Part shown: in pieces, positions 1 through 64,000 of the stretch
Position numbering within the stretch: position 1 is the first letter of the stretch
Layout of the letters: each line of letters opens with the position of its first letter
NCBI GenBank assembly: GCA_016931775.1
Contig: JAFGEC010000512.1
Span: 460 to 64,459, forward strand
DNA from: Candidatus Zhuqueibacterota bacterium
GTDB taxonomy: Bacteria; Zhuqueibacterota; Zhuqueibacteria; Residuimicrobiales; JAFGEC01
DNA length: 64,000 bases
Reading direction: 5' to 3'
Made by a program: the position numbers and the translations under genes
The notes under the pieces: generated by a model
The model's database searches: none
The model's input: only the letters and a program-made list of their open reading frames with translations
Told to the model about the DNA's origin: nothing

Positions 1-417
1 GGTCCTTTACGTGCGCAATTACAGCAGGGAAATTCGATTATCATCGGCGACCGTACAATTACACCCGCCGAAGTAATGGGGCCGGAACGGCCGGGACGAA
101 TAGTCACTTTTTGTACAGACACACGGCCGACGCCCAATGCAATCGAACTGGCGCGTAACGGCAATGTTCTCATTCACGACAGCACATTCGGGGACGACCA
201 CGCCGATTGGGCCGTCCAAACCTTTCACAGTACCAGCCGCGAAGCGGGAGAGATTGCCCGGCAGTCGAATTGCCGGCAATTGCTGCTTTGGCATATCAGC
301 AACCGATATGATGAGGAACAGGAAAAAATACTGCTTCAACAAGCGCAAAACGTATTCCCGAATACGATGCTCGGCAGAGATTTCCTGGAAATTCAAATCC
401 ACCGCCAGAAATCTTAA
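1..417 (+). CDS. rnz: Ribonuclease Z (MBL-fold tRNA 3' endonuclease), C-terminal portion. The 5' end lies outside the window; frame 1 is open from nt 1.
   Basis: The translation ...IVTFCTDTRPTPNAIELARNGNVLIHDSTF...HSTSREAGEIARQSNCRQLLLWHISNRY matches the RNase Z C-terminal motifs (SGDTRP, HST..EA, LLTHFSQRY-like). There is no stop between nt 1 and the annotated ORF at 76. Confidence 0.7.
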   Translation, partial: GPLRAQLQQGNSIIIGDRTITPAEVMGPERPGRIVTFCTDTRPTPNAIELARNGNVLIHDSTFGDDHADWAVQTFHSTSREAGEIARQSNCRQLLLWHISNRYDEEQEKILLQQAQNVFPNTMLGRDFLEIQIHRQKS

Positions 418-435
418 AAACCGGATCAGGAAACT

Positions 436-1335
436 ATGAAAAGTCGTGCAATTATCGTGCTCTCTTTTGGACTGCTGGCAGTATCCGTTTCATCCGTTTT
501 TATTAAATTGTGCGACGCACCCTCCATGGTGATTGCTTTTTACCGGCTGAGCATTGCCGCACTGTTTTACTGGATTGTCGCCCGTGTAAAGGGCGGATCG
601 GTACTGAAAGCCTTTTCTCCGTTTCAATTACGATGGACCGTTATCTCCGGGCTTTTCCTTGGCTTTCATTTTATCACCTGGATTGCCTCACTCAAGTATA
701 CATCAGTGGCCAGTTCGGTTTTTTTGGTACAAACTGCGCCGATTTTTGTCGCACTCGGCGGCTATTATTTTTTAAATGAACCTTTTAACCGGTTAAAAAT
801 TGCGGGTATTTTTATTGCCATCACCGGCAGTGTTTTTATCAGCATTTTTGAAATCAATTTTAAAAGTGGATCGATGTGGGGTAATTTGTTAGCGGTCGGG
901 GGAGCAGCCGGAGTCTCAGGTTATCTGCTTATCGGTAACAGAATACGCCGCCATATGGACATTTTCCGGTATGTTGCTATTGTATATACAACAGCCGCCC
1001 TTTTTACTCTGTTATTTGTTTTCGGCGCCCGAGTACCGCTGTTCGCTTATCGCCCTTTTACTTTTCTGTTCTTGCTGGCTATCGCCGTATTCCCGCAGAT
1101 TATAGGTCACACAAGTTTCAATTGGGCATTGAAATATTTTAGTGCGACATCAGTCGCATTTATCATCCTGGGCGAACCGGTACTCGCTTCGATCCAGGCT
1201 TGGGTATTTTTAAAGGAAGTGATGTCACCGGGCAAAATAATCGGTGCAGTATTGCTATTATGCGGTGTCATCCTTGTCCTCTATGCAGAAAATACCCAAA
1301 AATCAATAAAAAGTGATTTAAATAACGCCAGTTAG
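436..1335 (+). CDS. EamA/DMT-superfamily transporter with 10 transmembrane helices
   Basis: The hydrophobicity pattern is two-fold repeated, typical of tandem EamA domains. An RBS-like GGAAA precedes the ATG. Confidence 0.75.
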   Translation: MKSRAIIVLSFGLLAVSVSSVFIKLCDAPSMVIAFYRLSIAALFYWIVARVKGGSVLKAFSPFQLRWTVISGLFLGFHFITWIASLKYTSVASSVFLVQTAPIFVALGGYYFLNEPFNRLKIAGIFIAITGSVFISIFEINFKSGSMWGNLLAVGGAAGVSGYLLIGNRIRRHMDIFRYVAIVYTTAALFTLLFVFGARVPLFAYRPFTFLFLLAIAVFPQIIGHTSFNWALKYFSATSVAFIILGEPVLASIQAWVFLKEVMSPGKIIGAVLLLCGVILVLYAENTQKSIKSDLNNAS

Positions 1336-1410
1336 AAATTTTACTGGAATTAAATCAGTTAATATTAGTAAATTATAAAAATATTTTTATAAATAAAAGG
1401 GCAAGTTTCC

Positions 1411-3366
1411 GTGAATATTATCTACAGTGGAAAAGCACATAAAAAACTGTTCGAGAAGGCGATTTCCAATGTCCCGCAATGGACATTCTATGCCATAGAT
1501 GATTATAAAAAACTTTTGTTAAATGATCCATCATACTCTGTGCTGGTTTTCGATACGGACAACAACGAAAAGGACAATGTCGCAACCAAATTGTTCAAGG
1601 ACAAGAAAAACGGACTGGCTGCCTCTCTTTATATCCTTTCTGCCAAAGAAAAACCGCCGGAAAATTATGATGACTTGGTCGATTATATGACGGTACCTTC
1701 GACTCCCTGGCAGATTGTCCTTGTACTCAAGAGATTGAATACGGTTCTAAAGTCAAAAAAATATATTGATGTGCTTGAAGGGAAACTGTCGCTGCAAAAT
1801 CAGGAACTCTACGAGTTGAATCAAATCGGAATTGCGCTTTCCGCGGAAAGAGATCCGGAAAAATTGCTGCAACTTATACTTCAAAAAGCCCGGGAGGTCA
1901 CATCGGCCGATGCGGGAAGTATTTATCTGGTTGAAAAAAATGAGTCGGTTGGTGCCGATGAGAACGAATATTGGCGTGACAAGCAATTGCGGTTTAAGCT
2001 GGCTCATAATGATTCAGTGGACGCCAGTTACAATGAATTTGTAATGCCGGTTGAGAAAAAGAGCATGGCGGGTTATACGGCATTGACCGGAGAGCCGTTG
2101 AATATTCGAGATGCCTATTCCATACCCGGAGACAGCGAATTTCAGCATAACAGCAGTTTTGATAAAAAAATGGGGTATCACACAAAATCAGTTCTCTGCA
2201 TTCCCATGAAAAGCCATCAGGGCGAAATCATCGGTGTACTGCAACTGATCAATAGAAAAAAGAACTGGAATGTAAAGCTGATTAATGAACCGGTCATTCG
2301 AAATCAGGTCATTAATTTTAATCAAAGGTGTGTGGACCTGGCTTCTTCGTTAGCCAGTCAGGCTGCAGTAAGTATTGAAAATATGCGGCTTTATGAAGAA
2401 ATTAAACGGTTGTTTGAAGGTTTCATCGTTGCATCCGTACATGCCATCGAACAACGTGATCCAACCACGTCCGGTCATTCGGAACGTGTTGCCGCGCTCA
2501 CCGTCGGACTTGCGGAAAAAGTCGACCATCTGGATACAGGTATCTATCAGAGAATAAAGTTTTCTCGTGATGATATTCAGCAGATAAAATATGCCGCTCT
2601 GTTGCACGATTTCGGAAAGATCGGCGTGCGGGAACGGGTGCTCGTTAAAGCCAAGAAATTATACCCCGAACAATTGACCACAATCGAATTCCGTTTTCAA
2701 TATCTTAAGCAGGCTCTTAAACTCGCTTATATTCAGGAAAAGATTAAAATATTGGAAAATAACGGCAAAACCCATACAGGATTTGATATTCTCGACAAAG
2801 AATATAATCTGAAATTGCAGGAACTCGATCAATATCTGGCTTTTATTCTTGAAGCCAACGAACCCAAGATTTTAGCGGAGGGTGGTGTGGAAAAATTGAG
2901 TGAGATCAGGGAAAAAACCCGGTTTCACGGAACGATTGATCAACCGCTTTTGACCGAGCAGGAAATACACTTTTTATCCATACCACGGGGCAGCTTGAGT
3001 CAAAACGAGCGTCAGGAAATTGAATCGCATGTTACGCATACATTTAATTTTTTAAGCAGGATTCCTTGGGCGTCGCATCTGAAGGCTGTACCTCAAATCG
3101 CTTACGCCCATCATGAAAAATTGGACGGCTCCGGGTACCCGCGCGGCCTTCAATCCCAGGATATCCCCCTTCCCGCAAAAATGATGACCATAGCCGATAT
3201 TTATGATGCGTTGACTGCATCCGATCGTCCTTATAAAAAAGCCGTACCAAAAGAAAAAGCACTTTCCATTTTGGAATTTGATGTCAAGAATGGTAAAATC
3301 GATCCCGTATTATTCGAGCTTTTTGTGGTCGGAAATGTGTATAATATTGTTCACGGCCAGCGATAA
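1411..3366 (+). CDS. GAF-domain HD-GYP phosphodiesterase (cyclic-di-GMP) with a degenerate N-terminal receiver-like domain; GTG start
   Basis: HD motif ...LLHDFGKIGV... and the HD-GYP signature HHEKLDGSGYPRGL are present. A central GAF-like region and an N-terminal CheY-like fold without the canonical acidic pocket are also present. Confidence 0.8.
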   Translation: MNIIYSGKAHKKLFEKAISNVPQWTFYAIDDYKKLLLNDPSYSVLVFDTDNNEKDNVATKLFKDKKNGLAASLYILSAKEKPPENYDDLVDYMTVPSTPWQIVLVLKRLNTVLKSKKYIDVLEGKLSLQNQELYELNQIGIALSAERDPEKLLQLILQKAREVTSADAGSIYLVEKNESVGADENEYWRDKQLRFKLAHNDSVDASYNEFVMPVEKKSMAGYTALTGEPLNIRDAYSIPGDSEFQHNSSFDKKMGYHTKSVLCIPMKSHQGEIIGVLQLINRKKNWNVKLINEPVIRNQVINFNQRCVDLASSLASQAAVSIENMRLYEEIKRLFEGFIVASVHAIEQRDPTTSGHSERVAALTVGLAEKVDHLDTGIYQRIKFSRDDIQQIKYAALLHDFGKIGVRERVLVKAKKLYPEQLTTIEFRFQYLKQALKLAYIQEKIKILENNGKTHTGFDILDKEYNLKLQELDQYLAFILEANEPKILAEGGVEKLSEIREKTRFHGTIDQPLLTEQEIHFLSIPRGSLSQNERQEIESHVTHTFNFLSRIPWASHLKAVPQIAYAHHEKLDGSGYPRGLQSQDIPLPAKMMTIADIYDALTASDRPYKKAVPKEKALSILEFDVKNGKIDPVLFELFVVGNVYNIVHGQR

Positions 3367-3437
3367 ATACCAATCGATGTATATTAATCATTAGATATGC
3401 TTATTCTGAATTTAATTTAAAAAAATACACAAATTTG

Positions 3438-3466
3438 TTGACATTATCGATCCGCATTGCTATATT
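3438..3466 (+). promoter_or_regulatory. Candidate sigma-70-type promoter (TTGACA, 17-nt spacer, TATATT) about 165 nt upstream of the 3630 ORF
   Basis: Exact TTGACA at 3438-3443 and TATATT at 3461-3466 with a 17-nt spacer. It lies in an AT-rich intergenic region. Confidence 0.35.
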
Positions 3467-3629
3467 TAACCATGTTGGGACGGGTAGCTGGACAACTTCA
3501 TTATTTTTATATACATGCCTTTGTGCTATTAATATAAATCATCTCGTTTACTTATATACTGTTCCTATTATTTTCAGTGGCCATTTGTATCTGTAAATTT
3601 TTCAGTATCATTATAACAGGAGTAGAAAC

Positions 3630-4142
3630 ATGACGAGTGCGTCTCCATCCGGTAACTCTGCCATAAGCAACCTTTTAAACAGTGTTGGCAACTATAATGG
3701 TTACGAGAATCAAGCACAAAGACAGAATTCAGATAAAAATATCCGGAATTATATGATTTCTAAAATCAAGGCACTTCTGGCTGCTTTGGATTCGGTCCCA
3801 GGGGCGACCGACGAGAAGGATCAGGAACGGCTGGATGATTTAACCACAAAGGCCAAGAGAAAACTGACAACCGTGTGCGAGAGTCTGAAGCGCCCCACTT
3901 ATGAGGGTTCAGTCTTTTTCAGCAAAGGTACCCTTCGTGAAAAAATGCTGGCCCGCCTTTATGATTTTGAAAATATGATGCTCGGTGAATTGGATGGCCT
4001 GGATGAGGAAATTTCAGCCATGAAAACCCTAATGGAGCGAAAGGTTTTTGAGGAAAATTTTCTGCACATCATGGACTTTGTGGATAACCTGAACCAGTCA
4101 CTCTTTGAAAGAGAAGCGGCGATTCTGGAAGTCGAACAATGA
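3630..4142 (+). CDS. Hypothetical protein (170 aa, predicted helical, acidic C-terminus)
   Basis: RBS AGGAG 8 nt upstream of the ATG. I do not recognise a family. Confidence 0.5.
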   Translation: MTSASPSGNSAISNLLNSVGNYNGYENQAQRQNSDKNIRNYMISKIKALLAALDSVPGATDEKDQERLDDLTTKAKRKLTTVCESLKRPTYEGSVFFSKGTLREKMLARLYDFENMMLGELDGLDEEISAMKTLMERKVFEENFLHIMDFVDNLNQSLFEREAAILEVEQ

Positions 4143-4176
4143 CTACTTTTTCCTGAAATAATGATCGGAAGGTGTT

Positions 4177-4590
4177 ATGACATTCCATACAGAATATTTA
4201 TGGTTCGATACACATCAACACAGAGAATTTATCAACATAACAGACAAGATAATCGGCATTGTCGAGCAGAGTGGCATCAAAGAGGGTATGGTGCTTGTCT
4301 CGGCTATGCATATAACCGCAGCCGTTTATGTAAATGATGCAGAATACGGCTTGTTGCAGGATATTGAGGAATGGCTGCAGAAAATGGCACCGGAGGGTCC
4401 TGATTATTTTCACCACAGAACCGGAGAGGTTAATGGTGATGCCCACCTTAAAAGTTTGCTGATGCATCATCAGATTATTTTACCGGTTACAAATGGCAGA
4501 CTCGATTTGGGACCGTGGCAGCAGGTATATTACGCCGAGTTTGACGGGCAAAGACGTAAAAGAGTTATCGTCAAGGTGATGGGGGAATAG
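4177..4590 (+). CDS. YjbQ/UPF0047 family protein (secondary thiamine-phosphate synthase-like)
   Basis: Full-length similarity to the YjbQ pattern (…[16 protein letters not shown]…HLKSLLMHH…LGPWQ…). RBS GGAAGG upstream. Confidence 0.8.
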
Positions 4591-4595
4591 TAAAT

Positions 4596-5942
4596 TTAAT
4601 CCTGGTCATCGATACCGTATTGGCTCATCTTTCGATATAATGTCGCTTCACCAATTCCAAGTGCTTTTGCGGTTTGACCGCGATGGTACTTGTTTTTTTC
4701 CAGTTGATTCATGATAAAACACCGCTCAAAATCTTCAACAGCTGATTTTAAATTGGATATTTTTTTAATGGGTTGTTGGGGCACATCGTCACCGGTAAGA
4801 ATTTTCAGGCAAGTCCCATCTGAGAAAATCATGACCCTTTCAATATAATTTTCCAGTTCTCTTACCTCACCCTTCCACTCCCTTTGTTTCAGCAAATCCA
4901 TCAGCTCAGGATCGATGCGCGTAATTTTTTTATTCATCTGACGGTTGTATTTTTCGACAAAATGCCGTACCAGCAGGGGAATGTCCTCCCGCCGCTCCCG
5001 CAATGAGGGCAGGTGGATTTCAATCACATTCAACCGGTAATATAAATCCTCGCGGAACTTTTTCATCTGCACCATTTTCATCAATGATGTATTGGTTGCC
5101 GCCAAAATACGCACGTCTACTTTAATCGTGGTGGTGTCTCCCACAGGCAATATTTCCTTGCTTTCTATCGCGCGCAATAGTTTTGACTGGGCAGTAAACG
5201 GCATTTCACTGATTTCATCTAAAAACAGTGTGCCTCGCTGGGCGACTTTAAAAAGCCCCTCCTTATCCATTACGGCACCGGTAAAAGAACCCCGTTTGTG
5301 TCCGAATAACTCACTCTCAAACAGAGTTTCCGTAATGGCACCGCAATTAACGGCCATAAAGCGGCCCTTGCTGCGCGGACTGTTATAATGTATGGCCTTG
5401 GCGACCAGCTCCTTGCCTGTGCCGCTGTTACCGGTGATCAGTACATTGCTGTCACTGTCCGATACTTTTTTTATGGTATCAAATACATTTCGTATGGCCT
5501 TACTCTGACCGATGATGTTATTAAAATCATACTGGGCGTTGACTTCCTGGCGAAGTGCCTGATTTTCCACAACCAGCGTTTTGTGCTGCAGCAGTTTTTG
5601 TACCTTGATGACGACATCCTCAAAATTGAGGGGTTTGAGCAGATAGTCAAACGCCCCCTTGCGCAGCGCTTCGATGGCGGTTTCTACGGACGCAAATGCC
5701 GTGATAAAAATAAAGGATATACTGGATTGTATTTGACTGGCTTTTTCCAGCAATTCGAGGCCGTCTAAATTCGGCATTTCTATATCGCTTATGACAACAT
5801 CAAACTCATTACCACGAATAAATTCCAGAGCCTCCTCGCCATTCGATGCCTGGGTGCAGACATATCCTCGATTTGAAAACACGCTGGCCAGACTTTCGCG
5901 TGTAATGTCATCATCGTCGACAATGAGAATATGATGGGGCAT
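4596..5942 (-). CDS. Sigma-54-dependent response regulator (REC + AAA+ with GAFTGA-like loop + Fis-type HTH), NtrC family
   Basis: N-terminal LIVDDD, Walker A GNSGTGKE, GSFTGA loop, and a C-terminal HTH (AKALGIGEATLYRK). Confidence 0.9.
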   Translation of the reverse strand: MPHHILIVDDDDITRESLASVFSNRGYVCTQASNGEEALEFIRGNEFDVVISDIEMPNLDGLELLEKASQIQSSISFIFITAFASVETAIEALRKGAFDYLLKPLNFEDVVIKVQKLLQHKTLVVENQALRQEVNAQYDFNNIIGQSKAIRNVFDTIKKVSDSDSNVLITGNSGTGKELVAKAIHYNSPRSKGRFMAVNCGAITETLFESELFGHKRGSFTGAVMDKEGLFKVAQRGTLFLDEISEMPFTAQSKLLRAIESKEILPVGDTTTIKVDVRILAATNTSLMKMVQMKKFREDLYYRLNVIEIHLPSLRERREDIPLLVRHFVEKYNRQMNKKITRIDPELMDLLKQREWKGEVRELENYIERVMIFSDGTCLKILTGDDVPQQPIKKISNLKSAVEDFERCFIMNQLEKNKYHRGQTAKALGIGEATLYRKMSQYGIDDQD

Positions 5943-5945
5943 TTT

Positions 5946-7436
5946 TTAATCCTTTTTTATCGGCAAGGATATGGTGAATGTGGTTCCGACATCCGGCTCA
6001 CTCTCCACCTCAATTCGTCCGGAATAGTTTTTGACGATATTATAGCTCACCCACAAGCCCAATCCGGTTCCCTGACCTTTTTGCTTTGTAGTGAAAAAAG
6101 GTTCGAATATATGATTTATATCTTCCTTTGAAATGCCGTGTCCATTGTCCGTCACTGAAGAGTAGACATATCGCTCATCGGCCCACGTACGCAACTGCAG
6201 TTGCCCATCCTTGATTCCCTGCATGGCATCCGCTGCGTTCAGACAGATGTTGATAAATACTTGTAAAATCTGATCAAAACTGGTCACGACCTGCGGGATA
6301 TGCGGGTCCAAATGGGTAATTATCTGCTGGTATTTCAATCGTTTATCGTATTTAATAATGCGAATGACATGGTCGATTACCATATTTAAATAAACGTTTT
6401 CGATCTTATGTGCGGTGGGTTGCGAAAAATCCACCAGCGTTCTTACGGTTCGGGCGATCCGGTCTATATATTGCTGAATGAGTGCGGTTTTTTCTTTAAA
6501 ATACTCATCGGTTGCTTTGTCCTTTAACACTTGGGCCAGCGCTGAAATGGAATTGAGTGGCGATCCGACCTCGTGGGCAAATCCTGCAGCCAACGTTCCG
6601 ACCGCCGAAAGTTTTTCGGAATGCACCAGATGCTCGCGCAACCGTTCATGGTCGGTGATGTCATGAACGAGTACGGAAACACCAATCACCCCGCTTTCCG
6701 TTTCCATCAATGGCGCAATCTTGAAATCGATGATGCGGTTTCCTGCGTTTAAACTTTTGTGCTTAATGCCGTACAATTCCGCCGGTTGCCCGATTTCACT
6801 GGCTTGCTTCAGCGCGTGCAGAAAGGATTCCTCCTCCTGAAAGGCGGGAAATTTAACCAGGATATTTTCACCCAACACATCATGCGCCGAAATATGGTAC
6901 AAACTCTCCAGTCCGCGGCTCCAATGGATGAAATTGAGTTGTTTGTCGAGAATAAACAGACCGATGCCGGCAAAATCAATGGATAACAGGCCCTTTTCCA
7001 GAGCCGGAATAAAATCTTTCGGCAAGTTTTCAGCACCCCGGTCGCTTCCGGAGTCCAGTTCCTTTCCCACTGCTTTAATAAAAGGATCGTAGATATCGTT
7101 TATGTTGCTGAAAAGTTCCAGGCTGTCGATGGGTGATTTTGAAGTGCGCGCGATCGTTGCCAGCAGAATGTAACGGCTGATGAGCAACGCATTGACCAGA
7201 ATATCGGGCTGCCCTGACAGTTCGGTAAAATGATCCCGGACGATCTTGAAAACATGCTGAACGGCGGCATCAAGTTTTTGGTCGATGAGGTAAATATTGA
7301 GAGCAGTTAACAGCTGATGAACCAGATTCTTGATCCGGCCTTGTTCCCAATCGGGTAACAGTTTTGTCACCCGGGATTGCCAATCAGTTGAAATTTCTGA
7401 TTGACATTTTATCAAAAAAGTTTGTAATTCTTTCAC
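5946..7436 (-). CDS. PAS-domain sensor histidine kinase, cognate to the downstream NtrC-type regulator
   Basis: H-box AAGFAHEVGSPL and N/G-boxes (NAADAM, DNGHGI, GTGLGL). The 4-nt gap to the regulator gene suggests an operon. Confidence 0.85.
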   Translation of the reverse strand: MKELQTFLIKCQSEISTDWQSRVTKLLPDWEQGRIKNLVHQLLTALNIYLIDQKLDAAVQHVFKIVRDHFTELSGQPDILVNALLISRYILLATIARTSKSPIDSLELFSNINDIYDPFIKAVGKELDSGSDRGAENLPKDFIPALEKGLLSIDFAGIGLFILDKQLNFIHWSRGLESLYHISAHDVLGENILVKFPAFQEEESFLHALKQASEIGQPAELYGIKHKSLNAGNRIIDFKIAPLMETESGVIGVSVLVHDITDHERLREHLVHSEKLSAVGTLAAGFAHEVGSPLNSISALAQVLKDKATDEYFKEKTALIQQYIDRIARTVRTLVDFSQPTAHKIENVYLNMVIDHVIRIIKYDKRLKYQQIITHLDPHIPQVVTSFDQILQVFINICLNAADAMQGIKDGQLQLRTWADERYVYSSVTDNGHGISKEDINHIFEPFFTTKQKGQGTGLGLWVSYNIVKNYSGRIEVESEPDVGTTFTISLPIKKD

Positions 7437-7485
7437 ATCAGTTCGATCAATTTTTTATGGATGGCTGATTTTGCCGGTGCCCTGC

Positions 7486-7516
7486 GAAAAAGAAGGCCGG
7501 GCGATTTTATCCCGGC
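7486..7516 (-). terminator. Rho-independent terminator downstream of tkt (minus strand)
   Basis: Hairpin GCCGGG-ataaaatcg-CCCGGC followed on the minus strand by CTTCTTTTT. Confidence 0.5.
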
Positions 7517-7550
7517 ATCCAACCAAACATTTGGATAATGTTCTGTAAAG

Positions 7551-9563
7551 TTAAAGCAATTCCTGAGCGGTTGTGACAATATTGTTTATTGTAAAACCGT
7601 ATTTTTCAAACACGGTTTTTGCCGGAGCGCTTGCGCCGAATGTTGAAACAGCGATGATCGCGCCGTTGTCACCGACCCATTCACGCCAACCGAACGGAGA
7701 ACCGGCCTCAATGGCCACGCGGGCCTTAACCGAAGATGGCAAGACCTTTTCGCGATATGCCGCAGTCTGTTCCCGGAACAATTCCCAGCTGGGCATACTG
7801 ACAACACGTGTTCGAATACTTTTATCTGTCAGCACTTTTTGCGCCTCAAGTGCCAGCGTCACCTCTGAGCCCGTGGCAATGAGAATAAGATGTGGATCGC
7901 CGCCTTTTTCGGGAGATAAAATGTATGCCCCCTTGAGCAAACCGTCGGCATTTGTAAATGTACTTTGGTCGAGCACAGGTATTTTTTGCCGTGTAAGCGC
8001 GATCACCGTCGGTCCGTTACGGCGCTGCATAGCGGCACGCCACGCCCACGCCGTCTCGTTCGCATCGGCAGGCCGGATCACACACATATTGGGGATGATC
8101 CGTAGCGATGCCAGATGTTCCACCGGCTGGTGGGTCGGGCCGTCTTCCCCCACACCAATGGAATCGTGGGTCATCACGTAAATAACGGGCAGTTTCATCA
8201 GAGCCGCCAGACGAATCGCCGGACGTGCATAATCGGTAAAAACGAAAAACGTGCTGGCAAAAGACCGCAATCCGCCGTGCAAAACAAGGCCCGACGCAGC
8301 GGCGCACATGCCGAATTCCCTCACCCCCCATGCAATGTTTTTATTCTGATACGCGCCTTTGGCAAAATAACCGCTGTTTTTGATCAGCGTTTTGGTGGAC
8401 GGCGACAAATCGGCGCTACCGCCCACAAGCCAGGGTACATTTTTCGCAATCGCATTCAGTACCGACCCTCCGACACCGCGGGTTGCGGCGGCGCCGTCGT
8501 CGGGACTGAAAACGGGAATATCTCGATCCCATCCGGTGGGCAACTCGCCCGACAGACTGTTTTTGAGTTGTTCGGCCAACTGCGGATGGGCCTTTTCATA
8601 ACGGCTGAACAGGCCGTTCCATTCCGCCTCGCGCTTTTTACCCATTTCCACATATGTACGGATGTTTTCGGTCACGTCCTCAGGCACCCAGAATTTGGCA
8701 TCCTCCGGCCAGCCGTAGAACTTTTTCGTCAGTTTGATTTCGTCCTCACCCAGGGGGGCACCGTGTGCGGTCGAGGTATCCTGCAGATTCGGTGCTCCAT
8801 AGCCGATATGGGTGCGGATAATGATCATGGATGGCCTGTCGCTGTTCTGCTTTGCTTCCTTTACCGCCGCCGATATGGCCTGCAAATCGTTGGCTTTTTC
8901 ACCGATATTCAGTACGTGCCACCCGTAACTCTCGAACCGTTTCGCTGCATTATCGGAGTACGCCAGTTCCGTTTCGCCTTCGATGGTGATATGGTTGTCA
9001 TCGTAAAAACAGATCAGTTTGGCCAGTCCCAGGTGGCCCGCCAGTGACGAGGTTTCGTTGGAAACACCTTCCATCAAATCACCATCGCCGCAAAAAACGT
9101 AGGTATGGTGATCGATAATTTTAAAATCCGGTTTATTGTAAACAGCGGCCAGATGGGCCTCAGCGATAGCCATGCCCACGGCGGTTGCCAATCCCTGACC
9201 GAGGGGACCGGTGGTTGTCTCCACGCCGGGGGTCAGTCCGTTTTCCGGATGGCCGGGCGTCTTGCTTTCCCATTGGCGGAAATTTTTCAGGTCCTCAATC
9301 GTCAAGTTGTATCCGAACAGATGAAGAACGGCATATTGCAGCATGGAGGCATGGCCGTTGGAAAGGACAAACCGGTCCCGGTCGAACCATTTTGGATTTT
9401 TGGGATTGTATTTCAAAAATTCCGACCACAGGACATAAGCCAGGGGAGCCAGCGCCATAGGCGTTCCCGGGTGTCCCGAATTCGCCTTCTGTACCCCATC
9501 CATCGATAGCGTTCTTATGGCATTGATTGTTTTTTCTTCAAGTGACATATCGGTTATTTTCAT
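7551..9563 (-). CDS. tkt: Transketolase
   Basis: 670 aa with the N-terminal ...RTLSMDGVQKANSGHPGTPMALAP... thiamine-diphosphate motif and the full-length transketolase domain order. Confidence 0.95.
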   Translation of the reverse strand: MKITDMSLEEKTINAIRTLSMDGVQKANSGHPGTPMALAPLAYVLWSEFLKYNPKNPKWFDRDRFVLSNGHASMLQYAVLHLFGYNLTIEDLKNFRQWESKTPGHPENGLTPGVETTTGPLGQGLATAVGMAIAEAHLAAVYNKPDFKIIDHHTYVFCGDGDLMEGVSNETSSLAGHLGLAKLICFYDDNHITIEGETELAYSDNAAKRFESYGWHVLNIGEKANDLQAISAAVKEAKQNSDRPSMIIIRTHIGYGAPNLQDTSTAHGAPLGEDEIKLTKKFYGWPEDAKFWVPEDVTENIRTYVEMGKKREAEWNGLFSRYEKAHPQLAEQLKNSLSGELPTGWDRDIPVFSPDDGAAATRGVGGSVLNAIAKNVPWLVGGSADLSPSTKTLIKNSGYFAKGAYQNKNIAWGVREFGMCAAASGLVLHGGLRSFASTFFVFTDYARPAIRLAALMKLPVIYVMTHDSIGVGEDGPTHQPVEHLASLRIIPNMCVIRPADANETAWAWRAAMQRRNGPTVIALTRQKIPVLDQSTFTNADGLLKGAYILSPEKGGDPHLILIATGSEVTLALEAQKVLTDKSIRTRVVSMPSWELFREQTAAYREKVLPSSVKARVAIEAGSPFGWREWVGDNGAIIAVSTFGASAPAKTVFEKYGFTINNIVTTAQELL

Positions 9564-9936
9564 TTGGGCCTCATGTATTTTTTAAATTTTATATTTTTTG
9601 AATTAAAAACGAATAATAAAGTAATAAATTTATGGAAAAGATCAAAGAATTAATATTTTTGGGGCGGCTCCGGGTGCGTTTCTGACAATAATTATGGTTT
9701 GACGGTAAAGCGCAATGCGGAGTAGTCCACCTGTCGTCATAAACGACATCGGACCTCACAAATTTGAAGAATCATACAATGTTTTAATCTTACCGACTAT
9801 TTATGTTTTCATGTTATTTCCGTGCCTTCAGTGATTCTTAAAAAAATAACCCGGAAATAAATCTTTGAAAAGAGTGTTTAGTTTAGTAAATTATCGACTC
9901 GATGATCGAGTATATCAATTAAAAGGGATCGACTCA

Positions 9937-11565
9937 ATGACATTAAAACTGAATAAATTATCCGGTTTTTCCGGCCGTAAAGGGCCGTTATTACTGGTTA
10001 TTATGGACGGTGTCGGCATCGGTAAAAACGATGAATCCAATGCCGTATATATGGCAAAAACCCCAGTGCTGGATAAACTGTTTCAAAGCCGGCTGTATAC
10101 CCAACTCAAAGCCCATGGTATGGCTGTCGGACTGCCGTCCGATGCGGATATGGGCAACAGCGAAGTCGGCCATAACGCACTGGGTGCGGGACGTGTTTTT
10201 GCCCAGGGTGCCAAGCTGGTGGATAATTCCATTGAATCCGGGAAAATTTTCCAATCCGACTTGTGGGAGAAGATGGTCGCCCGGGGTTTGAAAGGCGGCA
10301 CGCTGCATTTTATCGGTCTGCTATCCGACGGCAACGTGCATTCCAACACCGCCCATTTGTACGCCCTCATCAATGAATGCGCGGTGCGCGGTGTGCGGTG
10401 CCTGCGTGTGCACGCCCTTTTGGACGGCAGGGATGTAGGTGAACGCTCCGCGCTGGATTATATCCGGCCGACTCAGGCTCTGCTGGATAAAATATCAGCC
10501 GACAAGGATTTCGATTACACCATCGCATCGGGCGGCGGACGCATGGTAACCACCATGGACCGCTATAACGCCGACTGGAGCGTGGTCAAACGCGGTTGGG
10601 ATGCCCATGTCAAAGGTATCGGTAGAAAATTTGAATCCGCCGAACAGGCGGTTCAGACCTACTACGACGAAGATCCCGGCATTACCGACCAGTATATGAA
10701 TTCTTTTGTGATTGTCGATAAAAAAGGCGAACCCAACGGTCTGATTAAAGACGGCGATGCGGTTCTTGATTATAACTTTCGTGGTGACCGGGCCATTGAA
10801 ATATCCCGGGCTTTTGAGGAAAAAGAATTTACCGAATTCGACCGCGGTCTGCTGCCGGATGTGCTGTACGCCGGCATGATGCAATATGACGGCGATTTGA
10901 AAATTCCGGCCAATTTTCTGGTTCAACCGCCTGAAATAGACCGCACCATTTCACAATACCTGTGTGCTGAAAAAGTCAAGATGTTCGCTATTTCCGAAAC
11001 GCAAAAATACGGCCACGTCACCTATTTCTGGAATGGCAACCGGTCCGGTTATATCGATAAATCGCTGGAAACCTATGTGGAAATTCCTTCGGACAAGATC
11101 GAGTTCGACAAGGCTCCCAAGATGAAGGCCGAGGGAATAACAGAAAAAACCATCGAGCTGCTCAAATCCGGTGATTACCGGTTCGGCCGGCTCAATTTTG
11201 CCAATGGCGACATGGTGGGGCATACCGGCGTGATGCAGGCCGCTATTACCGCCGTTGAAACGGTGGATTCGTGTCTTGACCGGCTATTGAAGGTGGTAAA
11301 GGAACTAAACGGTATTGCGGTCATTACCGCCGACCATGGAAATTCCGACGAAATGTTTACGGTTAAAAACGGTAAAAAATCACCCAAAACCGCCCACACA
11401 CTCAATCCCGTTCCGTTTGTTATCGTGGATTCCGGGTATGCTGACGAATACCACATGGCCAAAGTGGAGAATCCGGGATTGAGTAATATAGCTGGAACGC
11501 TGCTCAATCTGCTGGGTTATGAAAATGTCGATTATTATGACGATTCGCTAATCACATTTGATTGA
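9937..11565 (+). CDS. gpmI: 2,3-bisphosphoglycerate-independent phosphoglycerate mutase
   Basis: Motifs LLLVIMDGVGIG, MGNSEVGHNALGAGR and a C-terminal ADHGN. The start is set at the ATG at 9937, which has an AAAAGGGA RBS. The upstream in-frame ATG at 9865 lacks an RBS. Confidence 0.9.
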   Translation: MTLKLNKLSGFSGRKGPLLLVIMDGVGIGKNDESNAVYMAKTPVLDKLFQSRLYTQLKAHGMAVGLPSDADMGNSEVGHNALGAGRVFAQGAKLVDNSIESGKIFQSDLWEKMVARGLKGGTLHFIGLLSDGNVHSNTAHLYALINECAVRGVRCLRVHALLDGRDVGERSALDYIRPTQALLDKISADKDFDYTIASGGGRMVTTMDRYNADWSVVKRGWDAHVKGIGRKFESAEQAVQTYYDEDPGITDQYMNSFVIVDKKGEPNGLIKDGDAVLDYNFRGDRAIEISRAFEEKEFTEFDRGLLPDVLYAGMMQYDGDLKIPANFLVQPPEIDRTISQYLCAEKVKMFAISETQKYGHVTYFWNGNRSGYIDKSLETYVEIPSDKIEFDKAPKMKAEGITEKTIELLKSGDYRFGRLNFANGDMVGHTGVMQAAITAVETVDSCLDRLLKVVKELNGIAVITADHGNSDEMFTVKNGKKSPKTAHTLNPVPFVIVDSGYADEYHMAKVENPGLSNIAGTLLNLLGYENVDYYDDSLITFD

Positions 11566-11986
11566 AATGAATATTCCGAATCTTAAAATCCTCGATCACA
11601 CCGGTGATATTGGTTTTGAACTGCAGGCCCGGAATATGGCCGAATTGTTCTCAGATGCGGCGCTTGGAATGGCCAAACTCATATGCCCTGATTTTAATGG
11701 TACCGGTGTTTTCCGGTCGGTTTTGGTCAATGCAGATGACCAGGAGATGCTGATGGTGAGCTGGTTGTCGGAGATCAATTTTTTCTTCCAGACGGAACAA
11801 TATTTGCCGTCAAAAGTAAAAATAATTTTCATGGAAAAAACCAGCATAACGGCCGTATTGGACGGTAATATGGTTCAGCCGGGTAAAACACCGGTTGAAA
11901 CGGATATCAAGGCGGTGACTTATCACATGCTCTATGTCCGGGAAACGGATCAGGGCGCATCGGCACGCATTTTGTTTGATATATAA
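11558..11986 (+). CDS. Archease (RtcB activator/chaperone)
   Basis: N-terminal ...LDHTGDIGFEL... archease signature, immediately upstream of rtcB. The start may be the second ATG at 11567. Confidence 0.85.
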   Translation: MIEMNIPNLKILDHTGDIGFELQARNMAELFSDAALGMAKLICPDFNGTGVFRSVLVNADDQEMLMVSWLSEINFFFQTEQYLPSKVKIIFMEKTSITAVLDGNMVQPGKTPVETDIKAVTYHMLYVRETDQGASARILFDI

Positions 11987-12000
11987 TACGGTAAAAAAAG

Positions 12001-13428
12001 ATGATAAAAATTTCCGATTATTTGTATGAAATACCCGCCGAGGGTAAAATGCGGGTTCCGGCGAGAATTTATGCGTCGCCGAATATGCTGAACGATATCC
12101 TGGCGGATAAATCCTTGGAACAGGCCAAAAATGTGGCGACACTGCCGGGTATTGTGGGATACAGCTACGCGATGCCGGACATTCATGCTGGGTACGGTTT
12201 TCCCATCGGCGGGGTGGCAGCGTTCGATGCCCGGGACGGCGTTGTATCACCGGGCGGTGTGGGTTATGATATTAACTGCGGCGTCCGGTTGTTGAAAACC
12301 GGATTGGAGAAAAAAGACATCGAAAACAGGATACCGCACATCGTGGATAATATGTTCAGTCTAATCCCCAGCGGTGTCGGCTCCACCGGCAGTATCAGGT
12401 TGTCCGCATCAGAAGAAAGAAAAGTACTGCGTGATGGCGCCAAATGGGCGGTCAGCAATGGATACGGATCCCCCGACGATCTGGATAAAATCGAAGAAAA
12501 CGGCACCATGCACGGTGCAGATCCTTCGCTTGTGAGCGATCACGCCCTGAAAAGAGGAAAAGGGCAGATCGGTACCCTGGGCTCGGGCAATCATTTTGTC
12601 GAAGTGGGCTTCGTGCAGGAAGTTTTCGATGAAAAGGCCGCTGAAAGGATGGGGCTGTACAAAAACCAGGTTACACTGATCATTCACACCGGGTCAAGAG
12701 GGTTCGGCCACCAGGTCTGTGATGATTATTTGAAAATTTTAATGCGAGCAAGTCAGAAATACGGCATCGAACTGCCGGACCGGCAGCTGAGCTGCGCACC
12801 CATTCAGTCCAGGGAAGGACAGGATTATCTAGCGGCTATGGCGTGTGCGGTGAATTTCAGTTTTTGCAACCGTCAGATGATTACCGCCTGGGCTCAAAAA
12901 GCATTTGAAAGAGCGTTAAAGACAAGTCCGGCAAGCATACAACTCGCTGTTGTTTATGAAGTGGCGCACAATATCGCCAAAATGGAAACGCACACTGTCG
13001 GCGGTAAACAAATGCGGGTATGTGTACACAGAAAAGGCGCAACGCGGGCGTTCGGTCCAGGCCATGATGCGGTACCGGCTGACTATCGAGATATCGGCCA
13101 ACCGGTTCTGATTCCGGGTGATATGGGACGTTACTCTTACGTGCTTTTGGGGACGGAAAAGGCCATGCAAGAAACATTCGGTTCCACCTGCCACGGCGCC
13201 GGACGATTGATGAGTCGCAGTAAGGCAAAGAAAAAGGCCAAAGGCCGCGAAATCCACAGGGAGATTATGGACCGTGGTATCTATCTGCACGCTTCCAGTT
13301 ACTCCACCATTGCTGAGGAAATGCCTGAAGCGTATAAGGATGTAGCCGATGTGGTGCAGACGGTATCGGGTGCAGGAATTTCCAAAAAAGTGGTAAAATT
13401 AAAGCCGTTGGGCGTTATAAAGGGTTAA
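12001..13428 (+). CDS. rtcB: RNA-splicing ligase RtcB
   Basis: Motifs GYGFPIGGVAAFD, GSGNHF and HTGSRGFGHQ. 475 aa. Confidence 0.9.
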   Translation: MIKISDYLYEIPAEGKMRVPARIYASPNMLNDILADKSLEQAKNVATLPGIVGYSYAMPDIHAGYGFPIGGVAAFDARDGVVSPGGVGYDINCGVRLLKTGLEKKDIENRIPHIVDNMFSLIPSGVGSTGSIRLSASEERKVLRDGAKWAVSNGYGSPDDLDKIEENGTMHGADPSLVSDHALKRGKGQIGTLGSGNHFVEVGFVQEVFDEKAAERMGLYKNQVTLIIHTGSRGFGHQVCDDYLKILMRASQKYGIELPDRQLSCAPIQSREGQDYLAAMACAVNFSFCNRQMITAWAQKAFERALKTSPASIQLAVVYEVAHNIAKMETHTVGGKQMRVCVHRKGATRAFGPGHDAVPADYRDIGQPVLIPGDMGRYSYVLLGTEKAMQETFGSTCHGAGRLMSRSKAKKKAKGREIHREIMDRGIYLHASSYSTIAEEMPEAYKDVADVVQTVSGAGISKKVVKLKPLGVIKG

Positions 13429-13571
13429 TTCGGCACTTTTTGCGAAAAACAGTGAATTTTTATGGATTTAGCAAAAAAATATATTGACTTCTATTGTAAA
13501 ATTTACTAATTATAAGTATCAATAAAATTATATCCTTTTGTTAATAAAAACTGCAGAAAGGGGCAAAAGTT

Positions 13572-14771
13572 ATGAAAAGGTTGATCTTGTTCTCGTATAT
13601 CGCCCTGATATTGGTTATACTCATAGGGAATAATCTTTATGCAGCTGTAGATATACGGATGAGATTCGTAAGCAGTGTACCCAACACACCTGTGGTCGGT
13701 CAGGAAACCCTGACCATGTACGTACAGGCAAAGAGTGTCGGCTCTCCTGCTGTTGCTCATGAAATCAGCTACTTTCAATATGCATTTAAATTTGGTGAAG
13801 ATTTGTGGAATGCTTTGCCGGGAATAACGGATGCAGAAAAATACGCAAACGTTACTATTCAGCATACTTTTCTGCGTCCATCCACCGTTTACACGCATAC
13901 AGTTACCGAAATGCTGTATAGAATTTGGCGTATTCGATATACACTTGTGACCGGCCAGACGCCGGTCGCTATCCCATCGGACCGCTGGATTCGAATTTCC
14001 AAAGTGACCGTCGTTTTTAATATTCAGGAGAATGTGAGGGACAATATCTTTTGGCCGAATACACCGGTGTTTAATGTTCTGGATGCCGAGGATCCGCCCA
14101 ACGATGTAACCGGTGCGAAGCAGGAACAATTGCTGGATATTTCCCTGCCGGTCGAGATGGCTATGTTTCAGGCCCTTTTGGAGCAGCAAAACGGCAGGAA
14201 TGTGGCGCACCTGCAATGGCGTACGGCGAGTGAAACAGACTGTGCGGGTTTTTACCTGGAAAGATGCGATGCCGGTGAATTCGGTGAATTCCGCCAAATC
14301 AGCGGTTTTATCGACGGCCAGGGCACCACAACCGAAGCGACGGATTATGAATTTTTGGACGATCGAAATATAAGTTTTACGGAAAATCCCGATGAAAATA
14401 GCGGAATATGGTATCAAATTGTCCAAAAGGATCTTGACGGTATCGAAGAAGTGTTCGGCCCGTTTCCCATCACCAAGGCACCGCCGCTACCGCAGGCCTT
14501 TTTGCTGGACCAAAATTTTCCCAATCCGTTTAATCCGATAACCTTGATCCCCTATGCGCTGCCGGAAGAGGCGAACGTAAAGGTGGAAATTTATAACCTT
14601 CTGGGACGTAAAGTCAAAACGGTTGTCGATGCCCGTCAGGAAGCCGGTGAACATACCGCTGTGTGGAACGGACTAAATGAGAGCGGAACATCTATGGGTT
14701 CCGGCGTTTATTTTTACAAGCTCACGGCCGGAAACACGACATTGACGAAAAAGATGACGCTGTTGAGATAA
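13572..14771 (+). CDS. Secreted hypothetical protein with a T9SS C-terminal sorting domain
   Basis: N-terminal signal peptide. The C-terminal 80 aa (FPNPFNPITLIPY...VEIYNLLGRKV...GVYFYKLTAG...) match the Por/T9SS C-terminal domain. Confidence 0.75.
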   Translation: MKRLILFSYIALILVILIGNNLYAAVDIRMRFVSSVPNTPVVGQETLTMYVQAKSVGSPAVAHEISYFQYAFKFGEDLWNALPGITDAEKYANVTIQHTFLRPSTVYTHTVTEMLYRIWRIRYTLVTGQTPVAIPSDRWIRISKVTVVFNIQENVRDNIFWPNTPVFNVLDAEDPPNDVTGAKQEQLLDISLPVEMAMFQALLEQQNGRNVAHLQWRTASETDCAGFYLERCDAGEFGEFRQISGFIDGQGTTTEATDYEFLDDRNISFTENPDENSGIWYQIVQKDLDGIEEVFGPFPITKAPPLPQAFLLDQNFPNPFNPITLIPYALPEEANVKVEIYNLLGRKVKTVVDARQEAGEHTAVWNGLNESGTSMGSGVYFYKLTAGNTTLTKKMTLLR

Positions 14772-14806
14772 AATTTTGTAAAGTAATTTTTATATATTTT
14801 AATTTT

Positions 14807-14835
14807 GGGCCCCCTGTCATCAGGGGGCTTTTTTT
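14807..14835 (+). terminator. Rho-independent terminator
   Basis: GCCCCCTG-tcat-CAGGGGGC followed by TTTTTTT, 35 nt after the stop. Confidence 0.7.
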
Positions 14836-15089
14836 GTTGCAGCCGTTTGATAAAGAATCTGAAATGGTGCGTGGAAACCCGATTCGCCGACGCTGATGTT
14901 TGAATATTGACGGGAATTGGACAGCATAATTTCAACCGTCCCGCTGGGATGGCACACGATTTTTTACTCAAACCCGGTGACAAATCACCGGGCTATTGCC
15001 GGGTACTCCTGACGGGGTAAAGAAAATTATTTTTGAATACTTTGAGCTCATCGAGAGTGAACGGGATAAATTTTATAGGAGGTCTAGAT

Positions 15090-15158
15090 ATGAAAAAATT
15101 ACATCATATCAAAAAAATAAAATTCACAGCAGACTATTTTATTTGTTACCTATTCTGA
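15090..15158 (+). other. Candidate small ORF (22 codons, MKKLHHIKKIKFTADYFICYLF) with a strong RBS
   Basis: AGGAGG 7 nt upstream of the ATG. The peptide has a cationic N-terminus and a hydrophobic C-terminus. It is below the length cutoff of the ORF track. Confidence 0.2.
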
Positions 15159-15242
15159 ATTTTTAATATCAGACGGCCACCCCAATACCCATAATTTGAA
15201 AAACAGTCAAACCTAGACCGCCAGTAGAAATTCCACCTATAT

Positions 15243-15581
15243 CTATTCCTCCATCCTGAAAACAATCAATAAAAACACCACAAAATCAGCCATAAAATGT
15301 ATCACAACCGGAATGAGGATTCCCTTTGTACGCTGCACCAGCCAGCCCATCATAACGCCGAATAAAAATGTGAGGAATAATCCAGCTAAACCGATAGGAA
15401 ATCCCGCCTGATAATGTAAAAAACCAAACCAGATGGCCTGTAAAATATTCGCAGCTATTAAACCAATTTCCCTCGAAAAGTAGGTCAATAGAACAGCCCG
15501 GAAAAGAACTTCATACTCGGCGTTAATGGATTTAAATCCAATTTGAAAATAAAAAATGACAAGAGGCAAGACGGCCATCAT
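15243..15581 (-). CDS. CPBP-family (CAAX/Abi-like) intramembrane metalloprotease, short form
   Basis: EYEVLFR (EExxxR-like), FGFLHY (FxxxH) and HFMAD motifs in a polytopic membrane protein. The internal start at MMAVL avoids a 166-nt overlap with the upstream methyltransferase. Confidence 0.55.
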   Translation of the reverse strand: MMAVLPLVIFYFQIGFKSINAEYEVLFRAVLLTYFSREIGLIAANILQAIWFGFLHYQAGFPIGLAGLFLTFLFGVMMGWLVQRTKGILIPVVIHFMADFVVFLLIVFRMEE

Positions 15582-15610
15582 GGCAAAATTCAAAATATGT
15601 TGAACAGTTT

Positions 15611-16234
15611 TTATTTGTATCCTGTGATACAAATAAAATCCCGGTATTGATCTTGTTCCCGTATCATTTTGATGTCTCGAAAACCGGCATGGATTAAAAA
15701 CGACCGGCCCTCTGTTTCTTTGAATGTTTTTATCCCGTACTGAGTGAACGGTTTGTTCTGCAAATCTTTTTCGCAAGTAAACGTCAAAACAAGCCTGCCG
15801 TTATTTTCCAGTACGCTGTAAATTTCTGCAATGCCCTGTTGAGGATCGTTCCAATAAAATATGGAATTGACCGAACAGACCTTGTTAAAATGCCTGTCGG
15901 GATAGGGTAGATTCTCCGCTCTGCCGCATGTAATATCGACTTGACCGGCCCTGATGGCACGCCGCCATCGTTTTCTGCCGTTTTTTATCATCACGGGGGA
16001 AATGTCGATACCGGCGGCAAATCCGGCTTTTACCTGTGGTATAATCCGGTCGAGTAAATACCCCCCGCCAAAGCCGATATCGAGGACGCGGTCGTCCACT
16101 CCTAACTGTAGTTGAGACAATGTCAAATTGTTCAATGCGGCGTTTCGCTTGTTCCACAATCGGCCGATAATAAACCGGCCAACGAAACCATGGGGACAGC
16201 GCAGTTGATTTGCTAGATATTTTTGAATTTTCAT
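15611..16234 (-). CDS. Class I SAM-dependent methyltransferase
   Basis: VLDIGFGGGYL glycine-rich SAM motif and a Methyltransf_11-like layout. Confidence 0.8.
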   Translation of the reverse strand: MKIQKYLANQLRCPHGFVGRFIIGRLWNKRNAALNNLTLSQLQLGVDDRVLDIGFGGGYLLDRIIPQVKAGFAAGIDISPVMIKNGRKRWRRAIRAGQVDITCGRAENLPYPDRHFNKVCSVNSIFYWNDPQQGIAEIYSVLENNGRLVLTFTCEKDLQNKPFTQYGIKTFKETEGRSFLIHAGFRDIKMIREQDQYRDFICITGYK

Positions 16235-16308
16235 TTCTTCCTGTCCGGATTAGAAATTAAACGCAAGAAGTGTTCCCTTTTAGCTCATTTTGTGATTCCC
16301 ATTTGATA

Positions 16309-19300
16309 CTATTTCAAAACAACCATCTTTTTCACACATGAATAATTTTTCATGACAATTTTATACAAATATACACCGGATGCAAGTGTACTCGCATTAA
16401 AGGTATACGAATACATTCCGGCCTCATGTTCCGAATCGATAAAATTGCCGACTTGACGACCACGGATGTCGTAAACTTTTAAAATAACGTGGCACGATTC
16501 TTTCACGCCGTATTTTATCGTCGTTTTAGGATTAAATGGATTGGGAAAATTTTGATCGAGTGAAAAACTCATCGGCCTTAACGGTTCGCTATGTTTTAAT
16601 CCGGTTTCTGGGCTGATATGTACAAGAGCCGATCCCTTCAAGCGACTCAACGTATCCTCGACGGTTATCTGAAAATATCCCGTATCGCTTCCTGCGGTAA
16701 ATAATCCGTTACGTCCGATGGTCCCGCCAGTTGCTGACCATTTTGCATAAACAGCGACGTCAGCGCCCGAGGAATCAAATCCCTGGGCGGTAAACTGTAA
16801 CGCACTGTAGGGCGTCATAACCGAGGAATCGGGCGTAACCGATATTTTTACCAGTCCGGGCAGGATACAAATAAAAGCGCTGTCCCGGACATGAGTGGCC
16901 GGATTTAACGCAAAAACATAAAAATATCCGGCGATGCTTCCGGCTGTAAATAGACCGGTGCTGTTTATTTCCCCCCCCCGTCGCAGACCATATGACATCA
17001 ATGTCCAGCGGCATACCCAGTGAGTCGTATCCCGTAGCGCTGAAAGGCACAGACATCCCTGTGCGAATTCGGGCCGTGTCGGGGGAAATCGTAATTGACG
17101 CCAATGTTGAATGATACACCATGACCGTTACAGAATCGACTGCAGATTGGGATGGATTGCTCCGGGAAACCGCCTTTATTTTTATTTTTGAATGGGCGCC
17201 TGCCGTTATACCGTACGGGATCGTGCAGATAATGAACGTATCGGCTCCCACACTGTCCTGCAAAGTAACTGAAAAATGCGTGGATTGTCCAAGCCAGCCT
17301 GATGAATCGGCAGATATTTCCACATCCAATACGTCATCCGGATTCGTCCAGTTTTGAAAAGCGCAGATGACGGAATCTTGTTGACCGGCAGCGATAAAGC
17401 TGGTGTCATTTTGGGCAAAAACCGCCACACTGACAGGGATCGAACGCCAATTGCTAAACATGACGTTGCCGTTGATACCGTCTCCTGACTGCGGTCCTGC
17501 AGCATCTCCCCACCAGTTATTCCAGGCGGCTATTGGGAATGTGGTATCCAGATTATTCAATCCGAATCCGTTGTTGTCAAAAATGTTGTTAGAATACACG
17601 ATTGGATTTGAACCGTTCCGGCAGCTGATTCCGTCTCCGACATCGTGATGGATTTGGTTGTAGCAGATTTCCGCAACGGCATTTTCCAGGTGTATACCTG
17701 AGGATGGCGATTGGCCCCCCTCAATATTATTGTTGCTGATAGTGATTCTGGCAGAATAGGTAATCACCGGGCCGGTTCCGGGACTGTTTTCGACCGATAC
17801 GTTTCTGTTGTTGCCTATTACTGTGTTGTTAAATACGTTTATTTTTTTACACATCACCATATCTAGACCTTGATATTGATTGTATAACAACTTGTTTGCA
17901 TAAATTTCACCTTCGGAACATGAAACCAATGATATCCCGGCTCCGAAATTATTTACAATCCGGTTATCGTGTAGTTTAAAGCCGCCCAGTTTTACACCGT
18001 CGATACCCGATCCTCCGTTATTAAGAATTTTATTTTCAGATATATTCATTTCGGCGGCTTCTTTTACGGAAATACCCTCTAATTCATTACTCGTGATTTC
18101 ATTTGAAGTGACGACGGCTTTGCTTGATTTTGTAAAAAAACAAATTCCCTCCCATTTATTGGAATTTATTTTGTTTTTGCGTATAGAGGTTTGGTTTGAG
18201 TTCTCAAGAACAACAACGCCGTAAGCATTGTTATCATATATTTCATTGTTTTCGACGGTATTTTCATGTGAATTTTCTTTGATCGACAAACCGGAACTTT
18301 GATTTGTGTGAATTCTGTTGCTGCGTATATTGTTTTTCTGGCTGGACTCGATCAATACGAGTCCGACGTCCTTGTTATTGGCTAAATCATTATCGTAAAT
18401 AATATTGTCACTGGATTGTTGTAAAAACATTCCAAAAAGATCATTCCCGGAAATGAGGTTTTCATTCACACCGGTCTTCCGGCATTCAAAGAGTGCAATA
18501 CCCTGGCCTATATTATGTGCCACATTCGGATTGCCCTGTTTATTGGTGGTGCAGGAAGTGATTTGATTCTTTTCGATTGTTGAACGCTGGCTTTTCGCCA
18601 GAATGATACCGGGACCCTGATTGCCGGAAATTTGGTTATCGCTGATGATATGTTCGTCACCGGTATCGATAAAAATTGCCCCTCCCGTGCTGCCGGAAAT
18701 TTCATTCGACCTGATTGTGTGTTTTTGCGGATTCGAGCCTAAAAGTTCTGCAATTAAAATTCCGATTCCGGCGTTGTTGATAATCTTATTGCCCTGGATT
18801 TCGTTTTCAACGGCAAGACTTTCAATTCGTATTCCGCCGATCTGGTCAATGGACACTTTTAAAAATCCATTTTCACGAATGTCGTTATCACGAATCTTGT
18901 TTCTTGAACCCGCCGAAATAAGGATGGCGTGGGTGGCATTTCCTGTTATGCTATTTTCGTATATTTCGTTATCATCCTGGTTTAGAATGATGCCGTCAAC
19001 GTTTTGGGTGATTTCGTTTTTATAAAGTTTGTTTTTGTCTGCATTGTCCAGCCAAATACCCGTATGAAAAAATTTAATTCGATTTTCCTGAAAGACATTT
19101 TCATTGGCAGCATTTAAAAGAACGCCGTCGCTGTGGTCAAGGATAAGGGCGTTATTGGGTCCGGTGATGGTGTTTTTTTCGATTTCATTTTCGTGCGAAT
19201 TTTTTATTCTGATACCTGCAGTCGCACCATCATTCTCCGGGCTTGTAGCATAAAAGTCGCTGATGATGTTTTCGATTATTTTATTTGACTTACACAAATC

Positions 19301-20722
19301 ATCAACATAAATGCCATATTGAAAAAATTTAATAGTATTTTTATTCAGTGTGTTTTCATCACATATACTGTGTAGGATGATACCGATACTTTCTTCTTTT
19401 TTTGTGCCCTCAATAATATTGTTCTCAAATTTAGAAAAATTTGACGCTTTTTGCAGTTGAATGCCCCGGTATGCAATAGAATTGAGTTCATTGTTTTTGA
19501 ATTCGATTTTTTCGGCTGCTTCAAAAAAAGCCCCCAAATAACTCAGGGTGATTTTATTCCCGGTTATTTTGTGTTCCAAACCTCTCTTGACAAACAGGCC
19601 GTAATTGTTATTGATGATAATATTGTTTTCCACATTGCACTTGGTGAGATAAGGTGTTTCGGGTTTGGCCACGATGGCAATTCCGGCGATCTCCTTAGCG
19701 ACAGCACCGGTAATTGTAAAACCATTCAAAGTACTATTGTCTTTTTCGAACACTACCACATTATCGCTGCTGTTGTTAGCCATAACGGTGGTTACTTCCG
19801 GTCCATTAAAGGATAACAGTTTTAATTCTTTTTTCAGAACGACATTTTCTTTATACTGTCCGGGACACACCTTGATGGTGTGGCCATCCTGGGTTTCCGT
19901 ATCATCGATGGCTGTTTGAATGGAATCAAATACTGCTTGTGCCAGAATATTGTGCACACATCCTACGACAGTCGGTCCGCCTATCACCCTTTTAAACTTT
20001 GGCTGATCGGACGGCATTTGAACCCCCGGTTCATAAGTTGCAGGTTTGGCCTCAATGAGCGCCATGTTTGTAAAGGCATAAAATTCGCCGAGGTATGTGT
20101 CGTCTTCATTACGGTTATAAACATTAAAATCATAGGTAACGGTAAGCAAAACAGACGTACTGGCATAAATTGTCAGATCAACCGGAAATACTAAATTATC
20201 GCCATCCGATAAGAACACGTTTTGACTGAGAATTGTACCGTTCTCGCCGCCTAAATGAAGTTTCGCCAGTTTGACTCCCTCTTTTTCATCCCCTGTCCCC
20301 TCTGTATAAAAAACAATCGAATTGACGTTCCAGTCGTCTGCCTCACTGGCGGAGAGACGGATTTGCGTGATAAGGGTATTGGTATTTTCATCTTCTTCCT
20401 GAGGCGGGCATACCGGTTGGTAATCCGGATTATCAGGCCCGGCGGATAGGACAAGAATAGGGCCAAACAGTCCGACCGCCTCATCACAATTGTCTGGAGC
20501 GTTTCCATTTACCCGGACTTTTGTTCGAGTTGCCGTTCCACCGGCTGCACCCTGCCATTCAATAAACGCCCAACCGTCTTCGGCCTTCGCTTCCAGCTCG
20601 ACCTCGCCTCCGCAATCGACCGCGACGTAAGGTGGATTGACGGTTCCCGCTGTGGAGACAGGGGCGACACGAGTGGTCAAACAACACTGAGGTGACGCTA
20701 TTTTAACGATCCCGATCATCAA
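16309..20722 (-). pseudogene. Giant beta-helix / Ig(Big_2)-repeat adhesin with a T9SS C-terminal domain, split into two ORFs (16775..20722 and 16309..17001) by a +1 frameshift in a poly-G tract. Either phase-variable or disrupted.
   Basis: The upstream ORF has dozens of NxIxxN parallel beta-helix turns and ends ...DVIWSATGGG. The downstream ORF starts ...GGEINSTGLFTAG, repeats the Big_2 motif WSATGGTIGRNGLFTAGSDTGYF in-frame, and ends with a T9SS CTD. Removing one G of 9 fuses them into a roughly 1,470-aa protein. Confidence 0.7.
16971..16979. repeat. Homopolymeric tract C9 (G9 on the coding strand) at the frameshift point
   Basis: Directly visible: tttatttCCCCCCCCCgtcgc. Confidence 0.9.
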
Positions 20723-20773
20723 ATCATACAGCAGGGCAATAATATCAATGCTGCCCGCCTTGCTTGTTAATGT

Positions 20774-21730
20774 CTATATATAGCCGTCAGTTATGCGGTC
20801 TGACAACTCGGTCCAGGAAGCACCGCCGTTCTCCGTTTCAAGAATTGTTGTAAAAGACTGCCCAGCCTGTCCCTGAACTGCGATAAATCCATGCTTAGGT
20901 GTAAAAAAATTAATAGCGGTCACATTATTAAAAGAAGGGACGTTTTCAGACGTCCATGTATCTCCACCGTTATCCGTGAATAATAACAAAGCGTCGGCTT
21001 CTTGTTTACCTACAATCCATCCGGTGTCGGAATTGACAAAATAAAGATCGTTAAATCTGCCATTGGCGGCAGGATGGGATAACTTTGTCCAATTTATCCC
21101 GCTGTTCTTTGTTTGAAGAATATAGGGTGTGAGGTTCACATCATCGAATCCGAATGCCCAGCCGTAATTGTCATCAGCAAAGAACACCTTTTTGAACGTT
21201 CCATTTTGCTCTGGATGATTTATTTTTGACCAGGTTTCACCATCGGTGGTGCGAAGGATCAGAGTTTTTTGTGCATCCGAATTAAATCCGACGGCATAGC
21301 CGACCTGAGGACTGGTAAAAACCACATCAACCAATCCACCATTGTTAACGGGAGAAATCTGAGGCAGCCAACTGTTACCACCGTCCATCGTTTTCAAAAT
21401 GAGGGGAGTTGTCGTGCTGCCATAGTTCACGCCGACAGCATAACCTGTGTCGTGGGCTGTAAAGTGTATTCCCATGAATGTACCATCAATATCTAACGAT
21501 TGTACACGCCAGTTTTGTCCAGCATTTCCAGTAGACATAATGACAGCCCGGTTAACGGAAGCGTCTGTACCTGCGACCCAACCTGAATCCTTGTTCAGAA
21601 AATAAAAATCTTGAACTTGGGCGCTATTCAACGGTAGCGGATAAAGTGTCCACGGTAGTGTCTGGGCAAATGGTGATTGTGTTGCTATAAAAAATCCGGC
21701 GAAAAAAAGTATAAACTGTCGAGTCTTCAT
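20774..21730 (-). CDS. Secreted BNR/Asp-box repeat beta-propeller protein (Ycf48/sialidase-like fold)
   Basis: Signal peptide MKTRQFILFFAGFFIATQSPFAQ after an AAGGAGGG RBS. There are five SxDxGxTW-like repeats (GGNSW, GGDTW, GGASW, SGINW, GQNW). Confidence 0.65.
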   Translation of the reverse strand: MKTRQFILFFAGFFIATQSPFAQTLPWTLYPLPLNSAQVQDFYFLNKDSGWVAGTDASVNRAVIMSTGNAGQNWRVQSLDIDGTFMGIHFTAHDTGYAVGVNYGSTTTPLILKTMDGGNSWLPQISPVNNGGLVDVVFTSPQVGYAVGFNSDAQKTLILRTTDGETWSKINHPEQNGTFKKVFFADDNYGWAFGFDDVNLTPYILQTKNSGINWTKLSHPAANGRFNDLYFVNSDTGWIVGKQEADALLLFTDNGGDTWTSENVPSFNNVTAINFFTPKHGFIAVQGQAGQSFTTILETENGGASWTELSDRITDGYI

Positions 21731-22055
21731 ATGTAGTCCCTCCTTGTACTCATTCTGTTTATCCACTTTGCGGTTTAAAATTCTGCCATTTTCATTATTT
21801 ATTGCCACAAATGCTAATTTAGTAAAAGTAACAGGTGTTTTCCAAATCATAGATGCCCAATTCATAAAGTCCTTCATTGCCGATAGAATAGTCTGAAAAA
21901 ATGATGCCGGAACGAAAGAAATAGTATTTGACACGGATTTCCACTGATATAACTCGGAAAGAAGAATTCAAATACGGTGTTAATTGTTTTTGTTATATCA
22001 TTTTTTTTAAATTGAAGAGTCCGGCTCGGTAAAAGATAACTTGTTAAAATGTAAT

Positions 22056-22991
22056 TTACTGACGTTCAACATAGGTTTGGTATATTTCGCCCAGATCAAT
22101 CGTAGATGCGTCACCTCGATGAATAACCACAGCATATTTTAAAATGACTGGTTTTATTGTTGGTATTACCACCGGTTCACGTCCGGGAAACATGGCGTTT
22201 TGCATGCTTTTGGATAATTGACCACCCCGTATGATCCAGTTTTGCGCTAGGCCGGGATTGTCGGGGTGGGTAAAAATTGTTATACCGCATTTTTTTTCGA
22301 CAAAAGTACCGGAAAAATCCATCCAAGGGCCCGCCTGAATGGCGTTATTTTTTGGCGTTATGTGTTTATTTTGCGAGACAAAAATGAGGTCATCCGGAAC
22401 GGGTGTTCTTACTGAAAAGCCTCCGTAACCTTTTTCGTCTTTTGAACCGCCGATTTTTACGCTGTCTTCCATTGCCTGCAACTCAATCTGGAATGTCAAA
22501 ATTCTATAATCCTGTTGCGTCTTGTAAATCGTTATCAGAGTGTTTTCCCTGATGAACGGCTTTATATTTTTCCCGTCATCGAGCCAGAGGGGCGACCGCC
22601 ACATGACGTCTGCTGCCAGTGTTACGGATTGCGAATCGGGCCGTGCAATTTTTACTGTTTCCACACCATAACTTATGTTCCTGCATTCCCAGCTGTCGCC
22701 TAAGCTTGAGTCACCGATTATCACCTGGTGCCAGGCCCAAAATACACCCCGATGGTGGGGATGATCCGGCGGAAAATCCTCGGTTATTATTTCACCATCC
22801 AGGCTGTACAAGGGATGGATGTAATTTGAGCGTGGATATTTACCGTCCAATGATTTGGTTTGTGTCTGGTAAAACATGATGTCTTTACCGTTCTGACGAA
22901 CCCAATATCCATCCTCATGCTTGTCAACCGTGAGCTGACAAAATCCGGGTTGCACGCATGTGAAGAGAATAAAAAGATAAATCGGTTTCAT
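22056..22991 (-). CDS. Secreted hypothetical protein, possibly PmoA-like (DUF6807) family
   Basis: Signal peptide. A DHPHHRGVFWAWH motif is remembered from PmoA-family/DUF6807 proteins. The family assignment is not verified. Confidence 0.5.
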   Translation of the reverse strand: MKPIYLFILFTCVQPGFCQLTVDKHEDGYWVRQNGKDIMFYQTQTKSLDGKYPRSNYIHPLYSLDGEIITEDFPPDHPHHRGVFWAWHQVIIGDSSLGDSWECRNISYGVETVKIARPDSQSVTLAADVMWRSPLWLDDGKNIKPFIRENTLITIYKTQQDYRILTFQIELQAMEDSVKIGGSKDEKGYGGFSVRTPVPDDLIFVSQNKHITPKNNAIQAGPWMDFSGTFVEKKCGITIFTHPDNPGLAQNWIIRGGQLSKSMQNAMFPGREPVVIPTIKPVILKYAVVIHRGDASTIDLGEIYQTYVERQ

Positions 22992-23011
22992 ATTAAAAAA
23001 TTTCCCATGTT

Positions 23012-23827
23012 TTACTTTTGGCTAACAACAGAGTTCATACCGACAACAATGTAAATACTGCCGATGAAAAACAAGATTGCACCGTAAATCCAAAGATATC
23101 CTTTTAAAAAAATCAGAAAACCAGCGATGAAAATGAGCGAACTGCAGCCAATGGACCATTTTGTGCGTCTATTCCAACGTTTTATTGATTCATCCAGCAT
23201 TTTTTGCGCCTCGGTTATATCATATCGCTCTTTGGTCATTTTCGCCAGTATGCTATCCGCGGACTCGCCACTTTTTAGCATGCGTGCCGCACCGGCAGTC
23301 CATTGACGACGGCTTCGATATCCCGGTTTTAATTCAAAACAGTCGGAATGAATTTTTTTATGAGTACTGTCATCCTTATTAAGGTTATTTAGAACCTGGC
23401 CGGCAATTTCACGTGCACAGGATCTGATGCATCGTTTCATAATTGATTTAAAGTTACTAAAAATATATGGACTAATTAACAGCAATAACAAGTCGTTAAA
23501 TATCGACCTGCTTTTCCCTGCAATCGCGTAAAGATCAGCTACAGGACGGCCTTTAATTATCAACGTTCCCTCTACTTCGAGAACAACTCTGCCATCAGGT
23601 ATAAAAATCATGCGAAGAAATTCATCGCCTTTATCTATACGAACATACCGGCCTCTTATTATAATCGGGGCTCCATCTCCTTTCTTGAACACCATCAACC
23701 CCTTCTTGTGAAGCTGGTTCCTCAACTCATTTTGGAATTCTGTATCCACTTCTTCTGCATGGGGAAAATTTATATCAGCTCCGCCCAAATCCCACTCAAC
23801 AATACACGGCCATTTTTTGTATTCCAT
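23012..23827 (-). CDS. Hypothetical protein with a soluble beta-rich N-terminal domain and a C-terminal 2-TM hairpin
   Basis: ORF with coding-like composition and two C-terminal hydrophobic helices. No recognised family. Confidence 0.5.
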   Translation of the reverse strand: MEYKKWPCIVEWDLGGADINFPHAEEVDTEFQNELRNQLHKKGLMVFKKGDGAPIIIRGRYVRIDKGDEFLRMIFIPDGRVVLEVEGTLIIKGRPVADLYAIAGKSRSIFNDLLLLLISPYIFSNFKSIMKRCIRSCAREIAGQVLNNLNKDDSTHKKIHSDCFELKPGYRSRRQWTAGAARMLKSGESADSILAKMTKERYDITEAQKMLDESIKRWNRRTKWSIGCSSLIFIAGFLIFLKGYLWIYGAILFFIGSIYIVVGMNSVVSQK

Positions 23828-23916
23828 TGAATTTTTTTCTCCTTAACAGATTGAAGTCAAGTTTGTCAGCCTTAAATATATAAAAAAAATAAAATAATGC
23901 AAGTTATTCGGTGTGA

Positions 23917-24819
23917 TCATTTTTCAGTTTTAGCCGGTAACAAAATCCGGAATCCCAATGTATAATGATAATCAAATGCCTGTTCGTAACGCCGGAAGGC
24001 ACAACGGCACCGTTGCAGGGGCTCCTGGTAACTGCCGTTTCGAAAGACATGCTCCACGAATATATTTAACAATAAAAATTTGGGTCCCGTTATGACAGGA
24101 TCAATCACACCCTCGCGTTCAGAGGGTTCCCGGTAACGATCCAGACACCATTCGGACACATTACCGTGCATATCGTACAATCCCCAGCCGTTCGGCTGTT
24201 TGAGTCCCACTGCCTTGAGTTTATTGTCGGAATTATCTCCCGCCCACCATATCCGTTCTTGCAATATCTTATAACAGCTGTCGCTTAGCACGGCCTGATT
24301 CAAGCAGTCGCAGAGTTCCCCACCGGCACGGCAGGCATATTCCCATTCTGCCTCCGATGGCAGACGAAAATCCCTTCCCGTCATTTTATTTAACCGGTTC
24401 ATAAACCACTGGCATTCTATCCAACTGACCTTGTTCACCGGATTGTTCTCACCCTTGTATTTGGAGTGGTTCGGCTTGCCCATGACAGCCTGCCATTGTG
24501 CCTGCGTGGTTTCAAAACGAGCAAGAAAAAAAGGCTGACTGATACTGACCTTATGCAGCGGCCATTCGTTATCCGACCTGTTACGATTTTCAAGGGCGGA
24601 ACCCATACTGAATTCTCCTGAGGGAATGAGAACCATCTCCAATTTTTGTGCGGAGGCCGGCAATTCCGCCAGCTCTATAGTTAAAACATCACCGGGGAGG
24701 TATTGATCATCCTTTTTTCTAAAATCACTTCTCCCCACATGATTGGGTTCGACACATTGTGACAACACAAAAAGAATCACAAAGGAAAAACCGAAAACAA
24801 ATGTTAAAATTTTTGTCAT
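23917..24819 (-). CDS. FGE-sulfatase (SUMF1/EgtB/PvdO-type) domain protein with an N-terminal signal/anchor
   Basis: Signature ...WEYACRAGG...NGWGLYDMHGNVSEWC... of the formylglycine-generating-enzyme fold. The start is placed at the ATG at 24819 (RBS GGAGAT) rather than the GTG at 24846. Confidence 0.8.
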   Translation of the reverse strand: MTKILTFVFGFSFVILFVLSQCVEPNHVGRSDFRKKDDQYLPGDVLTIELAELPASAQKLEMVLIPSGEFSMGSALENRNRSDNEWPLHKVSISQPFFLARFETTQAQWQAVMGKPNHSKYKGENNPVNKVSWIECQWFMNRLNKMTGRDFRLPSEAEWEYACRAGGELCDCLNQAVLSDSCYKILQERIWWAGDNSDNKLKAVGLKQPNGWGLYDMHGNVSEWCLDRYREPSEREGVIDPVITGPKFLLLNIFVEHVFRNGSYQEPLQRCRCAFRRYEQAFDYHYTLGFRILLPAKTEK

Positions 24820-24835
24820 TGTATTATCTCCAATT

Positions 24836-25726
24836 TTAATTTTCACGACTTGTATAAAGGATAGCGGCCGAAAAACTCAACAAGACCAAAAATAGAAAAA
24901 AAGGAAACCAAAGATATCCCAGCCGCAGGCTTTTTTCGAAATAGCTAAACAAGAATAACAGGCTCATAGCCGGCACTGTACATATCAGGGAAAAAAGACT
25001 TGCCCGGCAGACATCCAGAAACTGTTTTTCGTCATACCATTCCCGGATCCGCTCTTTACGTTTGAGTAAAAGCCAGTAAAAAACCACAAGTCCGTAGGGC
25101 AAGGCGATCAACACGCCGAAAAACGGGATGACGAATTTGAGCATGCGAACGGGATATACAAAAAAAGCAAGCAGGGAAAATAAAAGTCCGAGTGCCCCGC
25201 ACACCACACCGATGTATTGTGCCACCTTGAATATGACCTCATCCTTGAAAACATGTTCCGTTTGCACCTGAAGCCGGTTTGATCGTAAAAGGCCGAACGC
25301 CGTGATCAGAGCCAGAATATAGAAAATCAGATGGCAGAATTGGGAAATATACAAGGCCAGCCATTCGCCGCTGGTCTCCAATCCGTATTTATATTCCTTA
25401 CCGATATCGTTTAGCGCCGCCCAGTCACCGCCCAGCGCAAGAAAGGATAAAATTCCCAAACATAAAGTGGCCATACCAAAAAATGTGGCTTTTTTCGATA
25501 TCTGAAAGCGCAAGAACATGCTGACAAACGCACATATATGAAAAACAACCGCCAGGAGAATGCCAAGATAAACACACATCAGCAGTGTTTCACCCGATCC
25601 CAACGCCTGCAGATTCGCCATTTTAGGCTGTACCGTCAAAAAAACATAAAAATTGCATCCCAATAGGCTTAAGCATAAAATTCCCAGGATCACGGACAAG
25701 TAGGCGGATATTTTTTTATTTTTCAT
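24836..25726 (-). CDS. Polytopic inner-membrane protein (about 8 TM) of unknown function
   Basis: Eight hydrophobic segments and positive-inside loops. It is co-oriented with, and 17 nt downstream of, the XRE regulator. Confidence 0.6.
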   Translation of the reverse strand: MKNKKISAYLSVILGILCLSLLGCNFYVFLTVQPKMANLQALGSGETLLMCVYLGILLAVVFHICAFVSMFLRFQISKKATFFGMATLCLGILSFLALGGDWAALNDIGKEYKYGLETSGEWLALYISQFCHLIFYILALITAFGLLRSNRLQVQTEHVFKDEVIFKVAQYIGVVCGALGLLFSLLAFFVYPVRMLKFVIPFFGVLIALPYGLVVFYWLLLKRKERIREWYDEKQFLDVCRASLFSLICTVPAMSLLFLFSYFEKSLRLGYLWFPFFLFLVLLSFSAAILYTSREN

Positions 25727-25743
25727 AATGACCTCCTGAACTC

Positions 25744-25950
25744 TTATTCATCTTGCAGATAAAAGATTTCTTCCACAGTTTTATTGAAAAACCGGGCCAG
25801 TTTAAGTGCCAGCAGAGTTGAAGGCACAAATTTGCCCTTTTCGATGGAGTGAATGGTCAATCTGGTCACCCCGATTTCATTGGCCAGCGCCTGCTGCGAT
25901 ATTTCATTCGCTTCAAAACGGCAGCGCCTGAGATGATTTCCCAATTTCAA
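25744..25950 (-). CDS. XRE-family helix-turn-helix transcriptional regulator (68 aa); TTG start
   Basis: MKLGNHLRRCRFEANEISQQALANEIGVTRLTIHSIEKGK is a canonical Cro/C1 HTH. An AGGAGG RBS lies 8 nt before the TTG, so the annotated GTG at 25959 is rejected. Confidence 0.75.
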   Translation of the reverse strand: MKLGNHLRRCRFEANEISQQALANEIGVTRLTIHSIEKGKFVPSTLLALKLARFFNKTVEEIFYLQDE

Positions 25951-26113
25951 AAACAACACCTCCTAATGTATATCTTAATATATATTATGTATATTTTACT
26001 ATGCTAAATATATAGAATAATATACTTTTTGTCAAGTAAAAAATTGTTTAAATTATCGGGATTACAACAGAGATGATATTTGCAAATCCTAACGGATTAT
26101 TTATATATCTTTA

Positions 26114-26157
26114 ATAAAAAACGGGGTGTTTATCCCGGAAGAAAAACACCCCGCAAT
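26114..26157 (-). terminator. Rho-independent terminator ending the clpC operon
   Basis: Minus strand: CGGGGTGTTTTT-cttccgggat-AAACACCCCG followed by TTTTTTATT. Confidence 0.6.
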
Positions 26158-26234
26158 ATTATAGCACAAATTTAAATTTTATTAATACGCCGGGATAATT
26201 TATATCCCGGTTTACCCTTCAAATTCAAGAATCC

Positions 26235-28721
26235 CTAATTTTCCACAACTTTTGGACTGGCCGACTTGCCCGAACTCAAACCGTTTTCGTGGCGGCCTTT
26301 TTCGATAAAATCAAGACTGTCGCCTTTTCTTTTCACGCTAATGATGCTGCCGTCGGAAAATTTGCCTTTTAAAATTTCCTCGGCAATGGGATCTTCGATG
26401 AATTTTTGAATGGTGCGTTTTAACGGTCTGGCACCGTAAACCGGATCGAATCCATGGCTGATGAGGAAATCCTTAACGCCTTTTGTAAGTTCGATATTGA
26501 TGTGACGCTCAGCAACTTTTATCAACATCTCATCGATCACCACATCGATTATCTGTCCCATATCTTCCCGGTCCAGTTGGCGGAAAACCACAATTTCGTC
26601 GACACGGTTCAGAAATTCGGGATTAAAAGTCTGTTTGACCTTGTCCAATATCCGTGAACGCATATCCTCATAACCGGCGTCTTTACCGTCTTTCGCGAAA
26701 CCGAATCCACTTCCCTTGTTGATTTCCCGGGCACCCAGATTACTGGTCATAATCAGTACGGTGTTTTTGAAATTTACCTTACGGCCTAAACCATCGGTTA
26801 CATGGCCTTCATCCAGGATCTGCAGCAGAATGTTAAATACATCCGGATGAGCTTTTTCAATTTCGTCAAACAGCACCACGGCGTAAGGATGACGCCTGAC
26901 CTTTTCCGTCAGTTGTCCGCCTTCTTCATAGCCGATATATCCGGGAGGCGCACCCGTGAGCCGCGATACGGAGAATTTCTCCATGAACTCGGACATGTCG
27001 ATGCGCACCAGTGCTTCATCGTCTTCGAACAGGTATCTGGCCAGTTCCTTTGCCAGATAGGTTTTTCCCACGCCTGTGGGCCCGAGAAAAATAAAAGATC
27101 CGATGGGCCTGTTTGGATCTTTTAATCCCGCGCGTGTCCGGCGAATCGCCTTACTGAGCATATTGATAACTTTATCCTGGCCGATGATGCGCTTTCTCAG
27201 TTCGTCGTTCATATTCAGGAGCCGGTTAAATTCCGATTGAGAAACACGTGTGACCGGAATTCCCGTCATCATGGAAACCACTTCGGCCACATCGTCTTCG
27301 GAGATCGAAGCAAACGAATTTTCCTGTTCTTCATTCCAGTTTCGTTTGGTATTTTCCAGTTCCCGAATCAACGATTTTTCACGATCCCGTAAAATGGCGG
27401 CTTTTTCGAAATTCTGCTGACGAACAACCTGGTCTTTTTCCTTGCGTACCTTTTTTATTTGTTCTTCCAGTTCCGTGATCTCTCGCGGTACCACAATATT
27501 CGACAGGTGGACGCGGGCACCTGTTTCGTCCAGTACATCGATAGACTTATCCGGTTGATAGCGGTCGGAAATATAACGATCTGAGAGCGTTACGATCGAA
27601 CGGAGGGCTTCGTCTGTAAAACGGACCCGGTGATGTGCTTCGTAACGCGATCTAAGTCCTTTGATGATTTCCGTGGTTTCTTCAAGCGACGGCGGATCGA
27701 CGATCACTTTTTGGAATCGCCGTTCCAACGCACCGTCTTTTTCGATATGCTGGCGGTACTCGTCGAGAGTGGTGGCACCGATACATTGAAGTTCGCCGCG
27801 GGACAGAGCAGGTTTAAACATATTGGAAGCGTCGAGTGAACCGGAGGCGCCGCCGGCTCCGACGATTGTGTGCAACTCGTCAATAAAAAGAATCACATCC
27901 CGTGTTTTCACCAGTTCATTCATGATGGCTTTCATGCGTTCCTCAAATTGGCCCCGGTATTTTGTGCCCGCCACAATGGCGCCTAGGTCCAGGGTAATGA
28001 CTCGTTTGTTATGCAGAATTCGCGGCACTTTTTGTTCGATGATACGGATCGCCAAGCCTTCAGCGATGGCGGTTTTCCCTACGCCGGGTTCACCGATCAG
28101 AACCGGATTATTCTTTTTGCGCCGGCTGAGGATCTGTGCAACACGTTGTATCTCTTTCGTTCTCCCGATAATCGGATCCAACTCACCTTTTCGTGCCATT
28201 TCGGTCAGGTCGCGTCCGAAATGATCCAGGGCCGGAGTGGTTGACTTGGCGTTGCCGGGATCAGAACCGGGTTGAGTAGATGCACTACCCTGCATAATAC
28301 GTTCCAATTCTTCGGACACGGCCTCATAAGTCACGCCGAAACTTTTCAATATTTGTGCTGCCAAACCTTCTTTTTCCTTAACCAGCGCCAGTAAAAGGTG
28401 CTCTGTACCGATGATATCGGATTTATGCCGGTCGGCCTCAACATAAGCGCTTTTTAGTATTTTTTCCGCGCGTTTAGTAAATGGTATATTACCGATGGTC
28501 ATGGTATCGCCCGAAGCCCGCCCGGCGTCTTCCACCGCGCTTTTTACTTCTTCGAGGTCGCATCCCAATGAGTGCAAAATTTCAATTGCTATCCCTTCTC
28601 CTTCACGAATAAGCCCCAAAAGTAAATGTTCTGTGCCGATATAATCATGCCCAAGTCTTAAGGCCTCATCCCTTGCGAATTGTATAACCATCTGTACCCG
28701 ACTCGAAAAATTATTTTTCAT
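26235..28721 (-). CDS. clpC: ATP-dependent Clp protease ATP-binding subunit ClpC (Clp_N repeats, two AAA+ modules, UVR motif)
   Basis: N-terminal ...ARDEALRLGHDYIGTEHLLLGLIREGEG..., two Walker A sites (GEPGVGKTAIAEGLA and GPTGVGKTYLAKELA) and a UVR-like coiled coil. Confidence 0.95.
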   Translation of the reverse strand: MKNNFSSRVQMVIQFARDEALRLGHDYIGTEHLLLGLIREGEGIAIEILHSLGCDLEEVKSAVEDAGRASGDTMTIGNIPFTKRAEKILKSAYVEADRHKSDIIGTEHLLLALVKEKEGLAAQILKSFGVTYEAVSEELERIMQGSASTQPGSDPGNAKSTTPALDHFGRDLTEMARKGELDPIIGRTKEIQRVAQILSRRKKNNPVLIGEPGVGKTAIAEGLAIRIIEQKVPRILHNKRVITLDLGAIVAGTKYRGQFEERMKAIMNELVKTRDVILFIDELHTIVGAGGASGSLDASNMFKPALSRGELQCIGATTLDEYRQHIEKDGALERRFQKVIVDPPSLEETTEIIKGLRSRYEAHHRVRFTDEALRSIVTLSDRYISDRYQPDKSIDVLDETGARVHLSNIVVPREITELEEQIKKVRKEKDQVVRQQNFEKAAILRDREKSLIRELENTKRNWNEEQENSFASISEDDVAEVVSMMTGIPVTRVSQSEFNRLLNMNDELRKRIIGQDKVINMLSKAIRRTRAGLKDPNRPIGSFIFLGPTGVGKTYLAKELARYLFEDDEALVRIDMSEFMEKFSVSRLTGAPPGYIGYEEGGQLTEKVRRHPYAVVLFDEIEKAHPDVFNILLQILDEGHVTDGLGRKVNFKNTVLIMTSNLGAREINKGSGFGFAKDGKDAGYEDMRSRILDKVKQTFNPEFLNRVDEIVVFRQLDREDMGQIIDVVIDEMLIKVAERHINIELTKGVKDFLISHGFDPVYGARPLKRTIQKFIEDPIAEEILKGKFSDGSIISVKRKGDSLDFIEKGRHENGLSSGKSASPKVVEN

Positions 28722-28745
28722 CGCTTACTCCTCAATTCAATTCCG

Positions 28746-29858
28746 TTAGATGGGTAGTTGGCTACGAACGTAATCCGCCCGTATCCGATCTCGTTCTGTT
28801 GAATTCATCTGTTTTCGAAAAATCTGCTGTAAATGTGCGGGCTGTGTTGTAATAATCAAAAAATTGAACAACCGATAGTCCACCGGATCAATTAATTCCA
28901 AACTCGAACCGAGTCTTAAATCTGATAACAACTGTAATAATTCTGTCGACTGTATCAACTTGGCTGCTTTAACGATTGCCCGTGCTCGAACAACGCGGTC
29001 CTCTATTTGAGCGCGGTGCTCAACACTTGCATTTTCCCTTTCCTCCCTTTCCTTTTCCACCAGATTCTGGGCCACCAAGTGCATCCGTTTTATGATGTTT
29101 TTCTCGACACGACCTAAGGTCAATTGATTGGATACCTGATAGATATCACCTTGAACTCGAGATCCTTCACCATAAAATCCACGAATAGCAACTTCACTCG
29201 GTCCCATTTCTTCAAATATCTGCTTTATTTTTCCTGCGATTGTCAATGCCGGGAGATGGACAAAAACCGATGCACGTAGCCCTGTGCCCACATTAGTGGG
29301 ACATGCCGTTAAATAGCCGAATTGTTCTGAAAATGAATAATCCAAAATTCCACTCAGTTTATTATCAATTGTCCGGATAACCTCCCAGGCGTTATTTAAA
29401 TTTAACGACGGTGCCATTGATTGTATACGAATGTGATCTTCCTCATTGATCATGAGGCTCACTTTTTCTCCCGGGGCAATAACCACACCGCGGGGAATTG
29501 TATCGGCTGCAAAACCAGGACTGATGAGCCGTCGTTCTAATAAAAAATTTTTTTCACTTTTCGTACAAGTGTTCAAGTTTAGTGACACATAGCCATAAAA
29601 CTCCGACACCTGCCCAACTGCGTCTAATACTGTTTTTAATATACTTACAAAGCTTTTTGGCGTTGCCTGCGATCGATATTTAAATCCTTTCAAATTTCGT
29701 GCCAATCTTATTCGACTGGAAATAATAATGTCATTTTCTTTGCCTTCACCTTCCAGCCAGGGAATGGACTGGCGGCACATAGCGTCCAGAAGGGAGGAGG
29801 TATCGTTGTAATCTCCCAGCCAGCAGGACATTTTTTTTTCAGTTGATAATTGCGTCAT
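28746..29858 (-). CDS. mcsB: Protein-arginine kinase McsB (ATP:guanido phosphotransferase family)
   Basis: ...SSRIRLARNLKGFKYR... and a phosphagen-kinase-like catalytic core, immediately upstream of clpC. Confidence 0.85.
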   Translation of the reverse strand: MTQLSTEKKMSCWLGDYNDTSSLLDAMCRQSIPWLEGEGKENDIIISSRIRLARNLKGFKYRSQATPKSFVSILKTVLDAVGQVSEFYGYVSLNLNTCTKSEKNFLLERRLISPGFAADTIPRGVVIAPGEKVSLMINEEDHIRIQSMAPSLNLNNAWEVIRTIDNKLSGILDYSFSEQFGYLTACPTNVGTGLRASVFVHLPALTIAGKIKQIFEEMGPSEVAIRGFYGEGSRVQGDIYQVSNQLTLGRVEKNIIKRMHLVAQNLVEKEREERENASVEHRAQIEDRVVRARAIVKAAKLIQSTELLQLLSDLRLGSSLELIDPVDYRLFNFLIITTQPAHLQQIFRKQMNSTERDRIRADYVRSQLPI

Positions 29859-29861
29859 TTT

Positions 29862-30362
29862 TTACATACAATTTTCTATATCATGTATGATATCACGAAG
29901 CTCTGCCGCTTTTTCAAATTTTTCTTCCGCTATTGCCTGTTTCAACTGCTGGCGCAGTTTCTGTAAATTTTTTGCACTCGTAGCGTTTATTAATTTTTGC
30001 GGACGGCTTCCAATGTGTTTTGAACTGCCATGAATGCGGCGAAGCATACCGATCAATACAGGTCGAAAGCTATTATAGCAGTCGGAGCACCCAAAGGCGC
30101 CTTTTTGTTTAAAATCGCCGAGTGACATTCCACAATTTTCACAGCGAACACCATCGTCCGCCTCATCACCGTGCTGGGCCAGACTTTTTGCCAGAAACTC
30201 GAATAGCAATAAACCCAGCGAATCGGAAAGGCCGGAAAAAGGATTGTGCAAATTTTGCTGCTCAGCACATTCTTCACAAACAGCAAGCTCCTTTGACTGG
30301 CCTTTAAATATCAAATGAATTTTTTTTGTTGCCGGGTTGCTCCGGCATATCTCACATAACAT
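29862..30362 (-). CDS. mcsA: McsA, activator of the protein-arginine kinase (zinc fingers plus UVR motif)
   Basis: Starts MLCEICRSNPA...CEEC...CENCG...CSDC and ends with a UVR-like EEKFEKAAELRDII. The internal ATG is chosen because it matches the McsA N-terminus. Confidence 0.75.
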   Translation of the reverse strand: MLCEICRSNPATKKIHLIFKGQSKELAVCEECAEQQNLHNPFSGLSDSLGLLLFEFLAKSLAQHGDEADDGVRCENCGMSLGDFKQKGAFGCSDCYNSFRPVLIGMLRRIHGSSKHIGSRPQKLINATSAKNLQKLRQQLKQAIAEEKFEKAAELRDIIHDIENCM

Positions 30363-31065
30363 TAGATGCTGCTTTTGGTAAATTTTTAATCCGGCCGTCT
30401 TCCAGTTCAATAATTCGATCGGCCTGTTTGGCCAAATCGGGATTGTGCGTCACAATGATCAATGTCGTATTATAAAGCCGGCTCAACTGCCATAACAACG
30501 TGTGCAGGGCATCTGCGGTATGTTTGTCCAGGTTACCGGACGGCTCATCCGCCAGCAATAAACGTGGTTGATTGAGCAAAGCTCTGGCCACCGCCACTCG
30601 CTGCTGCTCACCGCCGGAAAGCTCGTTGGGCCGGTGTTCAGTGCGGTCTTCAAGTCCGACTTCAAGCAATAATTGTAAGGCTCGTTCCTGCAATTCCGCC
30701 CGCTGCTGCCCGGCGATCATCCCGGGGATCATCACATTCTCTACAGCGGAAAATTCGGGCAGCAGGTGATGTGCCTGAAAGACAAATCCGATTGTTTTAT
30801 TCCGAAACTGTGCCAATTCCATATCATTAAAAGACGCCAGATCCGTATGATCTATTTGTATTGTACCTGCTGAAGGGCGGTCCAGCGCACCGATCAAATG
30901 AAGCAGTGTGCTTTTTCCCACGCCGGATGGCCCCATGACAGCTATAATCTCACCTTCTCGGGCCTCCAGGTAGATACCCTTGAGAACATGCAGTCGCAGG
31001 CCGCGCCCCATAAGGTAACTTTTGTGCAGGTCAAAGGTTTTTAAAATATAATTGTTGTTCATCAT
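30352..31065 (-). CDS. lolD: Lipoprotein-releasing system ATP-binding protein LolD-like ABC ATPase
   Basis: Walker A GPSGVGKST, signature LSGGEQQRVAVARAL and Walker B LLLADEP. It is adjacent to two FtsX/LolCE permeases. Confidence 0.8.
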   Translation of the reverse strand: MMNNNYILKTFDLHKSYLMGRGLRLHVLKGIYLEAREGEIIAVMGPSGVGKSTLLHLIGALDRPSAGTIQIDHTDLASFNDMELAQFRNKTIGFVFQAHHLLPEFSAVENVMIPGMIAGQQRAELQERALQLLLEVGLEDRTEHRPNELSGGEQQRVAVARALLNQPRLLLADEPSGNLDKHTADALHTLLWQLSRLYNTTLIIVTHNPDLAKQADRIIELEDGRIKNLPKAASNVM

Positions 31066-31269
31066 TTATTTTATTTTAACAAAAGTGATCCTTTTTATCA
31101 TCCACGTATTTTATGGCATTTACAATATAAAAAAACGATATCAAAGATACAAGATTGTTTTTTTAGCCGTACGTCAGTGATGGGTGGGAAAGCATCCAAG
31201 TTCTTTCGAATATATTTAACTGTTACTTTTCCTTGAGGTGTTTGATTCCTGATTGCGCTACACTGGCCG

Positions 31270-32505
31270 TCACTCATTTCGAATGGATTTTACCGGATCC
31301 ATTTTAGCGGCTTTTTGTGCGGGATAAATGGCGGCAATAAAGGTGATCAGAATTGAAGCAATGCCGATCATGAAAAAATCCGGCCACTTGACCAGGACCG
31401 GCAGGCTGGGAATAATATATAAATTTGAAGGCAGGGCAAAAAATTTCCAAGTCATCTGCGCCCAGCAGAAACCATAACCGAAAACAATACCGATGGTCGT
31501 TCCCGTGATACCGACCAAAAGTCCTTCAAAGGTAAAAATTCTCCTGATACTTTGCCGGGTCGCCCCCATGGATTTCAAAATACCGATCTCCTGGGTTTTT
31601 TCCATGGTCACCATTGACATCGTGCTGACGATATTAAATGCAGCAACCATAACAATAAGACTGAGAATAACAAATGCGGCTATTTTTTCCAGCTGCATGG
31701 CGGCAAACAGGTTTCGATTCATATCGAACCATGTTAAAATATCGACGGAGCCATCCAGAACCTCACTCAGTTTTTTTGCCGTTCGTTTCGCCTTATAATG
31801 GTCCTTCAGGCGCATTTCAATTCCTGTGACCCGTTGGCCAAGACGGAACACTTTTTGGGCCGATTCAATGGAGACATACGCCATATTGCTGTCAAACTCG
31901 TTCAATCCGGTTTCAAAGTATCCCGTTACAAAGAACTGCTTAAAATACGGCAACTGATCCATGTTTTTCATGCCGGTCAGACTGTAAACGGTCACGATGT
32001 CCCCGAGTGTCACAACCATTTGATCGGCCAGGGCATACCCCAAAACAATTCCCGGCAGTTCTCTGCCCTCTATCTCGGTTTTCCCAAGCTCCAGATTGCC
32101 GAAATTGATATTCTCAATGATTCCTGAAACTTTTACGGCAGTCTCAGGTTCTATCCCGCGTAAAACAAAACCCGTAGAGGCCTCGCTTGACATGATGAGT
32201 GCCTTGTCCTCGATAAAGGGTGTTAAAGCTACAATATCAGGCTGATTTTTTAAAAGATCTAAAATTTTGTCATATTTTTCAATTCCGGCCCGACTTTTAT
32301 CGCGGATTTGCAGGTGGCTTGAAATACCAATAAATCGCGAACGGACCTCGGTTTCGAATCCGTTCAGCACTGAAAGCACAATAATCAACGCCGCTACACC
32401 AACGGCAACACCGGCGACGGATATGTAAGTAATCAGGGAGATAAAACCGGTGCGTTTTTTCGACCGGAGGTAGCGCAATGCTATATATACTTCGTATGAA
32501 GACAT
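31270..32505 (-). CDS. lolE: LolC/LolE-family lipoprotein-release permease (FtsX fold)
   Basis: N-terminal TM, MacB-type periplasmic domain and a C-terminal 3-TM FtsX domain. Paralogous to the next gene. Confidence 0.8.
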   Translation of the reverse strand: MSSYEVYIALRYLRSKKRTGFISLITYISVAGVAVGVAALIIVLSVLNGFETEVRSRFIGISSHLQIRDKSRAGIEKYDKILDLLKNQPDIVALTPFIEDKALIMSSEASTGFVLRGIEPETAVKVSGIIENINFGNLELGKTEIEGRELPGIVLGYALADQMVVTLGDIVTVYSLTGMKNMDQLPYFKQFFVTGYFETGLNEFDSNMAYVSIESAQKVFRLGQRVTGIEMRLKDHYKAKRTAKKLSEVLDGSVDILTWFDMNRNLFAAMQLEKIAAFVILSLIVMVAAFNIVSTMSMVTMEKTQEIGILKSMGATRQSIRRIFTFEGLLVGITGTTIGIVFGYGFCWAQMTWKFFALPSNLYIIPSLPVLVKWPDFFMIGIASILITFIAAIYPAQKAAKMDPVKSIRNE

Positions 32506-32508
32506 GTT

Positions 32509-33741
32509 CTATTCCGTCCGTATTGCATTGATGGGATCCATCTGCGCTGCTTTGGAGGCCGGGTAAACACTGGCCACCAGTGTGATAACCATGGACACCG
32601 CCGAGATGAGGAGAACGTCGCTCCATCGTACCATAATCGGAAGCCAGCCGATAATATAAACATCGGCCGGCAGTGATAAAAAGTGGTATTCCCCTTGTAC
32701 CCAGCAAAGGATATATCCCACCAGCAATCCCGTTGCCGTTCCAATAAAACCGACAAACATACCGTCGTATACGAAAATTCGCCGGATGCTTTTTGATGTT
32801 GCGCCCAGTGATTTTAAAATTCCGATATCCCGCGTTTTTTCCATAGAGACCATGATCAGGGTGCTGACGATATTAAAAGCCGCCACCATAATAATCAAGC
32901 TAAGGATGATAAAGCCTGCCCATTTCTGAATTTTATACCATGCGAACAAATTGGCATTCAAATCCGCCCATGTCAGAGCCCGATAGGGATACCCTAGACT
33001 GTCCGTAATTTGGGCGGCAAAGGTTTCCGACCTGTCGATATCATCGAGCTTAATCTCGATGCCGGTAATTTTTTCATGCATATTGAATAACAACTGAGCG
33101 GCTTCGAGAGATATAAAGGACGTTGCGTCATCAAACTCGAACAATCCGGTACTGAATATTGCGGTTACTCGGAAGCGCATTTTCTGCGGCATTTGGCCGA
33201 AGCGGGTAATACCGGCCAAGCTGGCCTGTATGACTTCATCTCCCACCTTAATCTCCAGGCGGCGCGCCAGTTCATCTCCCACCATAATACCGTAAATGAT
33301 ATATGGATCATTTTGCTGACGGTCGAGTGCAAGATCGCCGTCCGTGATGAGATCCTCCACAGGCAAAAGGTGCCGTCCCGCATCCTGATCGATTCCTTTA
33401 ATTTGTATGGCCGTGGAACTAAAATCCGAGATGATGAGTCCCTTGCCTAGAATATAAGGGCTGACTGCATCGACATGCGGTTTGGATTTGAGCATTTCGA
33501 GTTTGTCTTTATATTGATCAAAACCGCGTTCATGAAAAGTACCCATTTTTACATGACCGTAAATGCCAATGAGTCGGGAGCGGACTTCATCTTCATAGCC
33601 GTTCATGACGGATAAAATAATTAACAGCGCTGCCACTCCAATCACCACTCCAGCGATGGCAATAAAAGTGATCAACGAAAGCAGGCCGGATTTTTTTTTC
33701 GATCCGACGTACCGTTTGGCGATAAACAGTTCAAAGGTCAT
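32509..33741 (-). CDS. lolC: LolC/LolE-family lipoprotein-release permease (FtsX fold), second copy
   Basis: Same architecture as the previous gene. The start is set at the internal MTFELFIAKRY, which is the conserved N-terminus, avoiding overlap with lysS. Confidence 0.75.
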   Translation of the reverse strand: MTFELFIAKRYVGSKKKSGLLSLITFIAIAGVVIGVAALLIILSVMNGYEDEVRSRLIGIYGHVKMGTFHERGFDQYKDKLEMLKSKPHVDAVSPYILGKGLIISDFSSTAIQIKGIDQDAGRHLLPVEDLITDGDLALDRQQNDPYIIYGIMVGDELARRLEIKVGDEVIQASLAGITRFGQMPQKMRFRVTAIFSTGLFEFDDATSFISLEAAQLLFNMHEKITGIEIKLDDIDRSETFAAQITDSLGYPYRALTWADLNANLFAWYKIQKWAGFIILSLIIMVAAFNIVSTLIMVSMEKTRDIGILKSLGATSKSIRRIFVYDGMFVGFIGTATGLLVGYILCWVQGEYHFLSLPADVYIIGWLPIMVRWSDVLLISAVSMVITLVASVYPASKAAQMDPINAIRTE

Positions 33742-33754
33742 GAACACCTGCCGT

Positions 33755-35257
33755 TTACTCTTGCCGCATGGTTGGGAAAAAGATAACGTCACGGATGGAA
33801 GCGGAATCGGTAAGCAGCATAACCAGTCTGTCGATTCCCATGCCTAATCCGGCAGTCGGCGGCATGCCATATTCTAAAGCGCGTATAAAATCTTCATCCA
33901 GGGCATGCGCTTCTTCGTCACCGGCTTCACGCATTGCAACCTGGCTTTCAAACCGTTCGCGTTGATCGATAGGATCGTTTAATTCGGAAAATGAATTGCC
34001 CATTTCTCGGCCCGCGATGTACGGTTCAAACCGCTCCACCAAGCGTGGATCGTCGCGGTGCTTTTTGGCCAGAGGTGACAGTTCGACCGGATAATCGCAA
34101 ATAAACACCGGCTGGATCAGATGGGGTTCCACCTTCTCGGAAAAAATTTCGTCCAGAATTTTAGCATTACCCCAAAAGTCCTCGAGTTCCACATCCAGCT
34201 GACCTGCGGTTTGCAGCAAGCCGTGTCTGTCCATGCCGGCCAGGTCCAAATCGGTGTATTTTTTTATGGCATCAAAAAAACTCAATCGCGGCCAGGGCGG
34301 ATCAAGGTTGATCTCCTCGCCCTGATAGTTGATTTTTGTCGTTCCGGCCACGGTTTTCGCGATAAAAGTTACCATATCTTCAACAAGGTTCATCATAAAT
34401 TTATAATCTTTATAGGCCACATAAAGTTCCATCATGGTAAACTCGGGATTGTGCGTTCTATCGATACCCTCGTTGCGGAAATCTTTACTGATCTCATAAA
34501 CACCCTCGTAACCGCCGACGATCAGTCTTTTCAGATAAAGCTCGTCGGCAATGCGCATGTACAAGGTCATGTCCAGCGCATTATGATGGGTTGTAAACGG
34601 TCTTGCAGCAGCACCGCCGTAAACGGGCTGCAACACCGGTGTCTCTACTTCAAGATAGCCCTTATTATCCAGATATTGACGCATGGCTGTGATAATCTTT
34701 GACCGGGCCACAAACGTTTCACGCACCTGAGGATTGACGACCAGATCCACATAGCGCTGCCGGTAACGCATTTCCGTGTCGGTAAAGGCGTCAAACACTT
34801 TTTTTTCTCCGTCCACAATCTGTTCTTTCACGATGGGCAACGGACGTAAATTTTTGGTCAGCAACTCAAAACCGGACACCAAAATGCTGATCTCTCCGGC
34901 ATGGGTTTTAAAAACTTTGCCTTTGATACCGACAATATCGCCTATGTCACACAATTTAAATACCGCATATTCATCCTCGCTCACCTGATCCAAACGAATA
35001 TAAAATTGAATCTTGGCTGAACTATCCATAAGGTGGGCAAAAGCTGCTTTACCCATTTTCCGGATCGACATGAGGCGGCCTGCAACGGAAACCTCTTTTT
35101 CGATATAAGAATCAAAATCCGCCAGAATATCCCCGGCGTTATGGGTGCGATCAAATTCATATGCAAAGGGATTTACGTTCATTGTGCGGAGACTGGTCAA
35201 CTTTTCCCGGCGGTCGCGCATGACGTGTCCTAAATCCATTGTTTGGTCGTTGCTCAT
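33755..35257 (-). CDS. lysS: Lysine--tRNA ligase, class II
   Basis: OB-fold anticodon domain and class-II motifs (…FRNEG…, …GGLGMGIDRLVML…). The ATG at 35257 has a GAGAGGA RBS. Confidence 0.9.
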   Translation of the reverse strand: MSNDQTMDLGHVMRDRREKLTSLRTMNVNPFAYEFDRTHNAGDILADFDSYIEKEVSVAGRLMSIRKMGKAAFAHLMDSSAKIQFYIRLDQVSEDEYAVFKLCDIGDIVGIKGKVFKTHAGEISILVSGFELLTKNLRPLPIVKEQIVDGEKKVFDAFTDTEMRYRQRYVDLVVNPQVRETFVARSKIITAMRQYLDNKGYLEVETPVLQPVYGGAAARPFTTHHNALDMTLYMRIADELYLKRLIVGGYEGVYEISKDFRNEGIDRTHNPEFTMMELYVAYKDYKFMMNLVEDMVTFIAKTVAGTTKINYQGEEINLDPPWPRLSFFDAIKKYTDLDLAGMDRHGLLQTAGQLDVELEDFWGNAKILDEIFSEKVEPHLIQPVFICDYPVELSPLAKKHRDDPRLVERFEPYIAGREMGNSFSELNDPIDQRERFESQVAMREAGDEEAHALDEDFIRALEYGMPPTAGLGMGIDRLVMLLTDSASIRDVIFFPTMRQE

Positions 35258-35272
35258 TTTTCCTCTCACTGT

Positions 35273-36371
35273 TTATTTATGTTTTCCAAGCAAAAATGCC
35301 TGGATAAAATCATCAAGATCGCCGTCCATTACTGCTGCCGTGTTACTGGTTTCTACATTGGTACGGTGATCTTTGACCATATTGTAAGGATGAAATACAT
35401 ATGATCTAATCTGACTGCCCCAGCCGATATCGCGTTTGGTGTTTTCCAGATTGGCCAGTTTTTGTTCCTCTTCCTCAAGTTTTTTCTGGTAGAGTTTGGA
35501 CAGCAGTATCTTCATGGCCGCATCCTTGTTACGGTGCTGGGAACGTTCGTTTTGACACTGGACCACAATGCCTGTGGGTATATGGGTAATACGTACGGCT
35601 GAGCTGGTTTTATTGACGTGCTGCCCGCCGGCACCACTGGCCCGGTATGTATCGATTCGAAGATCTTTTTCATCCACATCCACTTCTATTGCATTATCGA
35701 TCTCCGGATAAACGAAAACAGAAGCGAACGATGTATGCCGCCGCTTATTGGCATCAAAAGGTGAAATGCGCACCAGGCGGTGCACGCCAGCCTCGGCTTT
35801 GAGATAGCCGTAAGCGTAATCTCCCTTGATCTCGATTGACACACTTTTTATTCCTGCTTCATCACCGGCCTGGAAATCCAATATGTCAGAGTGGTATCCG
35901 CTCCGCTCGATCCAGCGCAGGTACATTCGCATGAGCATTTGCGCCCAATCCTGGGATTCGGTTCCACCTGCACCGGGATGAATGGTGAGGATGGCGTTCT
36001 TTTTGTCCTCCGGCTCACCCAGCATTTTACGAAATTCGAGTGCTAAAATCTCTTTTTCCAGCACATCGGCATCAGCTTCCAGTTCGGCTCCAATCTCTTC
36101 GTCATCCTCGTCATCAACCAGCAATAAAAGTTCTTCCAACTCACGGCATTTGTTGTCGATTTTCTGCCATGTCTGCACCCATTCGCGTCGTGTGCTGATC
36201 TCGCGCATAACTTCCTGGGCTTTTTCATTGTCGTTCCAAAAGTTGGGTTTTTGCGATTCGGCGTCCAGCTCTTTTATCTCGTTTTCCTTTTTCTCGATGT
36301 CAAAGAAACCTCCGCAGCGACAGCGAACGCTCCTTAAAATCGGCTAGCCTTGTCTTTAATTCATCGTACAT
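35273..36371 (-). CDS. prfB: Peptide chain release factor 2, expressed through a programmed +1 ribosomal frameshift. ORF0 is 23 codons; the body continues in the +1 frame.
   Basis: Minus strand reads ATG TAC GAT ... CGG AGG TTT CTT TGA C. That is an internal SD (GGAGG), then CTT, then an in-frame TGA followed by C. The +1 frame continues ...DIEKKENEIKELD...MREISTRR... into the SPF/GGQ RF2 body (...RASGAGGQHVNKT...). Confidence 0.9.
36299..36305 (-). promoter_or_regulatory. prfB autoregulatory +1 frameshift site (CUU UGA C with an upstream SD-like GGAGG)
   Basis: Sequence seen directly. This is the canonical RF2 recoding motif. Confidence 0.85.
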
Positions 36372-36696
36372 AGTATCCTCAAATCTTTAAAAACCTTAAT
36401 ATAAGGGTAATAATAATAAGAGTCAAGATTTGAAAAATTCAGGGTACCCCAAAATTTTATTTATGTTGTTAAACATTCCGATTCAATTAACCAGGCCTCT
36501 GCACTTCAATATATTTCTTTTTATCCTCTCACAGAGACATAGGGGCACAGAGATGTTAGCCGTGCAATTTGGATTTATATGTTGGTTATTCCTGTTATGT
36601 TTTTGTAGAATTAGGATTAAAAAACAATACAAAGGAAAGCGAATCAAAAAGAAAAATGACTGTATATTGGACTCGGTGAAAATTTCTCCGAATATT

Positions 36697-37071
36697 TTAA
36701 TCAGCCTCTTTTAATCGGAATTTTATTATCTTAACCACCAATTCTTCCGGTATCGGCTCATTCGCATCAAAATGAATGGTCGTCCCCTTTACGTTTAACT
36801 CCGTTAGGTCGTTTTTCATCTCGTTAACCAGATTGGGACTCATGGTATAAAACGAGCAATGGTTTTTCTGTGATGCAATACCTACCAGATCCTTTTTCAG
36901 CCGAAAGATCGGTATCTGATAACTGACGCGCTGGATACAATCGGGTACCGTTTTTAAGATGATTTTTCGAAGCCGTTCCAATGCCTGCTTTCTGTCTATT
37001 GGCAAGTTGTCGAGGTAGGCGTTTACTTCTTCGGGGGAGTTACGCGAGGCATTGGTTTTTGTAACGGCCAT
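36697..37071 (-). CDS. DUF1801 (YdhG/YdeI-like) domain protein
   Basis: ...VNAYLDNLPIDRKQALERLRKIIL...VSYQIPIF... is typical of DUF1801. Confidence 0.6.
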   Translation of the reverse strand: MAVTKTNASRNSPEEVNAYLDNLPIDRKQALERLRKIILKTVPDCIQRVSYQIPIFRLKKDLVGIASQKNHCSFYTMSPNLVNEMKNDLTELNVKGTTIHFDANEPIPEELVVKIIKFRLKEAD

Positions 37072-37263
37072 GACTTTTCCTCATCAATTAATTCTGACTC
37101 TGTTTTGATATGAAATATCTGTTTTTCAGATAACCGGATATCTTGTAACAAATCCGATATTTTCGAACTTGAATCGTATAAATCTCGGTGCATTATAAGG
37201 CTCACAGTAAAAGCATTCAAATTAAGGCCAATTTTCACCGGTCAAAAAATAAAAAACGCAATT

Positions 37264-40200
37264 TTACCGCAAAAACGTTACTTTTACAGCGCGATCAAAT
37301 CTTTCACTTTGCATTCTAATAAAATACAAACCGGAGGCAACCACAGTCCCGGCGTCATCCGATCCATTCCAAATGATTTCATGCCTTCCCCGAAGTTTAT
37401 TACCATCAAAGAGGGTGCGAACTTTTCTGCCATGAATATCAAAAACCTCAAGGCGAACAGACGCAGATTTCGGCAGAGCAAAGTTTATGACAGTTTCCGG
37501 ATTAAACGGATTGGGGAATGCGGGATAGAGTTCAAAGTTATCCGGCACCGAGTAAAAATTATTGTCAACAAAAGCCGCTGTGATGAGACTGACGTTATCC
37601 AGCTCTGCTTCACAAATTACACCGTCGGCGTGCGACGTAACGGGCATACCGAAATAAATTTCTTCATCCATAGTGATAGTCTGCACGCCGATCCTTCTCC
37701 ATGTGGTTCCATTTGGGGATTCCCAGGCAGAGATCTTGTCCCCCTCTCTCGTAAGACGTACCCAATACGGTGCACTGGTTTGTGTTCCCGCAGTATGAAC
37801 AGATGTTCCGCCAACCGTGGTACGGCGTTGAAAAGCAATGCCGTTTTGCGATGACAGGATCATCATGGCATGCTGTGATCCTGGTGTTAGTGAATTGCGA
37901 ATCATTACACCTGCCTTGGACCATGGATCGCTGTTTTCAACTGAAACGACCCTGGCCGTAATTTCGGCATCTCCCTTGATTTTCTGGTACACAAAATGAA
38001 AGGCATCGGCATTGTCCCAAATGTCGGCTCCTGAACCCCGAAGGACAAAACGATCCTGTCGCATTCCGGCAGTGCCGGCCAATAACGGCTGCCCGATATC
38101 CGTGCTTTGCCAGGGTGAGGCTAGAGGTTGGAGCTCGTTTCCAATAAATGTCAGGGACACATTATCAATATAAACTTCTCCCGGTTGCCCGCCGCAGTTA
38201 AAAACCACACGCGCAACGACATCGGTAGGGCGGGTCATTTCAAACTCGTATTTAAAATGTTTGAGCCGGCTGGTTAGCGCTGTAATCCCTATCCGGCCGT
38301 AATTGGTCTGTCTGGAATCGCCGGAGATAACTTTTGCTTCAATGGCGCGCGTCTCAGATGCATAGGCATCAAATTCAAAAGTATAATAATTATCCCTCAT
38401 GATAATGATATTATCCTGCCGTAACTGAACGTGCTCTGCATCTGACCCGCCATTGGTAATATTAATTTGATAGTATCCATCTGTATTTATCTGTCCTGTG
38501 GCACTTGCATCGCCGCTTTCTTCCAACTCCCAAAGATCCGGTGTATCAAAGCCGCCATTTTTAATGGCATTTTCACCGGGTTCCATTGTCGCAACAAGGG
38601 TATTTTCAATGCTGGAAAATTCGCCTTCGTGGCCGTTCTTATAGACTGCGGTTACACCAAAATAATACTGTGTTCCATTATTCAGGGTTCGAGCGTCAAT
38701 ATCGTACCAGGTTTGGTCCGTATCAGCCAACGGAGTGAGATTATCGGAATTTGTACCCACGTAAATTCGGTAAAAATTTACGTTGGGATCGCCGAATTTA
38801 TTAAAAATCAAGCGAACCACGGAACCGAGATTCTCGAGAATGAGGTAAGGATAGGGCATTTTACCTTCCCATTCATAACGGCGGCAACGGTAGGTTTCGA
38901 TGGCGACCACGAACATTTCCCAAACCACCTCGCCATCAGCCGTTACCTCGACCGCACGAATACGACCACCGGGAAATTCAACGAGCGTATTCCCGTTCGG
39001 CAACCGCTGTGCACTGCCCATCCAGCCTGAATACCAGTCGGGATCATGACGATACTCCCACACCTTTTCAGCTGTCATGTTACCCAGGTCCAGTTTATAT
39101 TCTACAGCCCTGGAAATTTGCGGACTCCGGTCTCGCCCGTTGTCAAACAGGAGGTAATGGTTCGGTTTGCCTACAACAGGATTTGCATCGTGCTGATAAG
39201 AAAATTTCAGGTTATCATTAATAAACTCAAAATCACTGTGCCGGCCGCCGAGTGTCCACATGACCTCTCCGGTCTTGCGATTTATTTTCATAATGGTGTG
39301 AAATTCGCGGGGAGAAATGATATAATTATCATCATAATCGATGGCAATGGAATTCATATGCACAAAATCGGTATAAGTGTCACGGATATTTACATAGGTA
39401 TCGCGTATATCCAAAAAATCCCAGGCGCGCCACTCAAAAATGACATTTTGATCCTTGTCCATTTCCTGGAAATGATGCCCCTCAACCGTCGCGTTTGGCT
39501 GCCCACCGGTAACCACATTGTTCATATTGATTCGGACCTGATCGCGTACCACCTGCAGGATGTTTCCGTTTTCAAGGATTTTAAATTCATGGTCATCTTC
39601 GTAATAACCATGCCCGGCATAAACGGTGTCGATTTCGACAAAATTTTGATCTAAAACGATATGCTTGTCTTCATAACAGTGAAAGGCAAGAACCCCCGTT
39701 GGATGAGCGGTGAAATCGCCGGTACGGGGAATACTCGTATAGCGCCGGTAGAAATAGGGCGTACCGTCGTTATCACAGATAACAATGTAATTGCCATATC
39801 CGCTGGCCAGGGTGGTTGTCGCGTAAAAAATGCGTCCCGGTGCGGTCTCGCCGTATTGATTTGTCGTGATCATGGGGAAATCACTCGGTACAGCAATGCC
39901 GTTGATCAATCGCACGGGGTATACATCCTGTTTTATTGGTGTTGGCGGTTCGTTGACCGCCGATTTGCCGAGCCAATCCAGTTCGTTCCCCGAAGTTTTT
40001 AGCGTCTGAAATGTATACTGAAAATTTTCGGCGCCTACCTGGGAGAGATGGATGGAAACGCTTATATTCTCGCCATATTTCAAGTTCTGGTTTGGTTTAA
40101 AGATAATTGTCCGGTTATCTCCGGCAAAAAATGTCGTTCCCGTGATTACCGACGTCTCTCCTGTTACACTGATCAGATTTGAAAGATTGGTAATTTTGTT

Positions 40201-40353
40201 GTTGTATGATTCCTCCAGTTTCAAAATCACAGTGGTTTTCACAGGCAGAAACTTGCTGTCCGGTAATGGAAAAATGTAGTCGATGATGGGATGGTATGGT
40301 CCAGATATCACACAACTAGACAAGAACAGAACAAAAGCGGCGATTTTTTTCAT
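37264..40353 (-). CDS. Large secreted multi-domain protein (1,029 aa) with a T9SS C-terminal domain. The central beta-propeller resembles arylsulfotransferase (ASST) and the C-terminal region a ConA/LamG-like jelly roll.
   Basis: Lipoprotein-like signal (LSSC). The T9SS CTD is FPNPFNPETVINF...VFDIHGRKV...GLYFIRM. The ASST assignment comes from remembered family resemblance only. Confidence 0.7.
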   Translation of the reverse strand: MKKIAAFVLFLSSCVISGPYHPIIDYIFPLPDSKFLPVKTTVILKLEESYNNKITNLSNLISVTGETSVITGTTFFAGDNRTIIFKPNQNLKYGENISVSIHLSQVGAENFQYTFQTLKTSGNELDWLGKSAVNEPPTPIKQDVYPVRLINGIAVPSDFPMITTNQYGETAPGRIFYATTTLASGYGNYIVICDNDGTPYFYRRYTSIPRTGDFTAHPTGVLAFHCYEDKHIVLDQNFVEIDTVYAGHGYYEDDHEFKILENGNILQVVRDQVRINMNNVVTGGQPNATVEGHHFQEMDKDQNVIFEWRAWDFLDIRDTYVNIRDTYTDFVHMNSIAIDYDDNYIISPREFHTIMKINRKTGEVMWTLGGRHSDFEFINDNLKFSYQHDANPVVGKPNHYLLFDNGRDRSPQISRAVEYKLDLGNMTAEKVWEYRHDPDWYSGWMGSAQRLPNGNTLVEFPGGRIRAVEVTADGEVVWEMFVVAIETYRCRRYEWEGKMPYPYLILENLGSVVRLIFNKFGDPNVNFYRIYVGTNSDNLTPLADTDQTWYDIDARTLNNGTQYYFGVTAVYKNGHEGEFSSIENTLVATMEPGENAIKNGGFDTPDLWELEESGDASATGQINTDGYYQINITNGGSDAEHVQLRQDNIIIMRDNYYTFEFDAYASETRAIEAKVISGDSRQTNYGRIGITALTSRLKHFKYEFEMTRPTDVVARVVFNCGGQPGEVYIDNVSLTFIGNELQPLASPWQSTDIGQPLLAGTAGMRQDRFVLRGSGADIWDNADAFHFVYQKIKGDAEITARVVSVENSDPWSKAGVMIRNSLTPGSQHAMMILSSQNGIAFQRRTTVGGTSVHTAGTQTSAPYWVRLTREGDKISAWESPNGTTWRRIGVQTITMDEEIYFGMPVTSHADGVICEAELDNVSLITAAFVDNNFYSVPDNFELYPAFPNPFNPETVINFALPKSASVRLEVFDIHGRKVRTLFDGNKLRGRHEIIWNGSDDAGTVVASGLYFIRMQSERFDRAVKVTFLR

Positions 40354-40860
40354 GGCTGTCTCCTCTCCAAAAACAAACGATGAACTATGACTTGTGTCGC
40401 TTTGAGCAGAGAATTTTATCCACTAAATAGTCCTATATAAGTGGCGGGAAAGGAACTTGTAGCGCAGGTAAAAATTTTTTAGCTCAATTGTTGAATTGCT
40501 GAGGAAACATTAAATAATTTTTGATTTACAAATGAAAAATGTATCCTCCCCGGTGAACTTTTGCTGCTTAAAAGTGTTTACTTCCTTTCAGTGAATTGCA
40601 TCATCACATCGAAAAGTCGACTGATTCTCTGCATCAATATGTTAATATTATACATATTTTTTAAATAAATATCAATATTTTTATTTTTATAAAATAATAG
40701 ACAGTTGTGAAAATTAGTCTTACTGAATTGCTTTGATGATGGATTCTGGAACATTAACAGCAACCATCAACAATAAAGAAGCCGGCAAATTATTAAGGTA
40801 TAGGACAATTCTTTTACGTTACCTCGCTTTACGGGAAAATGCTTGCATAATCTACTCAGA

Positions 40861-43059
40861 TCATTGAATCAGTATGCTTATTTCCAGGTCCTTATTTAGG
40901 TTCACAATTTTACTTGTTCCACCCACTTGAACGGTATAGGGCGAACATAAATTCTTTTTCCCATGACGAAATTCATACTCCTTCAATGTCACTTTTACTA
41001 TTCCACTGGAATCCGTACTTTTTGTCAGAGTGTTTCCGTTTTTTCCCCGGATAAACACAGGAATTTCGGCCGGATATTGCCCGTTCGAATCGTATACTTT
41101 TATCGTCAACATCCAGGATACTGAAAAGTGATGAGCAGCATCGGTATAATCCACATTGAAATCCGAATCAAGCACCTTGTTTGAGACAAAAAAGATATTC
41201 TCGGCAACAATTCCGTCTCTTCCTTTCCAACCCATTCTAATCGGAGAATAACCGGCCGTGGAATCCGGTGTGAGTATTATTGTATTTCCGATAAATTTTG
41301 CATTTTTTGCGCTTCCGTAGGGAGATGCGATCCAGGCGGCCGACACATTTGTCGTTATACGATTCTTTTCCCATATCCCGCCCTCGTTGGCGCCGCCGAT
41401 ATAAATCGCAGCAGCTTCGGCTTTGGAACTCGGAGCTGTATGATTGACGAATATTTCATTGTCATAGATATACGTCTCCCCGCCGCTCACACTGTGAAAA
41501 AACGCCCAAGCCATGGGTATATAATCCGGATATTGGGGATAATCTCTTCCCGTTATATAAAATTTATTTTTAAAAATTCGATTGTCCGCACATCCTCTTT
41601 CAGAACCCAGTTCGGCACTGTAATCCGCCACACGGATTGCGGTTGTACTGTATTCCTCATGACCATATTCACATGTGGGAGGAGATGCCTCAATAAAGAA
41701 TTCATTTTCGAATATCTGAATTCTTTTGTGGCGATAGATTTCCACACCGGATCCGATCTCCGGCTTAAATCGATTGTGATGGATTCGAGATCCGTCTCCC
41801 ATGGCCATCACACTGTAATGGTTGGTCACGGTCTGGCGATTGATAAAAAGGTTATTAAAAACATCCGAGTTCTCACCCATAATGGTGAGGCACCCCTGGC
41901 CCCCAATAATCTCACATTGGGAAACCATAGATGGTTGGGGACCACGCAGCACAACCGCATGTTCACTCACATGCCGGTTGATAATAAACGGCGTATCAAT
42001 TTCAAAACAACAATTGGTGATTTCCGCCTGGGGGACATCGACTGCGTTTGTGTTAATGCCGCTTGAAACGATTTTTACATTATCCAGAATAATTCTCACA
42101 CCCGGTGCCGTGGATTGGATACCCCAGGACAGAATAGCAGTAGTACCGTTTTTAATGACACCGTTTTTTATGGTAATGGTTCCATCACCTTCCACCCGGG
42201 CAATACCGTCTAACGGTTCGCTGAACGAGCCGTATTTCGTAAAATCAAAAAAAGCACAATGCCTGCCTGCATAAAGATCATCGTTTTGAGCAAACGGCAG
42301 CGTTTTCTCGACAATACCGATTCCGACATCCATGGCCGGACGCAGATCGATGTGGTCCACCAGGCAATCCGTTTCCGCACGTACCCGAATCCGGTACCGG
42401 CCGGTGGGACAACCGTGCATGTGCGCTGTGATAAATCCACCCCCGAGTCTCGGAGAACGGTTTATGGTAGGACAGCACCGGCGGGTGGAATCTCCCGTTG
42501 TTGAAAAGCATTCAATGGATCGGCCGTTTTCATCTTCAATAAAGAGACTGATTTTTTTGTCATGATGAGTCACACCGCACATGGCGAAGTAGGACCTATT
42601 GGCGATCGGCAGGTGGATATATTCCGAGACAATTTCATCGCCGGCAGACAATTGTAATAACTTTTCACCGATAAAAATTTGAACTTCGTCGGTTCGCTGA
42701 ATTTTGGCACCCGGTGCAAGCGAGGTGTCCCAATACTCAAGATCATTTTCAAAACCATAATTTGGAATGCGGCCGTAATCCGCGCCAGAATAAGTGATGG
42801 TATAACCGTTCAAATCAAGGGTCATATTTTTACCCAGGAAGATCGGACTACCGGGGCTTGATATATTTTGCACGAGCTGGTACGTTGTGTTGGGAACAGT
42901 GTAATTTCCCGGTGTAGAAACCGCCATCGCGCCGGGTTGGAGAGTTTGGGGCGTGACGGGGTGAAATACGGCTGCGGCTGGAGGGGGGATAAAGGTAAAA
43001 ATAACCAAATTGAGCAGGAGGACAAGGATCGTATTATTTCGGCGTTTTATTTTCATCAT
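40861..43059 (-). CDS. Secreted right-handed parallel beta-helix (pectate-lyase fold) protein, 732 aa, with no T9SS CTD
   Basis: Signal peptide MMKIKRRNNTILVLLLNLVIFTFIPPPAAA and repeated beta-helix turns (NxIxxN/GxxI). Its start ATG overlaps the stop of the upstream HNH gene (TAATG). Confidence 0.7.
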   Translation of the reverse strand: MMKIKRRNNTILVLLLNLVIFTFIPPPAAAVFHPVTPQTLQPGAMAVSTPGNYTVPNTTYQLVQNISSPGSPIFLGKNMTLDLNGYTITYSGADYGRIPNYGFENDLEYWDTSLAPGAKIQRTDEVQIFIGEKLLQLSAGDEIVSEYIHLPIANRSYFAMCGVTHHDKKISLFIEDENGRSIECFSTTGDSTRRCCPTINRSPRLGGGFITAHMHGCPTGRYRIRVRAETDCLVDHIDLRPAMDVGIGIVEKTLPFAQNDDLYAGRHCAFFDFTKYGSFSEPLDGIARVEGDGTITIKNGVIKNGTTAILSWGIQSTAPGVRIILDNVKIVSSGINTNAVDVPQAEITNCCFEIDTPFIINRHVSEHAVVLRGPQPSMVSQCEIIGGQGCLTIMGENSDVFNNLFINRQTVTNHYSVMAMGDGSRIHHNRFKPEIGSGVEIYRHKRIQIFENEFFIEASPPTCEYGHEEYSTTAIRVADYSAELGSERGCADNRIFKNKFYITGRDYPQYPDYIPMAWAFFHSVSGGETYIYDNEIFVNHTAPSSKAEAAAIYIGGANEGGIWEKNRITTNVSAAWIASPYGSAKNAKFIGNTIILTPDSTAGYSPIRMGWKGRDGIVAENIFFVSNKVLDSDFNVDYTDAAHHFSVSWMLTIKVYDSNGQYPAEIPVFIRGKNGNTLTKSTDSSGIVKVTLKEYEFRHGKKNLCSPYTVQVGGTSKIVNLNKDLEISILIQ

Positions 43060-43700
43060 TAAATCTTCGCCCCCTTTTCCCTGTTGCACCTCAGACAAAG
43101 CACCTGCAGATTTTGCACTGATGTGGCTCCACCCTGCGAAATGGGTATAATATGATCGAACTGCAAGTTTTCCTTTGAGCCGCAATTGACACAGCATCCA
43201 CCATCCCGCCGCCATACTTCACTGCGGATGGCCTCCGGTATCGGTTTGCGGCTGGTCTGTTCATAAGGTAATGGAGCGGGCGGAGTTTTGAAAACCAGGT
43301 TCGGTTCAATCGGCGGTGAGTTGGGAATACTGTAGTATTGTTTCGTCATCTCATGAATATCATGAAATATTTCTAAAACGATATCTGTACCGGGTGCGCC
43401 GGCAGGGGCATGCATTTTTTTATCGCAATAGACACACCGGTAATATACCGATCTGGCATTGGGGCTGATTTCCAATAGCTGCATGGAGAACTCGTGGCAT
43501 CTGGAGCATGGCTGAACCAGATACCGCTGTTCGACCAGTGAAATGAGATAATCCGATGCATCCTGTATGTTTTTAAGGAGGAACTTTCGTCTCCGGTAGC
43601 GACTCGTGTAGACGTAGATAAGAACCACAAAAAACAAAACAATTGAGCTTGATATGATAATCCACTCCACCGCACCATCCTCAATTAAGCTAAATAACAA
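43059..43700 (-). CDS. Membrane-anchored HNH endonuclease (N-terminal TM helix, CxxC...CxxC zinc ribbon, C-terminal HNH)
   Basis: TM segment IIISSSIVLFFVVLIYVY, then CSRCH...CVYCDKK, then the HNH motif CCVNCGS...LQFDHIIPISQGG...NLQVLCLRCNREKG. Confidence 0.75.
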   Translation of the reverse strand: MLFSLIEDGAVEWIIISSSIVLFFVVLIYVYTSRYRRRKFLLKNIQDASDYLISLVEQRYLVQPCSRCHEFSMQLLEISPNARSVYYRCVYCDKKMHAPAGAPGTDIVLEIFHDIHEMTKQYYSIPNSPPIEPNLVFKTPPAPLPYEQTSRKPIPEAIRSEVWRRDGGCCVNCGSKENLQFDHIIPISQGGATSVQNLQVLCLRCNREKGAKI

Positions 43701-44059
43701 AAACGTCTATCGAGAAAATTTCAAAATTATCTGGATCCTTTTCGTATTCTTCGTGAATCCGCGGGATACAGCGTTGAACACTTTGGACTTTGTTTATAAA
43801 AACATCGTTCATACCGGATACGCTTTGCCCGTTTTTTAAAAGTCTTTTAGACTTTCTTTTCTTTCTTCATTGAGTTTTTGATAAAACGATATAATCAACA
43901 CTTAAATTTCTTCTGGCTTTTGTTATTAATATAAATTAATCAAAAATAATCGATTTTACAAGCTGTAATTAAAATCGTTGATGAGCCTATTTTTTAATTG
44001 TTTTTTACAACCTTTTTCAAAAAACTTTGTATATACTATAAACACTGACGGAGTAAATT

Positions 44060-45430
44060 TTGAAATTTTTCTTAAACATCGACATATTCCTTCAGGCTCA
44101 AAGCGATCGAAAAACCAGACATTCGCTATTCGAGGCCATATGGAATTATTACTATGGACGATTGACTGTGTTTGTTCAAAAAAGTTGTGGAACGGACCCG
44201 GAGGATATAGTACAGGAGATATTGCTAAAAGTATATGACAATCTTGATAAATACAAGCCTTTTTATTCTTTTAATACATGGATTTACACCATTGCCAGAA
44301 ATTATTGCATCAATCAGTACCGGAAGAAAAAAATCGATCAACGACCACTGGAAGAAACGGCTCCGTATGATCTCCCGCAGGATGAAAAGAACAATCCGGA
44401 AAGCTTATACATCGCGCACGAGGAGACCGCCCGGATCGAAGAAATTTTACGTCAAATGGAGCCCGATCTGTATCAGATTGCATTTTTACGTTTTTTTGAA
44501 AAATTAAAATACCGTGAGATTGCCAGAATAGAACAAAAGCCGGTGGGAACCATCAAAGCACAGGAAAAGAACCATAGAGAGTTCAGAGTTCACCCTGCCT
44601 TATTTTTCCTTGAATTGTATTTTTTTATTTCCTATTTTTCCGGTAATAATTTACAAAAGGGTATCAATTTTAAAACATCGGAGGGTATCATGAGATTTAA
44701 ACTGTTCTTGAGCATTTTATTATTTGGTCTTGCAACATGTCTTTCCGCTCAATCGGATTTTGTGTTCGGTATCAAGCCGGGTAACACCGTCAATTCCGCT
44801 TATTTTGGATTAAAAATGGATAACCTCGTCCCTATGGTCGGCGTCGATGTGGTCTGGCTCACCGCTTCCGGCAAATATACTGACACGAGTGAGGATCAGT
44901 GGAATTCTTATTATGATGGAACGAATTACAAGCAGAAAACGGTCAGCAGCATTGATATGGAAGGCAGTGCGCTACTGCTGATTCCTCACATCGGTGCTAA
45001 ATACTTTCTGGGCAGTGGTGACGTTAAACCTTATTTTTTCGGTAATGCGTTTTTTTCCATGCCATCCGTTAAAATGGAATCCAGTTGGAAAGACGAATCA
45101 TGGTATTATGAAGATAACCGTCAGGTCGATCACGATACCGATAAAGGATCTGAGGATCTGGATGAAGAGACTGAGGATATTATCAAAGATGTGCTCGGAT
45201 TTTGGGGAATTACAATCGGCGGTGGCGCAGAATACTTCTTCAGTGAGAGATTCAGCATCGGTGGAGAGTACGGTATCAGGCTTTTGTTTAATTCGGTGAA
45301 CATTTCCGGTGAATCGGGTGATTCCGATCCCAATGGATATGGACAATCCTATCGCAATGAATGGGAGGGTGAATTGTCTGCAAGTTTAAGGGTGACATAC
45401 GCTGTGGTTTCATTGAATTTTTACTTTTAG
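44060..45430 (+). CDS. ECF (sigma-70 family) sigma factor reading in-frame, with no stop, into a signal-peptide-bearing outer-membrane beta-barrel-like protein. The ECF part is about 44060-44650; the barrel part is 44689-45430 with its own RBS. TTG start.
   Basis: Region 2 is ...DPEDIVQEILLKVYDNLDKYKPFYSFNTWIYTIARN... and region 4 is ...FLRFFEKLKYREIARIEQKPVGTIKAQ.... After GGAGGG-tatc-ATG comes MRFKLFLSILLFGLATCLSAQS and a beta-rich 245-aa domain ending ...LNFYF. No in-frame stop separates the two parts. Confidence 0.6.
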   Translation: MKFFLNIDIFLQAQSDRKTRHSLFEAIWNYYYGRLTVFVQKSCGTDPEDIVQEILLKVYDNLDKYKPFYSFNTWIYTIARNYCINQYRKKKIDQRPLEETAPYDLPQDEKNNPESLYIAHEETARIEEILRQMEPDLYQIAFLRFFEKLKYREIARIEQKPVGTIKAQEKNHREFRVHPALFFLELYFFISYFSGNNLQKGINFKTSEGIMRFKLFLSILLFGLATCLSAQSDFVFGIKPGNTVNSAYFGLKMDNLVPMVGVDVVWLTASGKYTDTSEDQWNSYYDGTNYKQKTVSSIDMEGSALLLIPHIGAKYFLGSGDVKPYFFGNAFFSMPSVKMESSWKDESWYYEDNRQVDHDTDKGSEDLDEETEDIIKDVLGFWGITIGGGAEYFFSERFSIGGEYGIRLLFNSVNISGESGDSDPNGYGQSYRNEWEGELSASLRVTYAVVSLNFYF

Positions 45431-45509
45431 ACGGAATAAATTTTTGTTCAGCCGTGTTCTATTAATTGAACAGAAAGAAACATTCGTTTCCGTCTCTCCT
45501 CCTTGTCAT

Positions 45510-45537
45510 AAAAGCCCGATCGAAAGATCGGGCTTTT
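45510..45537. terminator. Bidirectional rho-independent terminator between convergent genes
   Basis: AAAAGCCCGATC-gaaa-GATCGGGCTTTT; the stem is flanked by A-tract on the 5' side and T-tract on the 3' side on both strands. Confidence 0.6.
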
Positions 45538-45572
45538 ATGCTTAGGCCTGTGAGCAGAGTAGGGAATAGTTC

Positions 45573-46559
45573 TTAATTGGTGTAAAGCCAACGGGCGTAG
45601 TAGTAACCCTTTCCGGCCTCGCTTGCCGTCCAGCGACCCTTATATTGACCTCTGGTTATATTTTTCTCGATCCACACGCCTTGAATGGCCCCGGCTCCTA
45701 TTTCTTCTCTTGTGTAGGTTCCTCTCATGAAGCCGATAAAATGGCCGTCAATCGCGATTATTTTACCGTGCATGACCTGGCGTCCGTCTTTGGTAACGCC
45801 CCATATTCCTTTCACGTGACCGCGTAATTGTGAGCTGTGGTCGACCCATTTACCCCAGAATCGGCCCCGGTTGCTTTGCGCTGAATCCGCTTTGACCCAA
45901 CGGCCTTCAAGAAAGCCGCCGTCGATCGGTGCAACCGTATTGCTCTGGGAGATAATGGAGATTTCATGGCCTTGTTCGGTAACGCTTTCCAGCAACTCGA
46001 GGGCTTCAAGTTCGCTGAAGGTAAACGTACCGGAATATTGATCGGTTTCAATCACTAACTGTCCATCGGTTTGTATGCTTTCGGGGACCACGATGACCAG
46101 CAATATACCATCAAAATGCGGACGGACAGTGGATGTCCAACTGACCGTTTGCGGATCGGTGCGCGGCAGAATGAATTGATCGCCGGTCAATTTTTCGAAA
46201 TGGATTGTGCGGCGGACACCCAGTAAACCCTGTGTGACCGAAGCCGTACCGTTAAAACTGACCACGGTGGCGGCAGTTGAATCGTATTTCAGCAAACCCC
46301 AGACAATACGTACAAAATAAACATCCATAGAATCTGTGTTCAGCGATGCTGTGAGATATGGATCGTTTACGTACTCATCATCCTGAAAGTCTTCGAACAA
46401 TTCGGATTCACCGAAAACCGGTTTTTCATCGGATGTGGTAAATCCGCCGTTTTCGAGTTCCAGCGGATCCGTCATGACGGATTCCGGTTCGGTGGGTGAT
46501 TCTGAACACGCCGTCAAAAGGCTGAAAACAATAATGGGAATCATCAAATAAAATTTCAT
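45573..46559 (-). CDS. Hypothetical lipoprotein (328 aa) with a Gly/Trp-rich repeat C-terminus
   Basis: Lipobox LLTAC after MKFYLMIPIIVFS. AGGAGA RBS. Confidence 0.6.
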   Translation of the reverse strand: MKFYLMIPIIVFSLLTACSESPTEPESVMTDPLELENGGFTTSDEKPVFGESELFEDFQDDEYVNDPYLTASLNTDSMDVYFVRIVWGLLKYDSTAATVVSFNGTASVTQGLLGVRRTIHFEKLTGDQFILPRTDPQTVSWTSTVRPHFDGILLVIVVPESIQTDGQLVIETDQYSGTFTFSELEALELLESVTEQGHEISIISQSNTVAPIDGGFLEGRWVKADSAQSNRGRFWGKWVDHSSQLRGHVKGIWGVTKDGRQVMHGKIIAIDGHFIGFMRGTYTREEIGAGAIQGVWIEKNITRGQYKGRWTASEAGKGYYYARWLYTN

Positions 46560-46756
46560 CTTTGGTCTCCTAAATTGGTTTTGATGAATAACTGATCGCC
46601 TGGGTTTCAGCAAGGAACGGGCCAGAAAAAGGGTTTTCGTAAGTAATATTAAGTTTTTTATTGACTTATATTGTTTTTTTGGGGATGGTAAGAAAAAAAA
46701 GTGTACCGGCATGTGCGGAATGGTGAACGGTTTGTACCGGAGGGTACAAGTTCAAA

Positions 46757-46790
46757 GAACAATGATCAATGAACAATGATCATACTTTTT
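46757..46790. repeat. Tandem copies of the 13-mer TGAACAATGATCA (contains an ATGATCAT palindrome); also present at 60595-60625
   Basis: gaacaatgatcaatgaacaatgatcatac seen directly. A third copy, tgaacaatgatcagcgaatagtgatca, lies downstream of the alkD-like gene. Confidence 0.5.
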
Positions 46791-46815
46791 ACGCATTGTA
46801 CTCTGAAAAAATAGT

Positions 46816-49800
46816 CTACTTAACCAGCAGCATCTTGCGCGTTTCCGAGTAATCCCCAGCCTGAAAACGGATAAAATATATGCCGTTACCGCCGAGTTTA
46901 CCGCCGGCGAGACAGCCGTTCCATTGGATGCTGTGGTAACCGGCCGGCTGCCGCGCATCGACAAGAGTGACTACTTGCTGCCCAAGCATATTGTATACCT
47001 TAATGGTCACTTTTTCGGGAATGGGCAGCTGATAGCGGACCGTGGTACCGGTTTGTCCGTCGAGTCGGCTCGAGAACGGATTCGGGTAATTCTGGTGCAG
47101 TGCGTAGCGGTCCGGAACACCGTCCGTATCGGGTGTTTGAATACCGGTTTCGCCGACCCGGAAGGTCACGGGTATGGTGAAAGAATGGTTTGTCGGATCG
47201 TTGTTTTGTACGCTAATATTGGTTGTATAAATTCCGGGCTGAAGCTCAGAGGCATCGAACGTGACAGGGATCGATACCAAAGGATTTGAACCTGTGCGGT
47301 CAAAGTACCTGTCAAACGAAAGCCACGGGGAACCGGAAACCGTAAAGGGAATCGATATAAATTCTCCTCTGGGAGCATAGTCATAAATTCTTGATTCTTT
47401 GTCGGTTAATACACAAAGCATACGAAGAGTGTGCGGATTTCCGATTTGCTCCAAACGAAGACCGAACAAAAGCATCTGCTCCTCGGAATTCCAATCCATG
47501 TAACGGGGCTGGCTATAGCCGGATATCGGCCTGAATTCGTTATGCCCGGGAGACCACTGCACGATGTATGCTGAAAGCCCTTCGTATAGAAATAAATAGT
47601 CCGCACCCAGGTCGCTTACAGTTAATCCGGTGTCGCTGTTAAAATCCGTATCAAAAAACAGAAAATACTGTATTGCATCGCCGTCCGCTTCGGTGATCAG
47701 ATGTTTGAAATATAAATCCGATTGATTTTTATGAATGTATAAATTTCGCAGGGCAGGGAGACTGCCGTCAACGGATTCCTGATGATATAAAATTTTCCAA
47801 TCGTCGGGCTCCGGTTGTCGGTCGACCGGTGTAGCTTCCTCCGTGTGGGGTAACAGTACGGACATGGTTTTCAGAACGGTTGAAACATCTATAGGCTGAT
47901 TAGATAACGGTGTTCCGGCGCCGCCGGATTCGTAGATAAAAAATTCTAAAATCCCATTATTGGTGTTTATTAAGAATAAAGTGTCCTGGGTAATTTCTCC
48001 GGCAGGTACAGAAACATACAAAGAATCGTTTGCGGATATTCGCGGTGAATAGAGCTCAAAATCCAGCATTTGCCGCCCGTCGAGTTTTACACGGATTTCC
48101 GCACTTTGTGTATAATTTTCGGCCCATGCTGTGAGGATATAATCGTCCTGAGGCAGGGCCATTGTAAAAAATCCACTGGAATCCGCCAGTTTTGCGCCAA
48201 AATTGTTATTCCCGCCGGTCAAATAACTGACCACTTGCCGCCACAGGACAATACCCGGTACTCCCTCGCCGTCCGCCGCATCAGTAATCCTGCCGGACAC
48301 GCAATAACTATAGACAATGGTTATAAAAAATCGGCCGGTGAAAACACTCCCGCTGGCATCGGTCATTTTCACCTCAAAGGAAACCTGATGATCGTGCTGT
48401 ACCGAAGGGGAAACATGGACGCTCAGATGTTCCTGTGTGAACACTGTAGACCGTACATCGATGCGGTCCAAGACGATGGTTGAGTCTATGACAGTCACCG
48501 ATGTGTCGGTTGTCGATAAACAGATTTTTACATCTTCTGCGGCCAAATCACCGGTATTCTCGATCTGCAGATAAATATTCAGGTTTTCTCCGGGATTGGC
48601 ATAACCGTCTCCGTTACCCGCACCGGTTTGCGAACTGTCGTCGTCTATCACTGTCGAATTCAGGCCCAGCAGAGGACGAATGTCCAGAGGAGCGCCGTTA
48701 AACCACTCCAGGACATCCTGGATAAAAAGCGAACGGCTTTGGGGCGGGATAATTGTTTCGAGTTTGAAAGAACAGTAGACCAGTTTATAAGTATCCGTTT
48801 GCACACCCAGTGCTGCGGTACCGGAAGATTGAATGGTTCCCGTGCCGGTTCCCGGTTTATAATGAAGAACAGGAAATGCCGGTTCTATGGGATCGATTTC
48901 AGTAGGCCAGATGTTTTCATCGGCATCCAGCAAAATATCCATGTCGGTTACCGGATTGCCGTCAGTATGCTCCAGGCCGAATAGCTGGGTCTGGATGCCG
49001 GCAAATGCGGCGTGGAGATAATCGGTATAAAACGGGCTGTTGCGCAGGTGATAGCCGATAAATTCACCGGATAACAGCAGATTACCGCCGTCGTCCAGGT
49101 AGCCGCCTATTAATTCCTGCTCCGCCGAAGAGAGGTTGTTCCGGCCGGCACTGCCGCAATACCAGATGACCGATTTATAATTCATCAGTTGTTCACGGCT
49201 GATGGATTCACCGGTGTTGTTATCCCATAAAACCAATTGGATGCCTATCTCCTGAGCCGCAGCGATATATCTGCTGGAAATATCGGTTTCCCCGTCATCG
49301 GCAACCAGCAAGATCGGTTCCTGACTCAGCAGGATATAAACCGGTACAGATCGTGTATAATATCCCGCGCCCTCCGAGATGTTGAGGTGGAATTCTACCC
49401 TGTGTGGCAATGCAGAAGGAGAGATTGTTAAAATCCACGGATCAAGCGAGTTATCCCCGCTTGTCTGTTTTTCAATAGCGGGAAACACTGAAGTGTCTTT
49501 CGTGATCTGGATATCCGGGTCTGTTGTGGAAAGGATGACGGAAATGTCCCGTGCAACACGCTTTCCGGAATTGAAAAGATTGACCGTTAACTGACATGTT
49601 TCACCCGGATCGGCCGCCTGGTTACCGTTACCGGCAATCTCAAAAAGCTGTTGTGAGCTGGCGTACAGCTCAGGCTGTTCCACCTTGATGTGAATGAAAT
49701 TTTCCCAGCTATGACTTGCATCGTCGCGAATGATCAATTTCAGGATAAAAAGATGGTCTGCAGGTGTATTGCTGCTGATATCCAATTGATAGGTAACGGG

Positions 49801-51327
49801 TACCGACTGTCCGATTGCCAAATCGATTCCTGAAAAAGTATCTTTGTAAATCCGAGCCATTGGGTCGGATGATTCCAGTTGAACGGACAGGTTTTCTGAC
49901 GGTGTCGATCCGATATTTTTAACGTTTACCGTGAGTTTTACTGTTTCTCCCGGATCGATAAAACCATTGTCGTTACCGGCGATGTTGTCCTGGATGCTAA
50001 AATCGGAATAAGTGACGTAAGCATCGTCTATAGATTCCGGTGCACCTGCAACGGTAGCCAAAGTGGCTAATCCCGTTTTCACTACCTGGCTGAAATAAGG
50101 TATGGAAACGTTTTCGATGGTATCGCTGATTTTATGCCAGTTGGGACTGAAATCCTCTTCCTCTCCATATATAAAATAGTAGCCCCGTTGACGAAAGGGC
50201 ACATGGTCGCTGCCACCGCCTGCTGTTATAATGCGTGGTGTAAGAGATGTATATTGGTAGGCCAGATTTTGCATGAGATCGGCAAAATGACGGGAAACAT
50301 TATCCGTGGCTATATTGAGTCCTGTACCCGGATTCCCTGGATTTACATTGCCGATCATGTCAAAATTAATGTACAAGCCGATATTCATGTTGCCCTGATA
50401 CGCTCTGGCAACCCAATCCGTGCTGCCGTACAATCCCTGTTCCTCTGCAGCCCAACAGGCAAATTTCACCGTACATTCAAGATCGATATCCGCCAATAAA
50501 CGGGCTGACTCCAAAACGGCTATAGTACCGGTTCCGTCGTCATCAACACCGGGTGCATAAATCATGGGATTGTTTCCATCATGGACGATCGAATCATAGT
50601 GCCCGCCGATAACGATTACGCTGTCGGGATAAAGTGTGCCTTTTTTCGTTGCGATAATATTGCGTTGAAGTTTGTTTTCCACGGGTATAGTGAGTGTATC
50701 GAAAACAATATCGGTGTAGCCGAATTCTTGAAATTTATCATATAACCATTGACCTGCGGCATAAACAGAGTCGGATCCCGAGAAACGTGTGCGAAACGCC
50801 TGCAGGCGCTGGAGACCTGCCGTTAACGTGCCTTCGGAAACACGGTTGACCAGCGACCGGATAACCGGGTCCTGTGTGAATCCGGAGGAAGACAAGTGCT
50901 TTACCGGCGGTGATATCAGCGGCAGGGGATCACGTGATAACGGTGTGACTTTAAAAGGTCCCTTGACCGGTTTCTCTTGCGGGGAGAGTCCGATAATAAA
51001 GCCCTGTTCGTTTTGCCAGATGGGCTTGGCGGGAGGGGTGACCTCCCTTCCGGGCACCGGTTCGAGCAGATAGTAATTTTTTCCCCATGCCGATTCGTCC
51101 AATAGCTCGAATTGAAAGCCCAATCCCTGTAGCTTGACGGCGGCCTCCCGGGTTGTGGTTACAATCATCATGTCGTCCTGGCGATAGTTTAAGCGAATCG
51201 GCAGGGCAGCGAGTTGTGATATGTCTTTACCGTTTATATCGATCTTTATCAGAATGTCGGAGGGTGTGCTGTTAATGAGAGATGAGAATAATAATAATAT
51301 TACAAGTGTTTTTTTTGTTGTCTTCAT
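46816..51327 (-). CDS. Giant secreted M28-family zinc aminopeptidase (1,503 aa) with multiple Ig/CARDB-like domains and a T9SS C-terminal domain
   Basis: Signal peptide MKTTKKTLVILLLFSSL. M28 motifs IGGHYDS, GVDDDGTG and EEQGLYGS. The T9SS CTD is YPNPFSS...VYNMLGQQV...GIYFIRF. Confidence 0.85.
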   Translation of the reverse strand: MKTTKKTLVILLLFSSLINSTPSDILIKIDINGKDISQLAALPIRLNYRQDDMMIVTTTREAAVKLQGLGFQFELLDESAWGKNYYLLEPVPGREVTPPAKPIWQNEQGFIIGLSPQEKPVKGPFKVTPLSRDPLPLISPPVKHLSSSGFTQDPVIRSLVNRVSEGTLTAGLQRLQAFRTRFSGSDSVYAAGQWLYDKFQEFGYTDIVFDTLTIPVENKLQRNIIATKKGTLYPDSVIVIGGHYDSIVHDGNNPMIYAPGVDDDGTGTIAVLESARLLADIDLECTVKFACWAAEEQGLYGSTDWVARAYQGNMNIGLYINFDMIGNVNPGNPGTGLNIATDNVSRHFADLMQNLAYQYTSLTPRIITAGGGSDHVPFRQRGYYFIYGEEEDFSPNWHKISDTIENVSIPYFSQVVKTGLATLATVAGAPESIDDAYVTYSDFSIQDNIAGNDNGFIDPGETVKLTVNVKNIGSTPSENLSVQLESSDPMARIYKDTFSGIDLAIGQSVPVTYQLDISSNTPADHLFILKLIIRDDASHSWENFIHIKVEQPELYASSQQLFEIAGNGNQAADPGETCQLTVNLFNSGKRVARDISVILSTTDPDIQITKDTSVFPAIEKQTSGDNSLDPWILTISPSALPHRVEFHLNISEGAGYYTRSVPVYILLSQEPILLVADDGETDISSRYIAAAQEIGIQLVLWDNNTGESISREQLMNYKSVIWYCGSAGRNNLSSAEQELIGGYLDDGGNLLLSGEFIGYHLRNSPFYTDYLHAAFAGIQTQLFGLEHTDGNPVTDMDILLDADENIWPTEIDPIEPAFPVLHYKPGTGTGTIQSSGTAALGVQTDTYKLVYCSFKLETIIPPQSRSLFIQDVLEWFNGAPLDIRPLLGLNSTVIDDDSSQTGAGNGDGYANPGENLNIYLQIENTGDLAAEDVKICLSTTDTSVTVIDSTIVLDRIDVRSTVFTQEHLSVHVSPSVQHDHQVSFEVKMTDASGSVFTGRFFITIVYSYCVSGRITDAADGEGVPGIVLWRQVVSYLTGGNNNFGAKLADSSGFFTMALPQDDYILTAWAENYTQSAEIRVKLDGRQMLDFELYSPRISANDSLYVSVPAGEITQDTLFLINTNNGILEFFIYESGGAGTPLSNQPIDVSTVLKTMSVLLPHTEEATPVDRQPEPDDWKILYHQESVDGSLPALRNLYIHKNQSDLYFKHLITEADGDAIQYFLFFDTDFNSDTGLTVSDLGADYLFLYEGLSAYIVQWSPGHNEFRPISGYSQPRYMDWNSEEQMLLFGLRLEQIGNPHTLRMLCVLTDKESRIYDYAPRGEFISIPFTVSGSPWLSFDRYFDRTGSNPLVSIPVTFDASELQPGIYTTNISVQNNDPTNHSFTIPVTFRVGETGIQTPDTDGVPDRYALHQNYPNPFSSRLDGQTGTTVRYQLPIPEKVTIKVYNMLGQQVVTLVDARQPAGYHSIQWNGCLAGGKLGGNGIYFIRFQAGDYSETRKMLLVK

Positions 51328-51523
51328 GGTTTCTCCACAAATGTGATTTGTAAAGATTAAAAAAGTTGTCATTCAGCAATTTTAGGTTTTGGTAATATAC
51401 GGAGAAATTATACAAAATAAATTAAAGATTTTTATTGCGGACTTTCAGACAGTAATTTTATTTTCACTGACGATGATTTTTTTTGATGAAATTTCTTGTT
51501 TTGGTTTTAAATGATTTGATTTT

Positions 51524-51979
51524 TTACAACCGAAACCGAAATCCGCCGCCGATGACAAAATCATCATAATCACCCATGATGAGTTTGGCTTGCAGGTATG
51601 GAATCGAGCCGCGGTTTTTAAACCCGATTCCGAACAGCAGGTTGAGCCCGGTATCGCTATCACCTTTATCGGCGCCGTCTGCTTTCAAGCGTGTCATGGC
51701 AAGTCCGCCGCCGACCCAGCCGTAGGATTTTCTGCTGCTGTAAATGTAGTACAAAACATCAAAATTAATGGTCATATAGGAAACATCTTCTACAAATACG
51801 TATTCCAGATTGGGATTGAAATCGAGACGGGGTGCCAATTTGAATACCAGATCTCCGCCAATAAAAAACTCATCCACATCCGTATACAATCCTGCGCGGA
51901 TACCGGCAAGCGGTGCGGCCGTGGCGGCAGGTGAGAGAAGAGCGACTGTAAAGAACAGTAAAAGTAATCTTTTCGCCAT
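51524..51979 (-). CDS. Small outer-membrane beta-barrel protein (151 aa)
   Basis: Signal peptide MAKRLLLLFFTVALLSPAATAA, alternating amphipathic beta-strands and a C-terminal aromatic tail (GFRFRL). Confidence 0.55.
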   Translation of the reverse strand: MAKRLLLLFFTVALLSPAATAAPLAGIRAGLYTDVDEFFIGGDLVFKLAPRLDFNPNLEYVFVEDVSYMTINFDVLYYIYSSRKSYGWVGGGLAMTRLKADGADKGDSDTGLNLLFGIGFKNRGSIPYLQAKLIMGDYDDFVIGGGFRFRL

Positions 51980-52278
51980 TGGTAAATCCTCCTTTATGAT
52001 TGTTAACTGAAAAATATACACATGTGATTCTGAAGGGGAGGTGACAGATGTCACGAAACCGGGAACAAAAATATATCATTTGGTGGTTTTCCCTGCTTGC
52101 CGAAATCAAAGTAGTTGTTGAATTGTTCTGATTTTTCCTGAAAATATGATGCTGTTTCGAACAGGATCATTATGAAGCAGTATTTTAAGTGCGGAATCAA
52201 GATGCTTTGTTCAGCTGAAAAAGGGCTGGATTGTTAATTTTTTTATGATAAATTTTAAGTACTTTAAGCAAGATATCT

Positions 52279-52668
52279 GTGTTGTATTTAAAATCCGGCA
52301 TAACCATGGCATCCTTTTTTGAACAGGTGTGGTATCTGGTAGCAAAAATTCCCTGCGGAAAGGTGGCGACTTACGGTCAGATTGCCTATTTGTTGGGGAA
52401 TCCGAGAGCGGCGAGAACGGTAGGCTGGGCGCTTCATGGTATACCCGACGATTTGGATATTCCGTGGCATCGTGTCATCAACTCCAAGGGTAGAATCAGT
52501 ATGGATTGCGGCGAGCACGATCCGGATTTGCAGCGTTTATTGCTGGAAGGAGAAGGGGTGGAATTTGTGAACGACCGGATTGATTTGGTGCGCTACCAGT
52601 GGCGGCCGGTTGATGAGAATTTAAATTTATCTCCATTAGATGAGAAAGAACCTCAAGATGCCGTTTGA
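52279..52668 (+). CDS. Alkyltransferase-like (ATL) protein: the MGMT/Ogt DNA-binding domain with Trp replacing the active-site Cys
   Basis: ...KIPCGKVATYGQIA...NPRAARTVGWAL...IPWHRVIN.... This is PWHRV rather than PCHRV. The start could be the ATG at 52306. Confidence 0.75.
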   Translation: MLYLKSGITMASFFEQVWYLVAKIPCGKVATYGQIAYLLGNPRAARTVGWALHGIPDDLDIPWHRVINSKGRISMDCGEHDPDLQRLLLEGEGVEFVNDRIDLVRYQWRPVDENLNLSPLDEKEPQDAV

Positions 52669-53306
52669 CGTGATGGGCACAGGTGTGCGATGGGGCATTT
52701 CCCGCACAACGGCTGGCGTGCTTTGCAAATGGTTCGCCCCAGTTTTAAAAAGTTCATGTGCAGGGAAAAGGATTTTCCGTCGGGAACGAGGGGCTGCATC
52801 AAAAAATGCGTTTTTTCCGCACTGGCGTTTTCCGGCACCAGATTCAGTTTGCGGCAAATCCGGTGCACGTGTGTGTCCACCGGAAAAATATCCACACCAC
52901 AGGTAAACATCAGCACCACGGCGATGGTTTTAATGCCGATGCCCTTAAGCTGGGTAAAGGTTTCGATGGCATGGTCCGGTTGCATCTCACATAAAAAATC
53001 CAGATTCAATTCGCCGGTCCGTTCGACAATCCAGTGCAAAAATTTTTGGATGCGTTCGCTTTTTTGGTTAGCCAATCCTGCAGGACGAATGGTATCGGCA
53101 ATGTCCGAAGTGGGTTCATCGAGTAACAGGGACCAATCCGGGTAACGTTCTTTCAGGCGGTGATAGGCCATGTCCCTGTTTTTATCATTGGTATTTTGCG
53201 ACAGGATCGTTTTTATCATGCTGGACAGGGGATTGCCCCGGCCATTCCATTGCGGGACGCCGAAAAAGTCTTCCAGGCAAGCTGTGATTTCTGCGACATT
53301 GTCCAT
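52653..53306 (-). CDS. nth: Endonuclease III (HhH-GPD DNA glycosylase with a [4Fe-4S] cluster)
   Basis: HhH-GPD region ...LKGIGIKTIAVVLMF... and a C-terminal CKARQPLCGKCPIAHLC cluster loop. Confidence 0.85.
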   Translation of the reverse strand: MDNVAEITACLEDFFGVPQWNGRGNPLSSMIKTILSQNTNDKNRDMAYHRLKERYPDWSLLLDEPTSDIADTIRPAGLANQKSERIQKFLHWIVERTGELNLDFLCEMQPDHAIETFTQLKGIGIKTIAVVLMFTCGVDIFPVDTHVHRICRKLNLVPENASAEKTHFLMQPLVPDGKSFSLHMNFLKLGRTICKARQPLCGKCPIAHLCPSRQTAS

Positions 53307-53606
53307 TCACGGTGCCGGGTGTTTTAATTTTTTCATTGCACCTGCAAATTCGGTATCGCAGATACCGACAACAGTCAATTGATCGCGGCCGCATATACGC
53401 CCCAGTTGATTTTTATCTGCGACGCGAATAACCGGGGGAACGGGGTGCAGTATTTTTTTGAGTTCATTTTCCAGCTTTGGCGATGCATCAGTTGCGATGA
53501 CCAGCAGTCGGATATTTTTTTTATGCAATACGGCTGTTCGTCCCAGTGCGGTTTTACCGGCTTTGTTGGCAAAGCCGACGAGTGTTAAAATTTTATGATC
53601 GTCCAT
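53307..53606 (-). CDS. L7Ae-family RNA-binding protein (YlxQ-like)
   Basis: ...LVGFANKAGKTALG...LLVIATDAS... matches the YlxQ/L7Ae pattern. It is adjacent to the ylxR-like gene. Confidence 0.7.
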   Translation of the reverse strand: MDDHKILTLVGFANKAGKTALGRTAVLHKKNIRLLVIATDASPKLENELKKILHPVPPVIRVADKNQLGRICGRDQLTVVGICDTEFAGAMKKLKHPAP

Positions 53607-53856
53607 TTATTTGTCCGAGCAGATTGAGTGCATCGACCTGTATTTTTTTTCGGAACGCACGTGAAAATTTGTGTTTTTTTATGGCTGTTTCCAGGCATTG
53701 GATTTGGGGACATATATAACATCCTCTTCCCGGCAGGTTTTGTGCGCGATCAACCTTGATTTTGTTTTCCGGGGTACACACCAGGCGTAAAAGTTCCTTT
53801 TTAGGTCGTTTTTGCAAACATCCGATACAGGTTCGAGCAGGTATGTGTTGGGCCAT
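53593..53856 (-). CDS. YlxR-family (DUF448) RNA-binding protein
   Basis: RTCIGC...PGRGCYIC motif characteristic of YlxR/RnpM. Confidence 0.7.
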   Translation of the reverse strand: MAQHIPARTCIGCLQKRPKKELLRLVCTPENKIKVDRAQNLPGRGCYICPQIQCLETAIKKHKFSRAFRKKIQVDALNLLGQINGRS

Positions 53857-54082
53857 AATTTTATTAGCATGTCACATGTTTGAGACAATTTTTGAAAAAT
53901 AGGGATTAAGTGTGTCATTTACAAGAAAAATTCATTTTATGCTTTTTTGGTTTAAAATTAATTTAAACAATTATTTATCGCTTGAATAGCCAAATGCCGA
54001 TTGAAAAAATTTTTTTATAAAAATGAAAAAAAATGTTGCGTTATATGGACAAATTGTTTATATTTGCCCAGGTGAAGAAACA

Positions 54083-54118
54083 AAATGTGCGAAAATTCCA
54101 CAAAAATGTGCGAATTTT
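54083..54118 (+). promoter_or_regulatory. Direct repeat AAAATGTGCGAA(A)ATT x2, spaced 20 nt apart, upstream of the kinase-kinase-regulator operon. Candidate regulator-binding site.
   Basis: caaaatgtgcgaaaattccacaaaaatgtgcgaattttca seen directly. Confidence 0.4.
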
Positions 54119-54296
54119 CATTTTTAAATTGAAAATCCCTCCAAATTGACAATTCTGATGTGCTGAATTTTTCTGCACCAGGGCGGTGTGAGGTTGTGTG
54201 AGGGAAAAGGTGAGAAAAAGATGGTCATTTCTCCCGGAAAAAAATATCGAACGAAAAAACAGTCAGGCAAAAACCGAGTTTTTGAGGGGTGTGAAG

Positions 54297-55424
54297 ATGG
54301 CTCAAACGTATAAAGTAAAGACGATGCAGGACAAGGAAATGCAGCATCAAATTAACGAGTTGAGGGCACTGCACAGTTTTGACATGGACATTTTAAATGC
54401 AATCCCTAACTGGACTATTGTGGTGGACGGTTCTTTTAATATTTTACGGCAAAATGCACCATTTCCCGGTTACCTGTCCGAGGTCATCGGATCGAATTTG
54501 TTCCGTGTCTTTCCGATTTTTGACAAACCCGAAGTACGGCGCTGTGTTAAAAATTGTTTAACCAAATTTTCGGAATCGGGTTACCATCTGAGTATCGAAT
54601 CCGGCCAAAGTGAATGGCGTCAATTGTACATTAATAAAATTCGTTCTCAGTCCGGAATCGATGCTGTGTTGCTTATGGCGCAAAAGGAACATCAACCGCA
54701 AACGGATATTTCGGTTTTGCGTTCTGAAAGTATCCGCTATTTGAACAAGTTCGTCAGTTGGGTTGTTCATGACATTAAAAATCCGCTATCAGCTATGCTG
54801 ACGTTGTTGGATTTTCTACGCCGCGAAGATGTGCACAATGAAGATGGCGTACACAAATTCCAGAGTCATGTTGACCTTATCCAAAGCCAGGCGGATCGGA
54901 TTGTGACCATTCTTGAAAACATCCGTCCGTTACAGGGATATACCTCAAAAACCATGCAACCTATACAATTGCGAACCATCATCGAACGGGCATTAGCAGT
55001 TGCAAATTTTCGCAAGGTAGGGCCGCGGGATCTTCAGGTTAACGAATCCATCGATTTGCATGTCCCGGATATTTACTGTTGTGAAGCCAGTCTGCAGGTT
55101 GCCATTTGCGAGATTTATCTCAATGCGCTTGAAGCCGTTAATGATGGCGGTCGTATTGATGTTAAACTGGATTATCAAAATGATGAGTATAAAGTGACTA
55201 TTCAGGACGATGGCACCGGTATTCCGGCACAGAACATGGATAAAATATTTGAACTTTTTTATTCGACTCGGAGTGAGAAAAACAAAGGCGGTCTGGGTTT
55301 GACGTTGGCGAACTCCATTGTCCTTTACCATGGCGGACGGCTATTCGTGGAAAGTGAGGAGGGGCACGGTACGACGGTGACGATTAAACTGCCCCGCAAA
55401 CCCCATAGCCACAAATTGAATTAA
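54297..55424 (+). CDS. PAS-domain sensor histidine kinase
   Basis: H-box VVHDIKNPLSAM and N/G boxes NALEAV, DDGTGI, GGLGLTL. The start is at the ATG with a GAGGGG RBS. Confidence 0.8.
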   Translation: MAQTYKVKTMQDKEMQHQINELRALHSFDMDILNAIPNWTIVVDGSFNILRQNAPFPGYLSEVIGSNLFRVFPIFDKPEVRRCVKNCLTKFSESGYHLSIESGQSEWRQLYINKIRSQSGIDAVLLMAQKEHQPQTDISVLRSESIRYLNKFVSWVVHDIKNPLSAMLTLLDFLRREDVHNEDGVHKFQSHVDLIQSQADRIVTILENIRPLQGYTSKTMQPIQLRTIIERALAVANFRKVGPRDLQVNESIDLHVPDIYCCEASLQVAICEIYLNALEAVNDGGRIDVKLDYQNDEYKVTIQDDGTGIPAQNMDKIFELFYSTRSEKNKGGLGLTLANSIVLYHGGRLFVESEEGHGTTVTIKLPRKPHSHKLN

Positions 55425-55459
55425 TTGTCCTTTGGTTCTGTGAAAAACTAAGGGTATTT

Positions 55460-56518
55460 ATGAAAGATACAAAAAGAATTGCCGATGAAAAACGGCTGAC
55501 GATTACTCTGGATCGCACTTTGAAAATCGTTGCCGCAGAAGGAGAGCTCGATGTGAAAACTGTTGCCACAGAAACGCTCATCGGGCACAATCCCGCCACG
55601 GCACTGGAAAGCTACTGGAATGATCACATCGAGGAACATTGTCATTCAAGCTTGTCGGCGGGTAAGACATTCGTCCGTGAGTTTGAATATCTGGATCAGG
55701 CATCCATTACCAAATTTATTTCTATTACGATCGAACCGCAGGCGGCGGACGGATTTATTTCCGGAGTGTATGTACATTTTGAGGATATAACGGAAAAAAA
55801 ACGCAACAACCTGAAAATGAATCAGCAACGCCGGATGCAAAATCTCGCTCTGCTCGCCTCCAATATTTCCGATAAAATTAACAATCCCCTTGCGCGTGTT
55901 TTAAATCAAGTCGGCACGCTGCTCATGGAAGATTTAAAGACCATGGAAACGAAACATTTGCTGCACGAACTGGAAAATATTCAGGAGCTCGTGTATTCCA
56001 TGTCATCGGTGACTATTGCATTGCAGGCTTTCAGTACAGTTTGTTCGGATAATTTCCAGCAAATTGATATCAATAGTATCGTGGAAAAATCCGTGGAATT
56101 AAGCCGGCTGCTCAAGGTCAATGAACATATTGATTATCGTGTTCACTTTGAAGCGGATATCCCGGCTATCCGTGGTAATGAAATCACGCTGGAGCAATGC
56201 TTTGTCAATATTATTAAAAATGCGTTGGAAGCCATGCCCATGGGCGGAAGGCTCGAGGTTCGAACCACACTGGAAAACGATTTTGTCCTGATTATTTTCA
56301 AAGATAACGGGATGGGTATCGAGCGGAAAAATTTACATAAAATTTTCGATCCTTTTTTTAAAACCAAAAACGGCCAGCATTCCGGACTGGGCATGTCGGT
56401 GGGTTACGGCATCATTTCCAGTCACGACGGTTGGATTGATATTCAAAGCAGGCCTGACAGGGGCACTCAAGTAACCGTATTTCTTCCAGTTAAAAAAACA
56501 TTCAATATAGATAATTGA
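55460..56518 (+). CDS. Histidine-kinase-like protein whose phospho-accepting His is replaced by Asp (H-box SNISDKINNPL) while the ATPase domain is intact
   Basis: PAS-like N-terminus and DHp-like helix with D at the conserved His position. Intact N box (NALEAM), G1 (DNGMGI) and G2 (GLGMSVGYG). Confidence 0.75.
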   Translation: MKDTKRIADEKRLTITLDRTLKIVAAEGELDVKTVATETLIGHNPATALESYWNDHIEEHCHSSLSAGKTFVREFEYLDQASITKFISITIEPQAADGFISGVYVHFEDITEKKRNNLKMNQQRRMQNLALLASNISDKINNPLARVLNQVGTLLMEDLKTMETKHLLHELENIQELVYSMSSVTIALQAFSTVCSDNFQQIDINSIVEKSVELSRLLKVNEHIDYRVHFEADIPAIRGNEITLEQCFVNIIKNALEAMPMGGRLEVRTTLENDFVLIIFKDNGMGIERKNLHKIFDPFFKTKNGQHSGLGMSVGYGIISSHDGWIDIQSRPDRGTQVTVFLPVKKTFNIDN

Positions 56519-56529
56519 AAGGTGAAAAA

Positions 56530-57960
56530 ATGACTCAAGTCAACTCACGAACCGGTGACAACAAAATTCTTGTTGTCGATGATGACCGCACAGTCCTCAA
56601 TTCAATTGTCAAGCTGTTAAAAAGCTCCAATTACCGCTGCATTACCGCCCTTACCAGTGATGAAGGTGTAAAACTGATCAAAGCGGAAAAACCACTGGTG
56701 GTATTAACCGATTTAAAGATGGAAACGGAGACATCAGGGATTGACATTCTTGAGGAGGCCAAAAAGACGGATCCTGATTCGGTCGTCCTTTTATACACAG
56801 CTTTCGGTAATGTGCCGATTGCCGTGGAAGCCTTTAAAAAAGGCGCTTTTGATTTTATCCAAAAGGTGGCGACACACCACGATATTTTACATCCCGTGGA
56901 ACGGGCATTCAAATATGCACGCATGCAAAAGGAAAACGCCATACTGCGCAGCAGACTGGATTTAACAGACGACGGCACATTTTACGGCGCCATTGGTACC
57001 AGTCCGGTGAGCCGGGACCTGTTCGACAAAGCAAAGCGCGTTGCCATGACCAACGCCACAGTGATGATCACCGGCGATACAGGAACGGGCAAAGAAGTGA
57101 TCGCCAAGGGCATTCATTATCACAGCCCCCGCTGCGAAGAACCCTTTGTTCCTGTCGCCGTGGGAGCGTTGCCGGATACTTTGCTGGAAAGCGAATTATT
57201 CGGTTACATGAGGGGCTCTTTTACCGGTGCCAATAGTGACAAAGCCGGCTTGTTTGAGACCGCAAACAGAGGGACCATCTTTTTAGATGAAATCGGTGAG
57301 GTGAGTGCCGACATGCAGCATAAATTGCTGCGGGTTCTGCAGGAGCGTCAGGTACGGCGTGTCGGTGGACATAAACACATCAATTTGGATCTGCGGGTTT
57401 TGAGTGCCACCAATAAAGATCCGGAACAGCTGGTTAAAGAGGGCAAGCTGCGTGAAGATTTGTATTACCGGCTCAACGTGATCCGTATTCATATTCCCTT
57501 GTTAAAGGAGCGCAGAGAGGATGTTCCGGTGCTGGCCTATCACTTTTTGAAAAAATACCGTAACACCGGTATCATCAAAGTGGAAAAGATCAACAGTGAA
57601 GCATTGTTGTATATGCAGCAGTATGACTGGCCCGGGAATGTGCGGGAACTTCAGGGTGTCATCGAGTCTCTGGCTGCTCTGGCTACCAGTCCTGAAATAA
57701 AGGCGGAAAATCTGCCGGAAAAATTGCGACCCACCACCAAACGGGTATTTTTCCCATCCACCGAAAATCTTGATTTTAAATCCGCCAAAGCGAAAATTAT
57801 TGAAGATTTTGAAAAACAGTATATTGAAGGATTGCTGGAAAAATATGAAGGCAATATCTCAAAAGTGGCGGATGAAGCGGGATTGAATCGAAAGACCATT
57901 TACCGTTTGATCGAAGCACGAAAAATAAATTTCAAGCGGACGCGACCGGATAAAGGCTGA
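56530..57960 (+). CDS. Sigma-54-dependent response regulator (REC + AAA+ GAFTGA + HTH), NtrC family
   Basis: ILVVDDD, GDTGTGKE, GSFTGA, ESELFG and a C-terminal HTH. The start is the ATG at 56530 after AAAGGTGA. Confidence 0.9.
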   Translation: MTQVNSRTGDNKILVVDDDRTVLNSIVKLLKSSNYRCITALTSDEGVKLIKAEKPLVVLTDLKMETETSGIDILEEAKKTDPDSVVLLYTAFGNVPIAVEAFKKGAFDFIQKVATHHDILHPVERAFKYARMQKENAILRSRLDLTDDGTFYGAIGTSPVSRDLFDKAKRVAMTNATVMITGDTGTGKEVIAKGIHYHSPRCEEPFVPVAVGALPDTLLESELFGYMRGSFTGANSDKAGLFETANRGTIFLDEIGEVSADMQHKLLRVLQERQVRRVGGHKHINLDLRVLSATNKDPEQLVKEGKLREDLYYRLNVIRIHIPLLKERREDVPVLAYHFLKKYRNTGIIKVEKINSEALLYMQQYDWPGNVRELQGVIESLAALATSPEIKAENLPEKLRPTTKRVFFPSTENLDFKSAKAKIIEDFEKQYIEGLLEKYEGNISKVADEAGLNRKTIYRLIEARKINFKRTRPDKG

Positions 57961-58056
57961 GAGACATATGGGAAATTCAGGGGGCTGCCGGTTTGAAAAT
58001 ACGGTATCAGATCATTTTCGGGTGTTTCCTGACAGGTCACACTCATATTAAAAAAA

Positions 58057-58072
58057 GTGGCCTTCAGGCCAC
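58057..58072 (+). terminator. Weak hairpin (GTGGCC-ttca-GGCCAC) downstream of the regulator gene
   Basis: A perfect 6-bp stem, but the T-run begins 10 nt later. Confidence 0.3.
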
Positions 58073-58176
58073 AATATATTGTTTTTACTATCTTTGACTA
58101 CTAAAAAATTTTTTTTTAAACGAGTTAAATACAATATAAACAGGAGAATTAAATATTCGATCTCTTTTGTGAGTTC

Positions 58177-58192
58177 TGGCACAGATTTTGTA
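58177..58192 (+). promoter_or_regulatory. Candidate sigma-54 promoter (TGGCAC-N5-TTTGT) about 75 nt upstream of the orphan receiver gene
   Basis: TGGCACagattTTGTA: the -24 element is perfect and the -12 element has T instead of the conserved C. Confidence 0.3.
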
Positions 58193-58264
58193 AATATGAT
58201 ACAAAAATAAGGAATGCAGCTAAAATTTAATTAACTGTTGATAATATGAAGGGATCGATTAGGA

Positions 58265-58717
58265 ATGAGGATAGGAAAGAATCAATCGGAAGAGAAAGAG
58301 AGAATTGTCATCGGTTCAATCGACTACGACGTGATCCGTGCTCTGGGGCGGCGATTCAACAGCGATGAATACGAACTTGTGTTCGTACAGAAGGGTGTCA
58401 ACATTCTGCATGAAATTTTGGAAAAAGAGGTGGACATGCTCATTCTGGATCTGGAAATTTCCGGAACCATGAACGTGGAAATTTTACCGGTGATCAGAAG
58501 ACTGCGGCCCAAATTGCCTATCGTTCTTATTACGGATGATTTTACACACCAGATACGTCAAGTCGCCGCGCAGCTAGGCGTCACATATCAGGCATTTAAA
58601 CCGATGTCGGATAATGAGACCGATGCCATCGTATCAGCGACATCGCAAATTATTCAAAAATCGAAAATTCTCAATCCAGAATGTTTCAGTGAAGCGGAAA
58701 ATTCGCCCGGATGCTGA
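58265..58717 (+). CDS. Stand-alone receiver (CheY-like) domain protein
   Basis: Alternating beta-alpha pattern with an acidic pocket (DYD...MLILDLE) and the conserved ...VLITDD...; 150 aa. Confidence 0.6.
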   Translation: MRIGKNQSEEKERIVIGSIDYDVIRALGRRFNSDEYELVFVQKGVNILHEILEKEVDMLILDLEISGTMNVEILPVIRRLRPKLPIVLITDDFTHQIRQVAAQLGVTYQAFKPMSDNETDAIVSATSQIIQKSKILNPECFSEAENSPGC

Positions 58718-58757
58718 GCGACTATGCTTTCGAATCGATTGAATTGACCGTTGTTTG

Positions 58758-58792
58758 AACCACCGGAATTACTAATACCGGTGGTTTTTTAT
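58758..58792 (+). terminator. Rho-independent terminator
   Basis: AACCACCGG-aattactaata-CCGGTGGTT followed by TTTTTT. Confidence 0.65.
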
Positions 58793-58933
58793 TTAATATA
58801 TTCGCTATTTTTGAGCCTTTGGTTTTTTCTTGACTTGTAAAACTTTTATATTTATTATTCCACAAGTAAACGACCGGCCGTATGGAAAAAAAAGTGGGAG
58901 AATCCAACAGACTTTTTCAATCAGGAGGGTAAA

Positions 58934-59428
58934 ATGAAAAGATATCTGCCATTGTTTTGTTCTTTTTTTCTTGTTTTTACTGTGTGCGTAACTCGGGACT
59001 CTGTCGATACTGAAAAAGTAACACAGGAGGTAAAACTGGTGATAGATCGGTTCTACCAACTTTACACCACAAAAGATTTGGATTTGCTTTCAAAGATTGT
59101 GGCTCACGATGAGGATATGGTGAATTTGGGGACGGATTCGGTTGAATATTGGGTTGGGTGGGAGTCGCTCAATACAGCGTTTCAGAAGCAGTGGGAATCA
59201 TTTGAAAAGCCTGAGATCACCTACAGAAACCAATCCATCAAGATATCTCAATCAAGGACGGTTTCCTGGTATTCAATGTTATTGGATTTCACAGTGGTGT
59301 TTGAGGGAAAAACGGTGCGCTGGACCGGAGCGAGGACGACGGGTATATTGGAAAAGAGAGAGGGTGAATGGAAAATCGTGCAGTTTCATAATTCAATGCC
59401 GGTTCTGATTCCTGCGGCTGATTATTAA
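58934..59428 (+). CDS. Secreted NTF2-like/SnoaL-like (DUF4440-type) protein
   Basis: Signal peptide; cone-shaped alpha+beta fold signature (...DRFYQLYTTKDLDLLSKIVAHDED...WKIVQFHNS). Confidence 0.6.
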   Translation: MKRYLPLFCSFFLVFTVCVTRDSVDTEKVTQEVKLVIDRFYQLYTTKDLDLLSKIVAHDEDMVNLGTDSVEYWVGWESLNTAFQKQWESFEKPEITYRNQSIKISQSRTVSWYSMLLDFTVVFEGKTVRWTGARTTGILEKREGEWKIVQFHNSMPVLIPAADY

Positions 59429-59508
59429 TGGTTTTTTCCAAAACCCGGCGCGGGCGTTTACTTTATTGTACCGGATTGTTTAATTGAAAACGATCATAAC
59501 ACGGAGAG

Positions 59509-60597
59509 ATGATGGCCGAACGTCTTGTCAATATGTTTTTCACCGGGCAATCCATGGAAAAATTTGCCGGCATAATCAGTGCGAATTATCCTGCTTTTGC
59601 CCGGGACCGGTTTTTATCACTTGTCTATACGGATAATTGGGACAAAAAAGAGTTAAAAGAAAAAATGCGGCATACAACGCTCTGTCTCAGGCAGGTTTTA
59701 CCGGACTCTTTCCCAGAAGCGGTCGAAGTATTGATCGCCGCCGCACCGTTGGTGAAAGGATTCGAAGCCATGGTTCTGCCGGACTATGTGGAATTGTACG
59801 GTTTGGACCACTGGGAAAAATCCATGCAGGCACTGGAAGTGTTTACCCAATATTCGTCATCCGAGTTTGCCATCCGGCCGTTTATAATCCAGGATCCGGC
59901 CGGAGCCATGACTTATATGAACAAATTTGCGGAAAGCGCAAATCCAAAAGTCCGGCGTTTCTCCAGCGAAGGCTGCCGGCCCAGGCTGCCCTGGGCCATG
60001 GCAATTCCCGCTTTTAAAAAAGATCCGTCGCTCATACTGCCGCTGCTGGAAAAATTAAAAGACGACGTCTCTGAATCTGTCCGTAGAAGTGTGGCCAACA
60101 ATCTGAACGATATATCCAAGGATCACCCCGATATTGTACTGGATCTATGCGAATCCTGGGCCGGTGATTCGGCGCGTACAGGCGAAATAATTAAAAGGGC
60201 GTGCCGTGGACTGCTGAAGGCCGGTGATAAGCGGGCTCTGGTGCTTTTCGGCTTTTCGAATCCCGGTTTGCTTCAAGTAGAGTCGATTGGTGCGGACAGG
60301 AGTGTTGTGACAATCGGGGACGAAATTTTTTATTCTTTTGATTTGATCGTGCATGATCAAACCTGCAAGGTGCGGCTGGAGTACAGCGTGTTTTTCGTAA
60401 AGTCCGGGGGCAAAACATCGAAAAAAATCTTTCAGATCATTGAAAAAGAATTCGAACCGGGCCGCTATCGGATCAAAAGAAAGCATTCGTTTGCCGATCA
60501 ATCCACACGTAAACATTATCCCGGCGTGCACCGGTTTGAGTTTATTGCCAACGGTGAGGTGAAGGGGGAATTTTTGATCGGTGTCAATGAACGGTGA
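59509..60597 (+). CDS. HEAT-like-repeat DNA alkylation repair glycosylase (AlkC/AlkD family) with a C-terminal Ig-like extension
   Basis: ...EFAIRPFI...VRRFSSEGCRPRLPW...VRRSVANNLNDISKDHP... matches PF08713-type DNA alkylation repair enzymes. The extra roughly 120 aa are beta-rich. Confidence 0.7.
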   Translation: MMAERLVNMFFTGQSMEKFAGIISANYPAFARDRFLSLVYTDNWDKKELKEKMRHTTLCLRQVLPDSFPEAVEVLIAAAPLVKGFEAMVLPDYVELYGLDHWEKSMQALEVFTQYSSSEFAIRPFIIQDPAGAMTYMNKFAESANPKVRRFSSEGCRPRLPWAMAIPAFKKDPSLILPLLEKLKDDVSESVRRSVANNLNDISKDHPDIVLDLCESWAGDSARTGEIIKRACRGLLKAGDKRALVLFGFSNPGLLQVESIGADRSVVTIGDEIFYSFDLIVHDQTCKVRLEYSVFFVKSGGKTSKKIFQIIEKEFEPGRYRIKRKHSFADQSTRKHYPGVHRFEFIANGEVKGEFLIGVNER

Positions 60598-60625
60598 ACA
60601 ATGATCAGCGAATAGTGATCAAAAA
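60595..60625. repeat. Third copy of the TGAACAATGATCA motif (see 46757-46790)
   Basis: gtgaacaatgatcagcgaatagtgatca seen directly. Confidence 0.4.
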
Positions 60626-60810
60626 GGCCGGAAAGATTGACGAGATCCGGATACATTTTTGCATTAATTTTCTATAATTAAACAGGATACAGATGTGGAA
60701 TTATATTTAATTCAATCGCTTAAAGGCCGAGTTGTCAAACATATAATATACAGGATAAACACTTTTTGGTTTATCTGTGGATAAAAACCTAAAGGATAGG
60801 TCTGAATAGA

Positions 60811-61185
60811 ATGAAATACACATCAGAATTCGATAACACCAGTGGCATCTGTACAGTCCGCGTTACGGGAGAGTATCGTCGACCTGATGATAGTGATAAA
60901 CTGAAACACTTTGCCATTGACTTTTTCATGGAGCACGGATGCCGTTTGTTTCTGTTTGATATGACGCAAACGCGGGTTATCAGCGGGACGATGCCTACCT
61001 TCAACGCTGCAAATCCTCCTGACGAGCTCGCTCAGTCACTTAGAAAGATTAAAACTGCATTTGTGCGTCGAGAACTCGATGAAGACGACCGTTTTTTTGA
61101 AAACGTTGCCGTTAATCGAGGATTCCCGCTGCGTGCGTTCGATTCTTTCGATAAAGCTGTTGAATGGTTAAAACAATGTAAATAA
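60811..61185 (+). CDS. Hypothetical protein, possibly a STAS-like (DUF4180-type) fold
   Basis: RBS AAAGGATAGG upstream; 124 aa. The family guess comes from vague resemblance only. Confidence 0.45.
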   Translation: MKYTSEFDNTSGICTVRVTGEYRRPDDSDKLKHFAIDFFMEHGCRLFLFDMTQTRVISGTMPTFNAANPPDELAQSLRKIKTAFVRRELDEDDRFFENVAVNRGFPLRAFDSFDKAVEWLKQCK

Positions 61186-61761
61186 CGGCGCCTTACTATG
61201 CCTTATTAGGGATATGAGAGAAAATGGATTGCTTCAAGCAGGCGTTGCGTCTTTGAATTATTTTTCAGAGCTGTAATGAAAAAGTTTGTGTGTATTCTTC
61301 TGTCACTCCTGGCAATGTTGTTTATAATGCAAATTAAAGAACGTTGTCTATCGAAAATTTAATAATTAACTTTCAGTCGTTTTACAGTAAAAAACAAATA
61401 ATGTACTTTGATTGGCGTATGGCATTTTCATAATTTTTTAAATTATTTTGATCTTTTGTCAATAGAATATTATGATTCACGGATGCATTGGCCCTAATAA
61501 TCCGGTCAAACGGATCGCGAGTCCAGGAAAGAGCCAAAGAGCCTGTTGTTCTTTTTTGGGAGGAATTGTGACGGAACCGCACCCTAAAACTCTACAATCC
61601 CCTTGACATTCATTCGCAAGTTTGATAATTTTACAAGAACGGAATGATCAATCGCAATAAATTTAATGTTATCAATTCATTATATCAGTCCTTGCGTTTT
61701 TCAGGGAATATATTTATATCGATGAATATGCAGAATAATTTTAAAATGGCGGAGCCTTAAA

Positions 61762-62628
61762 ATGAATCAAAAGAATAACAAAAAATATCCAAAGGCGAAA
61801 ATCGGTTCATACGAATTGAAAAGGATTTGTTCAATAGTAGTGTATGGAATGATCGTTTTTACAGCTTTATCGGCACCGGCCGTTTTTTCGCAGGAAACAC
61901 TTGAATTGGACACGGACCTCACGGTCCGGGAAATCCAGCCGGGCGCCTATCTCGTGACCCACACTTTTCCATGGCCGGCTAACTCGTTGTTGGCGGAACT
62001 CGGGGACAGCACGTGGCTTCTGGTGGATACGCCGTGGACCAACCAGGCCTCGGAAAAATTATATGATTGGATCAGCGAACGGGGTGAGTTAAAGGCAGTG
62101 ATCAACACCCATCACCACCGGGATAATCTGGGCGGTAACGGTTTTTTTATCGCAAAAAGCGTTTCGGTTTATGGATCGGATCTGACGGTCGAATTATTGA
62201 AAAAGCATATCAAAGAAGGTGATCCGACTCTGGAAAACGATTCGGAAAGATACGAATCCTACTTTAAAGTGTTTCGTGAAACGCCGCTTGTGCCTCCGAA
62301 TTTTTCCTTTCCTCTCAAAGAAGGACTGTGGCTGGATTTCGGCCGAAAAGCCGAGATTTATTTTCCCGGCGCCGGTCATACGGCCGATAATGTGGTGGTT
62401 TATTTACCGGACCGTCGTATTTTATTCGGCGGCTGTCTGGTACGAGCCGCCGGCAGCACCACGCTGGGGTATACGGGTGCCGCGGATTTGGCGGCCTGGC
62501 CCGGATCGCTGCGAAAATTGCTGGAGAGATACCCGGAATGTCAAACGGTTATTCCGGGCCACGGACAGCCCGGGGATAAATTACTTTTTGAGCATACTTT
62601 GCATCTGCTCGAAAACTTCGGAAACTAA
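61762..62628 (+). CDS. Subclass B1 metallo-beta-lactamase with a signal peptide
   Basis: All six zinc ligands are in the B1 context: NTHHHRDNLGG (H116/H118/D120), GAGHTADN (H196), ILFGGCLV (C221), VIPGHGQPGDK (H263). It aligns along its whole length with BcII-like enzymes. Confidence 0.8.
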   Translation: MNQKNNKKYPKAKIGSYELKRICSIVVYGMIVFTALSAPAVFSQETLELDTDLTVREIQPGAYLVTHTFPWPANSLLAELGDSTWLLVDTPWTNQASEKLYDWISERGELKAVINTHHHRDNLGGNGFFIAKSVSVYGSDLTVELLKKHIKEGDPTLENDSERYESYFKVFRETPLVPPNFSFPLKEGLWLDFGRKAEIYFPGAGHTADNVVVYLPDRRILFGGCLVRAAGSTTLGYTGAADLAAWPGSLRKLLERYPECQTVIPGHGQPGDKLLFEHTLHLLENFGN

Positions 62629-62768
62629 ACCCTGACAGTGAGATATTTATTTGCTTTTAAAGGGAAAATTTTTTAAGTTATCCAGTTGAAAAAAATTACA
62701 TGACTTGAATGGCCTGTTCGAAAATCCCCTTGTTTGTTCAATAAGTAAAATCACTGACTGAAAGGAAA

Positions 62769-64000
62769 ATGATGTTCAGATTATGGATTATTCTCCACAG
62801 TTTTTTATTTTTAGCAAGTTTTTTGTACGGACAATCTCCGTCCTTTGACACTTTTATCAATCCTATTATTCCCGGTGACCATCCTGATCCTACCTTAACA
62901 AAAATAGGCAGGTATTTTTATACATCCGGTTCTTCGTTTAATCCCACGCCGAAAATTTACCGTTCCACCGATCTGGTGCATTGGCAGGTCATCGCCCAGC
63001 CGGTTTCGGCTTCCTGGTCTCAATACGGGGACAACCCCGGCGGCGGTATTTGGGGCGGACATATGATTTTTTATAATGGTCGATACTGGCACTATTTGGG
63101 AAGAGGCGGCGGAAGAATGTATTTCGTGACGGCTGATTCACCCGAAGGTCCTTGGAGTGTGCCAACCAGCGTTAACGTACCCGCTGGCATGTCCGGTTTG
63201 GGTGTCGATAATTCCGTCTTTATCGACGAAGAAACCGGAAAATGGTATTTGCTCACCAAGGCCGGGCAGCAAAATAATCATATCGTGGAATTGGGAGAAA
63301 ACGGCCAGCCGACCGGCGTTGTACTCGATTTGACCTGGCTGAATCCCAATTCGCAAGGGAATCCTTACGGCTGGGCGGAAGGTCCGGTGATGTGGAAGTA
63401 CAAGGGCTATTATTATTACAGTTTTGCGGAACACCTGGTCGGCAGACAATACGTGATGCGCAGTGAAACGTTAACGTCTGAAAAGTCGGCCTGGACGATT
63501 GTGGGAACAAATATGTTTACCGGTCCCACCGGCAACTATAACAGACCGAATCATATCTCGCCGGTTGTTATGCTTGATGACGGTACAAGCTGGTGTGTCG
63601 CGCATAGTTATCACAGCAACGCCGGCTGGTATGCGCACGGACGCCAGGGCTTGCTCTGTCAGGTGACCTACAATAATCAGGATTTTCCCGTCATACAATA
63701 TCCATCCAACAATGCCGCTCAGGCCCCCGCTCTTCCCAGCAGTGGTATCCCCTGGATGGTGCCCAAATCCGACAACTTTAATGTACAGGAACTGAAGCCC
63801 GAATGGTCGTTCCTGGGATATACACCCGACCGTACCTGGTCCCTGACCGAACGGGAGGGCTGGTTATATCTGGAGCCTTACGGCGGAAGAAACACCGTTA
63901 TTCAAAATGACGGTGAGCACAGTTATTCTATCATCACACGGGTGGATTTCGAACCGGAATCCGCCTCGGAAAAAGCCGGATTATGGATCCTTAACGGGCC
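62769..64000 (+). CDS. Glycoside hydrolase family 43 (beta-xylosidase/arabinofuranosidase-like), with signal peptide and 3' end outside the window
   Basis: I translated it by hand from the ATG at 62769 (RBS AAAGGAAA): MMFRLWIILHSFLFLASFLYGQS...NPIIPGDHPDPTLTKIGRYFYTSGSSF...STDLVHWQVI.... This is the GH43 N-terminal signature. The frame is open to the window end. The ORF track lists nothing because no stop was reached. Confidence 0.75.
   Translation, partial: MMFRLWIILHSFLFLASFLYGQSPSFDTFINPIIPGDHPDPTLTKIGRYFYTSGSSFNPTPKIYRSTDLVHWQVIAQPVSASWSQYGDNPGGGIWGGHMIFYNGRYWHYLGRGGGRMYFVTADSPEGPWSVPTSVNVPAGMSGLGVDNSVFIDEETGKWYLLTKAGQQNNHIVELGENGQPTGVVLDLTWLNPNSQGNPYGWAEGPVMWKYKGYYYYSFAEHLVGRQYVMRSETLTSEKSAWTIVGTNMFTGPTGNYNRPNHISPVVMLDDGTSWCVAHSYHSNAGWYAHGRQGLLCQVTYNNQDFPVIQYPSNNAAQAPALPSSGIPWMVPKSDNFNVQELKPEWSFLGYTPDRTWSLTEREGWLYLEPYGGRNTVIQNDGEHSYSIITRVDFEPESASEKAGLWILNG

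Follow-up and report, generated by a model that had tools for sequence, protein, structure and literature searches.

The minus strand of the window (the whole stretch of DNA analysed, 64,000 nucleotides) carries at 16309..21730 (-) the pieces of what was ancestrally a single gene, of ~1,806 codons after repair of both of its lesions; read through from end to end, this region contains one internal stop and one frameshift. The domains of the whole gene follow one another in the order signal peptide, Ycf48/BNR-like propeller, InlB-B-repeat-like domain, NosD/CASH right-handed beta-helix (~800 residues), two Big_2-like Ig repeats and T9SS C-terminal sorting domain. The individual features are given below in the direction of translation; P0002 is the intact relative described further on.

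21738..21745 (-): Shine-Dalgarno-like AAGGAGGG, 7 nt before the ATG at 21730; by direct reading of the sequence, a strong ribosome-binding site
21659..21730 (-): putative Sec signal peptide MKTRQFILFFAGFFIATQSPFAQT, from the translation; aligned to the signal region at the N-terminus of P0002
20777..21658 (-): Ycf48/BNR-like beta-propeller (Pfam PSII_BNR, PF14870, E=1.7e-20); exact match to MBN2000266.1
20774..20776 (-): nonsense TAG (lesion 1), which cuts the remaining protein off from its signal peptide and propeller
20723..20773 (-): 17 open codons between the TAG and the TTG at 20722, the earliest start available to the big ORF; homology to P0002 persists here
17516..19933 (-), boundaries approximate: right-handed parallel beta-helix of the NosD/CASH type (Pfam Beta_helix, E=5.5e-74; NosD, E=1.5e-63)
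16855..17104 (-): Big_2-like Ig repeat 1, broken by the G9 frameshift and complete only with one G removed
16971..16979 (-): G9 homopolymer (plus-strand C9; lesion 2), one G above the in-frame G8, in which ACG GGG GGG GAA reads T-G-G-E
16775..16970 (-): off-frame tail of the big ORF, ~64 codons followed by TGA; no homology to anything and no match to repeat 2
16606..16854 (-), +1 frame: Big_2-like Ig repeat 2, in which WSATGG is encoded as TGG TCA GCA ACT GGC GGG, without a long G run
16318..16548 (-): T9SS type-A C-terminal sorting domain (Por_Secre_tail, PF18962, E=1.6e-11), residues 152-228 of the 230-codon ORF

The two downstream ORFs had been described in an earlier note, and both were recovered here. 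The beta-helix ORF, 16775..20722 (-), comprises 1,315 codons and ends ...DVIWSATGGG before running off frame to the TGA, with a tail that we counted at the ~64 codons listed above where 62 had been claimed, and the 230-codon ORF, 16309..17001 (-), reads ...GGEINSTGLFTAGS... and is the sole carrier of the Por_Secre_tail domain. The G9 run falls exactly where these two ORFs switch frame, in agreement with the proposal that a +1 frameshift in the run splits the gene between its beta-helix, Ig-like and T9SS-CTD parts; when one G is deleted, the reading becomes W-S-A-T-G-G-E-I-N-S-T-G, as had been predicted, and a gapless Ig-like repeat is restored. The extent of ~1,470 aa given in the same note corresponds to the 1,470 codons that follow from a start at the TTG at 20722 once one G is deleted, but the gene itself reaches further upstream, past the TAG. 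A protein read through both lesions would contain DGYI-x-TLTSK and WSATGGEINSTG.

The upstream ORF, 20774..21934 (-), whose coding part (20777-21730) begins with the ATG at 21730, shares its frame with the beta-helix ORF, only the one TAG standing between them. The lack of a recognisable Sec signal at the start of the big ORF, already remarked upon earlier, is accounted for by this upstream ORF, which bears the signal peptide and from which the big ORF is severed by the TAG. The signal peptide MKTRQFILFFAGFFIATQSPFAQT was judged by eye, from its basic n-region, hydrophobic core and A-x-A-like site. An internal start with a signal or lipoprotein signal of its own was considered for the big ORF and rejected: MIGIVKIASPQCC contains, again by eye, neither a lipobox nor a hydrophobic core, and the region matches internal P0002 sequence. 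A scan for promoters and terminators returned nothing beyond what shuffled sequence would give, and the stretch from the TAG to the big ORF showed no terminator.

Compared with PDB sequences, the beta-helix ORF, called an adhesin in the earlier note, had as its only match an AlgG-type mannuronan C5-epimerase, a carbohydrate-active enzyme, and this match was weak (E=5.5e-7). The repaired repeat 1 and repeat 2 are 38% identical over 80 aa in a gapless alignment (E=1e-19). Furthermore, seven repeat units taken from the gene and from three relatives form an alignment of 83 columns with no gap, and thus the ancestral in-frame length is G8 rather than G11. A profile built from these seven sequences matched the Leptospira LigA/LigB Big_2 domains in PDB with E=1.8e-7 and the entry '2mog Bacterial Ig-like domain, group 2' with E=0.056, and a Pfam search of the repeats gave no Big_2 match even at E<=10. 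The single-sequence AlphaFold model of the repaired C-terminus was unusable (pLDDT 37.8), with usable confidence only in the CTD. T9SS type-A cargos (Por_Secre_tail, PF18962) combine an N-terminal Sec signal with a C-terminal sorting domain of ~75 aa. Here, the sorting domain is present and the Sec signal is not on the same polypeptide: the TAG severs the signal and the frameshift severs the CTD, leaving the two on different, disconnected frames. Two intact T9SS cargos are found in the same window, at 37264-40353 and 46816-51372 (1,029 and 1,518 codons).

The most informative relative is P0002 (Saprospiraceae hypothetical protein JPMHGGIA_00393, 1,635 aa), which has the same end-to-end domain order and is colinear with the gene at ~30-32% identity, with matches to the signal peptide, the BNR/Ycf48-like propeller, the B-repeat-like domain, the NosD/CASH beta-helix, both Big_2-like repeats and the T9SS CTD; its precomputed Pfam domains are Sortilin-Vps10, Beta_helix, NosD and Por_Secre_tail. 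Unlike the gene studied here, P0002 is intact, with no stop and no frameshift, and it has a shorter beta-helix and no G run at its WTSSCG and WTATGG motifs; it is a distant homologue from another phylum, not an orthologue. Single blastp HSPs against P0002 (6-1243 and 895-1806) span residue 319, the position of the TAG, and residue ~1586, that of the frameshift, and a three-way alignment agrees. Thus, the colinearity of P0002 across both the TAG and the frameshift indicates one ancestral gene with two lesions. No close orthologue and no intact or length-variant copy was found among ~15 billion proteins or in contig collections, and the next-best protein match was 32% identical. An exact-flank scan of JGI metagenomes with the tract length left variable gave 0 matches, protein-guided scans of genomes and metagenomes returned only distant relatives (<=40% identity), and an exact look-up of P0001 found it not on record, its Logan twin P0121 leading to the second assembly. 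The comparison of tract lengths among homologues that the earlier note had proposed as a check therefore yielded no close orthologue or length variant, and the homologous motifs of the distant relatives are without a G run.

The alignment with P0002 runs straight across the TAG (DGYI*TLTSKAGSIDIIALLYD against DAYADKIQVVLGSITYYVLLSD), and the 17 codons at 20723..20773 are not a true intergenic spacer, because they still encode sequence homologous to this intact relative. The TAG codon terminates 9 of the 43 ORFs in the window, including those of ClpC and another T9SS cargo, and the standard code therefore applies here; an alternative code, with TAG as a sense codon or as pyrrolysine, was rejected on the same evidence and on that of a window with no tRNA or Rfam element. 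The TAG is a substitution-type lesion, and its context is not error-prone.

G/C runs in the window number 28 of length five, five of length six, none of length seven or eight and one of length nine, so that G9 is the only G/C run of at least seven bases in 64 kb. A run of G9 appeared in 32 of 100 composition-matched, dinucleotide-preserving shuffles; by itself, the tract is not beyond chance and is compatible with the base composition. The part that is not chance is the position of the run, exactly at the frame junction where one homologous domain is cut in two. Among the Gly codons, GGG is the least used (11%), and GGGGGG encodes none of the 74 other Gly-Gly pairs. In the WSATGG motifs homologous to the tract site, whether those of the relatives L002 and L082 or that of the gene's own repeat 2, G runs do not exceed three bases and the codons are GGC/GGA. 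Judging from these sequences, the G tract appears to be lineage-specific.

We consider this locus to be, probably, a gene that was inactivated not long ago and is on its way to becoming a pseudogene; it would have encoded a large beta-helix protein secreted through the T9SS of an uncultured candidate division KSB1 bacterium. Decay of the gene had been the fallback of the earlier note, and it is supported by the presence of a second lesion, the in-frame TAG, besides the frameshift. The TAG at 20774-20776 would end translation past the propeller, such that all of the downstream protein would lose the signal peptide, and the expansion from G8 to G9 by one base at 16971-16979 would shift the frame, costing the protein one half of Ig repeat 1 together with the whole of repeat 2 and the sorting domain. 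Replication slippage would be the expected route to this frameshift, because the G8 run is the most slippage-prone site in the gene. With both lesions in place, the only exportable product would be a 318-aa fragment consisting of the signal peptide and the propeller. Because the TAG cuts off the signal peptide, reversion to G8 alone would give a cytoplasmic protein with a useless T9SS domain, which would not be exported. Each of the three pieces has kept an open frame and can still be aligned to intact relatives, and therefore both lesions look young and the inactivation would have been very recent. Ordinary pseudogenes that combine a nonsense mutation with a homopolymer frameshift are similar in that a large gene encoding a surface protein and colinear with an intact homologue bears more than one disabling mutation, one of these in a homopolymer, whereas the present case is represented by one genome copy only and its pieces are otherwise still open. 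The 'distribution and decay' of Campylobacter autotransporter genes provides a case for comparison (PMC7168839).

As an observation that counts against decay, the pieces are free of any further decay beyond the two lesions.

The earlier note had proposed a candidate on/off switch. In such a scheme of slipped-strand phase variation, G8/G9 would be a contingency tract under selection, by which the C-terminal part with its Ig and T9SS-sorting regions is switched reversibly, and the TAG would be secondary or would come from a different strain whose sequence entered the consensus. Runs of G8-G9 are hypermutable by nature, and surface-protein genes with coding poly-G are the class in which true contingency loci occur. 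The tract lies exactly at the frame junction, with G8 restoring a perfect domain; the only G/C run of this length in the window is located within a gene for a surface or secreted protein; and GGG-GGG is an unusual codon choice. As in homopolymeric contingency loci, a coding G run of 8-9 bases occurs in a surface or secreted gene, and a one-base change would toggle between the full C-terminus and a truncated product; examples of such homopolymers include the poly-G of Neisseria pgtA, the poly-G genes of Campylobacter and the 7C tract of M. tuberculosis glpK. However, we regard phase variation as unlikely here, because no tract length yields an exported protein from the present sequence: the TAG uncouples the signal peptide and blocks export whatever the length of the tract. 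Phase-variable genes vary in tract length within a population or between strains, where both assemblies of this gene show G9. Such genes have a homopolymer of at least ~7 bases within an ORF or promoter, which G9 provides, but they also have a tract length for the ON state, and in this gene G8 restores the C-terminal frame while the TAG remains 3.8 kb upstream, a second lesion that is irreversible by slippage. Nor is the tract kept in homologues or paralogues against codon bias, being absent both from the homologues and from the paralogous repeat; it also arises in about a third of the shuffles, no length variant is on record in the protein and contig collections, and the host is an uncultured environmental KSB1 bacterium. 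It is more doubtful still that G8/G9 truly serves as a contingency tract in an uncultured, free-living bacterium of KSB1 (FCB-group), where it would switch the sorting domain for T9SS on and off in a giant beta-helix protein, with the TAG contributed by a different co-assembled strain. If true, this would be the first example of homopolymer phase variation controlling a T9SS cargo outside host-associated pathogens; in the literature searched, we found no paper that links homopolymer phase variation with T9SS. Were reads to reveal real heterogeneity of the tract, contingency loci would be known from an environmental candidate phylum and for T9SS cargo as well, a result of moderate interest. The lesson from this gene is that a poly-G frameshift in a surface gene is not callable as a switch before the rest of the gene proves intact.

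A homopolymer sequencing or assembly error would leave a true genome with G8, an in-frame C-terminal part and the TAG as the only lesion. In short reads, indels are hardest to call accurately within long G runs. The Logan assembly of SRR13394437, a run of which no mention was found in the literature searched, contains a contig (L001) that is 100% identical over 11,166 nt, including G9 and the TAG, with no break at either site; it probably derives from the same reads as the assembly analysed here, and a systematic error at the G run could therefore be common to both. Nevertheless, such an error is improbable, given that two different assemblers produced an identical G9 and that no frameshift was found in the other ORFs checked, those of ClpC, LysRS and ABC/FtsX as well as the two T9SS cargos being uninterrupted despite 73 A/T runs of at least seven bases in the window, which include T9 runs at 29831, 33691 and 58109. 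An error-prone long-read assembly was rejected for the latter reason. Furthermore, the same gene independently bears the TAG, which, as a substitution-type lesion outside an error-prone context, makes a second real lesion plausible.

Other overlapping ORF pairs in the window were considered as split genes and rejected: 15243-15776 / 15611-16234 encode an Rce1-like protein and a methyltransferase, and 29862-30410 / 30352-31065 as well as 40861-43215 / 43059-43700 contain unrelated Pfam domains.

The two lesions might also come from different sub-populations and have been stitched together in the consensus of a strain mixture, so that single cells would carry one lesion or none. The source is a metagenome-assembled genome and the lesions are 3.8 kb apart, past short-read linkage, but the unbroken identity of the Logan contig at both sites indicates that both variants represent at least the dominant k-mer path, and no alternative allele was found in any collection searched; we therefore hold this mixture to be quite unlikely. 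Finally, recoding, in which slippage on the G run, either during transcription or by +1 movement of the ribosome, would bypass the frameshift and readthrough would overcome the TAG, such that some full-length protein is made, can draw on the ability of G9 to permit perfect tRNA-Gly re-pairing after a +1 shift and of polymerases to slip on long homopolymers, but it is extremely improbable, considering that the run is followed by no rare codon or stop (GGA AAT AAA), that the slippage site is unconserved in homologues, where programmed frameshifts keep a conserved slippery site with a stimulatory element, that TAG is an ordinary terminator in the window, that neither an Rfam element nor a tRNA, and so no suppressor tRNA either, is present in the window, and that two separate recoding events would be required in one gene.

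The value of recognizing a probable recently inactivated gene at this locus is chiefly for annotation. At least two of the fragments have GenBank entries of their own as seemingly whole proteins, MBN2000266.1 under the name 'hypothetical protein' and MBN2000265.1 under 'right-handed parallel beta-helix repeat-containing protein', and both are pieces of one disrupted gene.

On the minus strand, nine consecutive G occupy positions 16971-16979 (GAT GTC ATA TGG TCT GCG ACG GGG GGG GGA AAT AAA), and no other G/C homopolymer in the 64-kb window reaches 7 nt (28, 5, 0, 0 and 1 runs of length 5, 6, 7, 8 and 9, respectively). The 1,315-codon ORF (16775..20722, minus strand) reads DVIWSATGGG and then continues for ~64 out-of-frame codons to its end, and the 230-codon ORF (16309..17001, minus strand) contains GGEINSTGLFTAGS; deletion of one G from the run gives the reading WSATGGEINSTGLFTAGS. 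The repaired 83-residue unit aligns without gaps to the next unit in the same gene (38% identity, E=1e-19), and sequence comparison of the out-of-frame tail yielded no match to that next unit or anything else. Seven repeat units, from this gene, P0002 (a Saprospiraceae protein), P0003 and L002 (two further relatives), align over 83 columns with zero gaps, and thus the in-frame ancestor had G8 rather than G11. A profile of these units matches the Ig-like (Big_2) domains of Leptospira LigA/LigB (E=1.8e-7); a Pfam search of the units did not call Big_2. Because the run, the ORFs, the repaired repeat and the Ig-like profile match all bear it out, the description in the earlier note, a G9 run at the junction of two frames with G8 restoring a continuous repeat, is correct. 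The 230-codon ORF carries the sole T9SS sorting domain of the split gene (Por_Secre_tail, E=1.6e-11).

Upstream on the minus strand, the neighbouring ORF (20774..21934) has its real start at the ATG at 21730, preceded by the ribosome-binding site AAGGAGGG. Its N-terminus, MKTRQFILFFAGFFIATQSPFAQT, is a predicted signal peptide, and a Ycf48/BNR-like propeller comes next (PSII_BNR, E=1.7e-20). It ends at a stop codon in frame with the large ORF, and all 17 codons between this TAG and the TTG at 20722 are open:

20774-20776, minus strand: in-frame TAG (lesion 1), cutting the propeller ORF (20777-21730) from the beta-helix ORF

The Sec signal previously reported as missing is indeed absent from the large ORF, but it exists on the upstream ORF, beyond the TAG. 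The window belongs to a 65,063-nt contig of a MAG from candidate division KSB1. In GenBank, the propeller ORF (MBN2000266.1) and the large ORF, from NCBI's chosen start (MBN2000265.1), are annotated as independent proteins.

The best other homologue is P0002 (1,635 aa, from a Saprospiraceae MAG), with which the broken gene shares, in the same order, a signal peptide, a BNR-type propeller, a B-repeat-like domain, a beta-helix, two Ig-like repeats and a T9SS CTD. With the TAG read through and the run repaired to G8, the 1,806-residue translation is colinear with P0002 in the alignment; one blastp HSP (query 6-1243) spans the TAG (residue 319) and another (query 895-1806) the frameshift (residue ~1586). 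The surroundings of the TAG align without gaps (DGYI*TLTSKAGSIDIIALLYD in the broken gene, DAYADKIQVVLGSITYYVLLSD in P0002), and therefore the 51 nt 'intergenic' stretch is former coding sequence. Judged by sequence, all three ORFs, whether annotated already or open to annotation, are pieces of a single gene. The main practical outcome is an annotation correction, as at least two GenBank 'proteins' belong to one broken gene.

The large ORF is a NosD/CASH-type right-handed beta-helix (Pfam Beta_helix, E=5.5e-74; NosD, E=1.5e-63). Among PDB sequences it matches, weakly, only the alginate C5-epimerase AlgG (E=5.5e-7), in keeping with the CASH class, whose beta-helices bind or modify carbohydrates. 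Taken together, the domains suggest that the ancestral protein may have been secreted or surface-exposed and either active on carbohydrates or able to bind them. AlphaFold, run on the repaired C-terminus as a single sequence, gave a model too low in confidence for use (pLDDT 37.8).

We consider the gene to be probably a young pseudogene, in which slippage of an ancestral G8 run to G9 would have caused a frameshift, one of two disabling hits, and the TAG would be the other, independent one. A gene with two disabling mutations that arose independently is usually an inactivated one, in line with the earlier note's alternative of a decaying gene, and the inactivation appears recent because every fragment is still open and alignable; we prefer this reading for both reasons.

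True slipped-strand phase variation at the run, the switch proposed initially, is unlikely. The run does lie exactly at the frame junction, within a gene for a secreted or surface protein, GGG, at 11%, is the least used Gly codon, and GGGGGG occurs in 0 of 74 other Gly-Gly pairs. However, with the TAG in place, a G8 product would have no signal peptide and, as T9SS cargo requires Sec export first, a change in the tract would switch nothing on. Nor is the run family-wide: repeat 2 of the same gene has GGC GGG, and relatives have GGC GGC or GGA GGA. When the window was shuffled 100 times with dinucleotide counts preserved, G9 arose in 32 of the shuffles, so that selection is not needed for its presence, and we found no G8/G10 variants or close orthologues in the protein collection, JGI metagenome contigs or GTDB species genomes. 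In mechanism the run is akin to the classical poly-G contingency loci of Neisseria, Campylobacter and M. tuberculosis (glpK), but it differs in having neither a functional ON state nor tract conservation; the gene fits the class of ordinary disrupted genes. A literature search found no paper joining homopolymer phase variation with T9SS. That an environmental member of KSB1 has a genuine contingency tract acting on T9SS cargo is improbable.

A homopolymer error at the run is also doubtful, slightly more so than phase variation. An independent Logan assembly of SRR13394437 gave contig L001 (11,166 nt), which matches window positions 14742-25907 at 100% identity, G9 and TAG included. The window holds 73 A/T runs of at least 7 nt, yet the genes checked are intact: no interruption occurs in ClpC, LysRS, the ABC/FtsX transport genes or two other T9SS cargos (1,029 and 1,518 codons). 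These cargos are as follows:

37264-40353, minus strand: arylsulfotransferase-like + CBM_4_9 + CTD, 1,029 aa, intact
46816-51372, minus strand: M28 peptidase + CARDB + CTD, 1,518 aa, intact

Among the large T9SS cargo genes of the region, the broken gene is thus the exception. A residual chance of systematic error at the G run, itself unlikely, comes from the fact that L001 and the GenBank assembly probably share the same reads; the TAG, a substitution, is very unlikely to be an error. A strain-mixture consensus has little probability. Recoding has hardly any: TAG is an ordinary stop in the window (9 of 43 ORFs), where searches for tRNA genes and Rfam elements found none. The longest A/T homopolymers are T9 runs at 29831-29839, 33691-33699 and 58109-58117, at gene ends or between genes, and split no ORF.

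The stretch directly upstream of the broken gene (22056-25726, minus strand) encodes a DUF6807 protein, an unannotated protein of 271 aa, an FGE-sulfatase (SUMF1-like) protein and a protein of 296 aa; this neighbourhood and the arylsulfotransferase-like cargo jointly hint at a sulfated-substrate theme. The closest C-terminal relative, L002 (JAACEJ010000493.1, ~40% identity, features at 22-396 and 440-2956), shifts reading frame near 396-440, between its B-repeat-like and beta-helix parts. Its 3.7-kb scaffold is binned as Actinomycetota yet bears a T9SS sorting domain, and is therefore probably mis-binned. A 213-codon ORF (43059-43700, minus strand) with an HNH endonuclease domain at its end, possibly a mobile or defence element, overlaps the provisional beginning of a 784-codon ORF (40861-43215, minus strand; weak Big_1 match) by ~150 nt. 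ORFs of 306 codons (13506-14426, minus strand) and 399 codons (13572-14771, plus strand) overlap almost completely, and presumably just one is a gene.

Follow-up and report, generated by a model that had tools for sequence, protein, structure and literature searches.

The annotated protein MBN2000284.1 probably reflects an ECF sigma factor gene that has lost its 3′ end and stop codon and runs by chance into a neighbouring, self-sufficient gene for an outer-membrane beta-barrel protein. The two parts most likely represent two gene families of separate origin, placed head to tail. The frame is uninterrupted from a TTG start to position 45430 of the window (the whole 64-kb stretch of DNA analysed) and encodes 456 aa on the plus strand, as the initial annotation had stated. 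It is also real: the open reading frame (ORF) plus 13,360 flanking bases is identical in a Logan contig of SRR13394437, a second, independent assembly, which was built separately and crosses the junction without a break. Because the sigma frame is open into the barrel frame, gene callers give one 456-aa ‘sigma factor’. Feature coordinates are given in Table 1.

Table 1 Features of the composite ORF and its flanks, in window positions
Feature	Position	Strand	Remarks
ECF-type promoter CAACC-N16-GTATA	44008..44033	+	52 nt 5′ of the sigma start
GGAG ribosome-binding site for the TTG start at 44060	44050..44053	+	From sequence; sigma N-terminus aligns with family N-termini
Composite ORF, 456 codons	44060..45430	+	NCBI: single sigma-70 family protein, MBN2000284.1, candidate division KSB1
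ECF sigma factor core, codons 1-168	44060..44563	+	Sigma-2, linker and sigma-4 to the first third of the recognition helix (...PVGTIKAQ)
42 stop-free codons EKNHREFRVHPALFFLELYFFISYFSGNNLQKGINFKTSEGI	44564..44689	+	Homology to neither family
Sigma-70-like promoter TTGAAT-N17-TATTTT for the barrel gene	44610..44638	+	Putative function; missed by a stricter consensus scan
Ribosome-binding site GGAGGG	44680..44685	+	4 nt before the in-frame ATG 44690
Predicted stand-alone outer-membrane beta-barrel protein gene, 246-aa precursor plus stop	44690..45430	+	Homologues start at the same Met
Sec-type signal peptide MRFKLFLSILLFGLATCLSAQS	44690..44755	+	From sequence; predicted cleavage A-Q-S|D
Perfect 15-bp hairpin CATAAAAGCCCGATC GAAA GATCGGGCTTTTATG	45507..45540	.	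Inverted repeat I6; after the barrel gene

The N-terminal part is an ECF-type sigma factor core (aa 1-168) in which only the r2 and r4 domains are matched, sigma-1.1 and sigma-3 being absent (Pfam). TIGR02937 is matched above its cut-off (91.4 versus 42.9 bits), as is Pfam Sigma70_r2 (53 versus 24 bits) over aa 42-91, placing the sigma-2 domain (regions 2.1-2.4) there. The region 2 and region 4 motifs named in the initial annotation were both found (DPEDIV...TWIYTIARN, aa 46-81; YREIARIEQKPVGTIKAQ, aa 151-168), but the ‘complete’ sigma factor of about 195 codons that it described ends at codon 168, with the family tail gone and Pfam Sigma70_r4_2 below its cut-off (21.4 versus 25.7 bits), matched at profile positions 3-45 of 54 only. 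The window copy thus lacks a complete sigma-4 domain with a whole 4.2 recognition helix. Similarity to every relative ends at about aa 167-169, and the relatives go on for ~18-22 conserved residues. On the family HMM, the window copy matches positions 4-172 of 190 (~200 bits), and 17/17 relatives reach positions 185-190. The alignment proposed earlier for locating the end of region 4.2 accordingly finds all 17 relatives longer by ~18 conserved residues. The C-terminal tail of the relatives (...GTVKSRLHxIRxxLxxxLExY-E-) is absent here in every frame. Before the break, no invariant residue of the family is missing as far as K166, and the upstream promoter motif is exact; with core and promoter looking undamaged, the truncation is either recent or else tolerated. 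AlphaFold2 confidence is mostly >90 (pLDDT) to aa 170, except for a low-confidence sigma-2/sigma-4 linker at ~aa 91-110, and the model has a 14-residue helix (aa 162-175) at the place of the recognition helix, with pLDDT ~60 past aa 170.

The relatives also indicate what else is missing. The motif [GC]AAC[CT]-N16-GTATA precedes the sigma gene at all 13 loci of the P0019-like ECF family, and this upstream site is its sole occurrence on both strands of those loci (87 kb). CAACC-N16-GTATA, presumably the sigma gene's own autoregulated promoter, is the one occurrence in the 64-kb window (chance expectation 2). The motif is absent in the window before the barrel gene and before the divergent HNH/beta-helix pair, so that the suggestion, made earlier, that the sigma factor may regulate that pair finds no support. 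At 11 of the 13 close sigma loci, a gene for a 69-115-aa single-TM protein starts 7-25 nt before the sigma stop. The gene tables for the related loci list no Pfam match for this partner family; its position and topology make the small single-pass membrane protein a probable anti-sigma factor. The window copy has no such single-TM partner overlapping a sigma stop, a trait of the P0019-like family, and no partner homologue was detected among the window ORFs of 30 aa or more (HMMER, filters off, E ≤ 1). A by-product of modest use is the description of an ECF family in which the promoter motif is sharply conserved and a mini membrane partner is translationally coupled to the sigma gene.

The downstream part is predicted to be a gene in its own right. 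The signal peptide and the beta-barrel ending in ...LNFYF that had been read from the sequence were borne out: the 246-aa precursor is modelled by AlphaFold2 as a beta-barrel (mean pLDDT 90.9) with an N-terminal helix at residues 2-18. It combines a signal peptide, a closed antiparallel barrel (in the model) and a C-terminal aromatic residue, all traits of outer-membrane barrels. The 32 homologues start with their own Met at the position of ATG 44690 (window M211) or at most one residue off, the exception being P0002, whose gene call starts 19 codons upstream, and have a signal peptide there too; signal peptides align across 33 sequences. The best match (P0003, 246 aa) shows 67% identity across its residues 5-246 (E=9e-105), another (P0004) is 55% identical, and the barrel family HMM reaches 333 bits (window aa 212-457), so that homology to the P0003-like stand-alone barrel family is full-length from its own Met. 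Pfam OMP_b-brl (PF13505) stays below its cut-off (19.5 versus 28.7 bits). PDB matches are to generic small outer-membrane barrels only, and the best ones are all outer-membrane barrels. The family has a conserved acidic, helix-bearing loop (precursor residues 159-169) and ranges over KSB1, Zixibacteria, Delongbacteria, Bacteroidota and Gemmatimonadota metagenome-assembled genomes (MAGs); recognition of this uncharacterised family of ~240-aa barrels in several phyla is a second by-product of modest use.

Among relatives, the two parts occur neither fused nor as neighbours. None of the best 150 matches from an exhaustive phmmer search against 1.84 billion representative proteins covers both halves. 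Sigma matches are stand-alone proteins of ~130-200 aa (mostly 170-200) with ~15-25 target residues left unmatched, and barrel matches are stand-alone proteins of mostly ~240 aa, in which target residue 2-20 aligns to query residue 211-230. Longer barrel relatives were considered as possible sigma fusions (P0005, 362 aa; P0012, 449 aa; P0110, 351 aa; and a 473-aa ORF at locus L011) and rejected, none matching the sigma part; the N-terminal extensions of P0005, P0012 and P0110 begin with separate signal peptides and do not resemble sigma factors. No sigma gene lies near the barrel gene, within ~4 kb, at any of 16 barrel loci, and no barrel gene lies near the sigma gene at any of 17 sigma loci. 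These counts reject conserved sigma-barrel synteny (a Rosetta-stone event), and the check recommended at the outset, of sigma-barrel gene pairs versus fusions in relatives, returned neither. The extension is accordingly not conserved within the sigma group. Querying a genome collection with the full-length protein yielded no match, a word-indexed protein search gave, besides the protein itself, a single barrel homologue (44%), and a metagenome scan with the sigma alignment gave nothing closer than 45%. As far as sequence comparison reaches, the fusion is a singleton. The ancestral state of the locus has to be derived from distant relatives because the closest found share 45% (sigma) and 67% (barrel) protein identity.

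The 126 nt at the junction are most likely former intergenic or 5′-UTR DNA of the barrel gene. Among the 150 best matches, sigma alignments all end at aa 167-179 and barrel alignments all start at aa ≥202. GC content here is 0.32, compared with 0.39 in the sigma part, 0.43 in the barrel gene and 0.29 in the upstream intergenic region, and AlphaFold2 pLDDT drops across the linker from 60 to 51 to 41. The hydrophobic linker noticed earlier was located at aa 180-193 (ALFFLELYFFISYF, nt 44597-44638); its hydrophobicity reflects T-rich DNA. The promoter-like element has a counterpart at L003, the locus of the closest barrel homologue (67% identical protein), where the corresponding place holds TTGAAT-N17-TACATT, equal in spacing but with an unrelated spacer sequence. 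L003 also has GGAGTG at the place aligned with the ribosome-binding site, and AGGAGG precedes the ATG at L002. Of the internal ATG with GGAGGG-N4 that had been described, the ribosome-binding site and spacing stand, with the ATG at 44690 rather than 44689. An out-of-frame TGA, put at about 44619, is actually at 44611-44613; TAG 44575 shares its frame, and the third frame is open to TGA 44691, which overlaps the ATG. A repeat scan gave nothing meaningful that would mark a repeat or mobile-element junction at 44564-44600, and a terminator scan found no terminator-like site between the sigma part and the barrel gene. Runs of 42 stop-free codons arise in 4% of mononucleotide and 6.7% of dinucleotide shuffles, and 5.7% of low-GC 126-nt stretches in the window are stop-free. 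These values are compatible with a frame open by chance (~4-7%), which is uncommon, yet unremarkable for one item picked from a genome scan.

We propose that all of the locus 3′ of codon 168 (the tail, the stop codon and also the partner gene) was lost through a deletion or rearrangement. The truncated sigma gene would now adjoin the 5′ region of a barrel gene that keeps its promoter-like element, ribosome-binding site, ATG and signal peptide, and the 126 nt between them would by chance be stop-free in the sigma frame, which coincides with the barrel frame. The barrel protein would be made from ATG 44690, through its own promoter and also from any read-through transcript, since no terminator intervenes; the hairpin beyond it is a likely bidirectional terminator closing the unit. 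The chimera would be made only so far as the sigma promoter still fires, which is doubtful if the damaged sigma-4.2 helix cannot read its own -35 element. Several points weigh against this explanation: the ancestral locus can be reconstructed from distant relatives only, a frame that is open with a chance of ~4-7% and in the barrel frame with a chance of ~1/3 is a low expectation for a single locus, and the sigma core and promoter look undamaged, with AlphaFold2 still drawing a helix at the recognition place. Of the readings first offered, two genes with a lost stop codon comes closest to the evidence, except that the event was larger than a point mutation (~18 codons and the partner gene are gone). 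Insertion of a barrel cassette into a sigma-partner operon, whose remainder would lie downstream, was rejected, as the window has no partner homologue and only 140 nt, including the likely terminator, come after the barrel gene.

A sequencing or assembly indel is an unlikely source of the open frame. One base more or less in 44576-44690 would give two ordinary adjacent genes, the sigma gene ending at TGA 44611-44613 (~184 aa) or at TGA 44691-44693, overlapping the barrel ATG as ATGA. The T5, T7 and T5 runs at 44603-44607, 44620-44626 and 44635-44639 are in its favour, as are a stop at 44611 that would bring the length within the 180-200-aa family range and the ATGA overlap, a common type of operon junction. 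However, the separately built Logan contig spanning the junction has the identical sequence. All single- and double-base deletions in 44520-44689 were also scored with a family HMM from which the window sequence had been left out: a single-base shift never recovers the tail, the best gain being 2.8 bits with HMM positions 173-190 unmatched, and a simple frameshift was rejected as the source of the odd tail. The partner gene is missing regardless, and with a stop restored the sigma factor would still be an atypical, truncated family member.

It is very improbable that the 456-aa protein is a genuine single-chain regulator, the membrane-tethered sigma factor among the first readings. Its internal signal peptide would insert in the inner membrane, signal peptidase would free the barrel into the periplasm, and the sigma factor would remain tethered by the hydrophobic segment until a membrane protease acts, the tether standing in for the lost anti-sigma partner. 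The open frame, the lack of a terminator between the parts, and the intact sigma promoter and core are consistent with this. So is the absence of the partner gene, as is usual in ECFs with C-terminal regulatory extensions (PMC7826278), and sigma/anti-sigma hybrids released by regulated proteolysis exist (IutY, ECF48/52/53; PMC8999054). Against it stand the 0/150 matches to both halves, the lack of synteny of the two families, and a linker of intergenic composition that holds a barrel promoter-like element and a ribosome-binding site, both shared with a stand-alone relative. Moreover, the cut in the sigma-4.2 helix falls where residues normally contact DNA, Pfam detects no anti-sigma-like domain in the extension, and the hydrophobicity of the linker is what T-rich DNA encodes. 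The chance is about as slim that the chimera is both translated and used, in which case it would be Sec-targeted and cut after AQS by signal peptidase to release the barrel, while what is left of the signal peptide would hold the sigma factor at the inner membrane until either a signal-peptide protease or a site-2 protease acts; this would be an anti-sigma-free sigma factor with activation coupled to outer-membrane protein export. Ribosomal frameshifting, by a -1 slip on A-TTT-TTC (44601-44607) that would lead to TGA 44611 and a ~184-aa sigma factor while non-slipping ribosomes make the chimera, has next to no probability: the T-rich, slippery-like run lies 4 nt 5′ of the out-of-frame TGA and the product length fits the family, but the heptamer is not a perfect one (the P-site would re-pair from TTT to ATT), neither the repeat scan nor the terminator scan shows a stimulatory structure downstream, and the product would still lack the family tail.

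Such a run-on into a self-sufficient gene, most likely accidental, is no new type of membrane-tethered sigma factor, and the case is mainly a matter of annotation: MBN2000284.1 is better described as a 3′-truncated ECF sigma gene to which a separate gene, for an outer-membrane protein, has been joined. Loss of a stop beside T-rich promoter DNA produces a convincing-looking ‘sigma-TM-periplasmic domain’ layout, a trap into which automated surveys for C-terminally extended ECF sigma factors can fall. The locus would bear on the origin of new membrane-tethered sigma factors only if the chimera is made and processed.

Like the N-terminal domain of OmpA, OpcA, Pla/OmpT and Thermus TtoA, to which Foldseek probabilities are 0.9-1.0, the barrel has a signal peptide, an all-beta barrel model and a C-terminal aromatic residue (…LNFYF); TM-scores to these small monomeric barrels are only 0.2-0.4, however, identity is ~10% and Pfam OMP_b-brl is sub-cut-off. 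The sigma part resembles canonical ECF (group 4) sigma factors co-transcribed with a membrane anti-sigma factor (the RpoE/RseA and SigW/RsiW operons) in having sigma-2 and sigma-4 only, with TIGR02937 above cut-off, and, as a family trait, an AAC...GT-type promoter before its own gene; in its relatives, a single-pass membrane gene is translationally coupled to the sigma gene. Unlike those operons, the window copy lacks its last ~18 residues (sigma-4.2 and tail), its stop codon and the partner gene. On paper, the ORF also recalls ECF52 (SCO4117), ECF48/53, ECF263 and IutY, with a sigma factor, a hydrophobic segment, an extracytoplasmic domain and no anti-sigma gene (PMC7826278, PMC8999054, PMC5826349). 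Their extension, however, is conserved within the group and has an anti-sigma (zinc-finger or FecR-like) module, and their sigma-4 is complete, whereas the extension here occurs in one genome only and consists of another gene's promoter region and a complete secreted-protein precursor, behind a truncated sigma-4. No anti-sigma (zinc-finger or FecR-like) or other regulatory domain was found in aa 169-456, where Pfam gives only the sub-threshold OMP_b-brl. The composite does match, with no material difference, chimeric ORFs that arise by loss of a stop or 3′ end (deletion fusions, or merged calls in draft and metagenome-assembled genomes): two unrelated domain sets share one frame, the downstream translation signals are kept, the fusion occurs once only and the junction is of intergenic composition, with a biological event favoured over a base-calling error.

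The composite ORF is a single open frame of 456 codons, running from TTG 44060 (preceded by GGAG at 44050-44053) to TAG 45428-45430, and it probably represents a 3'-truncated ECF sigma gene whose frame happens to stay open across the promoter and 5'-UTR of a gene, sufficient by itself, for an outer-membrane beta-barrel protein. A Logan contig of run SRR13394437 carries the same ORF within 13,360 identical bases (window 39398-52757), and the product is recorded at NCBI as MBN2000284.1, 'sigma-70 family RNA polymerase sigma factor [candidate division KSB1 bacterium]'. The initial annotation was largely correct on the open frame and its landmarks, as the sigma motifs, hydrophobic stretch, GGAGGG, internal ATG, signal sequence and LNFYF end are all present. 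Two coordinates needed amendment: the ATG is at 44690 rather than 44689, from which translation meets 24 stops, and the out-of-frame TGA placed near 44619 is at 44611. The description of a complete ECF sigma factor did not hold.

Features of the composite ORF, its surroundings and related loci (coordinates are of the window unless a locus is named)
Feature	Position	Remark
ECF-type promoter motif	44008-44033	sole occurrence in the 64-kb window
Sigma motif DPEDIV...TWIYTIARN	aa 46-81	
Sigma motif YREIARIEQKPVGTIKAQ	aa 151-168	
Hydrophobic stretch ALFFLELYFFISYF	aa 180-193	
Promoter-like element TTGAAT-N17-TATTTT	44610-44638	inside the linker
GGAGGG	44680-44685	followed by 4 nt (N4) and in-frame ATG 44690
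Signal sequence MRFKLFLSILLFGLATCLSAQS	after ATG 44690	246-aa precursor with LNFYF end
Perfect 15-bp hairpin	45507-45540	3' of the barrel gene
Beta-helix gene	40861-43215 (-)	
HNH gene	43059-43700 (-)	
Peptidase_M28 gene	46816-51372 (-)	
Partner gene	L006 1492-1731; L019 3557-3793; L020 3566-3913	also in L022-L030
Peptidase_S26 gene	L006 1777-2313; L019 3862-4767	

Judged against its relatives, the sigma part (codons 1-168) is truncated. After G-T-[VI]-K, every relative in the family alignment has ~18-22 more residues of the form SRLHxIRxxLxxxLExY-E-, and the window sequence at this point, EKNHREFRVHPALFF..., agrees with that tail at none of its conserved hydrophobic positions. On a family HMM of 190 positions built without the window sequence, window residues 4-168 cover positions 5-172 and 17/17 relatives extend to positions 185-190; Pfam Sigma70_r4_2 aligns over profile positions 3-45 of 54 only, with a score under the cut-off. 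AlphaFold2, given the family alignment, returned a pLDDT of 93-96 up to aa 170 and of ~60, 51 and 41 in successive blocks past it. All invariant residues of the family through K166 are kept and the promoter motif is intact, so the truncation is either recent or tolerated.

The tail was not found in the other frames of the junction (+1, HRKRTIESSEF...; +2, NHQSTGKEP*). A frame error hiding it was rejected after all 1- and 2-base deletions over 44520-44689 had been scored against the family HMM (maximum gain 2.8 bits). The indel error suggested initially would place the true stop at 44611 or 44691; it is unlikely, and a restored stop would not give back a normal sigma factor.

In relatives, the sigma stop codon is overlapped by a partner gene encoding 69-115 aa with one hydrophobic span, its ATG lying 7-25 nt before the stop in 11/13 close family loci. 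At the nucleotide level, the sigma C-terminal LE.. codons furnish the partner's GGAG and ATG in L006, L019 and L020. Most partners have an N-terminal KKIMxxYYxxxLxxI motif and end in W.S.G+.L....F; they have no recorded Pfam family. From position and topology, the partner is probably the cognate anti-sigma factor, a miniature one not described before. In two sigma-family loci the pair is followed by a gene for signal peptidase I (Peptidase_S26), a hint that the regulon may concern the envelope or secretion.

The window lacks sigma tail, sigma stop codon and coupled partner, and a partner HMM run against all ORFs of 30 aa or longer in the window (HMMER filters off, E<=1) found no homologue. A single deletion or rearrangement from about nt 44564 onward would account for all three absences. 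The proposal of two genes whose stop codon was lost thus stands in this extended form and not as bare stop loss, since tail and partner are also missing.

The 42 stop-free codons of the linker (44564-44689) are, on composition and motifs, best read as the barrel gene's own control region. Their GC content is 0.32, compared with 0.29 in the upstream intergenic region and 0.39 and 0.43 in the coding parts. At L003, the locus of the closest barrel homologue, TTGAAT-N17-TACATT and GGAGTG stand at aligned places, with equal promoter spacing and different spacer sequence; an in-frame stop precedes the ATG, and no sigma tail occurs in the 180 bases present upstream. The hydrophobic stretch at aa 180-193 is the kind of peptide that T-rich codons (TTT, CTT, TTG, TAT, ATT) specify. 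Across the linker, two forward frames out of three lack a stop, and shuffles put the chance of 42 stop-free codons at 4-7%. Frame +1 relative to the ORF is stop-free over 44540-44693, its terminal TGA overlapping the barrel ATG (ATGA); by changing one base, the fusion could become two genes with a classic overlap. The closest barrel homologue, P0003, lies on three contigs of different assemblies, all of which break 153-180 nt 5' of the gene (L003 1-180; L004 and L005 1-153), and the first bases of L003 are GC-rich and partly palindromic (GCAAGCACGCGCAGCGTGCT...); a repeat may have halted the assemblers.

The proposed signal peptide and beta-barrel domain were borne out by an alignment of 33 barrel proteins, in nearly all of which an initial Met, then a basic residue, then a hydrophobic signal peptide line up with window M211, and by an all-beta AlphaFold2 model (pLDDT 90.9) whose single short helix (residues 159-169) lies within the acidic loop. 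The PDB matches returned by Foldseek were all small outer-membrane barrels of a generic kind (Pla/OmpT, OpcA, OmpA, Thermus TtoA; TM-scores 0.2-0.45, identity ~10%), the Pfam OMP_b-brl match was below threshold, and the family is uncharacterised and found in MAGs of several phyla. The barrel protein would be made from its own ATG, and production of the chimera would require the sigma promoter still to be active.

That promoter-like motif, [GC]AAC[CT]-N16-GTATA, in which the 16-nt spacer never varies, is sharply conserved 5' of the sigma gene in 13/13 family loci (L006, L019-L030) and occurs nowhere else in them (87 kb, both strands counted). No terminator-like site was found between sigma and barrel parts, so any transcript from the ECF promoter would take in the barrel gene. 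The window scan found no motif 5' of the barrel gene, nor any on the strand that carries the divergent HNH/beta-helix pair, leaving its suggested regulation by the sigma factor unsupported. This unusual pair, separated from the sigma gene by a 359-nt gap of 29% GC, comprises a 203-213-aa protein with an N-terminal hydrophobic segment and a C-terminal HNH endonuclease domain and, directly after it, one of 732-784 aa whose NosD/beta-helix and Ig-like matches are weak. A 1518-aa Peptidase_M28 protein has weak or faint CARDB/NPCBM-associated and FlgD-Ig matches and a faint Por_Secre_tail match, a hint that type IX secretion might export it; the sigma-family locus L020 likewise adjoins an M28 peptidase gene.

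An exhaustive phmmer search of the composite protein against 1.84 billion representative proteins gave 27,111 matches, and each of the best 150 matched one half only. Among these 150, barrel-half matches were almost all 225-260 aa, with target residues 2-20 on query 211-230 and alignment to the last residue (top matches P0003, 246 aa, 67%, E=9e-105, and P0004, 55%); sigma-half matches were mostly 170-200 aa (highest identity 45%), and their alignments stopped at query aa 167-179, mostly with 15-25 target residues left over. Sigma-barrel gene pairs, which the initial annotation had proposed looking for in relatives, were also not found: no sigma gene lay near the barrel gene at 16 barrel loci (L002-L005, L007-L018; flanks up to 4 kb), and no barrel gene at 17 sigma-family loci (L006, L019-L034). 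Four longer barrel relatives (P0005, P0012, P0110 and L011 3305-4723) have a further N-terminal domain of 120-230 aa, placed after a signal peptide of their own; none of the four matches the sigma part, and the extensions of the first three look periplasmic. The barrel is thus modular in other lineages, yet in no case attached to a sigma factor.

The novel architecture first considered, read here as a genuine tethered sigma factor whose release is coupled to export, is highly improbable given the lack of fused matches among the best 150 of 27,111, the incomplete sigma-4 and the lack of a regulatory module. A short sigma factor terminated by a frameshift is barely credible. Hybrids of sigma and anti-sigma in a single chain are known, as are ECFs whose extensions span the membrane (ECF52 SCO4117, ECF48/53, ECF263 and IutY), each with a group-conserved extension, a recognisable regulatory module and a complete sigma-4 before it (PMC7826278, PMC8999054, PMC5826349). 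The window ORF differs from them on all three counts: its extension is not group-conserved, holds no recognisable regulatory module and is not preceded by a complete sigma-4. The composite ORF is best filed with chimeric ORFs that arise when a gene loses its 3' end together with its stop codon.

Follow-up and report, generated by a model that had tools for sequence, protein, structure and literature searches.

A histidine-less kinase paralogue in a four-gene signalling module conserved chiefly in candidate division KSB1

In a 64-kb stretch of DNA from a bacterium of candidate division KSB1, hereafter the window, we analysed a signalling operon in which the second of two kinase genes, HK2, encodes aspartate in place of the phospho-acceptor histidine. 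Judged by its conservation among orthologues, HK2 is a kinase paralogue that naturally lacks the histidine, and neither a sequencing error nor a recent mutation. It belongs to a four-gene signalling module (HK1, HK2, an NtrC-type sigma-54 activator and a single-domain receiver) that is conserved, chiefly in candidate division KSB1. The pattern of retained and lost residues makes it most likely that HK2 is a kinase-dead, regulator-docking paralogue with the role of a dedicated phosphatase or modulator, so that it would either remove or sense phosphate.

Gene order and domain content

The first three genes are co-oriented and separated by 35 nt (HK1–HK2) and 11 nt (HK2–activator), in agreement with the sequence-only reading from which we started. 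HK1 (54297-55424, + strand) encodes a soluble histidine kinase with PAS-like, HisKA and HATPase_c domains (Pfam; 38 bits for HisKA and 83 bits for HATPase_c). Its H-box, H158-D159-I-K-N162-P-L, is canonical, as had been noted. The reading frame is open from a GTG at 54198; the ATG at 54297 is the likely start, being preceded by the ribosome-binding site GAGGGG, and both start and site are kept in the closest relative. HK2 (55460-56518, + strand) combines a PAS domain, seen as a weak PAS_4 match, with a degenerate DHp domain, where HisKA scores 15.9 bits and falls below its cut-off of 26.9, and an intact ATP-binding domain (HATPase_c, 75 bits). At the phospho-site it has Asp138, followed by Lys139 (+1) and Asn142 (+4).

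The activator gene extends from the ATG at 56530 to 57960 (+ strand); the alternative start TTG at 56515 would overlap HK2. Its product consists of a receiver, an AAA+ domain and a C-terminal HTH_8 (Pfam: Response_reg 70 bits, Sigma54_activat 226 bits, AAA_lid_14, HTH_8 35 bits). The receiver has D17, D18, D61, T90 and K112, and the AAA+ domain has the Walker A motif GDTGTGKE, the GSFTGA loop and the Walker B motif FLDEIGE; with the receiver pocket, the sigma-54 AAA+ loop and the Fis-type HTH all present, the protein is by domain content an NtrC-type bacterial enhancer-binding protein. Across eight loci the receiver domain is 62-95% identical, and all of the phospho-site residues are invariant. 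The single-domain receiver gene (58265..58717, + strand; Response_reg 42.6 bits, Pfam) lies further downstream and is the likely target of a sigma-54-type promoter. In an alignment of eight orthologues with 40-83% identity, its D62 and K112 are invariant and the N-terminal acidic residue is only one.

The gene order is widely shared. The activator adjoins HK2 in all 10 genomic contexts, HK1 lies directly upstream of HK2 in nine of the 10, with its His-Asp pair invariant, and the receiver gene is found downstream of the activator in each of the eight contexts that reach far enough. In the genome L088, activator and receiver genes accompany an HK2-like gene, but no HK1 is adjacent. At several loci the stop codon of HK1 and the start codon of HK2 abut or overlap.

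The phospho-acceptor site of HK2

The H-box of HK1, VVH158D159IKNPL, has as its equivalent in HK2 NISD138K139INNPL, where Asp138 is encoded by GAT at 55871-55873. A phmmer search against PDB chains aligned LASNISDKINNPL of HK2 with LAASISHEIRNPL of KinB, LAGGVAHDFNNLL of CckA and LAAGVAHEIRNPL of ZraS. As these alignments are anchored by the invariant NNPL, they place Asp138 exactly on the phospho-acceptor histidine and support the original observation of an aspartate at the phospho-site. None of them placed a histidine elsewhere in the DHp domain. No other conserved histidine was found in the DHp helices of HK2, H165 and H168 being missing from an orthologue of 76% identity.

The sequence-only reading had warned that an aspartate seen once would point to an error or a recent mutation. 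Position 0 is occupied by His in 21 of 34 HK2 orthologues, by Asp in 12 and by Asn in one, and the Asp is fixed in deep clades whose mutual identity is 37-45%; the remoter members have Lys, Glu, Asn or Arg. Tyr never occurs at this site. The residue at +1 is not acidic in 33 of the 34 (Lys, Arg or Gln; here Lys139). On the other hand, Asn142 at +4 is invariant in all 31 aligned orthologues, and helix alpha1 of the family is invariant at N141, N142, P143, A145, L148, N149, G152 and L155. The ATP-binding boxes N, G1, F and G2 are likewise intact and invariant within the family (N254; D282, G284 and G286; P298 and F299; G309, L310 and G311). Of the hallmarks of a functional HisKA kinase, HK2 lacks the phospho-histidine and the acidic +1 residue and retains the ATP-binding boxes and the DHp-CA fold.

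In HK1, H158, D159 and N162 are invariant in seven orthologues. Compared within the same genomes, HK2 is 42, 37, 40, 35 and 40% identical and HK1 30, 33, 31, 29 and 26%. With its aspartate fixed by clade and its conservation exceeding that of HK1, HK2 is, on these comparisons, a functional gene and not a decaying one. Of 31 family members, 30 matched HisKA, and five gave faint matches to HisKA_2 (best E value 0.025). The AF2 model of HK2 (mean pLDDT 74.8) consists of a PAS domain at residues 12-109, helices at 111-137/141-156 and 164-192 and a CA domain at 200-344, and a Foldseek search with it retrieved the PAS-kinases WalK, YF1, VicK, KinB, ZraS and DivL. HK1 and HK2 are 31% identical over DHp-CA. 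At positions +7, +8, +11, +12 and +15, which we take from work on HK853 to be receiver-contacting, HK1 has S, A, T, L and F and HK2 has A, R, N, Q and T. The absence of any match at these positions suggests that the two proteins are not simple duplicates of one another.

Regulatory elements around the operon

A perfect palindrome, GTGGCCttcaGGCCAC (58057..58072, no strand assigned), lies downstream of the activator gene and is a candidate upstream activating sequence for its product; no other exact copy was found in the window. The form GTGGCY-N4-RGYCAC is kept in eight loci, 119-123 bp upstream of the promoter (107 bp in L086). The palindrome is conserved as sequence, without compensatory changes, and in other loci it stands downstream of separate terminators. 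The sigma-54-type promoter TGGCACagattTTGTA (58177..58192, + strand) lies about 120 bp beyond the palindrome and 72 nt before the ATG of the receiver gene. The consensus used was TGGCAC-N5-TTGC, with GG at -24 and GC at -12; the site has one mismatch to it, TGGCAC and the spacing fitting and the -12 element reading TTGT, with GT in place of the canonical GC. In the family it is kept as TGGCAY-N5-TTG(T/A)W in nine of nine loci, with TTGA in L085, and palindrome and promoter occur as a pair in eight of the nine loci with readable DNA. This conserved pair is a much better candidate for the activator's site than the direct repeat upstream of HK1, where such a site had been proposed.

The region upstream of HK1 contains a promoter-like or operator element, TGTTGC-N7-GGACA-N7-TATATT (54034..54064, + strand), with an A-tract before it. 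Eight of nine family loci have the element ahead of their first kinase gene, whereas 80 unrelated loci (823 kb) yielded no copy, and there is no second site elsewhere in the window when three mismatches are allowed. Just 3' of it are the direct repeats AAAATGTGCGAAAATTC and AAAATGTGCGAATTTTC (54082..54119, + strand), which share the 12-mer AAAATGTGCGAA at 54082 and 54103 and extend to 17 nt each with 88% identity. The repeat reported earlier is thus real and present twice, but it starts at 54082 and not 54083, and its offset is 21 nt and not 20. Markov-2 simulations gave 0.28 close 12-mer repeats for the window, where three were observed, a modest excess over chance; when the 31%-GC intergenic region was simulated by itself, the chance probability of the direct repeat was ~0.026.

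It seems rather improbable that the 21-nt repeat forms a tandem site through which a dimeric regulator (the activator itself or some other factor) controls the operon. The exactness of the 12-mers, the 88% identity over 17 nt, the two-helical-turn offset and the local chance of ~0.03 speak for a site, as do its position directly 3' of the conserved element described above, a place expected of an operator, and the strong conservation of the adjacent noncoding sequence in the nearest relative, L001. In that relative, however, copy 1 reads ATATACG, and the only two changes in the stretch (TGTGCG to TATACG) hit its core. The repeat was not found at the more distant orthologous loci L003, L004 and L085-L087 and is missing from every orthologous locus other than L001; within the window there are no further copies. 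It is lineage-limited and decayed in the nearest relative, and its sequence bears no resemblance to the conserved palindrome near the sigma-54-type promoter. As a regulator's site it finds no support in the form first proposed.

Possible roles of HK2 and known systems

With a confidence slightly short of even, we propose that HK1 acts as the kinase, HK2 as a kinase-dead dedicated phosphatase or negative modulator, and the activator, through the palindrome and the sigma-54-type promoter, as a source of feedback onto the receiver gene. HK1 would be the working histidine kinase of the module, and HK2 would keep the PAS-DHp-CA fold, nucleotide binding and receiver-domain docking and act on the NtrC-type activator in its phosphorylated form, on the single-domain receiver or on both. 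HK1 would then add phosphate and HK2 remove it, each in response to a PAS sensor of its own. The phosphorylated activator would bind the palindrome at 58057-58072 and act on the promoter at 58177-58192, and the resulting expression of the receiver gene would close the loop.

In experiments on four HisKA kinases, one of them CrdS, the kinase activity but not the phosphatase activity depended on the acidic residue at +1, and the reverse held for the Asn/Thr at +4 (Willett and Kirby 2012, PMC3510030). In CrdS, whose partner is an NtrC-like regulator, the variants E372A/D/Q/G are all kinase-dead and phosphatase-proficient, and the phosphatase scarcely depends on the phospho-histidine (PMC3510030). 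Given these roles of the two residues, HK2 bears a kinase-minus, phosphatase-plus signature: the +1 residue is lost, while the docking helix and the +4 Asn, which matches the E/DxxT/N phosphatase motif, are invariant, a pattern that fits the phosphatase or scaffold suggested in the sequence-only reading. As a counter-point, HK1 also has Asn at +4 and could be bifunctional, so that a separate phosphatase is not strictly needed. The need for the phospho-histidine in the phosphatase reaction also differs among kinases, both activities being lost in PleC H610A (PMC3510030), and both the kinase and the phosphatase activity are absent from the best-studied pseudo-histidine kinase, DivL (PMC4211667), which counts against a phosphatase function of HK2.

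Phosphatase activity alone leaves the strict conservation of the ATP-binding boxes of HK2 unexplained. The phosphatases of EnvZ and NtrB are stimulated by nucleotide. In active HisKA_2/HWE kinases the His is followed by Arg, which shows that a basic residue at +1 does not inactivate every kinase. Dedicated phospho-aspartate phosphatases such as CheZ and those with the NarX-type DxxxQ motif use catalytic dyads of Asp with Gln or Asn. The change from His to Asp may itself be adaptive, the D-x-x-x-N pair on one helix face of HK2 mimicking such dyads, an idea that we consider unlikely. If true, it would mean that a HisKA scaffold was turned into a dedicated, ATP-binding and PAS-regulated phosphatase, and that in the KSB1 lineage two proteins with separate sensing share out the control of one sigma-54 activator, one as its kinase and the other as its phosphatase.

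A doubtful alternative, by analogy with DivL, is a reversed flow of signal in which a catalytically inactive HK2 senses the phosphorylated receiver via its DHp-CA region and allosterically modulates HK1. In Caulobacter, CckA is controlled by DivK~P when this is bound to DivL, and the module has the same cast as that circuit: beside the true kinase there are a paralogue without the histidine, a single-domain receiver and an output regulator that binds DNA. The sigma-54-type promoter before the receiver gene would let the receiver feed back, HK2 has an invariant docking helix, the overlapping or abutting HK1 and HK2 genes suggest co-translated partners, and DivL has every kinase box yet neither activity (PMC4211667). 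Nevertheless, HK2 is no orthologue of DivL, which it matched among PDB chains with 46 bits and over the CA domain only, KinB scoring 99 bits; the affinity of DivL for ATP analogues is weak, while HK2 keeps its ATP-binding residues strictly invariant; and L088 has no adjacent HK1 to be modulated. That last genome also weighs against an obligate heterodimer, in which HK1 and HK2 would pair via their DHp helices and the ATP-binding domain of HK2 would phosphorylate His158 of HK1 in trans. This arrangement would account for an invariant ATP site despite a dispensable acceptor residue, and the two genes are tightly linked, at times overlapping, and encode soluble PAS-DHp-CA proteins (366 to 651 aa in HK1 orthologues, ~350 aa in HK2). 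We nonetheless hold it to be quite improbable, as the DHp-CA identity of the pair is only 31%, kinase heterodimers are rare, and the invariant Asn at +4 and docking helix would be left unexplained.

An Asp-to-Asp relay, also raised in the sequence-only reading, would have the ATP-binding domain phosphorylate Asp138 and the acyl-phosphate pass to the regulator. The strict retention of Asp inside its clades and the intact ATP site agree with it, and Asp acyl-phosphates are chemically competent donors. Even so, orthologues in the same module have Asn, Lys, Glu, Arg or His at position 0, the general base at +1 is gone in 33 of 34, and the Asp side chain, shorter than that of His, would hold its carboxylate further from the gamma-phosphate of ATP, a geometric argument only. 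We know of no precedent for such a relay and regard it as exceedingly improbable.

Among known systems, DivL of Caulobacter crescentus is a pseudo-histidine kinase with Tyr550 at the phospho-site; like HK2, it is a PAS-DHp-CA protein with all kinase boxes present and the phospho-histidine missing, a trait kept across its orthologues, although the site tolerates change there too, with Ala in one of them (PMC4211667). The partners are also alike, comprising in both cases a genuine kinase, a single-domain receiver and a regulator that is a transcription factor. The site residue is Tyr in DivL and Asp, Asn, Lys, Glu or His in the HK2 family, where conservation of the non-His state is partial (His in 21 of 34), and the output of DivL is CtrA through CckA-ChpT, compared with a sigma-54 activator in the HK2 module. 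DivL also retains an acidic +1 residue, unlike HK2, and is membrane-anchored with several PAS domains. A logic similar to that of HK2 is seen in CrdS E372A and H371A and HK853 E261A, where kinase activity is lost without the +1 acid or the His and phosphatase activity rests on the +4 Asn/Thr, as it may in HK2 (Willett and Kirby 2012, PMC3510030). These are laboratory mutants of bifunctional kinases, whereas the HK2 family occurs in nature, became fixed long ago and is encoded beside an intact kinase.

The Myxococcus RedCDEF system resembles the module as a four-component operon with a pair of kinase-like proteins and a pair of receivers, one of them reportedly a phosphatase or phosphate sink. 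RedE keeps its His, and no sigma-54 activator encoded in the operon serves as its output; the likeness is one of composition rather than of demonstrated homology. The best NCBIfam model for both kinases is AtoS (149 bits for HK1 and 177 bits for HK2), and the best for the activator are AtoC (396 bits) and NtrC (384 bits). Orthology with AtoS, NtrB, AtoC or NtrC was rejected, since the scores fall well short of the equivalog cut-offs of 646 (that of AtoS), 714 and 559. The module would share with NtrB-NtrC, AtoS-AtoC and ZraS-ZraR the action of a receiver-AAA+-HTH activator, by way of an upstream palindrome, on a sigma-54-type promoter, and differs from them in its tandem soluble kinases and in an extra single-domain receiver that is also a likely target.

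Asp at the phospho-acceptor site of HK2

We aligned the second kinase of the operon (HK2, LASNISDKINNPL) with KinB (LAASISHEIRNPL), CckA (LAGGVAHDFNNLL) and ZraS (LAAGVAHEIRNPL) using phmmer against PDB chains. These alignments put Asp138 (GAT, 55871–55873) in the place of the phospho-acceptor His, as the sequence-only reading had proposed, Lys139 where the acidic residue at the next position (+1) belongs, and Asn142 at His+4. An explanation of Asp138 by sequencing error or recent mutation was rejected because the Asp is common to independent assemblies and deep clades. The AF2 model of HK2 (mean pLDDT 74.8, lower in the DHp, which was modelled as a monomer) contains a PAS domain (residues 12–109), a long helix with a kink at 138–140, a second helix (164–192) and a CA domain (200–344). 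Its Foldseek matches were PAS-kinases such as WalK, YF1 and VicK, followed by KinB, ZraS, HK853 and DivL.

The HK2 family is sharply bounded, its proteins of ~350 aa scoring 209–780 bits and the next matches falling to 135 bits. Position 0, the phospho-acceptor site, is His in 21 of the 34 members, Asp in 12 and Asn in 1, so that the Asp is not a singleton; at +1, 33 of them have Lys, Arg or Gln. The Asp-bearing proteins fall into two groups in a neighbour-joining tree, both deep and next to each other, and share just 37–45% identity with the window protein; retention of the Asp is therefore long-standing. Searching 1.84 billion cluster representatives with a profile added more distant members of ~340–360 aa, in which position 0 is Asp, Asn, Lys, Glu or Arg. 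Eight residues of helix alpha1 (N141, N142, P143, A145, L148, N149, G152 and L155) are invariant, as are the N, G1, F and G2 boxes across the family. The ATP lid is one residue shorter, canonical relatives having GxGTGLG, and carries an invariant His307 (KTKxxxH-xGLG; window about 56378–56380); pLDDT is low at 303–310 in the AF2 model.

Scanning genome contigs with the family alignment recovered no HK2 family member: FDPFFTTK and GNEITLEQ are motifs too widespread to be selective, and generic NtrB-type kinases crowded the output. An entry identical to the HK2 protein comes from a metagenome-assembled genome of candidate division KSB1. Literature on histidine-less kinases yielded DivL, a ChrS variant, PsmA and RocA, and nothing on the HK2 family or a fixed Asp; the family and its module are undescribed and conceptually a variant of the known histidine-less kinase paralogues.

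Gene content and conservation of the module

The module comprises four co-oriented genes on the + strand: HK1, the kinase with a normal H-box (54297–55424), HK2 (55460–56518), the NtrC-type activator (56530–57960) and a single-domain receiver (58265–58717) that was absent from the initial gene set; the gaps of 35 nt between HK1 and HK2 and 11 nt between HK2 and the activator proposed from the sequence were borne out. The HK1 ORF opens at GTG 54198, but an N-terminal extension from there was rejected because the DNA at 54230–54280 diverges with indels in the closest relative (L001, HK2 76% identical), whereas L001 shares the RBS and ATG 54297. Pfam matches were HisKA (38 bits) and HATPase_c for HK1; HATPase_c (75 bits), a weak PAS_4 and a sub-threshold HisKA (15.9 bits vs. 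a cut-off of 26.9) for HK2; and Response_reg, Sigma54_activat, AAA_lid_14 and HTH_8 for the activator. The nearest NCBIfam models, AtoS for the kinases and AtoC and NtrC for the activator, were all matched far under their equivalog cut-offs.

The activator is directly downstream of HK2 in 10 of 10 contexts and HK1 directly upstream in 9 of 10, and the receiver gene then follows in all 8 contexts long enough to show it. His158-Asp159 and Asn162 are present in every HK1 orthologue, and HK2 is more conserved than HK1 in the same genomes. The receiver domain of the activator is 62–95% identical across orthologues with all phospho-site residues invariant, and the single-domain receiver retains Asp62 and Lys112. 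At the exceptional locus, L088, the HK2-like protein reads IAKELNNPL, with Lys at position 0 and Glu next to it, and its gene has no HK1 neighbour; the ~600 nt between the conserved promoter-like element and the HK2-like gene (4356–4989) hold no long ORF, and an HK1 may have been deleted or have decayed there. Flanks were compared for window positions 51524–53856 and 58934–60597 and five relatives' loci (L003, L004, L086, L087 and L089). These flanks are syntenic across relatives, the upstream genes being an MGMT-like DNA_binding_1 gene, endonuclease III, an L7Ae-like gene and YlxR. After the receiver gene, more distant relatives carry an fn3 protein, a FlgD_ig/Por_Secre_tail (T9SS-type) protein and Wza/Wzz polysaccharide-export genes; in their stead the window and L001 encode a SnoaL_3 protein and a DNA-alkylation-repair-like protein.

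Possible functions of HK2

In their study of CrdS, two other Myxococcus kinases and HK853, Willett and Kirby found that the acidic His+1 residue is needed for kinase activity only and the Asn or Thr at His+4 for phosphatase activity only (PMC3510030). The His itself was of little importance for the CrdS phosphatase, while PleC H610A lost both activities, the need for the His in the phosphatase reaction thus differing among kinases (PMC3510030). HK2 has exactly the kinase-minus, phosphatase-plus residue pattern that these requirements define, here evolutionarily fixed: throughout the family the kinase determinants are lost, and those for phosphatase activity and docking are retained. Because of this pattern and the invariant receiver-docking helix, we tentatively favor HK2 as a phosphatase or negative modulator, dedicated to that role and with a sensory input of its own. 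As caveats, HK1 could itself be bifunctional, and HisKA_2 kinases function with Arg after the His. HisKA was matched by 30 of 31 HK2 members and HisKA_2 faintly by only 5; judged by such profile matches, the HK2 DHp is HisKA-derived.

The main rival, which we consider rather unlikely, is a DivL-like role in which HK2 would sense the phosphorylated single-domain receiver and modulate HK1; DivL itself is without either activity, yet keeps all kinase boxes (PMC4211667). The invariant ATP site of HK2 would also be accounted for by a heterodimer in which its ATP-binding domain phosphorylates HK1 in trans, an improbable arrangement in our judgment. As a whole, the observation of the sequence-only reading is confirmed, and its pseudo-kinase interpretation is supported and sharpened by the family-wide residue pattern. 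One part that finds no support is an aspartyl-phosphate relay: since orthologues have Asn, Lys or Arg at position 0 and the general base is missing, a relay via Asp138 is very unlikely. Few histidine-less kinase paralogues have been studied, DivL above all. With His, Asp, Asn, Lys or Glu at the phospho-site of the same protein in the same module, the kinase-specific residue lost and the phosphatase-specific one kept, the HK2 family is a natural series and a ready test of whether nature splits the HisKA kinase and phosphatase functions between two genes, and it can reveal the job of the ATP-binding domain once phosphorylation is gone. The module is a compact, directly testable circuit from an uncultured phylum, with two sensors, a sigma-54 activator, the enhancer and promoter it likely uses, and a receiver that would feed back.

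Candidate regulatory sites

Between the activator and receiver genes, a perfect palindrome (GTGGCCttcaGGCCAC, 58057–58072), the sole exact copy in the window, is located 120 bp upstream of a sigma-54-type promoter (TGGCACagattTTGTA, 58177–58192) that has one mismatch to the consensus; 72 nt separate the promoter from the receiver ATG. Orthologous loci carry the two as GTGGCY-N4-RGYCAC and TGGCAY-N5-TTG(T/A)W, 119–123 bp apart (107 bp in L086), in several cases downstream of a clear activator-gene terminator. This is the classic enhancer–promoter layout of NtrC-type activators and makes the receiver gene a putative sigma-54-dependent target, whose activation would close a feedback loop. The pair is a better candidate regulatory site than the direct repeat upstream of HK1, judging from its recurrence across loci. 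The −12 element (58188–58191) is unusual in being TTGT throughout, with TTGA in L085, and never the canonical TTGC, and may reflect a lineage-specific sigma-54 preference. A window-wide search for the sigma-54 consensus gave 28 matches against 30.1 by chance, thus no excess, and the 58177 site is singled out only by its cross-locus conservation; other one-mismatch sites are at 16490–16505 (+), 29689–29704 (−) and 46609–46624 (−), their total not above chance. The hairpin at 58057–58072 was rejected as a terminator because its T-run is on the wrong strand, orthologues keep the sequence without compensatory changes, and several loci have separate terminators upstream. In public contigs, the receiver-gene starts at L085 7789 and L086 7551 are probably called too far upstream, since the palindrome or promoter falls inside or at the annotated N-terminal extensions.

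Ahead of the first kinase gene, a promoter-like element with an A-tract in front (TGTTGC-N7-GGACA-N7-TATATT, 54034–54064; GG(G)ACA across loci) is kept in 8 of 9 family loci (the window itself and L001 4587, L003 4744, L004 4628, L085 2751, L086 3426, L087 3462 and L088 4356) and absent from 80 unrelated loci (823 kb). Because TGTTGC is an imperfect inverted repeat of GGGACA, the element may be a transcription-factor site overlapping a −33/−7-type promoter. A sigma-70 consensus scan, with 9 promoter-like sites vs. 11.2 in shuffles, was uninformative for this organism. Just downstream of the promoter-like element, the direct repeat AAAATGTGCGAA occurs at 54082 and 54103 (offset 21 nt), its copies extending to 17 nt with 88% identity, and is modestly non-random (local P about 0.03). 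It is missing from all more distant orthologous loci, and in L001 copy 1 has two core bases changed inside an otherwise conserved stretch. Nothing ties it to the activator, and its reading as the site of that regulator is not supported; the repeat could represent an operator particular to this lineage or just a 21-bp duplication. The leader at 54160–54225 (CTGAATTTTTCTGCACCAGGGCGGTGTGAGGTTGTGTGAGGGAAAAGGTGAGAAAAAGATGG) is nearly identical in L001 and includes a GTGTGAGG tandem and an NtrC-site-like TGCACC-N5-GGTGTG, with no Rfam match; the Rfam scan of 53500–59000 found no known RNA element, its single sub-threshold match being psRNA2 (19 vs. 65 bits). Other close direct repeats in the window of an exact 12-mer or longer are TTCATCTCCCAC at 33235/33271 (offset 36 nt) and GAACAATGATCA at 46757/46771 (offset 14 nt).
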